The notes below the pieces were generated by a model. That model was not told the origin of the DNA and searched no databases. It saw only the letters and a program-made list of their open reading frames with translations. A stretch of 64,000 nucleotides of DNA from the human T2T-CHM13v2.0 reference genome, Homo sapiens. A program made the position numbers and the translations under genes. Below are positions 1 through 64,000 of this stretch, piece after piece (positions within the stretch are counted from its first letter, which is position 1; each line of letters begins with the position of its first letter). The DNA lies in NCBI GenBank assembly GCA_009914755.4, contig CP068257.2:7456001-7520000 (forward strand). Reading direction: 5' to 3'.

Positions 1-3000
1 AAATTATAAAGACCATTGACACTATGAAAAATCTGCATCAACTAATGAGCAAAATAACCAGCTAGTATCATAATGACAGGATCAAATTCATACATAACAA
101 TATTAACCTTAAATGTAAATGAGCTAAATGCCCCCAATTGAAAGACACAAACTGGCAAATTGGATAAAGAGTCAAGACCCATCAATGTGCTGTACTCAGG
201 AGACCAATCTCATACACATAGGCTCAAAATAAAGGGATGGAGGAACATTTACCAAGCAAGTGGAAAGCAACAAAAGGCAGGGGTTGCAATCCTAGTTTCT
301 GATAAAACAGATCTTAAGCCAACAGAGATCAAAAGAGACAAAGAAGGGCACTACATAATGGTAAAGGGATCAATGCAACAAGAAGAGCTAACTATCCTAG
401 AGATATATGCACCCAATACAGGAGCACTCAGATTCATAAAGCAAGTTCTTAAAGACCTACAAAGAGACTTAGACTCCCACACAATAATAGTGGGAGACTT
501 TAACACTCCACTGTCAATATTAGATCAATGAGACAGAAAATTAACAAGAATATCCAGGACTTGAACTCAGTTCTGGACCAAGTGGACCTAAAAGATATCT
601 ACAGAACTCTCCACCCCAAATCAATAGAATATACCTTCTTCTCAGCACCACATTGCACTTATTCTAAAATTGACCACATAATTGGAAGTAAAACTCTCCT
701 CAGGAAATGCAAAAGAATGGAAATCATAACAAACAGTCTCTCAGACCACAATGCCTTCAAATTAGTATGCAGGATTAAGAAACTCACTCAAAACCTCACA
801 ACTACATGGAAACTGGGTAACCTGAACCTGAATGACTACTGGGTAAATAAAGAATTGAAGGCAGAAATAAAAATGTTCTTCGAAACCAATGAGAACAAAG
901 ACACAACGTCCCAGAATCTCTGGGACACATTTAAAGCAGTGTGTAGAGGGAAATTTATAGCACTAAATGTCCACAAGAGAAAGCAGGAAAGATCTAAAAT
1001 TGACACCTTAACATGAAAATTAAAAGAACTAGAGAAACAAGAACAAACAAATTCAAAAGCTAGCAGAAGACAAGACACAAATAAGATCAGAGCAGAATTG
1101 AAGGAGATAGAGACACGAAAAACCCTTCAAAAAATCAATGAATCCAGGAGCTGGTTTTTTGAAAAGATCAACAAATCAGACCACTAGCCAGACTAATAAA
1201 GAAGAAAAGAGAGAAGAATCAAATAGATGCAATAAAACATGATTAAGGGGATATCACCACTGATCCCACAGAAATACATATTATCATCAGAGAATACTAC
1301 CAAGACTAAACCAGGAAGAAGTGAAATTCCTGAATAGACCAATAACAAGTTCTGAAATTGAGGCATTAATTATAGCCTACCAACCAAAAAAATTCCAGGA
1401 CCAGATGGATTCACAGCCGAATTCTACTAGAGGTACAAAGAGGAGCTGGTACCATTCCTTCTGAAACTATTCCAAACAATAGAAAAAGAGAGAATCCTCC
1501 CTAATTCATTTTATGAGGTCAGCATCACCTTGATACCAAAACCTCGCAGGGACACAACCAAAAAAGAAAACTTTAGACCAATATCCCTGATGAACATTGA
1601 TGCAGAAATCCTGAATAAAATACTGGAAAACTGAATCCAGCAGCACATCAAAAAGCTTGTCCACCATGATCAAGTCGGCTTCACCCCTGGGATGCAAGGG
1701 TGGTTCAACATATGCAAATCAATAAATGTAATCCATCACATAAAGGGAACCAATGACAAAAACTGCATGATTATCTCAATAGATGCAGAAAGAGCCTTTG
1801 ACAAAATTCAACAACCTTTCATGCTAAAAACTCTCAATAAACTGGTATTGATGGAAAGTATCTCAAAATAATAAGTGCTATTTATGACAAACCCACAGCC
1901 AGTAACATACTGAATGTGCAAAAACTGGAAGCATTCCCTTTGAAAATCAGCACAAGACAAGGATACCCTCTCTCACTACTCCTATTCAACATAGTATTGG
2001 AAGTTCTGGCCAGGGCAATCAGGCAAGAGAAAGAAATAAAGGGTATTCAATTAGGAAAAGAGGAAGTCAAATGGTCTCTGTTTGCAGATGACATGATTGT
2101 ATATTTAGAAAACCCCATCATCTCAGCCCAAAATCTCCTTAAGCTGATAAGCAACTTCAGCAGTTTCAGGATACAAAATCAATGTGCAAAAATCACAAGC
2201 ATTCCTATACATCAATAACAGACAAACAGAGAGCCAAGCTGTGAGTGAACTCCCATTCACCATTGCTATAAAAAGAATGAGATACCTAGGAATACAACTT
2301 ACAAGGATGTGAAGGACCTCTTCAAGGAGAACTACAAACCACTCCTCAAGGAAATAAGAGAGGACACAAACAAATGGAAAATCATTCCATGCTCATAGAT
2401 AAGAAGAATCAGTATCGTGAAAGTGACCTACTGCCCAAAGTAATTTATAGATTCACTGCTATCCCCATGAAACTGCCATTGACTTTCTCCACGGAATTGG
2501 AAAAATGTACTTTAAATTTCATATGGAATCAAAAAAGAGCCCGAATAGCCAAGACAATCCTAACCAAAAAGAACAAAGCTGGAAGCATCATGCCACCTGA
2601 CTTCAAACTATACTACAAGCTATGGTAACCAAAACAGCATGGTACTGGTACGAAAACAGATATATAGATCAAAGGAACAGAACAGAGGCCTCAGAAATAG
2701 CACCACACATCTACAACCATCTGATCTTTGACAAACCTGAGAAAAACGAGCACTGGGGAAAGGATTCCCTATTTAATAAATGGTGTTGGGAAAACTGGCT
2801 AGCCATAGGAAGAAAGCTGAAACTGGATCCCTTCCTTACACCTTATACAAAAATTAACTCAAGATGGGTTAAAGACTTAAACATAAGACCTAAAGCCATA
2901 AAAACCGTAGAGGAAAACCTAGGCAATACCATTCAGGACATAGGCATGGGCAAAGACTTCATGACTAAAACACCAAAAACAAAGGCAACAAAAGCCAAAA

Positions 3001-4018
3001 TTGACAAATGGGACCTAATTAAACTAAAGAGTTTCTGGACAGCAAAAGAAACTATCAGAGTGAACGGGCAACCTACAAAATGGGAGAAAATTTTTGCAGT
3101 CTATCCATCTGACAAAGGGCTAATATCCAGAATCTACAAAGAACTTAAACAAATTTGCAAGATAAAACAACCCCATTGAAAAGTGGGCAAAGGATGTGAA
3201 CAGACACTTCTCAAAAGAGGACAATTATGCAACCAACAAACTTATAAAAAAGCTCATCATCACTAGTCATTAGAGAAATGCAAATCAAAACCACAATGAG
3301 ATACCATCTCATGCCAGTTAGAATGGCGAAAATTAAAAAGTCAGGAAACAACAAATACTTGAGAGAGTGTGGAGAAATAGGAAGGCTTTTACACTGTTGG
3401 TGGGAGTGTAAATTAGTTCAACCATTGTGGAAGACAGTGTGGCTATTCCTCAAGGATCTAGAACTAGAAATACCGTTTGGCCCAGCAATCCCATTACTGG
3501 GTATATACCCAAAGGATTATAAATCATTCTACTATAAAGACACATGCACATGTATGTTTATTGCAGGACTGTTCACAATAACAAAGACTTGAAACCAACC
3601 CAAATGCCCATCAATGATAGATTGAATAAAGAAAATGTGGCACATATACACCATGGAATACTATGCAGCCATAAAAAACGATGAGTTCATGTCCTTTGCA
3701 GGGACATGGAAGAAGCTGGAAACCATCATTCTCAGCAAACTAACACAAGAACAGAAAACCAAACACCACATGTTCTCACTCATAAGTGGGAGTTGAACAA
3801 TGAGAACACATGGACACAGGGAGGGGAACATCACACACTGGGGCCTGTTGGGGGGTGGGGGCAGGGAGAGGGATAGCATTAGGAGAAATGCCTAATATAG
3901 GTGATGGGTTGATGGGTGCAGCAAACCACTGCAGAATATATATACCTATGTAACAAACCTGCACGTTCTGCACATGTACCCCAGAACTTAAAGTATAATT
4001 TTAAAAAGTAGGTTAAAA
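1..4018 (+). mobile_element. L1 retrotransposon (L1PA-like), 5'-truncated at the window edge, running through ORF2 to the 3' end
   Basis: The sequence from pos 73 (atgacaggatcaaattca...) matches the L1 ORF2 start. ORF-track peptides 160-531, 528-1016, 1916-2218, 2374-2628, 2622-3179 and 3278-3592 are collinear endonuclease / RT / C-terminal ORF2 segments (e.g. ...ILEIYAPNTGA..., ...[12 protein letters not shown]..., ...[20 protein letters not shown]...). The 3' UTR ends near 4010 with a short A run. Confidence 0.9.
73..3790 (+). pseudogene. L1 ORF2 (endonuclease-reverse transcriptase) disrupted by multiple frameshifts and stops
   Basis: ORF2 homology is split over at least 6 ORF fragments in different frames. 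Small indels are visible relative to my memory of the L1 consensus. Confidence 0.8.
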
Positions 4019-5184
4019 AATTATTACAGACACAGTCTGATGCAAATCTTTGACTTGGCTAGCTTCAAGGCTCTTAAAAGATTCCTTATTAAAAATTTCC
4101 AACAAGGCCAATTTTAAGAAGCCTATATGGCCAATAAATATTCTTGCTGCCCTTTATGGAAATAATCAGGCCCGGTATGATAAGACTAAAACTTATTTTG
4201 CATACAAAATTGGTCCTACTATGATTTGTCTTTGATAAAATGATGGACTAGAGAGAAAATTTATGTTCCAAAAGAAAACTATGACATATGCTATTAGATT
4301 CCAACCCTGATCATTGTTTTAGAGTTTTTATTATTTGCCTATAATTTGGGCTGAATCCTGAATTATTTCCTGGCTCCAAGTGTTCCCTAGTGAATCTGAA
4401 TATAATATATTTTTTAAAACTTGTTTTATCCTGTCAGGAATGAGATGTATTTTTGAAGGACTACTTAAACTAGCAATTACAATTCGATTATTATGATTAT
4501 AGAATCTCGGGATTTCTCTTCCTTCTTGTCAAGGTCTTTACCTGATGTTTGTCTCATTAAAAAAAAAATGAGACTGATTACACTCTACTCAAGACTGAAG
4601 ACATGTACTTTAACCTGTCTCTGTTACCAGTAAACCAAAGCCTTAACTTTCAGAGTCTGTCAGGGACCCTGTGTGGTCCCTGGATCAACCACCCATGGGC
4701 TTATGAATGTGTTGACCGCTGGCATATGAGAAGTAATTGTCTATTAGTTTATGTGACTTTTCCTCTTTCTATTTATAACTCCAATGTTTCTGAACACTGA
4801 AGTAGTTCATCGAAATTACTTGACAGGATTAGACAAACCATACCTGCAAACCAAGGAGGTGAATTTTGGCCAATGTTTGGCAGAAGTCACTTGCAATGGT
4901 GGGGAGTAACCTCTCATGAACGTATAATTAGAAATCTGTCAACCACTCTAGGTAAATTAGCGAATGAACTAGCTGAAGCCATAGCTACCAAACAAAGATC
5001 TTTAGACGCTTTAGCCAGGATAGTCATCGATGACGGAATAACTTTAGGCTGCATAGTGGTGAAACAGGGAGAAACTTATATGGCAGCTAGCTAACACATC
5101 ATGTTGTGTTTAGATCCATACATCTTCTGAAGTTGAAACACATGTAAAAAAATAAGACGATATGAGAATTAATTATGACAAATC

Positions 5185-5725
5185 CTAGGGAAGAGGCTGA
5201 AAGAGCTGTAACACAAACAGGGCTGAGTCATGCCCCTTGCTTCCCACATTGTGGGCAAAGAGAAGGAAACAAGAGCTGTGACCCTTTGGGAAGCCCAGAC
5301 CTGGGAGCTCCCCGAGCCAGGGCTGTGATTCCCTCTTTGGGGCCCTGTGGTTCCTGGTATCTCCAAGCTTCCGGGTGCCACTGTGTTCCCAGTGTGCCAG
5401 CTGCGGAAGCTGCTTGCGGTGCCCGTGGTCCAGCCACAGACTTGTGGAGAGCTGGCACCCATGTTGGCACCTGGAGCTACCTGCCCCACTGCAGCAGCCA
5501 GGAAGTCTGACTGCACAGTGGCCAGACCCCATGCTTGCTCACACACCCCTTGCCACTCCACGCAGTCTCCCTTGGCAAACATGGGATCCAACCTGGTAGC
5601 ATGAGCTGAGCACAGCCTGCCAGGCTGAGTGGGCGGGGCCCAAGCAAAACTCAGGTAAAGGTGCCACCAGCCATAGAGGTTTCTGTCCAGAAAAGTGACA
5701 CTCCAAAGATCCCGTAACACCGCTA
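5185..5725 (+). repeat. LTR-like interspersed repeat (probable solo ERV LTR, family not identified); copy 1 of 2
   Basis: About 75% identical to the reverse complement of 22030-22560. It begins TGTAACAC and ends ...GTAACA (the TG...CA style of LTRs). A purine-rich tract (agggaagaggctgaaagag) sits immediately upstream. It is GC-rich. The ORFs on both strands give homologous peptides only because of the repeat homology. Confidence 0.4.
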
Positions 5726-6384
5726 CTCTTCCCAGCCTCTGGAAACTCTCAGTCTACTCTCCATCTTGATGAGTTCAATTGTTTTAATTTTTAGCTCCCA
5801 CAAATGTGTGAGAACATACAAAGTCTTTCTGTGCCTGGCTCATTGTACTTAACATAATGTTCCCTAGTTCCATCCACGTTGTTGCAAGTGACAGAATCTT
5901 ATTCTTTTTCATGGCTGAAGAGTACTCCATTGTGTACATGTACTACATTTTCTTTATCCCTTCATCTGTTGATGCACACTTAGGTTGCTTCCAAATCTTG
6001 GCTATTATGAATAGTGCTGAAATAAATATGGGAATGCAGATATCTCGTTCATATACTAATTTTCCCTCCCTTGGGTATATACCCAGCAGTGGGATTGCTG
6101 TATCATATGATAGTTCTATTTTTAATTTTTTGAGGGACCTCCATATTGTTCTCCATAGTGAATGTACTAATTTACATTCCCACCAACAGAGTAAGAGGGT
6201 TCTCTTTTCCCTACATTCTTGCAAGCATTTGTTATTGCCTGTCTTTTGCATAAAAGCCATTTTAATGGGGGTAAGATGATATCTTATTGTAGTTTTGATT
6301 TGAATTTCTCTGATGATCAGTGATATTGAGCATCTTTTCATATACCTATTTGACATTTATATATCTTCTTTTTTGTTTTTGCTC

Positions 6385-6658
6385 ATTTTTTGAGACAGTG
6401 TCTCACTCTGTCACCCAGGCTGGAGTGCAGTGGTATAATGATGGCTTACTGTAGTTATGACTACCAGGGTTCAAGCAATCCTCCCACCTCAGCCTCCTGA
6501 GTAGCTGGGACCACAGGCATGCATCACCATGCCCAGGTAGGTTTTAAAATTATTTGCTATGTTTTTCAGGTTGGTCTTGAACTCCTGGGCTCAAGTGGTC
6601 CAACTGTCTTGGCTCCCCAAAATGCTGGAATTACAGGTGTGAGCCACTGCACCTGACC
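6385..6658 (-). mobile_element. Alu (minus orientation)
   Basis: Reverse-complement Alu signature gagacagtgtctcactctgtcacccaggctggagtgcagtgg ... through to ggtgtgagccactgcacctgacc. Confidence 0.85.
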
Positions 6659-7085
6659 TGCATGCCTTCTTTTGAGAAATGTCTGTTCAGATTTTTTGCC
6701 CATTTAAATAATTGGATTATTAGTTTTTTTCTTATAGAGTTGTTTGAACTCCTTATATATTCTGGTTATTAATCCCTTGTCAGATATATAGTTTGCAAAT
6801 ATTTTCTTCCATTCTGTGGATTGTCTTTTCACTTTGTCCATTGTTTTCTTTACTATGCAGAAACTTTTGAACTTCATGTGATACCATTTGTTCATTTTTG
6901 CTTTGGTTGCCTGAGCTTTTGGAGTAATTACTCAAGAAATCTGTGCCCAGACCAATTTCCTGGAGAGTTTCCCTAATGTTTTCTTTCAGTAGTTTCTTGT
7001 CCTTGATTTAAGTCTTTAACCCATTTGGATTGGATTTTTGTATATAGCACAAGAGAGAGTTCTAGTTTAATTATTCTGCCAATGA

Positions 7086-7342
7086 CTTTGGGAGGCTGAG
7101 TTGGGCAGATCATGAGGGCAGGATATCAAGAACATCCTGGCTAACACGGTGAAACTCCGTCTCTACTAAAAATACAAAAAAAAATAGCTGGGCATGGTGG
7201 GGGCACTTGTACTCCCAGCTACTTGGGAGGCTGAGGAGGAGAATGGTGTGAACCCGGGAGGTGGAACTTGCAGTGAGCCCCGATCGTGCCACTGCACTGC
7301 AGCCAGAGCAACAGAGTTAGACTCCATCTCAAAAAAAAAAAA
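7086..7342 (+). mobile_element. Alu, 5'-truncated, with poly-A and a 13-bp target-site duplication
   Basis: It starts at ctttgggaggctgag and ends in A12. ATTCTGCCAATGA is present at 7073-7085 and again at 7342-7354, flanking the insert. The element is inserted into the old minus-strand L1. Confidence 0.85.
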
Positions 7343-8622
7343 TTCTGCCAATGAATATCTAGTTTTCCCAGCACAATTTGGTGAAGAGACTGTCCTCTCC
7401 CCCATGTATATTCTTGGCACCTTCATTGAAAATGAGTTAGTTGTAAATGTAAGGATTTATTTCTGGGTTCTCTATTCTGTTCCATTGGTCTATGTGTCTG
7501 TTTTATGCCAGTATCATGCTGTTTAGCTTACAATTGCTCTGTAGTATAATTTAACGTCAGGTGATGTGATTCTTCCAGTTTTGTTCTTTTTGCTATGGAT
7601 GGCTTTGGGTATTCTGGGTCTTTTATGATTTCATATAAATTTTAGGATTTTTTTTCTGTTTCTGTGAAGAATGTTATTAGTATTTCAATAGGGATTGCAT
7701 TGGGTCTGTAGATTGCTTTGTGAAGTATGTGTATTTTAACAATATTTACTCTTCCAATCAATGAACATGGACTATCTTTCAATTTTTTTTTTTTTGGTGT
7801 CTTCTTTAATTTTTTTGCATTGGTGTTCTATAGTTTTCATCGTAGAGATCTTTCACTTCTTTTGTTACATTTATTCCTAGATATTTTATTTTATTTGTAG
7901 CTATTGTAAATGGGATTACGTTCTTGATTTTCTTCTTTAGATTGTTCAGTTTTGGCATTTAGAAATGTTACTGATTTTTGCATTTTGATTTTGTATCGTG
8001 TGACTCTGAATTTGTTGATCAGTTCTGATAGTTTTTTGGTGGAGTTCTTAGGTTTTTCCAAATATAAGATCAAATCACCTGCAAACAAGAAAACAATAAT
8101 AATTTTACTTCTTTCAATTTGGATGCCCTTTACCGTTTTTCAATTTTCTTGATTGCTCTAGCTAGGACTTCCAGTACTATGTTGAGTAACATTGTTGGAA
8201 GTGGACATTCTTGCCTTGTTCCAGATCTTAGAAGAAAGGCTTTCAGGTTATCTCTGTTCAGAATGATACTGGCTGAGGGTTTGTTGCATATGGTTTTTAT
8301 TGTGTTGTGGTATGTTCCTTCTAAATCTAGTTTTTTTGGGGGTTTCTTTTTATCACAGGGAAGTTGGATTTTATTAAATGCTTTTCAGCATCAATTGAAA
8401 TTACCATATGTTTTTTGTCCTTCATTCTGTTGATATGATGTGTCACATTGATTGATTTGCATATGTTGAACCATGTTGGCATCCTTGGGATGAATCCCAC
8501 TTAGACACGATGAATGGTCTTTTTCATAGAATGATTTTGGAAATATTACAGACTTCTCTGTTTTTTGGAATAGTTTGAGTAGGATTGATAGTAATTCTTC
8601 CTTCAGTGTTTGGTAAAATTAA

Positions 8623-9036
<414 letters not shown>

Positions 9037-9469
9037 TACTTGCAGGCTTTTCAATTTATTGGAATATAGTTGGTCATAATAGTTTCTAATGATTACTTGA
9101 ATTTCTGCAGTATCAGTTGCAGTGTCTCCTTTTTAATCTCTGGTTTTATGTATTTGAGTCTTCTCTCTTTTCTCTTAGTCTGGCTAAATGTTTGTTGATT
9201 TTGTTGATCTTTTAAAAAAATATTAACTTTTCATTTCATTGATATTTTATATTTTTAAATTTCAATTTCATTTATTTCTGCTCTGATCGTTGTTATGTTT
9301 CCTTCTACTAATTTTGGTTTTGGTTTGCTCTTGCTTTTCTAACTATTTAAGATGCATTATTAGGTTGTTTATTTGAAGTTTTTCTACTTTCTTTGATGTA
9401 GGTGCTTTTTGCTATAAACTTACTCCTTAGTACTGTTTTTACTGTATCCCATAGGTTTGTTTTTTGTTT

Positions 9470-9775
9470 TTTTGTTTTTGTTTATTTTTGGAGACAGACT
9501 CTCTCTCTGTTGCCCAGGCTGGAGTGCAGTGGTGCAATCTTGGCTTACTACAAGCTCTGCCTTCTGGGTTCATGCCATTCTCCTGCCTCAGCCGAGTAGC
9601 TGGGACTACAGGTGCCCACCACCATGCCCAGCTAATTTTTGGTTTTTGTATTTTTAGTAGAGACGGGGTTTCACCGTGTTAGCCAGGATGGTCTCGATCT
9701 CCTGACCTTGTGATCCACCCAACTCGGCCTCCCAAAGTGCTGGGATTACAGGCATGAGCCACGGCGCCTGGCCTG
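9470..9775 (-). mobile_element. Alu (minus)
   Basis: ggagacagactctctctctgttgcccaggctggagtgcagtgg ... through to ggcatgagccacggcgcctggcc. Confidence 0.85.
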
Positions 9776-9929
9776 TATCCAATAGGTTTTGTTTTGACTT
9801 TAAAGTTTTTCTCTTCTCAAAAACTCAGTGTCATGTTACTGGCTTCTAGAGCTTTGGGCAGTGAGACCCTTTTACGTGATAACAGTGGTAGCTGGGACAA
9901 CTTGGCAATGTAAATAAATAAACGGCATC

Positions 9930-10200
9930 TAGATTGGAAAGGAAGAAGTACAGTTATCTTTATGTACAGATGACATGATCTTGCATTTAGAAAATCATAA
10001 GAAATTTACTAAAAAGTGTTAGGACTCATGAACAAATTTTGGAATGTAACACTATATAAGATTGGTATACAAAAATAACTGTATTTCTTTACCAAGAAAT
10101 CAAGAATCCAAAAATGGGATTACAAAAATAAATCTTGTTACAATATAATTAAAGCTGGGGTAACTTTAACATAAGAAGCTTAAACTTGAACACTAAAAAC
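9930..10200 (+). mobile_element. Short old L1 ORF2 fragment in plus orientation
   Basis: It translates to an ...EVQLSLCTDDMILHLENHKKFTKKC...-like segment (the FADDMILY region of ORF2). It is inverted relative to the adjacent minus-strand L1. Confidence 0.5.
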
Positions 10201-10949
10201 TACAATGCATGGTTAGTGTTGGAAACACCCAGGTACCATCCCTGAGCCTTCTCTCCTTGGCTCTGAGGACTTTACCTTCACGGGGTGAGGAAAGGGTTTG
10301 CATTCTTGGCTTTTACGTTATAGTAGGTGGGTTCGGGGTGAGGTATCTGCAAGTCAAATGAGTATTACAATCTCTACTTTTATGTATAGGAGACTGGGGC
10401 CCACAAAGAGAGGGAATGACAATCCATATCCTGGAAGGCGAATTGTCAGGCACTGATTTCCCCTATGTAAACCCTGCCAATCATCGTGTATTTAAAGGAT
10501 CCCCGGATACCTTACCAATAGGTGTTCAAGAGAGAGGACTGTAATCTAGGTGTCTGAGAAAGCAAGGCTAGAGATTCCAATATTGGAGACAACAGGGCTC
10601 TGGGAAGATTAAGGTTGAGTTTTCTGGATCTGCAGAATAGAGTCACTGAGGAGCAATTGCAAGTTCAGAGGAGATGAAAGAACAAGTCAGGGCATGCTTA
10701 GGAAAAGAGAAAACCAGGGATAGATTTTAGGCAAGAGTCACACTGAGGAAGGGCAGGTTCTTGGCGTCGCTCAGGAAGGAATCCAAAAGCAAGCCTGTGG
10801 TGGAATAAAGCAGCTCTATGGAGGCATTGGCGGTGTTACAGCCCTGCGTCCGCTCCTGCAGGGCAGGGAGCCCTCTGTGGGTTGTGCTCCCAGAGTAGCA
10901 GCCTAGGGGTGGCTTGTAGTCATTTTTATAATTCACTTTTAATGACATG

Positions 10950-11230
10950 CTAATTAAGGGGCGGGTTACTCAGAAATAGCTAGAAATGGGCAGTAACTTC
11001 CAGCTGTTTCCATGGCAAGGGGTGGGGACTTCCTGTGTTGCCATGGCACTGGCAAACTGTCATGGCGCTGGTGGGAGCATCTTCTGGTTATCTGAGGCGT
11101 GAAGTGCTTTCGCTGCCTCTCCCAGTTTCCTCTGTGCCTCTTACCTGAAAGCCCTTCACACCCCCATCTACCCACCTACAAAGTTCACTGCCCTTTCACC
11201 CCACACCCGTTTCACACGCACTCCCACATC
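10950..11230. repeat. Possible ERV LTR-derived segment
   Basis: Repeated motifs ccatggcaag / gccatggcactggcaaactgtcatggcgctgg resemble HERV LTR internal repeats. Weak evidence, from memory only. Confidence 0.2.
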
Positions 11231-11709
11231 AACCCCAAGCATTCAAGCTGGCAATTTCCCTGTTAGGAACCTCGGTGGTAGCCGGAGCTCTGAAAAACCC
11301 CTAGGCAGAACTCCTTGCCTAGTTTGTGGCAGAAATCAGGGAAGGAAAGGCAAAGTTCAGGTATTTCGCACAATAAATAAATAAAGATAGGTAGATTTGA
11401 CTGATGGATGGATGGATGAAACGTGGGAGTTTATGGGCAAATGTTCATCAGACACTGGAAGTGTAAGTTGTCACAAAGATTATGGAGTGCACTTGTCTTA
11501 TGACCCTGTTATTTTATCCTAGTATATACACTAGAGCAATTTTTTCTAACTGTGTAAATTGAAAGCTCACAAATTAGCTTCGTGAGAGAAAAGATAACAG
11601 ATTGGAAGAGAATTACCATATTCATTAGTTGTGTTTTTAAAAATTTAAAGTAAAATAGAGACATGATTTTTTTCATGCTTTCGAATGCATCTATAAAAAA
11701 TAGACTTGA

Positions 11710-12146
<437 letters not shown>

Positions 12147-12289
12147 TTAAGTCCGGGTCTCCAGGTAACTGGACTCACTGCTGGGCAAAACAGAATGTCT
12201 GGCGTGCGTTCCTAACGGGGGACCGCAGAGCCTCATAGGAAATGTAGTGTCACCTTCCAATGATGTTTACCATCAAGGACCTTGGGAAC

Positions 12290-12730
12290 CAGGTTTTCTC
12301 TCTACGCATGTGCCACCCCGCCCACTTCGCCATTTTCCTCCGGAAGTGCGGATCCCAGCGGTGGTCGTGTAGCTGAGCAGGCCTGGGGCTTGGTTCTATG
12401 TCCCTGTGGGTAGGTGCGAGGGCGAGGAGGAACCTGTGGGCCTCGGGGGATCCCGGGGGTCCAGACCAGTGTTCCCCATTTGTGGGGGCAGACGCGTGGG
12501 CGCATCGCGGGCAGGAGGGGCCTGACGTGCATTTGCGGGCCGTGGACCCTGGCGGGGGCTGGGAGGACAGACGTGGGGTCCCAGCAGTGAAGCGGGTTCC
12601 AGAGGCGCAGGAGTGGGTAGGCGAGGCTGGTGGCCCTGGGCCCGGAGTCTGCAGGCCGCGCTCCTGTCCTGCCGCTGAGGGACCCGGTTACCAACCCTCA
12701 TGTAGCTCAGTTTGCCCATCTGTCCCCGTG
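12290..12730. promoter_or_regulatory. CpG island (candidate promoter) with a YY1-like CGCCATTTT core adjacent to an ETS-like CCGGAAGT motif
   Basis: About 29 CpG dinucleotides in 400 bp, GC about 68%, observed/expected CpG roughly 0.6. cgccattttcctccggaagtgcg is at about 12328-12350. The rest of the window is strongly CpG-depleted. Confidence 0.55.
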
Positions 12731-14540
12731 CTAACACACAGTTCTCGGGAGACGTTCCCCATTCCCAGAGGAGTAGTGCGAAATGCGTGTGCCTCTAGTC
12801 TTAAGCTGGGCGTTTGTATTAGTTGGGTTTCCTGGTGTCTATTTAGCAAGTGAAGTTTCTGGTTCCCTCCTTCACTGTGTGACCTGCCTAGTCCTCCTGG
12901 ATTGCATTTATGGAAGTTTATAGAGACCTAGTTTCCATGGAGGAACTCACTGATTCCGCCAGGGAGATGGGGTACTGGATGATGGTCTTCAGCCTTAAGG
13001 GTACTTCAGTCTTAACTGTGTGTTATAAAGTTTGAAAGGGAGGGTTCCCTAAGAATAAGAAGCGCACTTGAAAGAACAGCCCTGTGGTCTAACCTCTCAC
13101 TGGTGCTTCAGAGGAGGATAAAAGGTCGCAGGTGAAGATCCCAGTTTTCCTCGCTCAGGAAATATTAATTCTACTCCCTGGAATGCACAAGATTTGCAAA
13201 GACTAGGTGATAGTGGAAGGTTTGGAAGAACTTTCAGAAGGTTGAGGTGAATTCAGCTGAGAAGAACAGGCAAGGACCTAGGAAATATTCCTTATTTGAA
13301 GGGGCCTGAAAGTGTGGTCTGGGGTGCAGGAGTGACCTGTCATACTTGAAAAGATTGAAATACTCTCCAAATACAGTCCCATTCCTTCAAACTTACCTTG
13401 TTGTTTCCAGTGTCTGAGATATATTAAACCTAGTCCATCACCAAATATAGCATAGATTGTGAAGTTCTATTGGTTGCATTTGATTTGTAATTTAAGACTT
13501 TCTCCCCCTACATAATTTCGTTAAAAACATTGAATTCTATTCACTTAGGTGTAACAGTTAATATTTGCTGTTTAAGGAACTAATTAAACCTTACTAGCTT
13601 ATAAAAAACAACCACCATTTTATTTGTTTGAAGTTCTGTGGATCTGCATTTTGGTGTGGTGGGTTCAGCTGTGTAGTTGATATATTTGTGTTGCCTGGAT
13701 CACAAAACAGGCCTTAGTCACCTGGTGTCTTGACTGAGCCTGGTTGGTTTAAGATAGTTTCCTTCACAATCTGGTGGTTTGTGGTGACTCTTGGCTAGGC
13801 CCTGTGTCTCCAACAGGGTAGCTCCAGACCTCTTCACAATATGACTGTGTCCAAAAAGGCAAGAACCAATGGATATTTGCATCACATTTTCCATTGTCCA
13901 TTCACTGGACAAGTCAGATGGAAAAGCCCAATTTATTGTCAGAGCATAATATGAGGGCTTGGATACAGGGAAAGATGTTATTGGGAAACATGAGTAGAAT
14001 CGTGTACTGTAGGAAATACATATTATGTACATTTTAAAAAACGTAGGCCAAAATTGCTGGGTTGCAAGATGCACTTTCCATGATGTTGAGGTATAGAAAA
14101 GCAAGATGTACTGTCATGGGAATACTCATATGAAGTTATTTGTGGAATCCACATATTAATAGGAAAATGGTTAATACAGCCCAGTATATTTCTATAACAT
14201 TTATTTTAGTGAACTTATAATGTTTCTTTGTATTAAATTATTAGATTATATCTTTAGGTAATATTGTTGCTAAATTAGTAGGTAATACATATTTTTATTC
14301 AAAAATAAATTGTGCATCTAATGTCTACCAATTAATGTACTTGTAGATGTATCTTATCTTAACTTGAGTCTTTGCTGCCACTAATGAGGTGTGAAGGACT
14401 CTTCTCCCATGGGGAAGTTTTTCTTTTTCCGGAGGGAGGAGGGCTTTTCCAGGTAATGTGTCTAGAGTGTTGGGCAGAAGAATCTGGGACCACACCTCAC
14501 CAGTTCTCTCCTTAATCGACGTCATTTGCCTTCTCTTCCA

Positions 14541-14599
14541 GCTATGTTTCCAGTGTCCTCTGGGTGTTTCCAAGAGCAACAAGAAACGAATAAATCTCT
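14541..14599 (+). CDS. Candidate 59-nt internal/first-coding exon with an ATG (MFPVSSGCFQEQQETNKSL), 1.8 kb downstream of the CpG island
   Basis: Strong acceptor (tttgccttctcttccag|CT) and consensus donor (CTG|gtgagt). ATG at 14544 with an open frame to the donor. I do not recognise the gene. Confidence 0.25.
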
Positions 14600-14994
14600 G
14601 GTGAGTTGTTTATTTGTTCTTCACTTTGTTTTACACTGTATTTTCTGAGTTTATGGGTGTCTGTGAATTAAAAAGGAAAAGTGGAAATAAGTAAAACTCA
14701 GGTTGAAGGAAATATACATAAATAAGATAAAGCTGACCTGTAGATATAGACAGGTTATAAAAGCTTAGAGTTGTCTAAGTTGAGTGCAAAGTTTCCTCTG
14801 ATCTTTCTGATGCCGAAACAAAAAAGGCAGTCATGTTTGTTACGTGATTGGAATGGAACCCGAAAAGAGAGCACGCTGTATTCTTGTGGGACAGGAAAGC
14901 TTGTGTGCACCAAGTCTTAACCACCACCTTCATTGGTGACATAGATTATGTGCTGGAACATATTTCACACCGGTCTGGCAGTAAGCACTTGTAG

Positions 14995-15205
14995 TGTTGT
15001 GCAGTGGAAACAGTCATCTTCCGCTAAGGCATGACGTGTTGTGCAGTGGAAATGGTCATCTTCCGCTAAAGCATGGCGTGTTGTGCAGTGGAAATGGTCA
15101 TCTGACGCTAAAGCACAGCATGTTGTACAGTGGAAATGGTCATCGTCTGCTAAAGCACGGCGTGTTGTGCAGTGGAAATGGTCATCTGCTGCTAAAGCAC
15201 AGCTT
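14995..15205. repeat. 42-bp minisatellite, 5 copies
   Basis: tgtgcagtggaaatggtcatcttccgctaaagcatggcgtgt repeated with point variants. This accounts for the ORF 14994-15272 (LCSGNGHLPLKHGV x5). Confidence 0.9.
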
Positions 15206-16214
15206 CCATCATAAGGTATGCTCCTTGCTCAAAGAGTGTGGTCCCAAACAGCTTTTGGGAGGTCCTCCTTGACTCATGGATGAAACCCGGAACATCTTGA
15301 GGACTGAGTTAACCACAGGTCCTTAAATAACTCTCCACACATTTTTCTTAGTTTATCTCTACATGCAGGGTGTGCAGCAGCCTGTTCAAAGTCATATTTT
15401 CTGGGAAATATTTTCAGTGTTTATTTGCAATTTAGCCCACTCTGTGTAGTCTTAACTTATTTCTTCTAAACTCACCATTAACCTAAATAATAGTCAAATT
15501 TAGGGGGGCTGTATTTGTCTTACTCGAGTCTTCTACCATAGTTGAAACTGTCGTACCCAAGCGAGTTAGAGAGAAATGCCACACTTTGAGACGAATTCAG
15601 GAGTCCTTTATTAGCTGGTGACTGAGAGATGGCTAACACAGGAAATACTCTCGGCCCTAAAGAATGGGCTAGATTTTCTTTTATACATTGGTTTAGAGAG
15701 GGGAGGGGGGATTCCAGCTGCAATAAACTTACAGAAGAAAAAACAGACAAAAAACTTAAAAAGACAGATGGTTACAGGAAAACAAACTGTTCCAGGTGCA
15801 GAGGCTTTAAATTCACCACAAAGTGATGAGTGAGGGGGCTCTGGGCTTTATCTTCCAGACAAATGTGGGGGCTTTATGATATTATCTCTGAGTAATTTGC
15901 TGGGAACTGCGGACATCACTTGCCTCAGCACTTTATCAGTTAATTGCACTCTTTGATATGTTGAAAATCAGCTTGCACAAGTTAAAGTCCTTGAGGAAAG
16001 GGGGTGGGTAAGGAGCCCTTGATGTCTTGTAAATGAAGGAGCCAAATGGAGTTTGTCTGGTTTTCTCAGCTAAGGGAGAGTCTATTCATATTAAAAACAA
16101 GGTTAGCTATCTAAGGAAGAGTCTATTCATGTTAATACAACGTTGGGTATTACAAAACATCTGTTCATGATCTGGAAATTCTTCCGTGTTAGTTCTGTTA
16201 AAAGAAAAACTTTC

Positions 16215-16620
16215 AAGGAGTTTAACTGAGCAATAAACGATTCATGAATCGGAAAGTCCCCAGAATCACAGCAGATTCACAGAGACTCCAGCACAGTCAT
16301 GTGGTGGAAGAAGATTTGTAGACAAAAGGGAAGTGGCATACCGAAATCGGAAGTGAGGTACAGAAACAACTCAGCGTTTGCCTTGTTTGAGCACAGTTTG
16401 AACATTTGGCAGTGCCTGATTGGTTGAAGTTTGGCCATTGGGATTGGCCAAGATGTAGCTGTTGTTTGAGGTGCATACACTCAAGTTAGGTTTTCATTCT
16501 TGTTTACCTATTAAGGTAGGTTGCAGGTCATCCACAAGGACTCATATATATAATTATGGAGTCCTTCTCAGGACATACTTAGTTCACTTTAACAATGCCT
16601 TCCCTTTGGTTATTTTCTCA
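16215..16620 (+). repeat. Unclassified interspersed repeat of about 420 bp; copy 1 of 2
   Basis: About 80% identical to 23350-23790 (shared ...tgagcaataaacgattcatgaatc...cagaatcacagcagatt...gttaggttttca...tctacctattaag...). Flanks are unrelated. Confidence 0.6.
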
Positions 16621-16971
16621 ATTTTGAGAGATTGGCCAAAACTTCAGTCACTGGTGTCACTATTACCCTTGCAAATGTACTTATTTGGTTTAGAAACCCA
16701 CTGGGAAATAGAACAGTGAGATTTGAAAAGGTGGAACAAGGACTTGAGTAGAAGGTGTCTTCTTATGCTGGAACATCCTGTTTACAGGAGAAAAACAAAA
16801 CCTGGTTTGTTCTAGGATTTATGTGTTTCCTTAAAGTCTTAGTTTGATTATGTTCCATTTAGCATGAGTGACTCCATTTTGGTTTGGTTTGTTCTGTTGG
16901 GACCTATTGCATGAGCTTAGTTCAAAACAATGGCCTCCCAGAATTTTGCTTAAAAAATTCCTCCTTTTGGC

Positions 16972-17262
16972 TGGGCACGGTGGCTCATGCCTGTAATCCC
17001 AGCACTTTGGGAGGCCGAGGTGGGCAGATCACGAGATCAGGAGATTGAGACCATCCTTGCTAATACGGCGAAACCTCATCTCTACTAAATACACAAAAAA
17101 ATAGCCAAGAATGCTGGCGGGTGCCTGTAGTCCCAGCTACTCAGGAGGCTGAGGCAGGAGAATGGCCTGAACCCGGGAGGCAGAGCTTGCAGTGAGCCGA
17201 GATCATGCCACTGCACTCCACTCTGGGGGACAGAGCAAGACTCTGTCTCAGAAAAAGAAAAT
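16972..17262 (+). mobile_element. Alu (plus)
   Basis: ggctgggcacggtggctcatgcctgtaatcccagcactttgggaggccgagg ... A-rich tail. Confidence 0.9.
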
Positions 17263-17336
17263 CCTCCTTTTCAGTCAAGTTCTCACTTAGTTGAGAGTGT
17301 GACCAAAATGTAGGGCCTTAGCCTCACTCTTAGTTA

Positions 17337-17583
17337 CCATTGTTTTGGGTTTCCGGTTTAGCACATCACTCCCATTGTTTTGGGTAATGGTTTTAGCACG
17401 TCACTCCCATTGTTTTGGGTTTCTGGTTTAGCACGTCACTCCCATTGTTTTGGGTTCTGGTTTTAGTACATCACTCCCATTGTTTTGGGTTCCGGTTTTA
17501 GTACATCAGTCCCATTGTTTTGGGTTTCTGGTTTAGCATGTCACTCCCATTGTTTTGGGTTTCTGGTTTAGCATGTCACTCAT
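17337..17583. repeat. 35-bp minisatellite, about 7 copies
   Basis: cattgttttgggtttctggtttagcacgtcactcc repeated with substitutions. Confidence 0.9.
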
Positions 17584-18875
17584 AGGTTACCGTGTCCTTA
17601 TGGTTGCACATTTTTTTTAATCTGTTGTCATTCCAGATGAAGAGATACCATTTGACATTTTAGAGATGGCTGCATGCAAACTCTTAAAACATTTGAGTAA
17701 GTACAGTGCACCAGGGAGACTCTTATGACTATTGGGATAACACCAAGAATTTGGTATATGCTCCTAACTCAGGGTCCCCATAAATCAAACCACCTAAAAT
17801 CAAATAGATTAAAGAATGAATTAGATAAAGAGTTTACTTGCTTAACTAAGTGGGTTTTTTTGTTAATTCCCTACAACCAAATCTTTATAATACCCGATGT
17901 TTTCTCCATATGCCATGTTAGCAGCTGCACAGATACTTAAGATAATAGTCTCATGATAGTAGAGAAGTCTTGATCTGTGATCTTGGGAAAAGCTGTTCAC
18001 ATTAAGGATGCCATCTTCTTCTGGGGGGGAACTGTCCTTGTTAGCTTTACCTTAAGGGTTCCAAGGGGTGTATGGTTCCGAGTGTGGAGGGACCCTTCTG
18101 AGTTGTAAGACTATGAACCCAAAGTTTAAGGTTTTAAAGTTTTGCTGTCATGTGGATGGCAAGGGCAGTCCTCTGATGTTCTCAGAAGATCCAGTCATCA
18201 TATTCTAGATTGTGAAGGGGTTGGCTGTCCTCTGTGAACCATAAAAGGCTTTCTTTAGCTGGTGAAAATACACTTCAGCATAATAATCTACTGTTTTAAC
18301 ATCAACCCTCTTGCATGGAAGAGCTTTTTTACAATCAGAAAACATGCACTGAAAATGACAACTGAATGAAATCCCTTTATAAAATGTTTAAATGGCCCAT
18401 CAGGTAACCAAATGCACCTGAAGTTTTGATTGTTTTCCTAGGAATATAGGTTCGACAAACCAAACATTGATTATAAACTATTTTAGCAATTTAGAGATCA
18501 CCACAGCAATATATTTAATTTGGATCATTTTCTCTTTCCATGATGAGTTATGGAATGCAGAACTTTTAATAACAAAAGTTTTAAGGACTTAAGACGGAAA
18601 GGTGGCCATCCTGGTTATTCATAAGTCCGTGCTTAATTAACATTAGACTTACATCCTCTTGAATACCAGCTGTTTCTTCAAATTAGGTGCATGGCACTGG
18701 TAACTGATGAGTTATAGGTAATTTGGCTTAGACCATGGAGTGTATTTAAATTATATATCTAAACAATTTCAATATTGGTGATTTAGCATGCAAATCTGGC
18801 AAAATATTTCCTTGATATTCAATTTTTGTTTTACTTGGGTTAGCAGTTTTATAAACCAGTTGGTCTTCTTATTAA

Positions 18876-19189
<314 letters not shown>

Positions 19190-19487
19190 CTAACTTTTGA
19201 GAATTCTTAACCAGTCCAATTATTGGGGGATCGGGGAACTTATGGGGAATTTTTACCCATGATATTAAAGTTATTAGAAACCTGTGTTCCCGAGTGTTTT
19301 TCATGTTCCTTTTCATTCTTTCATGAATCTTCTATTCTAGAATTTTGCATGCTTGTGAAGCTTTTAGAAACTGCATCACCATTAAGCAATTAACTGTGGA
19401 AATGACTTTAAATAGTTATAGTTAAAGACAATTGATAAGGAAATTTGCTTATTTCTGTGGTCTACAATAACTTAATAACCATAATTA

Positions 19488-19780
<293 letters not shown>

Positions 19781-19833
19781 AAACAGGTAATTATGATAGA
19801 TAGCATATAGGCATATTAGAATTTTAGAATCCT

Positions 19834-20210
<377 letters not shown>

Positions 20211-20671
20211 TTATTTTGACAGTGCTACCCATGTGACTTAACATGTTAAATAGTCCTGTTTACCTCTCTTTTGGGTGCTTCAAGGGCCTCTGTAGTATCC
20301 CAAAGGTAGAGGTCAGAAAAGACAATTTTGAAGTTGAAATTTGATTTTGGGAAGCCTATTAAATATATTAAAAGTTTAAACACTTGATGTTATGAAATAG
20401 AATTCCAGGTCACCGTAAGTCATTCATTTACTTAAAATCATGACTTAAAAAAGTTTTAAAGGGCAAAAATCTTTACTCATTGATAGAGGGAAGACTTATC
20501 TTCACAAACGATCTGCCTCTTGTTTTTCCTTTTTTTTTTTTGGTAGTTTATTTAAAAGGCAAACAAATTTTTCATTATTTTTTAATATTACCTGAACATC
20601 TTCTTTAAAGAGAGAAAGCCAAATGTCACCCACTTTTTCATAAAACCTTATAGACAAACCTATTATTCTTT

Positions 20672-20977
20672 CTTTTTTTTTTTTTTTTTTTTTTTGAGAT
20701 GGATTTTCCCTCTTGTTGCCCAGGCTGGAGTGCAATGGTGTGATCTCGGTTCACTGCAACCCCCTGCCTCCCCTGTTCAAGCGATTCTCCTGCCCCAGCC
20801 TCCTGAGTAGCTGGGATTAGAGGCATGGGCCACCATGCCCAGCTAATTTTGTGTTTTTAGTAGAGACGGGGTTTTTCCTTGTTGGTCAGGCTGGCCCTGA
20901 ACTCCTTACCTCAGGTGATCCACCTGCCTCAGCCTCCCCAAGTGTTGGGATTACAAGCACGAGTCACTGCACCTGGC
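20672..20977 (-). mobile_element. Alu (minus), followed by a short Alu-like remnant at about 20980-21027
   Basis: T25 gagatggattttccctcttgttgcccaggctggagtgcaatgg ... through to cacgagtcactgcacctggcc. Confidence 0.85.
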
Positions 20978-22029
20978 CATTTTTTTTTTTTTAAAGATTG
21001 CGTCTTGCTCTGTCACCCTCCTCACCACATTATAGCTCTGGGGGCCAAGCTGCATCACAATGGAAAATCATGGAATCGCAGGAAGAATCCACTCAGCTTT
21101 GCCAAATGCAGCCCAAGGGGTTGCTTGGAGTAACCAAATTAACATTTTTCATTCTGCCCAGAGCAAAATACATGTGACAAAACATAGACACGTGCCACTT
21201 TGCTCAGCACCCAGTATCAAACTGGTAAGACTCAAACTTGCTCCCAGATGGGCCGTGCCATCTCTAAATCTTTTTAGAAGCTTCTGCATATTAATAGGCA
21301 TCCCTAGATGAGACTAATTTGGGAGCCCTCATTTTTAAATGCACTTCAGGGCATTATTCATTTGGAATGTTCCACTGTAAGTTATCTTAATAAGATTTTG
21401 CCATTTCTGTAAGACTTTGCTGCTTCCCAGGCCTAATGTATTAGCCAGAAGGAGCTTAGTTTTCCAGAAATTAAGGATCCTATTTTTACCAAAAATATTG
21501 GCTTTACTCCCGGGTTCCCTTCATTAACTTAGCCAATGATTTTTTTTTCCTGCTTAAGAATGCGAGAAAAATGAAACAAAGGGGTAGAACACAAAAATCC
21601 CTGTGAATTTTCAAAAGCCAAATGTTACAACCTTCCAATATTATCATTTACTACCACTTTCCTTCTGACCCAGTCAGATGTAGGAGGCCTCTAACTGGAA
21701 CTGGATTCAAGCCAGTTAACTACTGGATCAAATCTGATCCTGGACCTGGTCCCTTTTCTGTCATAACTTCTAAAACATCCAGCCAGTCATGGCTGGATAG
21801 CAGTTTGGAACAGAAATTTGCTCAAAGAAACTCAGAGCTCAAAACACAAATCCATGGAGCTCTGAAATCCGAGAGAAAATTTACCATGATCCCCAGCTGC
21901 TCCGAGAGATCAAAGGACACAAGTGTTACAGAATCTGAGGCGTCACTTTTCTGCCTGAAACCTCTGGCTGGTGGAGCCTTTACCTGTGTTTTGCTTGGGC
22001 CCACTGGGTTAGTTCTGTCCACTCAGCTC

Positions 22030-22560
22030 ATGCTAGTGGTCTGGATCCCACACCTGCCAAGGGCGAGCTGGGTACAGAGCAGTGAGGGGTGTGTGAGCAA
22101 GCGAGCATGGGATCTGGCCACTGCACACAGCCAAGCATGCCAGCTGCAGAGGGGTGGGCAGCTCCAGGCACAGATGCCAGCTCCCTGTGAGGCTGCAGCT
22201 GGACCAGGCCGACTGCAAACAGCTTCCACTGTGGGTATCAGGGAATGCAGTGGCACCCAGAAGCTTGGAGATGCAGGACCTGCAGAGCCCCAAAGAAGGT
22301 GTCACAGCCCTGGCTGGGGGAGCTCCTAGGTCTGTGTTCCCTGAAGGGACACAGCTCTTCTCTCCTTCTCTCTTCTCTTCTTCTTGCCTGCAATTTGGCA
22401 AGCAAGGAGCGCGTTTCAGCCCTGTTTATGTTACACCTCTTTCAGCCCTGCTAGTTGGCAGGTCCCGAGTTCTTGTCCTGAGTCCAGGAAAAATGAGGTA
22501 TGTGGACAAGTAGAAGGTGAGCAAGGTGAAGAGGTGCTTTATTGAGCCACAGTACAGCTC
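22030..22560 (-). repeat. LTR-like interspersed repeat; copy 2 of 2 (minus)
   Basis: Its reverse complement aligns with 5185-5725 (e.g. ...gctgtgacaccttctttggggctctgcaggtcctgcatctccaagcttctgggtgccactg...). A minus-strand AATAAA lies just beyond, at about 22540. Confidence 0.4.
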
Positions 22561-23349
22561 AGAGGAGACCTGCAGTGGGTAGTTCCTTTCTGCAGGCAGG
22601 TCATCCCAACGTCTGTTCAGCTCTCAGCAGCTGAGAGGAGATGCACGGTGGGTAGCTGTGCCCATAGTGCCCAGGCGTTCGAGCTGAGGAGGGCCTTCTG
22701 GCCACTGCTGAGCCACTCTTAGCCCCACCTCACCCTCCCTCCTGTGCTTGCCAGTGCCCAAAGTCTGGAGGGGGCCAAGGTGGCAGGGGGCTGGCATGTC
22801 AGCACTGCCCTGAGCTTGCACAAACCGGGCCGTGTTGTGACTGTGCCCGGGTTTGGCCTCAACTTGGATCCGAATTTGGAGTGGGTTCTGGAAGCAGAGG
22901 GACGCCAGGTGGCAGGACCAGGTACAACTGAGCCTACGGGGCAGGGGGCCTTGCTGGGCCTCTGAGAGTGCAGAGATGCCCGGGTTTGCAGTCATGGCTG
23001 GATGGCTGCAGCTGTGCCTGGGAGGGCGGGGTTCCTGCCTGATAATTTAGAAGGGACAGGTCTCCCACCCATTCCTGGCTCCCACCAGCTTTGAGGAGTG
23101 CACAGCCCCAGCCACTCCTCCCCACTGCAGCCAGTGTCTCCATAGCAACTGCTCCACGTGGGCCACTGCTGCCATCACAAACGGGTCCTTTCAGGTTCCT
23201 TCCTTGTACCTCAGCACTCTGGGGGTCATTAGAAGCCTTAGCAACACTGCTCACCACAGTATAGCTCCAGAGGCCCTAGCAGTCCTGCTCCCACAGATCC
23301 CACTTCTGACACCATCTATTAAAAGAAAATCTTCAGCTGAATTAAATTT

Positions 23350-23790
23350 AAAGGAACTTAATTGAGCAATGAATGATTCACGAATCAGGCAGCCCCCAGA
23401 ATCACAGCAGATTTGGTGAGACTCCAGCACAGACACATGGTGGAAGATTTATAGACAATAAAGGGAACATGATGTACAAAAATCTGAAGTGAGGAGTGAG
23501 GTCTAGAAGCAACTGGGTCCATTACAGTTCTCAGCAGTGAGGTCCAGAAACAACTGGACTGGTTACAGTGCTCAGCATTTGCCTTATTTGAACACAGCTG
23601 AACACTCAGCAGTGTGTGAGTGGCAGAAGTTTGGCTGTTGGGATTGGCCACGACTCAGCTACTGTTTTAGGCACATACTCCTAAGTTAGGTTTTCAGTCT
23701 TTCTACCTATTAAGTTAGGTTGCAGTTTGTCCACAGGGACTCAAATCTAGAAGTACAGAGTCCTTCCCAGGCCATATTTAGTTCACTGTA
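23350..23790 (+). repeat. Unclassified interspersed repeat; copy 2 of 2
   Basis: Homologous to 16215-16620. Confidence 0.6.
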
Positions 23791-24199
23791 ACAGTTCCTA
23801 TTATGACCTCACTGACAGTTCTTTTTCTCTGAATTCTCCTTTCTTCTCAACAGCTTGTCCAAATGTTCCATTGGTCCCTGTTCATCTTGCCCTGCAGTTC
23901 TCCTTGACTGATTCAGCCCTTTGTGGTTTGCAGTCCTGTTTCTCTACAGCTTGGACCTCTTCAGTCTTTCCATCATAGGTTTAACTCTCTGTTGAATGCT
24001 TCTTTGTAGCTATCCAAATTTACCTTAAGCTCAAAAAATTCGAAGTGAAAGCCACATCCTCTTCTCTTCCCTTATGTGTATGGCATTACTACCATGCAGC
24101 CAGTGACCCAAAATGGGATTTCTTCTGGGCTTTTCTTGCTTAGATTCAGGCTCATCTGGTGTCAAGCCTTGTTACTTTTGTTTCCTTGTTCTTTTATTT

Positions 24200-24495
24200 T
24201 TATTTTTTTTCTTTTGAGACAGAGTTTCGCTCTTGTTGCCCAGGCTAGAGCGCAGTGGTGTGATCTCAGCTCACTGCAGCCTCCACCTCCTGGGTTCAAG
24301 CAATTCTCCTGCCTCAGCTCCTGAGTAGCTGGTATTACAGGCATGTGCCACCATGCCCGGCTAATTTTGTATGTTTAGTAGAGATGGGGTTTCTCTGTTT
24401 TGATCAGGGTGGTCTCGAACTCCCGACCTCAGGTGATCCGCCCACCTCGGCCTCCCAAAGTGCTGGGATTACAGACGTGAGCCACCGTGCCTGGC
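24200..24495 (-). mobile_element. Alu (minus)
   Basis: gagacagagtttcgctcttgttgcccaggctagagcgcagtgg ... through to gacgtgagccaccgtgcctggcc. Confidence 0.9.
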
Positions 24496-25844
24496 CTGCT
24501 TGTTGTTTTCATCTCATCCTGATTTCCGAATACAGGAGAGAAGCTGAGTTGGTGTTCACTAACAAGCACAGAAGCTTTGTTATATTTACAGTGTCATTCT
24601 TGGCAAAACCTGAAGGGTGTGTTTGTGGGGTGATGAGGTTCAGTCACCTGTGACCTGTGCATCTGGTCAGCACTGTGGTGACATCCTTAGGAATCCATGG
24701 GGAGAGAGAAAGCATTCAGGAGTTAGTGGGTCACATTTGACAAGGGCCAATAAAGAAATATGCAAAGACAAAAAACAAGAAGAACATTGTCATATTTTCT
24801 ACCTTTTGTTTATATAAATTTATGTCAATGATTTTAGCTTATGTTAATATGCAATGTATATAATATGCTAACATTTACAATATATGTTTATAGTTTAAAC
24901 ATTTCTGTCATATTTTCAGATTCTTTAAAGATTATATTACGCTTCCTATTTCAGATAGCTGCTTAAAATGAGTAAGGAAAAACGGATGTGTGCATCAGTT
25001 CCAACTGTTTATGTACTAAAACTAGTTGATATCTTGGTTAAGAACAAAAAGTGACAACCTAATTAACTGAAAATTTTAAGTGGGCAATTATAGTTTTAGC
25101 TTTAACGTAAAATATTAACTATGCTCCATTCTTGCATTTTTAACCTAATACTCAATATAAATCACCACGTGCCATGTTTCAGATCAAGGTTTTACTTGGG
25201 ATCTCTCATGAGTTTTTCAAGGTTTTAATTATCTGCAATGTAACAATGTACCAGTAACCTTACTGGCTTAAACCAGGAATTTATTCTTTTTACATGTCAC
25301 AATTTTCTGGGTCAAGACACTGGACAGGGCAGTGTGGGTTGGCTGCTTCGTGATGTCCCTGGTCTCATCTGGGAGGACTCTAGTGGCTGGGGACATGAAG
25401 CAGGCACCCAGAAGGACTCTAGTGGCTGGGGACATGGAGCAGGCACCGAGCCCTCTCTTTGTGGCCAGCACGGACTTCCTCCCAGTCTGGCAGTGTCAGT
25501 TACTCAGGTTTGTCTGGCTTCTCCCAGGGTGTGTGTCCAAGAGGCCCAGGCAGAAGCTGTAAGGCCTCTCATGATCATCCCTCAGAAGTCCCAGAGCATC
25601 TATCCTGCCACACTGTCCAGTCATACTCATCACTGAGACCAGCCATGATTCAAGGGGGGAAGGTGATTAGATTCCACCTCTTGATGAGAAGAATAGTAGG
25701 AACCTGCAGCAGTCTTTAATAAACCACAGTTTGTCCTCTGGCCACAAACTATTAACGTTTCTCCCACATGCAAATTATGCTTTGCCCCTCTCAAGAGTCC
25801 CAGAATGGTTTTCCTTATGGCACTGGCTGGTAGCCCAACTGAAT

Positions 25845-26022
25845 CCTGAATCAGGTTGTGGTGGCCTGTCATCTGCACCCACACACACTCAGCCGCAGTG
25901 AGGACTGAATCAAGTTATGGTGGCCTGTCATCTGCCCCCCCACACACAGCCACAGTGGGGACTGAATCAGGTTGTTGTGACCTATCATCTGTGCCCACAC
26001 ACTCAGCCGCAGTGAGGGGACT
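25845..26022. repeat. Tandem repeat of about 59 bp, 3 copies
   Basis: gaatcaggttgtggtggcctgtcatctgcacccacacacactcagccgcagtgaggact three times. Confidence 0.85.
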
Positions 26023-26199
26023 GGTGTGAAAACAGTCAGCATTTCCCTTTAGAAGCTGTTGGTGGGAGGCAGGAGGGAGGTGCTGCCCTGCAGGCCCCGT
26101 CTAACAGCTGGTCATTCCCATGGGGCGCCTGTTACAGTTCTGTGATTAGTGCCCAGTACGGGTCCCTGAGAACGGCGCCCAGTCCTTGTCCCTGAGAAC

Positions 26200-28120
26200 G
26201 GCGTTTGTGTCCTTTTACTTCTCCCTCTGGGCTTTTGTCATTCTCCATGTTCTTTTTCCTTCAGTGCCTGGGTTGCCGTTGACCAACTTTCTCTGCCTTT
26301 TTCTTATGGTCAATAGGGTATTCAATGGCTTCTTTTTAATTTTTTTCCTTTTCTTTTTTTTTTTCTTTGGCCTTTTGAGACAAGAAATTATTTCTTTATA
26401 TTTTCTCTAAATTTTGTTTGAAAAGTGAACTTCCTTCTTTAGATCATGTCCCTCTCCTGTCATATTTATTCAATGACAGTTAGGGTAGGCTGGTAGCACT
26501 TTCCATGTTCTTCCCAGATGTCTCCTTAGGCAGATCCCTGAGATGGTGCAGTGCCCTTTCGGTTTCCATGTTGTGGCTGTAGTTTTCTCACAGTCCCTCA
26601 GCACATAACTCTCAGGCCTTTTCCCCACTTTCCAATGACATTTTCTCACCGTCCTTCAGGCCCTGACCAAGAGTCTTGATGCCCTTCCAGGTTGCATGAA
26701 TGGTCTCCTTGAGGCCCAGTTAAAGGTCAGCCTCACAGTCGTGGCACATATTGTAGCTTCTGATTACCACAGCGGCTCATTTCCAGCTACCATATTCTGT
26801 TCCAGTTATCTATTCTGAAGAAACCATCCCCAAAACTTGGCAGCTTAAAACAACTCATTATTACCTGTTTTTTGGCTTAGAGAGTCTTGGTGGCCAGCTC
26901 ATCTCACACACAGTTGCAGCCAAGCTGGATTGTGTGAAAGCACAGTGGGGTGGTGTGCAGGGTGGCTCACTAGTGGTTGGGAGTGGATGTTGCTGAAGGC
27001 TCACTAGTGGTTGGGAGTCGGTGTTGCTGGAGGGTCAGTGGGGGATGTCAATGTGTGTAGCTAGTCACGGACTGGCCATGTGGTTTCCATCATGAGGTCT
27101 CAGGGGAGTGGGATTTCCTGCCTGGTGACTGGCTTTCTCCTGGATAAGTGTTCTGTTTTCTCAGCCTGGCTTCTGAAGTCCCCAAATACCACCTTTGTCA
27201 CCTTCTGTTGGCCAAGCAAGTTAGTAGTCTGGGCAAGGTTTAAGGGGAATTGGTTCTCACAGAGAGAGGAGCAGGAAAGAAGTTGTCACCTTTAGTCTAC
27301 CAGAAATATGATTTTTATAACAAGTTTGTTCCAAATACATTCCAGTTCCCCTTGTGAATACTTTTTTGACTCACAGGGTATTTCAAAGTTTATTACTTGG
27401 TTTTCAGACATTTGAGGCTTTTCTGGATATCAATTTGTTGTTGGTTTCTAATTTAATTTCAGGTGTTCAGACAACATACTTTGTATACTATGTCATGCTT
27501 GAACATTTTCTCAATTGATCAACATACAGTCTATCTTGGTACTGCCAAGTACCATTTGGGTCAGGATTTTGTCATTTAGATCCGTATTTTTCCTATATTT
27601 TTATCTGGTTGTTCCGTCAGTTACTGAGAGAGCAGTATTAATTCACCAGCTATAATTTTGGATTGTCAATTTCCTGCTTTTGTTCTGTTGTTTTTGATTC
27701 ACGTAATTTGAGGCTCTGTGTGTGAGAGTACTTTGTGTGCACTTTGAGGTACAATTTATAATTGTAACATCACCCTCTCTGATTCTTTTATTTTTATGAA
27801 ATTACCTTTTTTATTTCTGGTGATATATTTTGTTCTGGAGCCTCTTTCATCTAGTGTTAACGTCTCTGTTGAAGCTTTTTATGATTAGTGTCTGGATAGC
27901 ATATTTTTATGATTAGTGTCTGCATAGCATATTTTTTCTCATACTTTGTGTCTTTGTATTTAAATTGTGTCTCTGTGGATGCCATATTGTTGGGTCTTGC
28001 TTTCCTCTCAGGTCTGGCAGTCTCTGTCTTAAGTAGAGTATTTGTCCAGTTACATTGTAACTAATCATTGCTAAGGTTGGATTTAGGTCTGCCATTTTTC
28101 TACTTATTTTCTATTTGTTT
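26200..28120 (-). mobile_element. Old L1-derived sequence (5' region/ORF region, minus orientation), degraded
   Basis: T-rich, with a reverse-complemented L1 5'-region-like composition and motifs. Only a low-resolution call is possible. Confidence 0.4.
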
Positions 28121-28121
28121 T

Positions 28122-28413
28122 TTTTTTTTTTTTAAGACAGGGTCTTGCTCTGTCACCGAGACTGTAGTGCAATGGTGTAATGTTGGCTCACTGCAACCTC
28201 TGCCTCCCAGGCCCAACCAATCCTCACTGGAGCCCACTGAGTAGCTGGGACTACAGGCACATGGAAACACACCTGGCTAATTTTTATATTTTTTGTAGAG
28301 ATAGGGTTTTGCCATGTTGCACAGGCTGGTCTTGAACTCCTGAGCTCAAGCAATCTACCCACCTTGGCCTCCCAAAGTGTTTGGATGACAGGCATGAGCC
28401 ACCATGTCTGGCC
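28122..28413 (-). mobile_element. Alu (minus, older AluJ-like)
   Basis: agacagggtcttgctctgtcaccgagactgtagtgcaatgg ... through to ggcatgagccaccatgtctggcc. Confidence 0.85.
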
Positions 28414-28524
28414 TTCGTCTGTGTTTTGATCTTCTATATATTCTTTCCTAACTTCTTTTGGGTTAAATATTTCTAAATATTCCAGTTTGATTAATATTTT
28501 GGCTTTTTGAAATAATTTTTTATA

Positions 28525-28824
<300 letters not shown>

Positions 28825-28829
28825 TTATA

Positions 28830-29165
28830 AATAATTTATTATTTAGAATTTTCGTAACAAACACATACCTTAAAATTTACCATCGTAACCAGTTGTAGGT
28901 ATACAGTTTTGTAGAGTTAAGAATATTTACGGTGCTGTGTAGCAGATTTCTAGATTTTTTTTTTATCTTGGAAAATTCTATACCCATTCAACAACTATTA
29001 ATTTCCCCCTCCTTCCACCTCCTGGCAAGTACTATTCTACTTTGTGTTTCTAAAAATTTGGCTTATATACCTAGGGTTATATAATATTTGTTGTTTTGTA
29101 AGTAGGTTCCATGTTATGTGTCAGATGTGTCACGATTTTCTTCCTTTCTATGGCTGAATAATATT
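28830..29165 (+). mobile_element. Old L1 3'-end fragment (plus)
   Basis: Characteristic ...ccctggcaagtactattctactttgtgtttctaaaaatttggcttatatacctagg...ttctatggctgaataatatt... L1M 3'-end motif. Confidence 0.6.
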
Positions 29166-29232
29166 TCTTCATATATATATTATATATATATTACATATAT
29201 AATATATATATATATATCATGTATATATATAT
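29166..29232. repeat. (TA)n / TATATA-rich microsatellite
   Basis: atatatatattatatatatattacatatataatatatatatatatatc. Confidence 0.9.
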
Positions 29233-29329
29233 GCTTTTGTTTATCCACCTATTTCTGGACGGACGTTTTGGTTTCTTCCACCTTGTGGCTGTGTAATGCT
29301 GCTGTGAACTTAGGTGTGCACATATCTGT

Positions 29330-29790
29330 TTGAGGTCCTGCTACTAGTTATTCTGTCTCTGTAATAGTTGGATGGCTGGATCATATGGTCATTTTATTTT
29401 ATTTTTTTTGAGGAGCCAGTTCATATTTCCACCAACAGTGTTCAAGGGTTACAGTTTCACCTGCGCTTGTTACTTTCTGTTGGGTTTGAAGTGATGTCCC
29501 ATTGTGGTTTCTTTTTGCATTTCTCTAATGACTAGTGATGTTACACATCTTCTCATATATCTCATGTATCTGTTGGCTATTTGTATATCATCTTTGCATC
29601 TTTGGATAAATGTTGTTTGTCCATTTTTTAATCATTTTATTTTGTTGTTGGGTTGTAGCGGGGTTTTTGTCATGATCATTCATTTATCTCACAGTTCATT
29701 CTCATTACTTGGGCCAGGGTCATGATGGTTCATTATCTCTCAGTTCATCCTCATTACGTTGGGCAAACAGTCATGCTGCAGGGTATAGAT
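29330..29790 (-). mobile_element. Old L1 3'-end fragment (minus)
   Basis: Reverse complement of the L1 3' region: ggctggatcatatggtcatttt...ttccaccaacagtgttcaagggtt...tgcatttctctaatgactagtgatgtt... Confidence 0.6.
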
Positions 29791-30739
29791 TATGTTATTC
29801 TGTTACTTTCAGGTAGAATTGGGGTCTAGGTTATAATTGTTTCTAAGTTTAGATTCTGAATGAGAATCAGCAGAGGTAGACCACCACTGCTGGGGCCTGG
29901 GGATTGCTGGGAAAAAGGCAGGAAACAAATACAGACCTGACCATGGAGGGTTTGTGTTTCATGGCTCCCATCTGGGTACCCAAGGAACCTACACGTAGCT
30001 CGTGTGTGGAGAGCCTACATTGCCCACTCAAAGCAATTGAGGATGGAACAGTCTTGGGGCTGGAGCTCATTATTTGGAATGATAACCACATCTGCACAGA
30101 GAGGACCTGATAAGATGTTGTCCTTCCATGTATATCTGGGAATCCTGTGTAGGGTCTCTCTGTAAGGACAGGAGCAGTGTTGGCTCCTTGGCCTCTAGTT
30201 AGCCTCACGAGTAGTCTAGTAAAGGCTTTGCCAACTTGTCACCATCTGTGGATATTCTGGCCAGCTCTTGTTTTCACCCTACTGACTTCTTCAGACACTA
30301 GGCTTTTGCTTCAGACCATTCATGGTTTTTCTTCCTCTTCAAATCAGTAATCAATAAATCCTCTTCAAATCAATAAATTTCCACTCCTTTAGGAAACTCT
30401 GATCTTCTGGTCATGCCAAGGTTTAATTAACTGGTTTAATTGTTTTTCTGTTTTCTTGGTTTCTTTTTCCTTCTTCCTGGGGGTTTCTAGTAATTTTAGT
30501 TTGATGTCTCACTTTCTCCATTTTTTATTTCTTAGTTTTCTTCTGTGATTATTTTCACTGCAGCTGCAGGGCCTAATCCTGGGTTGGCAGATAACTAGCA
30601 CTTACTCTGCCCTAATTGGAATCCGGGAGAGATAGGAGGTGCTCTAGTGTGAAAATGTGTTTGCTCCTCTCTGCTTCTGGTAGTCTCTCTGTAGGAGTAC
30701 TTTACGTATTCTGAATGTTCACTTCTTATGAGATACATG

Positions 30740-30990
30740 ATGTGCAACTATAGGTTGAATGTCTCTGATCCAAAAATCTGAAATCCCAAATGCTCCAAAG
30801 TCTGAAACTTTTTGAGTGCCAACATGACACTCAAAGGAAATGCTTATTGGAGCATCGCAGACTCAGGTGTTTGAATTCGAGATGCTCAACCAGTAAGAAT
30901 AATGCAAATATTACAAAATCTGAAACACATCCCAAGCATTTCAAATAAGGGACACTCAACTGGTATTTTCTTTTATTCTACAGTTTGCCT
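30740..30990. mobile_element. Possible Tigger-type DNA-transposon fragment
   Basis: aaatctgaaatcccaaatgctccaaagtctgaaactttttgagtgccaacatgacactcaaaggaaatgc resembles a common human DNA-transposon terminal sequence. Recalled from memory only. Confidence 0.25.
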
Positions 30991-31199
30991 TTTACCCTGT
31001 TGGTTGTGACCTTTGTGGTACAGAAGTTTTTAGGTTTGATATATTTTTGCTTTTACTGCCTGAGCTTTTAATGTCATATCCTAAAAATTATTGACAAATT
31101 CATCATCATAAAGCATTTTCCAAATTTGTTTTCCCTAGGAGTTTGATAGTTCTAGTTTTACTTTTGGGTTTATAATTCACTTTGAATTAATTTTAACGT

Positions 31200-32062
<863 letters not shown>

Positions 32063-32080
32063 AAATGTCATTCTTTTTAA

Positions 32081-32446
<366 letters not shown>

Positions 32447-32449
32447 TCT

Positions 32450-33480
32450 CTTTTTAAAATTTTATTTGCAGATTGTTCATTGTTAGTTTATGGAAATGCA
32501 ACTGACTTGTGTGTGTTACTGTATCCTGAAACTTTGTTGAATTTCATTATTTTACCAATATTTTGGGAATTTCAGGATTTTTACCCATTACATCCTGTTG
32601 TCTGTGAACAAAATTTTGTACTTTTTCCTTTCCAATTTGCATCATTTTTATTACTTTCTCTTGACTCATTATTCTGAGTAGAAATTCCAGTACTGTGATG
32701 AATAGACGTGGCAGGAAGAGATGTTGCTATCTTATTCCTGATCCTAGAGGAAAAGATTTTAGTCTTTCACCATTGAGTATGATGTTAGCTGTGAGCTTTT
32801 CATGTATAATCTTTATTTACTGAGGAGTTTCCATATATTACTAATTCTTTGAGTGTTTTTATTACAAAAGGTGTTCATCTGGCTCTGGAACCAGATAAAT
32901 GTTGACCTGATAGAATGGATTGGAATGTTCCCTTCTGGTTTTTGAACATTTTTGGAATATTTTGCAGAGGATTGGCGTTAATTCTTCTTGAAATGTTTGG
33001 TAAAATTTTCCAGTGAAGTTATCTGGACCTGGAATTTTCTTTTTGGTGGGGTTTTTGATTACTGGTTGAATCTTCTTACTAGTTACAAGTCTCTTTGGAT
33101 TTTTTATTTCTCCGTGATGCAGTATGGTGGTTTGTGTTTCTAGGAATTTATAAATTTATTCTAGGTTGCCCAGTTTTGTGGCATATGGTTGCTCACATTA
33201 GTCTCTTGTAATCTTTTTCATTTCTGTGGCATCTGTTGTACTGTCACCTATTTTATTCATGATTTTAGTATTTGAGATTTCTCTTTTTTTCTTAATATAG
33301 CTGTGAGTTTTAAACTTTTTATTGATCTTTAAAAAAACAAACTCATTGTTTTTTTTCCTTTTTTTTCTGGTCTTATTCTGCTTATCTCTGCTCTAATCTG
33401 TTATTTTCTTCCTTTTGCTTGGTTTGTCATTAGTTTTTTTTTCCCCCCTTCAGGTGTAATGTTAGGTTATTGATTTGAGA
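32450..33480 (-). mobile_element. Old L1 ORF2-region fragment (minus)
   Basis: Reverse-complemented L1 ORF2 motifs (...gaaattccagtactgtgatgaatag...ctgatcctagaggaaaag...ttcaccattgagtatgatgttagctgtg...). Confidence 0.6.
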
Positions 33481-33655
33481 TCTTTCTTCTTTTTAATTTA
33501 AGCACCTGCAGCTATAAGCTTCCCTTTAGCAAGGGTTTGAGATATTTCTTCTTTTTAATTTAAGCATCTGCAGCTGTAAGCTTCCCTTTAGCATGGGTTT
33601 GAGATCTTTCTTCTTTTTAATTTAAGCATCTGCAGCTGTAAGCTTCCCTTTAGCA
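33477..33655. repeat. 62-bp tandem repeat, 3 copies
   Basis: gagatctttcttctttttaatttaagcatctgcagctgtaagcttccctttagcatgggttt three times. Confidence 0.9.
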
Positions 33656-33842
33656 CTGCCTTTGTTGCCTCCTCCTGAGTTTGGGTATGTCATGGTTTCG
33701 TTTTCATTTGCTTAAACATTTTTTGTCCTATTGTAATATAATTGTGTTGTTTTTAATAAAGGTAATTAATGAAACACATAATGAATTGTGCTTCTGTTTT
33801 AATAATATTTTAAGCATTCTTAACTCAGAAATGTAAATTTTA

Positions 33843-34184
<342 letters not shown>

Positions 34185-34336
34185 TTATTTGTATTTCAAT
34201 TTAGAAACTATGATCTCCTAAGTGTATTGACACAGCAACCTGACATAAAGATAAAGAATAATAAGCATATAACAAAATGGAAACTTGCAAATACCTGTTT
34301 TTTATTAATTTTTAATTATATATATTTAAAAATTGC

Positions 34337-34627
34337 CAGGTGCAGTGGCTTACACCTGTAATCCCAGCACTTTGGGAGGCTGAGGTGGGCAGATCACATG
34401 AGGTCAGGAGTTTGAGACCAGCCTGGCCAACATGGTGAAACTTCATCTCTATTAAAAATCAAAAAATTAGCCAGGCTTGATAGCATGCATCTGTAGTCCC
34501 AGCTACTCGGGAGACTGAGTCAGGAGAATTGCTTGAACATGGGAGGCGAGGTTGCAGTGAGCCAAGATAGTGCCACTGCACTCCAGCCTGGGTGACAGAG
34601 TGAGGCTCTGTCTCAAAAAAATAAAAA
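34337..34627 (+). mobile_element. Alu (plus)
   Basis: gccaggtgcagtggcttacacctgtaatcccagcactttgggaggctgagg ... through to tctcaaaaaaataaaaa. Confidence 0.9.
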
Positions 34628-34630
34628 TTG

Positions 34631-35282
<652 letters not shown>

Positions 35283-35407
35283 ATATATACATCTTAATGA
35301 GTATAGAGATAAATATTCGCCCCAGGACTCATCACAACAAATAATACCGTAAACTTGACCATCACCCCCCATATATTTCTCATTCTCACCCTTTTTAAAA
35401 AATGAGA

Positions 35408-35706
35408 CCGGGAGTGGTGGCTCACGCCTGTAATCCCAGCACTTTGGGAGGCCAAGGCAGGTGGATCACGAGGTCAGGAGATCAAGATCATCCTGGCTAA
35501 CACAGTGAAACCCCGTTTCTACTAAAAATACAGAAAATTAGCCAGGCGTGATGGCGGGCACCTGTAGTCCCAGCTACTCAGGAGACTGAGGCAGGATAAT
35601 GGTGTGAACTCGGGAGGCAGAGCTTGCAGTGAGCCGAGATCGTGCCACTGCACTCCAGCCTGGGCAACAGAGTATGACTCCGTCTCAAAAAAAAAAAAAA
35701 AAAAAT
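35408..35706 (+). mobile_element. Alu (plus) with A20
   Basis: ccgggagtggtggctcacgcctgtaatcccagcactttgggaggccaagg ... through to A20. Confidence 0.9.
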
Positions 35707-36006
35707 GAGATGACCATTTCACCTAAGATATACCCTCTTAAGTATTTTTTTAAGTGTACAATACAGGACGGCCATGCATCAGAGATATATGTGGGTTTGG
35801 TTCCAGACCACTGCAATAAAGTGTTATACAATTTCTTTTGGTTTCCCAGTGCATGTAAAAGTATGTTTATACTGTGCTGTATAAAGTGTGCAATAACATA
35901 TGTCTACAAAGTATGCACACTTTAATTTACAAATACTTTATTGTTAACAAGTGCTAACAGTCATCTGAGCCTTCAGAAAGCTGCAATCTTTTTGTGTGTG
36001 TGTGAC

Positions 36007-36256
36007 AGGGTTTTACTCTGTGGCTCAGGCTGGAGTAATTGCAGCCTCAACCTCATGCTCAATCAAACCCCCACCTCAGACTCCTGACTAGCTGGGACTA
36101 CAGGTGCATGCCACCGTGTCCAGCTAATTTTTGTATTTTTTTTTTTGTAGAGATGGGGTTTTGCTATGTTGCCTTGACGTCCTGGGCTCAAGCAATCCAC
36201 CCACCTTGGCCTCCCAAGGTGTTGGGATGACAGGTGTGAGCCACTGCACCTGGCCA
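36007..36256 (-). mobile_element. Alu (minus, older/truncated)
   Basis: gacagggttttactctgtggctcaggctggagtaattgcagcc ... through to ggtgtgagccactgcacctggcc. Confidence 0.8.
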
Positions 36257-36844
36257 AGTTTCAGTCTTCTTACTGATGGAGGGTCTTACGTTAATGTAAG
36301 GTGGTGGTTGCTGAGCGTTGGGGTGGCTGTGGCAATTTCTTAAAATAAGACAACGTTGAAGTTTGCTGTGTCAAGTGACTCTCCCTTTCACAAAAGAATT
36401 AACTGTAGCATACGATGATAGCTTTTTACCCACAGTAGAACTTTCAAAATTGAATTCAATGCTGTCAAACCTTCATACTGCTGTACCAACTAAGTTTATG
36501 TATTATCGTAAATCATTGGGCTCAATCCTGTCAAGCCTTCCTTCTGCTGTACCAAGTTTATTTTAAATCTGTTGTCATCTCAACATTGTTTACACTGTCT
36601 TCACCACGAGTAGATTTCATCTCAAGAAACCACTTTCTTTGCTCATCCGTGGAAGCAACTCATCCTCTCACGTTTTCTCCACAGGCTGCTGCAGTCTCGC
36701 CAGATCTTCAGGCTTTGTCTCTGATTCTAGTGCTCTTGTTATTTCCACCATATCTGCAGTTACTTCCTCCACAGAAGTCGTGAACCCCTGTGTCATCAGT
36801 GAGGGTTGGAATAATCTTCCCAACTTCTCTCTCTCTCTCTTTTA

Positions 36845-37127
<283 letters not shown>

Positions 37128-37987
37128 CAACTTCTCCTAATGTTGCTATTTTGATCTTCTTTTTTTTAAATCATGAATGTTCTCAATGGCATCTAGAATG
37201 GTGAATCCTTTCCAGTAGGTTTTCAATTATTTTGCCCAGATCCATCAAAGGAATCACTTTCTAGAGAAGCTATAGCTTTATGAAATATATTTTTTAAGTG
37301 ATAAGACTTGAAATTTGAAATTATTCTTTGATCCAAGGGCACCAGAATGAATGTTGGGTTAGTAGGCATGAAAACAATATTCAGCTCTTTATACATCTCT
37401 GTAAAAGCCCTTGAGTACCAGGGGCATTGTCAGTGAGTGGTAATACTTTGAAAGGAATCTTATTTCTTGAGCAGTAGTTGTCGACAGTGGGCTTAAGATA
37501 TTCAATAAACCATATTTGTAAACCGATAGTCTGTCATCCAGGCTTTCTTCCCATTTGTAGAGTACAGGCAGAGCTGTGTTTTATCATAATTCTTCAGGGC
37601 CCTTGGATTTTCAGAATAGTAAATCATCATTGGTTTCAAGTTAACATCACCAACTGCATTAGGCCTTAACAAAAGAGTCAGCATGTCCTTTGAATCCTTA
37701 AATCCAGGCATCAACTCCTCTCTAGCTGGGAACATCCTGGATGGCATCTCCTTCTAGTAGAAGGCTGTTTTGTCTCCACTGCAAATCTGTTTAGTGTAGC
37801 CATCTTAATCAATTATCTTCTAGATAGCTTTCTGCAGCTTTTCCATCAGTACTTGCTGCTTTATCTTGCGCTTTTATGTTATGGAGATGACTTTTTTCCT
37901 TAAACCTCAAGAAACAAGCTCTTCTAGCTTCAGACTTTTCTTCTGCAGCTGCCTCACCTCTCTAAGTCTTCATAGAATTGAAGGGAG

Positions 37988-38290
<303 letters not shown>

Positions 38291-39286
38291 TAAAAAGAGA
38301 GTTAGGCTTAGGCTTAATGGAATTTTTTTTTTGTTTTTTTATCTTCTATCTAGACCAATTAAACTTTCTCCATAACAGCAGCAAGATTGTTTAGCTTTTT
38401 ATCATTCATGTATTCACTGGAGTAGTACTTTAAATTTCTTTCCAGAACACTTCCTTTGCATTCACAACTTGGCTAAGTGTTTGTTGCATGAGGTCTAGCT
38501 ACTGGCCTGTCTTGCTTACAGCATGCCTTAATCACTAAGCTTAATTATTTCTTCCTTTTGGTTTAAAGTGACAGACATGCAACTCTTCTTTCACTTGAAC
38601 ATACAGAGGCTATTGTAGGGTTATTAATTGGCCACATTTTAATATTAATTAAAAGAAGCCTGAGAAAAAGAGAGAGAAAGAGAAATGGCCCATTGGTGGG
38701 GCAGTCAGAACAAACGTATTTGTCAATTGTTTGCTTTCTTATCCTGGTGTGATTTGTGGTTCCCAAAACAATGACAACAGTAGCATTAAAGATCACTGAT
38801 TACAGATCACTATAACAGATTCAATAATAAAAAGCTTAAAATACTGTGAGAATGACCGAAATGTGACACAGAGACGTGAAGTGAGCACGTGCTGTAGGAA
38901 CAATGGTGCCAGTCAGACCTGCTTATTGCAGGGTGGCCACAAACCTTCAATATGTAAAACACATGGTCACAAAACACAATAAAGCAAAGTGCAATGAAAC
39001 AAGATATGTCTGTGTTTTGATAGACTCTGACAATCTCTATCTTTGAATTGGTACATTCATACCATTAGCATTCAAAGTGATTATTGATATCATTGGATTA
39101 ATATCTACTATATTTGTTACTGTTTTCTATTCATTCTCCTCAGTCTCCATTCTTTTGTCTACCACTCTTTTTCTGCCTTTTGCAGTTTTCATTGATGATT
39201 TTAGATGACTACATTTTCCCTGTCTTTCTTAGCATGTCCTTCTCTTTTTAAAACTTTTTTTTAAGTAGTTGCCACAGAATTTGCAA

Positions 39287-39580
39287 TATACATTTACAAC
39301 CAATTCAAGTCCACTTTCAAATAACACTATCCCACTATCCCACGAATAAGACTACCTGCTTAACAAACAAAACACCTAATTCCTCAGTAACATTTACAAC
39401 AAATTCAAGTCCACTTTCAAATAACACTATCCCACTATCCCACAAATAAGACTACCTGCTTAACAAAGAACACACCTAATTCCTCAATATACATTTACAA
39501 GCAATTCAAGTCCACTTTCAGATAACACTATCCCACTTCATGGGTGACTACCTGCTTAACAAAGAAAACACCTGATTCCT
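39287..39580. repeat. Tandem repeat of about 100 bp, 3 copies
   Basis: acatttacaaccaattcaagtccactttcaaataacactatcccactatcccac...ctgcttaacaaa...cacctaattcctca repeated three times. Confidence 0.85.
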
Positions 39581-39895
39581 CCCTCCCATCCTTCCATTCC
39601 ATTCCTTGTATTATTGTTCCTTATTTCACTTGTGTATAAGCACACATAATCTATCTGTGCGTATTTATTATTATCTACAAACTTATTGGTCAGATCAATT
39701 ATGAATAAATACATGTTTTTATTGTACCACAATTCCTCCCTCCCATCCTTCCATTCCATTCCTTGTATTAGTGTCACTCATTTCAATTGTGTATAAGCAT
39801 ACATAATCTATCTGTGTGTATTTGTTATTGTCTATGAACTTCTTGGTCAGATCAATTAAGAATAAATACATAGGTTTTTATTGTACCACAATTCT
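39571..39895. repeat. Tandem duplication of about 158 bp, 2 copies
   Basis: cctccctcccatccttccattccattccttgtatt...gtgtataagcacacataatctatctgtg...ggtcagatcaatta...ttttattgtaccacaattc twice. Confidence 0.85.
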
Positions 39896-39899
39896 TTAA

Positions 39900-40830
39900 T
39901 GCTCTTTTTAAAAAAATGTTGATCCAGGTTTCAGTTATATATCTTTTGTTTCCCTCTAAAGAATTTCATTTAACATTTCTTGCAAGACAGGTCTCCTGGC
40001 AACAAGTTTCTTGAATTTGTATTTTTCTGAGGAAGGCCTTAATTCTCCTTCACTTTTGAAGGGTGGTTTCAGTGGGTACAGAAACTTAGGTTGGTGGGTT
40101 TTTTTCTGTCAACATTTTGAATTTTTCATTTCACTGTCTTCTTGCTTTCACAGTTTCTGCAATGTTGAATGCAGTTCTTATCTTTGTGTCTCTGTAGGTA
40201 AGGTGTTTTCTGCCCCACCTCTGGTTTCTTTCAGAGTTTTCCTTTATCTTTTATTTCATATAGTTTGAAAATTATATGTCCAAGTGTAGGTTGTTGGCAT
40301 TTATTCTGCCTGGTGGTCTCTGAGCTTCCTGGATCTTTGGTTTGGTGTCTGACATTAATACTGGAAGTTCTCAGACATGGTTGTTGCAGAACTTTCTTCT
40401 ATTTTTTCTCCTCCTGGTATTCTCATTACTCTGTTGCACCTTTTGTAGTTGTCCCACAGTCTTGGATATCATCTTCTGTTCTTTTTAGTGTTTCTTTTCT
40501 TTAGTTTTTGAAGTTTCTGATGATAAATCCTCAAGCTCAGAGATTCTTTACTCAGCTGAGTCCAGTCTACTAATAAGCCATCAGAGGTATTCTTCAGTTA
40601 TTTACCACATTTTTTACCACTACATTATGTTGAAGGTTCTTACGATGTCTGTCTTTCTGATTACATTACCCATCTACACTTGAATGCTGTCTACTTCATT
40701 CATTAGACCCTTAGCATATTCTCCAGAGGTTTAAAAAAAATTCCAAAATCATATCTTTGTCTGCTTCTGAAGCTTGCTCTGTTGACACAAATTGTATTTT
40801 TTTCTTTTTTTGGATTTTAGTATGCCTTGC
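39900..40830 (-). mobile_element. Old L1 ORF2-region fragment (minus)
   Basis: Reverse-complemented L1 motifs (...ttcagtgggtacagaaa...tttgaatttttcatttcactg...ggtgttttctgccc...). Confidence 0.5.
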
Positions 40831-40934
40831 AATTTTTTCCCTTTATTCTCATGCATGAAGCACCCACTAAAGGTGACTGCTGTTAGTATAGCTTTAGTAA
40901 TGCGGTGATGAGGTGACAGGGCAGGTGATGCTCT

Positions 40935-41062
40935 CTTAATCTCTTTAGGCTACTATAACAAAATACTTTAGACTGAGTAATTCATAAACAACAGAGATTA
41001 TTGCTCACAGATCTGGAGGCTGGAAAGTCCAAGACTAAAGGGGCAGAATATTTAGTGTTTGG
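40935..41062 (-). mobile_element. MaLR-type LTR fragment (3' end, reverse-complemented) abutting the start of the 48-bp array
   Basis: ctactataacaaaatactttagactgagtaattcataaacaacagagattattgctcacagatctggaggctggaaagtccaagactaaag matches the conserved ...ctgctgtaacaaa...aacaacagaaatttatt...cacagttctggaggctggaagtccaag... LTR end. Confidence 0.55.
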
Positions 41063-41064
41063 TG

Positions 41065-44000
41065 AAGGTCAAACATTCAGACACTCGCAACGACTATAGT
41101 GACAGCAGCAGTCTTCAGGAATCCTATGTGAGGGAAAAACATTCAGACCACAGCAGGAGTGCTCGGGAATCCTATGTGAGGGACAAACATTCAGACCCCA
41201 GCAGTAGTGTTGTGGAATCCTATGTGAGGGGAAAACTTTCAAACCCTTGTAGCAGTGTTCTGCAATCTTATGTGAGGGGCAAAAATTCAGAACCTTGTAG
41301 CAGTGTTCTGGAATCCTATATGAGGAACAATCAGACCACAGCAGGAATGTTCTGGAATCCTATGTGAGGGGCAAACATTCAGACCACAGCAGGAGTGTTC
41401 TGGAATCCTATGTGAGGGAAAAACATTCAGACCACAGCAGGAGTGCTCTGTAATCCTATGTGAGGGACAAACATTTCAAAACCTTGTAGAAGTGTGCTGG
41501 GATGTTATGTCAGGGACAGACATTTAGACCCTCGCAGCAGTGTTCTAGAATCCCATCTGCGGGACAAACATTCAGACACTCGCAGCAGTGTTCTGGAATT
41601 CTATGTGAGGGACAGACATTCAAACCCCAACAGCAGTGTTCTAGAATCCTATGTGAGGGACAGACGTTCAGACCCCAGCAGCAGTGTTCTGGAATCCTAT
41701 GTGAGGTACAAACATTCAGACACCAGCAGAAGTGTTCTGGAATCCTATGTGAGGGACAAACATTCAGACCCTCGTAGCACTGTTCAGGAATCCTATGTGA
41801 GGGACAAACATTCAGACCCTCCTAGCAGTGTTCTGGAATCTTATGTGAGGGACAAACATTCAAACCACAGCAGCAGTGTTCTGGAATCCTACGTGAAGGA
41901 CAAACTTTCAGACCACAGCAGGAGAGTTCTGGAATCCTATGTGAGGGACAAACTTTCAGACCAAAGCAGGAGTGTTCTTAAATCCTATATGAAGGACAAA
42001 CATTCAGACCCCAGGAACACTGTTCTGAAATCCTATGATAAGGGCAAACATTCAGACCCCAACATGAATGTTCTGGAATCCTATGTGAGGGACAAGCATT
42101 AAGACCATAGCAGGAGTATTCTGGAATCCTATGTGAGGGACAAACATTCAGACCCTTGTAGAAGTGTTCTGGAATCCTATGTGATTAAAAAAACATTGAG
42201 ACCACAGCAGGAGTGCTCTGGAATCCTATGTGAGGGACAAACATTCAGACCCCAGAAGGAGTGTTCTGGAATCCTATGTAAAGGACAAACATTCAGACCC
42301 TCGTAGCAGTGTTCTGGAATCCTATGTGAGGGAAAAACATTCAGAACCTCGTAGCAGTGTTCTGGAATCGTATGTGAGGGACAAACATTCAGACCCTCCC
42401 AGCAGTCTTCTGGAATTCTATGTGAGGGACAGACATTCAAACCCCAGCAGCAGGGTTCTGGAATCCGATGTGAGGGACAGACATTCAGACCCCAGCAGCA
42501 GTCTTCTGGAATCCTATGTGAGGGACAAACTTTCAAACACTCATAGCAGTGTTCTGGAATCCTATGTGAGGTACAAACATTCAGACCCTCATAGCAGTGT
42601 TCTGGAATCCTATGTGAGGTACAAACATTCAGACCCTCATAGCAGTGTTCTGGAATACTATGTGAGGGACAACCATTCAGACCATGGCAGTTCTGAAATG
42701 CTATGTGAAGGACAAACATTCACACCCTCGTAGCAGTGTTCTGGAATCCTATGTGAAGGACAGACATTTAGACCCTCGAAGCAGTGTTCTGCAGTCTTAA
42801 GTGAGGAACAAAAATTCAGACCCTCGTAACAGTGTTCTGGAATCCTTTTTTGAGGGACAGACATTGAGACCCCAGCAGCAGTGGTCTGGAATACCATGTG
42901 AGGGACAAACATTCACACCCCAGCAACACTGTTCTGTAATCGTATGTGAGGGACAAGCATTCAGACCCCAGCAGCAGTGTTCTGGAATCTTATGTGAGGG
43001 ACAAACATTGAGACCCTCGTAGCAGTGTTCTGGAATCCTACGTGAGACACAAACATTCGTACCACAGCAGAAGTGTTCCGGAATCTTATGTGAGGGACAA
43101 CCATTCAGATCACAGCAGGAGTGTTCTGGAATCCTTTGTGAGGGACAACCATTCAGACCACAGCAGGAGTGTTCTGGAATCCTATGTGAGGGACAAATAT
43201 TCAGACCTCAGCAGGAGGGTTCTGGAATCCTGTGTGAGGGACCAACATTCAGACCCTCGTAGCAGTGTTCTGGAATGCTATGTGAAAGACAACCATTCAG
43301 ACTCTCATAGCAATGTTCTGGAATCCTATGTCAGGGACATTCAGACCCCAGCCGCAGTGTTCTGGAATCCTATGTGACAGACAAACATTCAGACCACAGC
43401 AGGATCGTTCTGGAATCCTATGTGACAGAAAAACGTTCAGACCATAGCAGTAGTGTTCTGCAATCCAATGTGAGGGACAAACATTCAGAGCCCAGCAGCA
43501 GTGTTCAGGAATCCTATGTGAGGGACCAACAATCAGACCCTCGTAGCAGAGTTCTGAAATCCTATGTGAGGGACAAACATTCAGAACCCAGCTGCAGTGT
43601 TCTGGAATCCTATGTGACAGAAAAACATTCCGACCACAGCAGCAGTGTTCTGGAATCCTATGTACGGTACAAACTTTCAGACCACAGCAGGAGAGTTCTG
43701 GAATCCTATGTGAGGGACAAACTTTCAGACCCCAGGAGCAGTGTTCTGAAATCCTATGTTAAGGGCAAGCATTTACATCCCAGTGTGAATGTTCTCGAAT
43801 CCTAGGTAAGGGACAAACATTCAGACCACAGCAGGAGTGTTCTCGAATCCTATGTGAGGAACAAACATTCAGACCACAGAAGGAGTGTTCTGGAATACAA
43901 TGTGAGGGACATTCAGACCCTCTTAGCAGTGTTCTGGAGTCCTATGTGGTGAGCAAACTTTCAGACCACAGCAGGAATATTCTGGAATCCTATGTGAGGG

Positions 44001-45722
44001 TCAAACATTCAGACCACAGCAGGAGTGTTCTGGAATCCTATGTGAGGGCAAACATTCAGACCCACGTGGCAGTGTTCTGGAATCCTAAGTGAGGGACAAA
44101 TATTCAGACCACAGCAGGAGTGCTCTGGAATCCTATGTGAGGGACAAACATTCAGAACCTCGTAGCAGTGTCCTGAAATCTTATGTGAGGGAGAGACATT
44201 TAGACCCTCGCAGCAGTGTTCTGGTATCCCATGTGAGGGACAAACATTCAGACCCTCCCAGCCATATTCTGGAATTCTATGTGAGGGAAAGACGTTCAAA
44301 CCCCAGCAGCAGTGTTCTGGAATCTGATTTGAGGGGCAGACATTCAGACCCCAGCAGCAGTGTTCTGGAATGCTATGTGAAGGACAAACATTCAGACCAC
44401 GGGAGCAGTGTTCTAGAATCCTACGTGAAGGACAAACATTAAGACTCTCATAGCAGTGTCCTGGAATCATATGTGAGGAACAACCATTCAGACACCAGCA
44501 GAAGTGTTCTGGAATCCTAGGTGTGGGAAAAACATTCAGAACCTAGTAGCAGTGTTCTGGAATCCTATGTGAGGGACATACATTCAGACCACGGCAGCAG
44601 TGTTCTGGAATGGTATGTGAAGGACAAACATTCAGACCCTTGTAGCAGTGTTCCGGAATTCTATGTGAGGGACAAACATTCAGACTACAGCAGCAGTGTT
44701 CTGGAATCCTATATGACGGACCAACGTTCAGACACTTGCAACAGTGTTCTGGAATACTAGGTGAGGGAGAAATATTCACACCCTTGTAGCAGTGTTCTGG
44801 AATTCTATGTGACTGACAAACATTCAGACTCCAGCAGCAGTGTTCTGTAATCCTATGTGAGTGACAAACATTCAGACCCCAAGAGCAGTGTTCTGAAATC
44901 CTATGTTAAGGGAAACATTGAGACCCCAGCATGAATGTTCTGGAATCCTATGTGAGGGACAAACATTCAGACCACGGCAGGAGTATTCTGGAATCCTATG
45001 TGAGGGACAAACATTCAGACTACGGCAGGAGTATTCTGGAATCCTATGTGAGGGACAAACATTCAGACCACGGCAGGAGTATTCTGGAATCCTATGTGAG
45101 GAACAAACATTTAGACCACAGCAGGAGTGTTCTGGAATCCTATATGAGGGATAAGCATTCAGACCCTCGTAGCAGTGTTCTGGAATCCTATGTGAGGGAG
45201 AAGCATTCAGAGCACAGCAGGAGTGCTCTGAAATCCTATGTTAGGGACAAACATTCAGAACCTCGTAACATTGTTCGGGAAACCTATGTGAGGGACAGAC
45301 ATTTAGACCCTCGCAGCAGTGTTCTGGAATCCCATGTGAGGGTCAAACATTCAGATCCTCACAGCAGTGTTCTGGAATTCTATGTGAGTGACAAACTTCC
45401 AGACTCCAGCAGCAGTGTTCTGTATTCCTATGTGAAGGACAAACATTCAGAATCCAGGAGCAGTGTTTTGAAATCATATGTTAAGGGCAAACATACCCTA
45501 GCATCACTGTTCTAGAATCATATGTGAGGGACAGACATTCAGACCCTCGCAGCAGTGTTCTGGAATCCTAGATGGGGGACAAACATTCAGACCCCAGCAG
45601 CAGGCTTCTGGAATCCTATGTGGGGGACAAACATTCAGACAATGGCAGCAGTGTTCTGGAATCCTACGTGAGGGACAAACACTCAGAGCCTTGTAGCAGT
45701 GTTCTGGAATCCTATGTGAGTG
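41065..45722. repeat. 48-bp-unit minisatellite/VNTR array of about 4.66 kb, about 97 copies
   Basis: Unit cattcagaccctcgtagcagtgttctggaatcctatgtgagggacaaa. Variants are concentrated in the gaccNNNgNagNag segment. There are local runs of identical variants (e.g. 44940-45120), indicating recent expansions. The unit lacks stops in 2 plus frames and 1 minus frame. This explains the ORFs 41494-42102, 42230-42733, 44931-45515 and minus 42177-42719, which read as (VLESYVRDKHSDPRSS)n and (HRIPEHCYEGLNVCPS)n. Confidence 0.95.
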
Positions 45723-47040
45723 AGAGTGCCTGGAGCCTACCCAACCTGACGCCCCCAAAGCCCTCACAGGGTCTGACCTCCCAGCATGCACCTGCCTCTC
45801 CCTGAACCCCAACTGCCCACCCTGCCTGTTCCCTGGCCTCCTTCATCCTGTGCAGCCCATAGACTGTGACCATCTCTGCAGCCACTCTGGCTCTTCCTTT
45901 ACCTTTGTCCTTTCAGAATCTCTGAGCAGGATCTCCCAGGTCCATCCAAACACGTGCTTTGTCCACTTTTGACTAGGCCCTTGGGCATCACTGGGCTATC
46001 CCAGCTGTCCACAGGGCCTTCAATAATGCACATTGCACCTGGCTTATCCAAGCAGTGCTCAGCAGCCCACATTGACCAGGTCCCTGCTGACCAGACCCCA
46101 CACATCAGGTCCTCCCTGATGACACCCTCACTGATTAGACCCTCATGACCAGGCCCCACTAACAAGGCCCCCACTGCCAGGCACACAATGACAAGGACTC
46201 CACTGACCAGGACCTTACTGACAAGGTCTCACTGACAAGGCCTCACGGACCAAGTCCTTACTGACAAGTCCTCACTGACTAGGTCATTATTGACAAGGCC
46301 TCACTGATCAGGTTCCACTGATCATGACCTCATTCCCTGGCCCCAAAGATGAGGCCCCACTGACCAGGCCTCCAGGGAACAGGTTGCCACTGATCAGGCC
46401 CCTAATAACCAGGCCTAAGGTCACCAGATGCCCCTGACTGGGACCCTAGTGAGTAGACCCCACTGAACTGGCACCAAATGCTGAGATCCCCGCTGACCAG
46501 GTCACCCTGTAGACCGGTGCTACAAAAGTCACCACTGACCAAGTCCTCTCTGACTAGGACACTACAGATTAGGTCCCACTGACAAGGCTGCCCTGACCAG
46601 GGCCCCACTGACAAGGGCCTCACTGATGAGGACACACCCACCAGGGTCTGCTGACTAGGTTCCATGTGCCCAGTCCTCCACTGAATAGCACCCCTTGACC
46701 TGGTCACCAGTGCCCCAGCCCATGCTGACCAGGCCAGCACTAAGCCCCAGCTGACCAGGTCTCCACTGATCAAGCCCCACAGCCCAGGTTTGCACTGACC
46801 AGACACCAAACAACTGGCAGCCAATAGGTCCCCACTCACCAAAACCCCCACTACTAGACCGCAGTAATGAGACCCTCTCTAAGCAGACCTCTGCTGACCA
46901 CGATCCCACTAAATAGTCCTCACTGACCTAGGTCCACTGACCAGGCCCACACTGATCAGGCCCCTCCTAACCACGCCGGAAATCCAAGCGGCAATGACAT
47001 GTTTCATATGGCAGAAGTTGGAACAAGACAGAGAGAGGAA
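45722..47040 (+). repeat. Duplicated segment, copy A: roughly 350 bp of unique-type sequence plus a degenerate 15-bp minisatellite; paralogous to 60488-61640
   Basis: Collinear, about 85% identity with copy B (e.g. cacctgacgcccccaaagccctcacagggtctgacctcccagcatgcacctgcctctccctgaa... versus cacctgacgcccccacaaccctcatagggtctgacctcccagcatgcacctgcctctccctgaa...). Confidence 0.85.
46090..46975. repeat. Degenerate 15-bp minisatellite (CCACTGACCAGGCCC-like), about 55-60 copies
   Basis: Recurring cactgaccagg / cactgacaagg / cactgatcagg units. Confidence 0.85.
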
Positions 47041-48125
47041 AGAGGTTCCACAGCCTTTTAAACTACTAGATCTCATGAGAACTCACTCACTATCAGGAGG
47101 ATGGCATTAAGGGCTTGGTGCTTTGCCATTTGTGAAGGATCCACTCCCACCCCTTTATGATTAAAACTTTTTCCACCTAGGCCCCGACTCTAACATTAGG
47201 GAGTGTACTTTCACATGAGTTTTGGAAGGGGCATAGAGAAAAACCGTATTATTCTGTCCCTGACCCCACAAATCTCATGTCCTTCTCACATTGCAAGATA
47301 CAGTCATGCCTTGCCAGCAGTCTCCCAAAGTCTTAACTCATTTCAGCATTAACTCAAAGTTACAAAGTCCAAAGTCTCATCTGGGTCAAGGCTACATTCT
47401 CTTTTGCCTACGAGTCTCTGAAATAAAAAGCAAGTTCACTGCGTCTAAGGTACAATGATGGTACAGGCATTGTGTAAGCTTTCCATATCCAAAAGAGAGA
47501 CATTTTCCAGAAAGCTTCTTATTTTTATCTGAGGCCCCCTCAGCCTGGCCTTCACTGTCCATGTTTTTGTCAGCATTCTTGTCACAGCCATTTAACCAGT
47601 CTCTAAGATGGTCCAAAAATGTTCTCATCTGTCTGTCTTCTTTGGAGCCCTCCAAACTCTTCCAACCTCTACCCATTACCCAGTTCCGAAGTTGCTTCCA
47701 CATTTTCAGGTATATTTATAGCAATGCTCCAGTCCTCATTTGCCATTTTTGGTAAGATTTATCTTGAAAAAGAGGTTTAATTGGCTCATGGTTCTGCAGA
47801 GTGGACAGGAAGCTTAGTGCTTCTGCTTCTGGGGGGCCTCAGAAATCTTTCAATCATTGTGCAAGGTAATGAAAGAGTGAATTGTCTCACATGGCAAGAG
47901 GAAATCACGGAGAGTAGGGAGTGATATAGAGTTTTCAGTGGCCAGATCTCACGAGAAGTCACTCATGATTGTGAGGACAGTACCAAGGGGATGGTGCTGA
48001 ACCACTCATGAGAAATTTGCCTTCATGATTCAATCACCTTATACCAGGATCCACCTCCAACATTAGGAAGCATAATTCAACATGAGATTTGGTGGGGACA
48101 CATATTCGAATTGCCTCATCAGTCT
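47000..48125 (-). mobile_element. MaLR (THE1/MST-like) LTR retrotransposon remnant on the minus strand: LTR, short internal region, LTR
   Basis: 47745-48125 matches the reverse-complemented THE1-type LTR (aagaggtttaattg.ctca...atggcaagagg...cacgagaagtcactcat...ccacctccaacattagg...caacatgagatttggtggggacaca). 47040-47290 is a second, more diverged LTR (catgagaactcactcactatcaggagg...aacattagggagtg...). Internal-type sequence lies between them. Confidence 0.65.
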
Positions 48126-49239
48126 TTGAGTATAAAGACATCCATAGCAGGCTTTATCCAGCCAGCTTCTTTGGGATTCTTTATAAGGTTTCAGATCTAT
48201 AGGATATCCACTAAAATATTCCTACTTCAAAAGGCAATAAAGTAAGTGGTATTATCATTCTTCAAAAAGTTATAATGGTAGTGTAGGCATTCATAGTATG
48301 ATTTAGTTCATTTGCTACTGTTTCTATTCTATCACCATATTAACACTTCCCTACACAATTCTATATTCAGCTGGGTTTCAGTTGAGCACAAAGTCATCCT
48401 TGTACTACCACCGATAGCTGGCACCAGCCCTTTGATACTGTTATCATTCTGCTGTAGAAAGTACCCGTGAACTGGAAAAAGTCCACACTCGAATAGCTAG
48501 TCATTCAACACTATCAAATTTTAGGTGACTTTTTGAAAAAATAGTATCTCTTGTTGAAAGAAATGCTCCATCTGTGATTTCAAGTCTCTCCCTTGAGTGA
48601 ATTGGATGGAAGTGGTGAATTTCAGCCAAAGTGGCCAAAGAAATCCTGTTCCTGTGATAATGACGCCATCAGCCTCTGCACCTCTGTCTTCCCTTCTGCC
48701 ACATGTTGTCTGTTCTCCGTGACTTTGGTAAGAGCTTCCTTGTGTATGTGGATGATGTCCAGGATGTTTGTCTTGTGTCCCTGAGACAGCACTAACAGGT
48801 CCATGGCTGGGTCCAGGTCCTTCCTGGACTGACCGGCAAGGAGCTTACTGATGTTCTTGAAGGCATCTCTGGTGAAGTGGATGGCCTAGTCAACTTCCAA
48901 GGCCTGGCTGAGGCTGAAGAAAAACTGGCCACCTTCTGATGCTCTTTCTAAAAGCCTGTCACTGTCATCTGCTTGCTTGTCAACTCATTGGCTGTGAGGT
49001 TGAGCTGAGTGGCCTGTGTCCATCTTCTTTGGGAAGCATTTGAAGCCATCAATCTTGCTCTCCCACCCCTAAAGGTTGATGGTCACCACCTGGGGATGTG
49101 CTGAGGGTCAGAAAGAAGCCAGCACTCACTATCTCATCCTTCTCAGCCTTCCTCTTGCACTCTCTCCAGGCTGTCTCTTCAGTGCTGGTGGGATATATCA
49201 GAAAGTGATGGAAGATGTGGCACTGTGCCCTCACCCAGA

Positions 49240-51900
49240 AGCTGGCCATGTGGTTGGCTCATCCACCAGAATGGATGCTCTGGGTGCTCTTTGAGCCAGC
49301 TTGGCTTTGCCTAGCATGCACAGGCTCCGGGTACCGAAATGTTGCTCTGAGTGAGCTTGTCCTGCCTTGGGCCAAATTCTGTTAGGCCAGGGCCACAAAA
49401 GGCCGAGTCCCACGGGTGGTAATCCTGGCTGCTTTCTGCACTTCCACATAAAGACCTCCTGAAGATGGCCTGTGGTCTACCTCTTTGCAACCAAGAAGCC
49501 CGCAGTGCCATATGAATCCTCAGGCATGGACTGGAGCCCCCGAGGAAGCACACACCCTGCTCCTGAGCCTGCTGCTCATTTTCTCTGTGTGGCTCCATTT
49601 GTGTCACAGTTGTTGCACAGACTTGTGCATGCTGGGCAAGGCCAAGCTGGCTCAAAAAGCAACCAGCCACCTCTGCAAGGTTGTGCCAGGAGCCGGTGGA
49701 CCGGCCACTAACCTCACTCACTGCTGGTTAGGTTACATCAGTTATTCTACCCTAGAGGTAGGGCCCCAGTGCCATATGCTTTTCCTCAGGCCTCTGCTCT
49801 ATCAGTCATCAGGCGGCAACCACTCAGGCTGTGGGAACCTGGCCATCCCTCCTTCCTTGAGTAGCTGAGGTTGCTGGCTTGTCCGCCTACTACAGGCACA
49901 GCCTTGCAGATGTGGCTAGTTGCTCTGAGCCAGCTTGGCCTTGCCTGGCATGCATAGGCCCCAGGTACTGACACTCTGCTCCGAGTCAGCTTGTCCTGCC
50001 TTGGGTCAAATTCTAAGTCTGGCCAGGGCCACAGAAGGCCCAGTCCCCTGGGTGCTAATCTTGGCTGCTTTCTGCACTTGAACATAAAGTCCTCCTCAAG
50101 AAAGCCTGTGGTCTGCCTGTTGGCGACCAAGAAACCTACAGTGCCATACGAGCCCTGAGGCATGGACTGGAGCCACAAAGGCAGTGCACGCCCCATTCCT
50201 GAGCCTGCTGATCATTTCCTCTATATGGCTCCATTTGTAGCACACTTGTTGCAGTGAGGCTTGTGCATGCCAGGCAAGGCCAAGCTGGCTCAAAGAGCAA
50301 GCAGCCACCTCTGCAAGGGTGTGCCAGGAGCAGATGGACCAGCTGCCAACCTCACTCACTGCCAGACGTGGTACATCAGTTCTTCTACCCTAAAGGTGGG
50401 GCCAAGAGGCAGACCACAGGCCATCTTGAGGAGGACTTTATGTTCAAGTGCAGAAAGCAGGCAGGATTACCACCCTGGGTACTTGCCCTTCTGTGGCCCG
50501 CAGTGCCATATGAGCCATGAGGCATGGACTAGTGCCATCTGCTTTATACAAAAAATAACTTAAGATTGATTAAAGAGTTAAATATGCCACCTGCTTTTCC
50601 TCAGGCCTCTGCTCCATCAGGCATCAGGTGGCAGCCACTCATGCTGTTGGAACCTCGCCATCCGGGCTTCCTTGAGCGGGTGAGGTTGCTGGCTTGTCCG
50701 CCTGCTACAGGCACAGCCTTGCAGAGGTGGCTGGTTGCTCTGAGCCAGCTTGGCCTTGCCTGGCATGCATAGGCCCCAGGTACTGACACTCTGCTCCGAG
50801 TCAGCTTGTCCTGCCTTGGGCCAAATTCTAAGTCTGGAGAGGACCACAGAAGGCAGAGTCCCCTGGATGGTAATCCTGACTACTTTCTGCACTTGAACAT
50901 AAAGTCCTCCTCAAGACAGCCTGTGGTCTGCAGCTAGGCAACCAAGAAACCCGCAGTGCCATAGGAACCATGAGGCATTGACTGGAGCCCCAAAGGCAGG
51001 GCACACCCTGTTTCTGAGCCTGCTGCTCGTTTCGTCTATGTGGCTCCGTTTGTTGCACAGTTATTACACTGAGGCTTGTGCATGCTGGGCAAACTCCAAG
51101 CCACTTAGAATTTGGTCCAAGGCAGAACAAGTTCACTGGGAGCAGCGTGTCAGTACCTGGGGCCTGTGCATGCCAGGCAAGGCCAAGCTGCCTTAAAGAG
51201 CAAACAGCCTCCTCTGCAAGGGTGTGCCAGGAGCCGGTGGACCCACCACCAACCTCACTCACTACCAGTCAGAGTACATCAGTTCTTCTACCCTAGAGGT
51301 AGGGCCCAACTGCCATCTGCTTTTCCTCAGGCCTCTGCTTGATCAGCCATCAGGCGGTGGCCACTCATGCTGTGGGAACCTGGCCATCCCTGCTTCCTTG
51401 TGTAGCTGAGGTTGCTGGCTGCTCCACCTCCTCCAGAAGCACCCTTGCAGTGGTAGCTGGTTGCTCTTTGAGCCAGCTTAGCCTTGCCTAGCATGTACAG
51501 GCCCCAGCTACTGACACACTACTCCGAGTGAGCTGGTCCTGCTTTGAGCCAAATTCTAAGTCTGGCCGGGGCCACAGAAGGCCGAGTCCCCTGGGTGGTA
51601 AACCTGGCTGCTTTCTGCCCTTGAACATAAAGTCCTCCTCGGCTGGTCTATGGTCTACCTCTTGGCAACCAAGAATCCTGCAGTCCCATACAAGCCCTGA
51701 GGCATGGACTGGAGCCCCAAAGGCAGTGCACACCCTGCTTCTGAGCTTGCTGCTCATTTCCTCTGTGGGGCTCCATTTTTAGGAAAGTTGTTGCATTGAG
51801 GCTTGTGTATGCCGGGCAAGGCCAAGCTGGCTCAAAAAGCAACCAGCCGCGTTTGCAAGGGTGTGCCTGAAGTGGTTGGATTAGCCATCAACGTTGCCCA
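49240..51900. repeat. Complex tandem array of a roughly 640-bp unit, about 4 copies; each unit carries internal inverted sub-repeats
   Basis: The direct motif tgtgcatgctgggcaaggccaagctggctcaaa occurs at about 49622, 50262, 51160 and 51800. Its reverse complement gagccagcttggccttgcc...catgcacagg occurs at about 49283, 49918, 50742 and 51470. A second inverted pair, cctggctgctttctgcacttgaacataaagtcctcctc versus its reverse complement, occurs at about 50412. Confidence 0.85.
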
Positions 51901-51959
51901 CTCAAGGAAGCAGGGAATGCATGTTTGTACCATGCATTTCACTACAGGTCATTTCCCCT

Positions 51960-52450
51960 GAGGTTGGTGGCCTAGGTTTTCTTCTAGATTTTTTATGGTT
52001 TTAGGTCTTACTTCTAACTCTTTCATCCATCTTACTTAATTTTTGTTTAAGGTGTATGGGTGTGGCCCAGTTTCAGTTTTCTGCATTTGGCTAGCCAGTT
52101 TTCCCAACACCATTTATTAAATAGGGTATCCTTTCCCATTGCTTGTTTTTGTCAGGTTTGTCAAAGATCAGATGCTTTTAGATGTGTGGTGTCATTTCTG
52201 AGGGCTCTGTTCTGTTCCATTGGTCTATAGATCTGATTTGGTACCAGCCCCATGCTGTTTTGGTTACTGTAGCCTTGTAGAATAATTTGAAGTCAGGTAC
52301 TGTGATGCCTCTAGCTTTGCTGTTTTTGCTTAGGATTGCCTTGGCTATGTGGGCTCTTTTTTGGTTCCATATGAAATTTAAAGTAGTTTTTCTAATTCTG
52401 TGAAGAAAGTAATGGTAGCTTGATGGGGACAGCAATGAGTCTATAAATTA
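51960..52450 (-). mobile_element. L1PA insertion, inverted 5' segment (twin-priming product)
   Basis: Reverse complement of an L1 ORF2 region roughly 4600-5150 of a full element: ...agccagttttcccaacaccatttattaaatagggtatcctttcccattgcttgtttttgtcaggtttgtcaaagatcagatg... Its source region is immediately upstream of that of the adjoining plus-strand segment. Confidence 0.8.
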
Positions 52451-53580
52451 CTTTGGGTGGTATAGCAGTCAGGCACAGAAATGTCCTTGTGTTAGGCAAT
52501 ACCATTCAGGACATAGCCATGGGCAGAGTCTTCATCACTAGAACACCAAAAGCAATGGCTACAAAAACCAAAATTTACAAATGGGATCTAACTAAACTTA
52601 AGAGTATCTGCAGTGCAAAAGAAACTATTATCAGAGTGAACAGGCAACCCACAGAATGGGAGAACATTGTTGCAATCTATCCATCTGACAAAGGGCTAAT
52701 ATGCAGAATCTACAAAGAACAAATTTACAAGAAAAAAAAAACCATCAAAAAGTGAGCAAAGGGTATGAACAGACACTTACCAAAGAAGACATTTATACAG
52801 CCAACGAACATGTGAAGCAAAGCACATCATCACTGGTCATTAGAGAAATGGAAATCAAAACCACAATGAGATACAATCTCACACCACTTAGAATGGTCAT
52901 CGTTAAAAAATCAGGAAAAAACAGATGCTAGAGAGGATGTGGAGAAATAGCAAAGCTTTTACACAGTTGGTGGGAATATAAATTACTTCAACCATTGTGG
53001 AAGACAGTGTGACAATTCCTCAAGGATCTACAACTAGAAATATCATTTGACCCAGCAATCCCATTACTGGGTATATACCCCCAAAATTATAAATCATACT
53101 AATATAAAGACACATGAACCTGTCTGTTTATTGCGGCACTGTTCACAACAGCAAAGACTTGGAACCAACCCAAATGCCCACCAATGATAGACTGGATAAA
53201 GAAAATGTGGCATATATACACCACGAAATACTATGCAGCCATAAAAAGGGATGAATTCACGTCATTTGCTGGGACATGAATGAAGCTGGAAACCATCATT
53301 TTCAGCTAACTAACAGAAGAACAGAAAACCAAACACCACATGTTCTCACTCATAACTGGGAGTTGAACAATGGGAACACATGGACACAGGAAGGGGAACA
53401 TCACACACCAGGGCCTGTCAGGGTGGGGGGCTAGGAGAGGGATGGCATTAGGAGAAATAACTAATGTAGATCATGGGTTGATGGATGCAGCAAGCCGCCA
53501 TGGCATGTGTATACCTATGTAACCTGCATGTTCTGCACATGTACCCCAGAACTTAAAGTATAATTTAAAAAAAAAAAGAA
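52450..53580 (+). mobile_element. L1PA insertion, direct 3' segment (ORF2 C-terminus plus 3' UTR plus poly-A)
   Basis: ggcaataccattcaggacatagccatgggc... through ORF2 C-terminal peptides (ORFs 52453-52755 and 52701-52931) to the 3' UTR and A11 at about 53570. Confidence 0.9.
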
Positions 53581-53892
53581 ATTTGCTTTTAATTAAGCTT
53601 TTAATCATAGAACTTGTGAAGAAAATCCTTTTGAATCTTTTATTACCACATCATAGCTGGGACAAACCGCTGACGCTTTAAAAGTAACATAAATATCAAA
53701 CAGAAAGAACTAGACTTAGGAACCAAACTCAGGTTTCTGTAGTGAACAGGGCAGAATCTTCACACTGGGTCACCACCACTACTCCTTCAGTTTAGCCTTG
53801 GCTAGCAAAAGGGTGGCCTTGTTATGTAGATGAGACCACTTATGTAAAAAAAAAAAAGTTTTAAAAAATAATTTCTGCTAACTGGAATGTTT

Positions 53893-53930
53893 TTTGTTGT
53901 TGTTTATTTGTTTGTTTGTTTGTTTGCAGC
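53893..53930. repeat. (GTTT)n microsatellite
   Basis: gttgttgtttatttgtttgtttgtttgtttgc. Confidence 0.9.
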
Positions 53931-54649
53931 CATAGGAGTTTTAGCCAATTCAGAGGCCTTGCTCCCCACAATTTGGAAAATTCCTTTGGATTTGACCAAG
54001 TCAGGAAGAGAAGGGAGAAAAGTGAAACAACAATAAAGCCCCAAGCATAAACAAACAAAAAGAGTTAAGCAAAACAACAAATGCACAATTCATATGATTA
54101 CTGAGTGTTCTAATGGTAAGGAGAAACTAAAAGCAGAAATTAAAAGCAGCTGGTGAGTAATCTTAAATTTTAGTCATTAAGGACAAATTTTAAGACAAAA
54201 CTCTAATTCAGCTACTTACCTGGAAACAAGGCTCAGGCTGGTGATCGTTCTCTGCCATCTTAGAAGCTGGAAACAACTTACACTCACCTTCCCTGTCAGA
54301 AGCAAGCTGAAACTCAGGAAAGGAGGTGCCTGCTCTCCATCACCACAGAAGCAGGAAAACTTGCCTTCCTTGTTGGAAATGAGTAAAACTTCAGAAAAGG
54401 AGTTGTACAGAAAAATCAAACTTAGATCTCAACCAGATTTTGGGAGATCAGGGACTCTTTGCAGGGGAGAAGCTCCACAACCTCAGCAAATTATCCTGTT
54501 GGTTTGGGCAATAAAGATAGCCCATGTTGGTATCAATCAATAACGAGATTTATCAAAGGTCAGGGCCACCTTTGTAATGACCTTCTCTGTCTTTTTTTAT
54601 CTTTATTGGTATATACGTTTTGTCGAAACTGGGAGTGTAACACCTGATT

Positions 54650-57600
54650 TCTTCTGTTTTCCATTTGCTTGAAAGATTTTTCACCATTCCTTCATTTTGA
54701 GCCTATGTATGGCACTGCATGTGAGATGGGTTTCTTGGAGACAGCATACTCAAATGGGTCTTTGTTCTTTATCCAGCTTGCCCCCCTGTGTCTTTCAATC
54801 GGAGCATTTAGCCCATTTCCATTTAAGGTTAGTAATGGTATGTGTGGATTAGATCCTGTCGTCATGCTGTCAGCTAGTTATTTTGCAGACTTGTGTATGT
54901 GGTTGGTTTTTAGCATTACTGGTCTGTGTACTTCGGTGCATTTTTGTAGTGGCTGGTGATGGTCTTTTCTTTCCATATTTAGTGCTTCATTCAGGAGCTC
55001 TTGTAAGGTAGATCTGGTGATAATGAATTCTCTCAGCATTTGCTTGTCTGAAAAGGATCTTGTTTCTCCTTCACTTATGATGCTTAATTTTGCTGGACAT
55101 GAAATTCTGGGTTGAAATTTCTTTTTCTTTTAACCATGTATAATAACACCATGTTATTATATGGTATATCTGTCTCTGCCATACTACGTGAAATTTCTTT
55201 TCTTTAAGAAGTTGAATATCTTTTCTGGCTTGTAGGGTTTCAGCTGAGAAGTCTGCTAAGTCTGATGGAATTCCCTTTGCAGGTGACGTTGCCTTTCTCC
55301 CTAGCTGCCTTTAACAGTGTTTCTTTCATTTTGACCTTGGAGAATCTGATGATTATATGTCTTGGGGATGATCTTCTCATGGCTTATCTTACTGAGGTTC
55401 TCTGGATTTCCTGAATTGGAATGTTGGCCTGTCTGGATAGGTTGGGGATATTCTCATGAATGATATTCTGAAGTATGTTTTCCAAGTTGGTTCCATTCTC
55501 CTCATCTCTTTCACGTACACTAATCAGTCATAGATTTGGTCGTTTATATAATCTCATATTTCTTGGATGTTTTGTTCATTCATTTTCCTTCTTTTTTCCC
55601 CCATTCTTGTCTGCCTGTTTTATTTCAGAAAGCCAGTTTTCAAGCTCTGGGATTCTTTCCTCTGCTTGGTCTATTCTGCTGGGTGGTCTTGCACATGAGA
55701 TGGAGCTGGTGTGACAGTCCTCCTTAGTCTGCTTGCCTCTCCCAGGACCCCAGCCTGGCCACACCTGCTTACAGGGCAATCTCAGGTGCCCACACACACT
55801 ACAATAATTTTCATAATGCAATCACACATAATCACTATGTGACTGCATTATGAAAATTCTTGTAGTGTGCTTTTCAGCTCTATTCGGTCGGTTATGTCTT
55901 CTTTATACTTGCTATTTTGTCTGTTAGCTCCTACAATGTGTTACAATGATTTTTAGCTCACTTGTATTGCATGACAACATACGTCTTTCACTCAGTGAAC
56001 TTTGTTCCTACGCATATCCTGAACCCTGCTTGTATCATTCCAGACAGCTCAGCCTCAGCCCAGTTCTGAACACTTGCTGGAGAGTTGATACAGTCATTTG
56101 GAGGAAAGAAAGCATGCTGACTTTTTGAGTTTTCAGTGTTCTCGCACAGATTCTTTCTCATCTTTATGGGCTTATCCACCTTCCATCTTCGAGGTTGCTG
56201 ACCTTCGGACAGGGTATTTTTGTTTTATTGTATTTGATGATCTTGAGGGTTTCATTGTGGGATAAGGTGGATTCAACCAACTGGCTTTGTTTTTGGAGGA
56301 TTTTAGGGGGGCCAATGTGCAGCTTCCAATTCCTGGACTGTGTGCTTTAACTCTGGGGAACTTGTCTTGGGCCCCAACTTTGTTCTCTGGCTCTTGGAGG
56401 TTTGGAGTCCACTGCACTGAGGGGACCAAAGTGTGGCAACTGTGGCAGAATGCTAGTGGATGCAGAAGTCCCTGCCTCCCTGCGGGCATTCACGCAGTGG
56501 TGGAGGCAAGACAGCTGGGGTGTGGGCCAGGGGTCCCCTGCTGTGTGTGTGTTGCACTGGAGGTAGTGTTGGTTCAGGGTGGGCTGCTGGCCAGTGCAGG
56601 CCATGGTGCCTTCTCTGTGCCCCTCAAAGCAACAGTGGTCACTCAGGGTATAAGAAGGTCCCTTTTTCTCTGCACAGAATTAGCTCAAGGGTTAGGTGCT
56701 GGCAGGGGTGGGGTTCTTGGTTCTGTGCCCACCAAGGCTCTGTCTTCAATGGCAGTTGGTGTGGGTTGGGGTGTGTCCTGCACTCCCCTGTGCTGTCAGG
56801 GCAAGTACAGCAAAACCCACATGTGTAAACACACACAGCAAAGTGATGTAGGAAGTTTCCATATAAAGGGCTGCAGTATGGAGACGTAATGTGCAGGCTG
56901 GTGCGTGGCTGTTGGGGCCACCTTGCTGCAGCTCTCCACTGATCAGGTACAGTCCACTAGCACGGAAGCTATGCTGTGGGCATCCGAGAGTGCCCTGTAT
57001 GCAGGTGTGGCCAGGCTGGGGTCCTGGGAGAGGCAAGCAGACAAAGGAGTGCTGATATCAGACCAGCCCCATCTCATGTGCAAGACTGCCCAGCAGAGAT
57101 CAGGTCTCAGAGGAGAACTCTCTCAAAAGTGAACCCCCGGCACAGCATAGCTGCTTTACACAAACATGGCCAGGCTTCTTTTTTAAGCAAGTCCCCTTTT
57201 TGAGGAGGGGAACTCTGGGACCTGATCTCTGCTGGGCAATCTTGAACATGAGATGGGGCTGATCTGAACTTAGCATTCCTAAAGTGCTGGGATAAAGTAT
57301 CTCACAAGGGCACGTGGAGCCTAGAGAGATAGGTGTCCCTGCTCTCTGGGCTCCACATCACCTGACTTGCTGTTCCACCACTCCGCTTGTCTCCTGGGTA
57401 CTCCATCCCATAGAGATGTGAGTTAGCAATCACTTAGAGTAATCAGCCCAGGATGGAGGGTCTGTGTTGTGAGGCCAAGCCAGTGTTCCCTCTCTGGTGA
57501 TGAGCAGTGGGGGGTGTGTGGTACCCGTGGGAGATGGACTGGCTTGTTCATTGGGTCAACCGCAGCTTATTGGAGGTGTCAATATGGCACTTAGGGTCTT

Positions 57601-58700
57601 TGCTCCCTTGATATTCTGAGGGTAGCAAGGGCAGTTTCACTGCGGAGGCAATGGCAGAGAGAATTTCGTTTGCTCCTGGAAGCTCTGTCCAGGGAATTGC
57701 TGAGTTGCTACTGGCTGGATAGCTCTGATGGTGGACTGGCTGGAGACCCAGGTCAGTAGGACCTGCCCATCAAGTAGACTGTCTGGCCACTTTTCTGTCA
57801 GGCTGCTGTGGTATGCTGGGGGTCCCCTCCAGTCCCTAACTGCCTTGTATTTTCCAGGGAAGATGATAGCCTGCCCCTTCCTCTGGGAGCTCTGTGCCAC
57901 TGAGGTATGAACTTGTTGCCAGTATGAACACACCTATAAGATGTGACTGGAGACAAGTTGAGAAGTCTTATCTAGTCAGGAGGAACAAAAACAGGCACTG
58001 AGTTAAAAAAAAAAAAGTCTGGGCATGTTTTTCTAGAGCAGCTGTGCTATGCCGGGTGTTCCCTTCCACTCCTGGTTGCCTCAGACACTCTGAAGCCCTA
58101 ATGCTGAAATGGCTGAGTTGCCCCAACAGCAAAGACAACAGTCTGGTCCTCCCCCTGGGAGCTCTGACTCAGGGAGGCCTGAAACCTCTGTCGGCCAGAG
58201 AACAGCAGTGAAGGCAGCTGGAGACCCTGGTTGAAAGGCTTCACCTGCTGATTAGAAATGTGGTCGGGGACTGACTTAAACAAGAGTCTGGCCACGTTTT
58301 TATAGTGTGGCCGTGCTGCGCTGAGGTTCCTCTTCCACCCCTTGTCACCTTGGGCTTTCCAAAGCCCGCAAACCAGAACGGCTAGTCACCCAAACAGCAA
58401 AGGTGGTGGCCTGCCCCTCTCTCTGGGAGCTCTGTCCCGTGAACACTTCAAATTTCTATTGGCCAAGGAATGCTGGTGGCGGTAGCTGGAGGCCCCATTT
58501 GGGAGGTCCTGTACAGTGATGTGCAACAGGGTCGGGGGCCTGCTTACAGAAGCATTCTGGCCATGATTTGGTAAAGCAGCTATGCTGTGCTGTGGGATCT
58601 CTTCTGCCCCTTGTCGGTTTATACTCTCCAAAGCCCTCAGGCTGGAATGACTAAGTTGCCTGAACCGGAAAGATGGCGGCCTGCCCCATCTATTCTCTCA
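54650..58700 (-). mobile_element. Old L1 (L1PA7-8/L1PB-like) 5' portion on the minus strand: start of ORF2, ORF1, and a roughly 2.9 kb 5' UTR with about 265-bp repeated monomers; 3'-truncated
   Basis: 54650-55720 is the reverse complement of the L1 ORF1/ORF2 junction region (ccctttgcaggtgacgttgcctttctccctagctgcctttaacagtgtttctttcattttgaccttggagaatctgatg...). The minus ORF 55576-55821 (...RIDQAEERIPELENWLSEIKQ...) is ORF1 N-terminal-like. 55860-58700 is GC-rich, with repeats (...gcctgcccc.tc...ctgggagctctg...) at about 57865, 58140, 58405 and 58670. Confidence 0.65.
55806..55858. other. Near-perfect 20-bp inverted repeat (hairpin, 19/20 match, 13-nt loop)
   Basis: aattttcataatgcaatcac (55806-55825) versus gtgactgcattatgaaaatt (55839-58). 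Confidence 0.8.
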
Positions 58701-59589
58701 GAGTTCATCTTGTTTGATGGAGTTTAATTTTTAGCCTATTAATTTTACTGTCTACATTAGACTTGTTCGGAAAGAATCTGCTATATTTTAGGTTAGATAT
58801 ATGAGAATTCATTGTTTTCTGTAAATAAACCTGTTCATGTCTTGTTCTCTGGAAAGAAATCTCTTTCAACTATCTGACTTTGGTCACAGTCATGTAGAGC
58901 AGTATCCAGTCTATAATGACAATTGAATTTCCATTTCCAGTGTTTTGTTTTTGTGTCTTACATTGTACAGTTCAGAAATGAGCATTTTATTCCCAATTGT
59001 CAAAATGCTAAGCTGTCCACTGTACTGAAATACTGTTTTTGTTAATGCTTCGTCATTCAATTTTTTTTAAGGTGAACACTTTTATCCAACTTTTCTCAAG
59101 TCAGAGTACAGGTAAGCCCTGGCTGCCTCGAACCACTCTCAGAGAGACCAAAACCCTTCATACATTCCAAGTTGGGATACAAAAAAGTGGGGCCATGAAG
59201 GCTAGTCATTCAAAATAAAACAAAATTTAAAAGTATTAAGGCAAAGATTTAAAAAAATTTGCATTATGTAATTTACACAAAAGCAATGCTATCGCCTACC
59301 ATGTGTGAACTCGGGAGAGGACTGGGCCATTCTCCTTAGAGAGAAGTAGGGTGGCTTTTAGGAGGGCAAGGGACTTCCTGAAACAGTGCATCTCACAATA
59401 TTTGGAATGACTATTGAAAAGAAGAACATTGTACAATCAAAGTCCTTGGCAACATTGTAGAACTAGCGGGTGCTGACCCCTGAGCCACAACCACAGTTCT
59501 GGGTTTGGGGTTTGGTAAAACCACCCCAAGGACAGAGTTCTGGGGCCGGGTTTTGGAGGAACCAAGACGCCTCCCAGGGATGGTGTGTC

Positions 59590-59905
59590 ACTCCTGCTTG
59601 CCATGAAATGTGCACACAGTCTGTCCCCCTGCCCATCCCATCCTGCTGGACAGGATGGAGGAAGTGAGGGAACAGGCAGGGTGGACAGCTGGAATTCAGG
59701 GAGAGGCAGGTGCATGCTGGGAGGTCAGGACCTGTGAGGGCTGTGGGGGCATCAGGTGGAGTGGGCTCCAGGTGCACCCTCAGTGCACAGGGCAGGTCTC
59801 AGGCCAGGCTCCCTGGACCCCGGCTGGGTGATGTGGTCACTCCCTGGGGGACTGCTGTCAGACCCTGGCCACCCTCCCTGGGCAGCACCGTCCCATCCCA
59901 GAACT
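59590..59905 (-). repeat. Inverted partial copy (arm L) of the duplicated module; forms a palindrome with 60355-60640
   Basis: The reverse complement of 59600-59900 aligns with 60360-60640 (gggatgggac.gtgct.cccag.g.gggtg.ccag...tgaccacatcacccg.cc..ggtccagggagcctgg...ctgagggtgcacctggagcccac.ccacctga.gcccccaca.ccctca.aggtc.tgacctcccagcatgcacctgcctctccctgaa). Homologous ORF peptides (...RERQVHAGRSDP.R.VGASGGVGSRCTLSA.GRS..RLPGP..GDVVT...) occur on opposite strands. Confidence 0.8.
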
Positions 59906-60354
59906 GGACATTCTGAGTCCTAAAACAGGACAGTGCTGCCCAGGCCTGACAGACTGGGAGGACCTGTGAAGTCCTCCATCCCTAGACCAGCCTCCCAACA
60001 GCAGGGACAGTCTCCTACCTTTACCTTCAGGGCACTGACTGGTACATCTCATTCTAAGGCAACCAAGGCAGAGCTGAGGACCTGTGCCAGGCTGGGAGCC
60101 AGTCCTCTCCCTAAATGGGCCTTAGGGAAGCCTCATGCCTGTCCCAGTGCACTGCAAGTTTCAGCCCAGGAGACACATAGGGAAGTGAGGACGGGGCCTC
60201 CCCACTGGCTGACCCTGGAAAAGTGGGACCTGGGAGAAGAGGGAGTGCAGGGCTGGCAGGGGATGCTCCAGGCCCATGGAGAGCTCAGGCTGCACCAAGG
60301 GGCTTCCCCTCCTGGGCTGGAGGCTGTGCCCTCTGCAGTATCTGAGGAAGTCCA

Positions 60355-60640
60355 GTCCTGAGATGGGACAGTGCTACCCAGAGTGGGTGTCCAGCACCTG
60401 ACAACAGTCTCCCAGCAAGTGACCACATCACCCGACCAAGGTCCAGGGAGCCTGGGCCAAGACCTGCCCAGTGCGCTGAGGGTGCACCTGGAGCCCACAC
60501 CACCTGACGCCCCCACAACCCTCATAGGGTCTGACCTCCCAGCATGCACCTGCCTCTCCCTGAAACCAAGCTGCCCACCCTGCCTGTTCCCTGGCCTCCT
60601 CCATCCTGTGCAGACCATAGACTGTGACTATCTCTCCGAC
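60355..60640 (+). repeat. Arm R of the palindrome; continuous with duplicated-module copy B
   Basis: See arm L above. A roughly 450-bp spacer (59905-60355) separates the arms. Confidence 0.8.
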
Positions 60641-61640
60641 CACTCTGGCCCTTCCTTTACCTTTGTCCTGTCAGAATCTCTGAGCAAGATCTCCCAGGTC
60701 CATCCAAACACCTGCTTTGTCCACTTTTGACTGGGCCATTGAACACCACTGGGCCACCCCAGCTGTCCACAGGCTCCTCGATAACATGCATTTCCCCTGA
60801 CATCTCCCAGCAGTACTCAGCAGCCCCCACTGACCAGGTCCCTGGTGACCAGTTCCAGCATATCACTTCCTCCCTGACCACACCCTCACTGATTAGAGCC
60901 CCATCACCAGGCCTCACTAACTAGATTCCCGCTGCCAGGCCCACAATGACCAGGACTCCACTGACGAGGACCTTACTGACAAGGCCTCACTGGCAAGGCC
61001 TCACTGGCAAGGCCTCACTGACGAGGTCCTTACTGACAAGGCCTCACTGATCAGGTTCCACCGATCATGACCCCATTGTCTGGTCCCACAGATGAAGCCC
61101 CACTGGCCAGGCCTGCAGGGAATAGGCAGCCAGTGACCAGGCCCCTGCTAACCAGGACTGAGGTGACAAGATGCTCCTGACTGGGACCCTAATGACTACG
61201 CCCCACTGAACAGGCACGCACTGCTCAGATCCCCGCTGACCAGGTCACCCCGTAGACCAGTGCTACAAAAGCCACCAATGATCAAGTCCTCTCTGACCAG
61301 GCCCCCACTGATTAAGTTCCAAGGACCAGCCTGCCCTGACCAGGGCCCCACTGACAAGCGTCTCTGCTGACTAGGTCCCAAGGTCTCCACTGACCAAGTC
61401 CCACAGCCCAGGTTGGCACTGACCAGACACCAAACATTTGTCTACCACTATCAACCCACTCACCAAGGCATGCACTACTAGATCCCTCTAATGAGACCCG
61501 CTCTAAGCAGACCCCTGCTGACCACCCCCCACTAAATAGGCCTCACTGACAAGTCCCAACTGACTAGGTCCCCTGAGCAGGCCCACACTGATCAGGCCCC
61601 TCCTAACCATATCAGAAGACCAAGAGGCAATGAGATGTTT
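60488..61640 (+). repeat. Duplicated segment, copy B (paralogous to 45722-47040), including its own 15-bp minisatellite (about 60830-61620)
   Basis: Collinear alignment with copy A through the unique part, the minisatellite and into the downstream LTR. The minus ORFs 45899-46186 and 60657-60917 encode homologous peptides (...SEGV.RE....WS.GTWS..AAE.C......IE.PVDSW..PV...VKSGQS.CLDGPGRSCSEIL.GQR) purely because of the duplication. Confidence 0.85.
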
Positions 61641-64000
61641 CATATGGCAGGAGTAGGAGCAAGACAGAGAGGGGAAAGAGGCATGACATCCTGTTAGACA
61701 ACCAGATCACATGAGAACTCACTATCAGGAGATCAGCATCAAGAAGACTAACCAATGGTGAAGGATTCTCCAACCACACCACCGCCCACTGCTTCCAGGC
61801 AGAAGCCTCCTGCAGAGGCAGAACCTCTTATGAAACTTCCACTATGGCAGTGCAGAAGGAAAATATAGGCTTTGAGCCCCCACACAAGAGGTCACGATCC
61901 TCCAGACTCCAGATTAATAAGCCCACCAACAGCTCACACTCTGAGTATGGAAAAGCTACAGGCACTCAACACCAACCCAGCCCATGAGAGCAGCCATGGG
62001 GGCTACACCCTGCAAAGTCACAGGTGCACTCTCCTAGTAGAGGTTTCCCATGAGCCTCTGCCTCTGCAGCAGGTTACTCCCACCCTCCCACCACCCTACT
62101 GACAACCTACTCCTCCCCACACTATCCCTCCTTTTCCTTCCACCCCAACCCCCTCTCATCCAAGATTAAGTCACCTCCCACCTGGCCCACCTCCAACATT
62201 AAGGATGACACGTGAGTTTTATAGGGACACACAGCCAACCCATATTATTCTGACCCTGATTCCCCAGAACCTCATGTCCTTCTCACAGAGCAAAACACAA
62301 TCATGCCTTTTCAAAAGTTTCCAAAAGTCTTAACTCATTCCGAATGTAAAAATTTCAAAATCTCATCTGAGACAAGGTTACAGTCCCTTCTGCCAATGAG
62401 TCCCTGAATTTAAAAGGGATTTCTTTTCCTTCAAGGTAGAACAGGCATTGGGTAAGGTTTCTCAATCCAAAGGGAAGAAGTTGCCCAGAAAAATAACACA
62501 AATGCAAGTCCAAAACCCAGCAGGACAGTATTCACTCAATCTCACAGCTCCAAAATCATCAAGAGGACTCACTGTCGTGCGGACAGCATTAAGGAGATAG
62601 TGTTTACTCATTTGTGAAGAATCTGCCCCCCACCTTCACCTTTCACTCCCACCCACAAAATAATCTCTCCCATTCTCCCCACACCCCTACCTCCAACACC
62701 CACTCTTCTCCATGATTAAATCACCTCCCACCAGTTCCCACCTTTAACATTCCCCACTACAATTCCACATGAGCATGGGTAGGGACACAGAATCAAATTA
62801 TATTATTCTGGCTCTTGCTCCCCAAATCTTGTATCCTTGTCACACTGCAAAATACACTGATGACTTCTCTACTGTCCCCCAATGACTTAACTCATTCCAG
62901 CATTTACTGAAATGTACAAGGACTTACAGACCCCATGCAAGTCAAAAACCCAGCAGGCCAGTCATTGAATCCTGCAGCTCCAAATCATCTTTTCTGAATC
63001 TACATCTCACATCTAGAGCACAGGTGTGTGATGCCTGGGCTTCCAAGGCCTTGGGCAGCTCTGCACCTGTGGCTGTGCAGGGTCTATACCCCACAGCTGC
63101 CCTCATGGGCTGGGCTGATGTTGAGTGCCTGTAGCATTTCCATACTAAGGGTGCCAGCTGTTGGTGAGTCTATGAATCTGGAGTCTGGAGAATGGTGCCT
63201 CCATATTTAGGGACTCCAGCCCTAAATTCTCCTTCGGTACTGCCCTAGTAAAAGTTTCCCATGAGGCTCTGCCTCTTGGAAAAGATTTTGTGTGAACACC
63301 CAGGTTTTTCCGTACATACTCTGGAGTCTAGACAAAGGCTTGCAAGCTTCTAGTTTTGTGCTGTGTGCAGCTGCTGGCTTAACACTATGTGGAAGCCACC
63401 AAGCCTTGAAGCTTGCACCCCTGAAGCAGTGATGCAAGCTGTACCTGTGCATCTTTCAGCCAAGGCTGGAGCTGGAGCTTCAGGAATGCAGCCAGCAGTG
63501 TCCTGAGGTTGGACATAGCAGTGGGGCCATGGGGCTGGAGAAGGAAACCATTCTTTTCTCCCAGGCCTCAGGGCCTGTGATAGCAAGGGCTGCTGCAAAA
63601 GTCTCTGAAATGCCTTCAAGACCTTTTTAACATTGTATTGGCTATTAGCACTGAACTCCTTTTTATGCACATTTCTGAAGACTTTTTGAACTTTCCCACT
63701 GATAATCAGCTTTTCTTTTTGGCCACTTGGCCAGGCTTCAAATTATCCAAACTTTTAAGCTCTCCTTCTCATTTAAATACAAGTTTCACCTTGAGGTCAT
63801 TTCTTTGGTCACATATAGGACCACAGGCTGTTCGACACAGACAGGAAACCTCTTAAGCTTTGCTGCCTAAAATTTCATTCCACCAAATACACTCTAAATT
63901 ATCACCCTGATGTTCAAAATTTCACAGGTCTCCAGGTTAGGGGCATTGTGCAGCAACAATCTTTGCTAAGAAAAAAACAAAAGTGACCTTGACTCCTGTT
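61640..64000 (-). mobile_element. MaLR-type LTR retrotransposon sequences (LTR, internal, LTR, long internal) on the minus strand, extending to the window end
   Basis: gcaatgagatgtttcatatggcagg...catgagaactcactatcaggag... parallels 47000-47300. A second LTR start lies at about 62560 (...tcacctcccaccagttcccacc.ttaacattcc...). 62790-64000 is long internal-type sequence matching the shorter internal segment at 47290-47745. Confidence 0.55.

What the first reader, a model, noticed from the sequence alone, without database searches (positions are those of the whole stretch)
59590..60640. A palindrome at the left edge of duplication copy B: roughly 300-bp inverted arms around a 450-bp spacer
A third, inverted partial copy of the first 300 bp of the duplicated module lies immediately upstream of copy B. 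It gives an arm-spacer-arm structure capable of hairpin or cruciform formation. Such inverted duplications are breakpoint signatures (fold-back, or template switching during replication) and are fragile. The arms carry reciprocal-strand ORFs of 119-161 aa that encode the same peptide, a purely structural artefact.
Basis: seen in the sequence. Interest (0 to 1): 0.5.

Follow-up and report, generated by a model that had tools for sequence, protein, structure and literature searches.

The report
Old inverted duplicate in a pericentromeric duplicon
The inverted repeat is real, but it is an ordinary relic tens of millions of years old: a ~300-base piece was copied backwards and inserted ~420 bases upstream of its source, then carried passively through many later duplications. 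It is not a fresh or fragile breakpoint.

Summary
Arms 59646-59917 and 60342-60613 are 272 nt, 232/272 identical (85.3%), without indels, around a 424-nt spacer; this is far beyond chance.

A 22-mer scan of metagenome contigs recovered 89 human-derived contigs.
- All 21 contigs holding both arms keep a 423-425-nt spacer and 82-90% arm identity. That includes paralogues ~10-13% diverged from the window, so the structure formed once, long ago (about 33-83 Myr by arm divergence), and has been stable.
- Only two sequence types flank its left side, so it is not a dispersed transposable element.
- Two diverged homologues (L064, L073) keep the flank, spacer, right arm and module but lack window 59589-59925. 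The left arm is therefore the derived inverted insertion and the right arm is the source.
- The copy A/copy B homology edge (60477) lies inside the right arm, because a 48-bp satellite array truncates copy A.
- The arms pair as single-stranded DNA, but 85% identity with a 424-nt spacer falls outside the range that is unstable in duplex DNA.
- The ORFs are mirror-image artefacts.

Some contigs join the arms to swapped partners. Real exchange cannot be separated from assembly chimeras. Interest is low.

The parts
59646..59917 (-). Left arm: the derived, inverted copy of 60342-60613 (272-nt ungapped core)
   Evidence: 232/272 identical to the right arm with no indels. Absent from the Z-type homologues L064 and L073.
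59589..59925 (.). The 337-nt segment present here but missing in the arm-less homologues. It comprises the left arm, 57 nt on its outer side (a weak gapped continuation of the inverted copy with a 21-nt indel) and 8 nt on its inner side.
   Evidence: BLAST and global alignments of L073 and L064 against an X+U+aL+S+aR composite open their gap at w59589 in both contigs. The outer extension is shown.
59918..60341 (.). Spacer S, 424 nt, 59% G+C by eye. This is ancestral sequence lying between the insertion site and the source.
   Evidence: Spacer length is 423-425 nt in all 21 two-arm contigs. It is homologous to S* in the Z-type contigs at 74-78%. It shows no significant internal palindrome beyond the arms (inferred).
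60342..60613 (+). Right arm: the source copy, contiguous with the spacer upstream and the module downstream
   Evidence: It aligns over 271/272 positions in the Z-type contigs that lack the left arm. It continues into the module in copy B and, from position 136, in copy A.
60614..61743 (+). Remainder of module copy B, including a degenerate 14/15-nt minisatellite (CACTGACCAGGCCC-like) from about 60820 to 61610
59462..59588 (+). Segment U (first 127 nt), the ancestral left flank of the insertion site. The duplicon junction W|U lies at 59461/59462.
   Evidence: There are only two flank types left of 59462: W in 13 contigs plus the window, and X in 25 contigs. U aligns to the Z-type contigs at 61%.
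45721..47111 (+). Module copy A. Its first 137 nt (45721-45857) correspond to arm positions 136-272, and the rest of the arm is replaced by the satellite array.
   Evidence: The satellite|arm junction is identical in 29 contigs.
41103..45720 (+). 48-bp satellite array (96.6 units), consistent with the CER satellite. It truncates copy A.
   Evidence: Tandem Repeats Finder. CER is described as a 48-bp satellite of acrocentric short arms and the chr14/22 pericentromeres in PMC3847771 and PMC6942050. I did not compare the sequence with a CER consensus.
59880..59943 (.). Small hairpin at the inner edge of the left arm: CTGGGCAGCACCGTCC (59880-59895) pairs with GGACAGTGCTGCCCAG (59928-59943). The second element is a 15/16 direct repeat of 60366-60381 in the right arm.
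   Evidence: Direct-repeat family D9 (23/28) and the sequence. The S-side copy has a diverged counterpart in the Z-type contigs, so it is probably ancestral. It may have served as homeology during the event (inference).

Best explanation
This is an ancient local inverted insertional duplication that now behaves as an inert relic. The ancestral sequence read flank (X)-U-S-a'-M. A ~300-nt piece covering a' (now 60342-60613, plus about 10-30 nt beyond its outer end) was copied in reverse orientation and inserted ~420 nt upstream, between U and S. That produced U-[inverted copy]-S-a'-M. The event happened once, tens of millions of years ago, roughly 33-83 Myr from the arm divergence. The whole block was then copied repeatedly as part of a primate pericentromeric or acrocentric segmental-duplication family, and the two arms drifted apart independently to about 85% identity. 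In this window copy B keeps the structure. Copy A lost everything left of arm position 136 at a junction with a 48-bp satellite array.

Shown:
- The arms, their identity and their boundaries.
- Constant geometry across paralogues.
- Only two left-flank types.
- Two homologues that lack exactly the left-arm segment.

Inferred:
- The molecular mechanism. The most likely route is a replication-based double template switch (FoSTeS/MMBIR-like). Capture of a reversed fragment at a double-strand break is the alternative. There is no target-site duplication, and at 15% divergence junction microhomology can no longer be read.
- The absence of any present function.
For: - Arms are 272 nt, 85.3% identical, indel-free and sharply bounded.
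- Chance is excluded: 311 bits observed against at most 36.5 in shuffles.
- All 21 contigs carrying both arms have a 423-425-nt spacer and 82-90% arm identity. These include L034, L069 and L081, whose segments are only 82-91% identical to the window.
- In diverged paralogues both arms carry mixtures of the window's L and R states, as expected if the arms kept diverging after the paralogues split.
- L073 and L064 are 88.7% identical to each other. They align to X, the first 127 nt of U, S and the right arm with scores of 634 and 425, against 59-77 for shuffles. They lack w59589 to about 59940, and the gap opens at w59589 in both.
- Only two flank types lie left of U in 38 contigs.
- There are few CpGs in the arms, K2P is 0.166 and non-CpG JC is 0.147.
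- Alu elements are present in the window.
- Rfam and Pfam show nothing in the region.
Against: - The supporting contigs are low-coverage metagenome assemblies of a multi-copy human sequence and are visibly mosaic: identity varies from 97.8% to 99.7% per kb within single contigs, and A/B state patterns are patchy.
- The empty-site inference rests on only two contigs. L073 changes abruptly from ~70% to ~96% identity at w60215, so it may itself be a composite.
- In L064 the right arm is about as close to the window's arms (86-88%) as those arms are to each other, whereas its X, U and S segments are much more diverged (61-78%). The region's history therefore includes exchange or rate heterogeneity that I have not resolved.
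- Over the 127 columns shared by all three window copies, the left arm is the outlier (R-A 92.1%, L-R 89.0%, L-A 87.4%; 9/5/3 informative sites). A simple 'copied from B after the A/B split' history does not predict this, although the counts are too small to be significant.
- I could not compare the sequence with a repeat library (Dfam/Repbase) or a complete human assembly.
Confidence: 0.75

Rival explanations
1. One reading: a recent fold-back or template-switch breakpoint that marks the left edge of duplication copy B and remains a fragile, cruciform-prone palindrome.
For: The structure is an inverted duplication lying next to copy B. The single strand folds with the arms fully paired, at -358 kcal/mol against -212 +/- 5.7 for shuffles. 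A duplicon junction (W|U) lies 184 nt to the left.
Against: The arms are only 85% identical. Identical geometry is conserved in paralogues up to ~10-18% diverged. The A/B homology edge at 60477 lies inside the arm and is caused by the satellite junction in copy A. In yeast Alu-IR assays, recombination in duplex DNA falls ~300-fold when the spacer grows from 12 to 100 bp, and it declines exponentially with divergence (PMC10164571).
Confidence: 0.04
2. The structure is derived from a transposable element. Either two oppositely oriented copies of one interspersed repeat are present, or a-S-a' is a ~970-bp element with 272-nt terminal inverted repeats (foldback or MuDR-like).
For: Long terminal inverted repeats around a short core are typical of foldback and Mutator-like elements. 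About 7% divergence per arm is similar to that of the youngest primate DNA transposons (my recollection, not tested here).
Against: An exact 22-mer scan returned 89 contigs, but only two left-flank types (W, X) and a handful of right-side partners. A family with many insertions would give many unrelated flanks. The Z-type homologues retain S and a' and lack only the left arm, so a-S-a' did not insert as a unit. The right arm is contiguous with the module in both lineages. No target-site duplication is visible at either pair of edges.
Confidence: 0.06
3. The palindrome is ancestral to all copies, and the Z-type loci lost the left arm later through a deletion.
For: Inverted repeats can stimulate deletions. 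Only two arm-less contigs are known. Three-way site patterns make the left arm the outlier, which is compatible with an early origin.
Against: The missing segment coincides with the inverted copy itself and leaves the spacer and right arm intact. Hairpin-driven deletions usually remove the centre, or one arm together with the spacer. Z-type X, U and S are more diverged from the palindrome-bearing family (61-78%) than the arms are from each other (85%), so Z probably split off first.
Confidence: 0.1
4. The inverted repeat is maintained because it does something, for example as a long hairpin RNA or small-RNA precursor, or as a recombination or inversion switch between paralogous duplicons.
For: The arms pair strongly as a single strand. 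Geometry is strictly conserved. Nine contigs join the arms to swapped partners through hybrid arms. Two repeat-derived miRNA families are annotated elsewhere in the window.
Against: The arms diverge at about the neutral expectation, with no compensatory pattern or arm-to-arm homogenisation. Rfam gives no match. Constant spacer length is also what neutral descent from one event predicts. The swapped contigs are explicable as assembly chimeras of a multi-copy sequence at 1-20x coverage.
Confidence: 0.05

Closest known systems
Local inverted duplications produced by replication template switching (FoSTeS/MMBIR; short 'template switch mutations')
   Same: The copy is in reverse orientation, lies within a few hundred bases of its source, has no target-site duplication, and an allele-like homologue lacks it.
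   Different: At ~300 nt it is larger than typical short template-switch mutations and much smaller than the kb-to-Mb inverted duplications of genomic disorders. Junction microhomology is no longer readable at 15% divergence, so the mechanism is inferred.
Closely spaced inverted Alu pairs (Lobachev-type Alu-IRs)
   Same: The arm length (~300 nt) and level of divergence match the classes tested. The arms can anneal when single-stranded.
   Different: The arms are not Alu or any identified interspersed repeat. The 424-nt spacer and 85% identity put the structure in the class that is stable in duplex DNA and could interact only inside long single-stranded tracts (PMC10164571).
Palindromic AT-rich repeats (PATRRs) and other cruciform-forming fragile palindromes
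   Same: Inverted symmetry in a pericentromeric, duplication-rich setting.
   Different: PATRRs are AT-rich, near-perfect and essentially spacerless (my knowledge). This structure is G+C-rich, 85% identical, has a 424-nt spacer, and has been stable across many paralogues.
The large inverted repeat of the rDNA distal junction (DJ) on acrocentric short arms
   Same: It lies in the same kind of genomic neighbourhood (CER satellite blocks) and is a diverged inverted repeat of ~80% average identity (PMC3847771).
   Different: DJ arms are ~109 kb and carry mirrored transcription units. Here the arms are 272 nt and nothing shows that the window lies in the DJ.
DNA transposons with long terminal inverted repeats (foldback or Mutator-like non-autonomous elements)
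   Same: An arm-core-arm layout of about 1 kb.
   Different: There is no dispersal to unrelated sites, no target-site duplication, and homologues retain the core and one arm.

Membership tests
Local inverted insertional duplication (template-switch type) | A second copy of a nearby segment in reverse orientation | tested here: met
   272 nt at 85.3% identity, 424 nt from the source.
Local inverted insertional duplication (template-switch type) | A homologous locus without the copy but with both flanks contiguous (empty site) | tested here: met
   L064 and L073 lack w59589-59925 but retain X, U, S, a' and M. Only two contigs support this.
Local inverted insertional duplication (template-switch type) | Microhomology or templated filler at the junctions | tested here: inconclusive
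   The junction sequences were read. A 15/16 direct repeat occurs at the start of S and in the right arm. Divergence is too high to assign microhomology.
Interspersed transposable element (two inverted copies, or one element with long TIRs) | Many copies at unrelated genomic sites | tested here: not met
   89 contigs give only two left-flank types and a few recurring right partners.
Interspersed transposable element (two inverted copies, or one element with long TIRs) | Target-site duplication at the element edges | tested here: not met
   No direct duplication is present at 59588/59589 with 59925/59926, or outside the arms.
Interspersed transposable element (two inverted copies, or one element with long TIRs) | Match to a curated repeat consensus (Dfam/Repbase) | not testable with these tools
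   No repeat library is available. The REP522 papers hold no sequence.
Cruciform-prone fragile palindrome (PATRR / short-spacer IR) | Near-identical arms | tested here: not met
   85.3% in the window and 82-90% in 21 contigs.
Cruciform-prone fragile palindrome (PATRR / short-spacer IR) | Spacer of zero to a few tens of bases | tested here: not met
   424 nt in the window and 423-425 nt in all paralogues. The benchmark comes from PMC10164571.
Cruciform-prone fragile palindrome (PATRR / short-spacer IR) | Observed instability (deletions or rearrangements centred on the symmetry axis) | tested here: not met
   Geometry is invariant among paralogues. The swapped-partner contigs switch in the outer part of the arms, not at the centre, and may be artefacts.
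Structured RNA gene (miRNA or long hairpin RNA) | Match to a curated RNA family, or compensatory conservation of pairing | tested here: not met
   Rfam with gathering and permissive thresholds gives nothing significant at 58.5-62.5 kb. The arms diverge without homogenisation. Expression is not testable here.
CER-satellite-associated pericentromeric/acrocentric duplicon | Adjacent array of 48-bp satellite units | tested here: met
   Array at 41103-45720, period 48, 96.6 copies. The consensus was not compared.
CER-satellite-associated pericentromeric/acrocentric duplicon | Chromosomal position on acrocentric short arms or the chr14/22 pericentromeres | not testable with these tools
   No human reference genome is available in the tool set.

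The most novel reading that the evidence does not exclude
The diverged 272-nt arms act as recurrent exchange points between paralogous copies of this duplicon. Because the right arm of one copy is inverted relative to the left arm of another copy lying in the same orientation, exchange between them would invert the intervening chromosome segment and create two junction types, U-a-S-a'-U'-X' and M'-a-S-a'-M. Both types are seen: five contigs of the first (L056, L057, L063, L075, L076) and four of the second (L008, L009, L042, L078), all with hybrid arms. If real, a small and 'harmless-looking' 85% inverted repeat would be shaping large-scale structural variation in pericentromeric or acrocentric regions. 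That would fit the yeast finding that divergent, widely spaced IRs interact in single-stranded DNA.
Probability: 0.15. Interest if true: 0.4.

Novelty: new member of a known kind. Interest (0 to 1): 0.15.

Why it matters
It matters little on its own. It is a clean, datable example of a small inverted insertional duplication with an identifiable empty site, and it became fixed before a pericentromeric duplicon family expanded. That makes it a useful cladistic marker for ordering those duplications: presence or absence of the 337-nt insert, the W|U junction and the satellite|arm junction are each single events. It also illustrates that an 85%-identical inverted repeat with a 424-nt spacer can persist unchanged in geometry for tens of millions of years. 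The only route to wider interest is the unproven possibility that the arms mediate exchanges between paralogues.

Tried and rejected
- **Chance match:** rejected by shuffles.
- **Palindromic spacer:** a permissive self-alignment runs through the spacer at ~70% overall. By my arithmetic that is ~56% within the spacer, which is not above background.
- **Rest of copy A's arm left of the satellite array:** no match to 59000-60476 anywhere else in the window.
- **Transposable element:** rejected on flank diversity and the empty-site structure.
- **First global alignment of Z contigs:** it was mis-anchored because I cut inside U*, and gave spurious 70% matches to the arm. The MAFFT three-way alignment also forced unrelated columns. 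I redid this with full anchors and shuffled controls.
- **Deciding whether swapped-partner contigs are real:** switch points lie partly at the 34-nt identical run (arm positions 190-223) and partly where the window's arms share only 4-16 nt. However, the contigs are mosaics of paralogues, so this is inconclusive.
- **Which lineage copy A belongs to:** 98%-similar relatives without the satellite appear with arm-less (L064), diverged-palindrome (L067) and window-like-palindrome (L010, L068) upstream sequence. This is unresolved.
- **Coding potential:** no Pfam hits for the four local ORFs or for ten of the longest stop-free segments in the window outside the satellite array, and no ankyrin-like motifs.
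- **RNA families:** nothing in the region.
- **REP522 as a candidate named repeat:** the papers give no sequence.
- **One literature query failed on syntax**.
- **Large protein-database searches not run:** they could not have assigned species to hits, so they could not date the event.

Full report
**Observation.** The window is primate DNA. Six Alu 5' ends match against none expected, and the 89 related contigs come from metagenome assemblies, the two whose titles are shown being human skin and human gut. An inverted repeat is present at the stated place. The arms are 59646-59917 and 60342-60613, 272 nt each, separated by 424 nt. They align without a single indel. 232/272 positions are identical (85.3%), with 26 transitions and 14 transversions, giving K2P 0.166. 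Similarity collapses to 34-40% immediately outside the arms. Nine of the next ten outer bases still match, and a weak gapped continuation with a 21-nt indel reaches about 59610. The best inverted match in 30 Markov shuffles of the surrounding 4 kb was 36.5 bits against 311 observed.

**Surroundings in the window.** A 4.6-kb array of 48-bp units occupies 41103-45720. Its period and context fit the CER satellite of acrocentric short arms and the chr14/22 pericentromeres (PMC3847771, PMC6942050). I did not compare it with a consensus. Rfam places mir-1299 inside the array and mir-3118 at 55795-55869.
- Module 'copy A' starts directly at the end of the array, and 45721-47111 matches 'copy B' 60477-61743.
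- The A/B homology therefore begins at arm position 136, inside the right arm. The right arm extends 135 nt further left than anything present in copy A.
- Nothing to the left of the array resembles 59000-60476.
- The palindrome is thus not the edge of the duplication. Copy A's edge is a junction with the satellite.

**Related sequences.** I scanned the metagenome collection for a 22-mer that is invariant in all three copies. It returned 89 contigs, the two whose titles are shown coming from human skin and gut assemblies, matching the window at up to 98.9%. I annotated them with a segment library:
- W = 58862-59461
- U = 59462-59645
- aL, S and aR = left arm, spacer and right arm
- MB and MA = the start of module copy B and copy A
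- X = the alternative left flank, which is absent from the window
- CER = the 48-bp satellite array

Four results matter.
1. All 21 contigs that hold both arms have a spacer of 423-425 nt and arm-to-arm identity of 82-90%. These include L034, L069 and L081, whose segments are only 82-91% identical to the window. The structure arose once, before these paralogues separated. It has kept its geometry since, with no arm-to-arm homogenisation.
2. Only two sequences ever lie to the left of U. W occurs in 13 contigs plus the window, and X occurs in 25 contigs whose anchors are 83-99% identical to the window. A dispersed transposable element would show many unrelated flanks.
3. The satellite|arm junction at arm position 136 is identical in 29 contigs, so it was a single event.
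4. At the 40 sites that distinguish the window's arms, diverged paralogues carry mixtures of 'left' and 'right' states in both arms. This is expected if the arms started identical and kept diverging after the paralogues split.

**Polarity of the event.** Two contigs, L073 and L064, are 88.7% identical to each other. They represent a more diverged homologue that I call Z. Global alignment against an X+U+aL+S+aR composite scores 634 and 425, against 59-77 for shuffled controls.
- X aligns at 69-73%, the first 127 nt of U at 61%, S at 74-78%, and the right arm over 271/272 positions at 86-93%.
- Window 59589 to about 59940 is essentially unaligned, and the gap opens at 59589 in both contigs.
- The missing piece is the left arm plus 57 nt on its outer side and 8 nt on its inner side.

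So the right arm is original sequence, contiguous with S and M, and the left arm is a derived inverted insertion between U and S. Secondary deletion in Z is less parsimonious, for two reasons. The missing piece coincides with the inverted copy while leaving the spacer intact. Z is also more diverged from the palindrome-bearing family than the arms are from each other.

**Age and stability.** The arms contain only 2 and 3 CpGs, and the non-CpG JC distance is 0.147. At 1.0-2.2 x 10^-9 substitutions per site per year, a range I chose from general knowledge, this gives roughly 33-83 Myr.

As single-stranded DNA the 1-kb segment folds with the arms paired end to end (-358 kcal/mol against -212 +/- 5.7 for shuffles, z = -25.6). 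Hairpin potential is therefore real for a single strand. For duplex DNA, the yeast Alu-IR benchmark reports about a 300-fold loss of IR-induced recombination when the spacer grows from 12 to 100 bp, and an exponential decline with divergence. Only inside long single-stranded tracts do IRs of at least 75% identity with long spacers still interact (PMC10164571). Taken with the invariant geometry among paralogues, 'fragile' is not supported.

**Mechanism.** The following are shown: a reverse-oriented copy ~420 nt from its source, an empty-site homologue, and no target-site duplication. From these I infer a replication-based double template switch (FoSTeS/MMBIR-like). Capture of a reversed fragment at a break is the alternative. 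A 16-nt motif, GGACAGTGCT[G/A]CCCAG, occurs at the start of S (59928-59943) and in the right arm (60366-60381). Together with its inverted copy in the left arm (59880-59895) it forms a small hairpin at the inner junction. The S-side motif has a diverged counterpart in Z, so it may be pre-existing homeology that guided the switch. This is speculation.

**ORFs.** The 104-aa ORF on the minus strand of the left arm and the 119-aa ORF on the plus strand of the right arm share 40/62 residues through arm symmetry. None of the four local ORFs has a Pfam match. The 161-aa ORF has no mirror partner. I agree that these are artefacts.

**Unresolved.** Nine contigs join the arms to swapped partners. Five are of the form ...S-a'-U'-X', and four are of the form M'-a-S.... 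All have hybrid arms. These are the two junction types expected from exchange between the mutually inverted arms of two paralogues.

However, the contigs are low-coverage assemblies of a multi-copy sequence and are demonstrably mosaic. Identity within a contig varies from 97.8% to 99.7% per kb, and A/B states are patchy. Many switch points fall at the 34-nt identical run in the arms. I cannot separate real exchange from chimeras.

The same caveat applies to which upstream sequence the ancestor of copy A carried.

**Verdict.** This is a real but ordinary feature: an ancient, inert inverted insertional duplication embedded in a satellite-associated primate segmental-duplication family. I could not run a repeat-library or whole-genome comparison, and those remain the decisive checks.

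Noticed in passing
window 41103-45720: A 48-bp satellite array (96.6 units, ~80% matches between units), consistent with the CER satellite, with an Rfam mir-1299 hit inside it at 42587-42669. At least eight related contigs (for example L002, L006, L015, L018) skip window 42522-44304, about 37 units. Array length therefore differs among paralogues or haplotypes, or the array is collapsed in assembly.
   Followed up: partly
window 45720/45721: The junction between the satellite array and position 136 of the arm is identical in 29 independent contigs. It was a single rearrangement that truncated the copy-A lineage, and sequence to the left of the array is unrelated to the palindrome region.
   Followed up: partly
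window 59461/59462: A sharp duplicon junction lies 184 nt left of the left arm. 13 contigs share the window's flank (W), while 25 have a different common flank (X) that is absent from the whole window. Those 25 include contigs 98-99% identical to the window on the right-hand side of the junction.
   Followed up: partly
loci L056, L057, L063, L075, L076 and L008, L009, L042, L078: These contigs attach the arms to swapped partners (U-a-S-a'-U'-X', or inverted module-a-S) through hybrid arms. They are either reciprocal products of exchange between inverted arms of different paralogues or de Bruijn assembly chimeras.
   Followed up: partly
window 55795-55869: Rfam mir-3118 precursor match above the gathering score (96.6 bits). 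A preprint states that miR-3118 copies overlap L1 elements (10.1101/2021.12.09.471935), and MIR3118 paralogues are listed next to the POTEB genes in 15q11 (PMC12549039). I found no ankyrin-like or other coding remnant in the window.
   Followed up: partly
window 49280-51880: A G+C-rich tandem repeat with a long period of roughly 0.63-0.82 kb, with copies 82-88% identical. Its identity is unknown.
   Followed up: no
window 46060-46980 and 60820-61610: The interior of both module copies is a degenerate 14/15-nt minisatellite (CACTGACCAGGCCC-like, with 29- and 43-nt higher-order periods).
   Followed up: no
window 39284-39894: Two adjacent short tandem arrays: period 100 with 3 copies, and period 157 with 2 copies, at ~90% matches.
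   Followed up: no
window 2434-4007 versus 51970-53572: Adjacent segments match a distant region at ~86%, one part inverted (2434-2924 vs 52457-51970) and the next part direct (2920-4007 vs 52493-53572). This suggests another small rearranged duplication or a rearranged interspersed repeat.
   Followed up: no
window 59880-59943: A 16-bp stem (one mismatch) with a 32-nt loop lies exactly at the inner edge of the left arm. Rfam's only suggestion there is an insignificant mir-4662 match (E = 0.86).
   Followed up: partly
all loci L001-L089 versus the window: No contig exceeds ~98.9% overall identity to the window, and the longest exact run is 657 nt. The residual 1-2% may be paralogy, haplotype difference, mosaic assembly or a very close non-human source. 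I could not tell which.
   Followed up: partly
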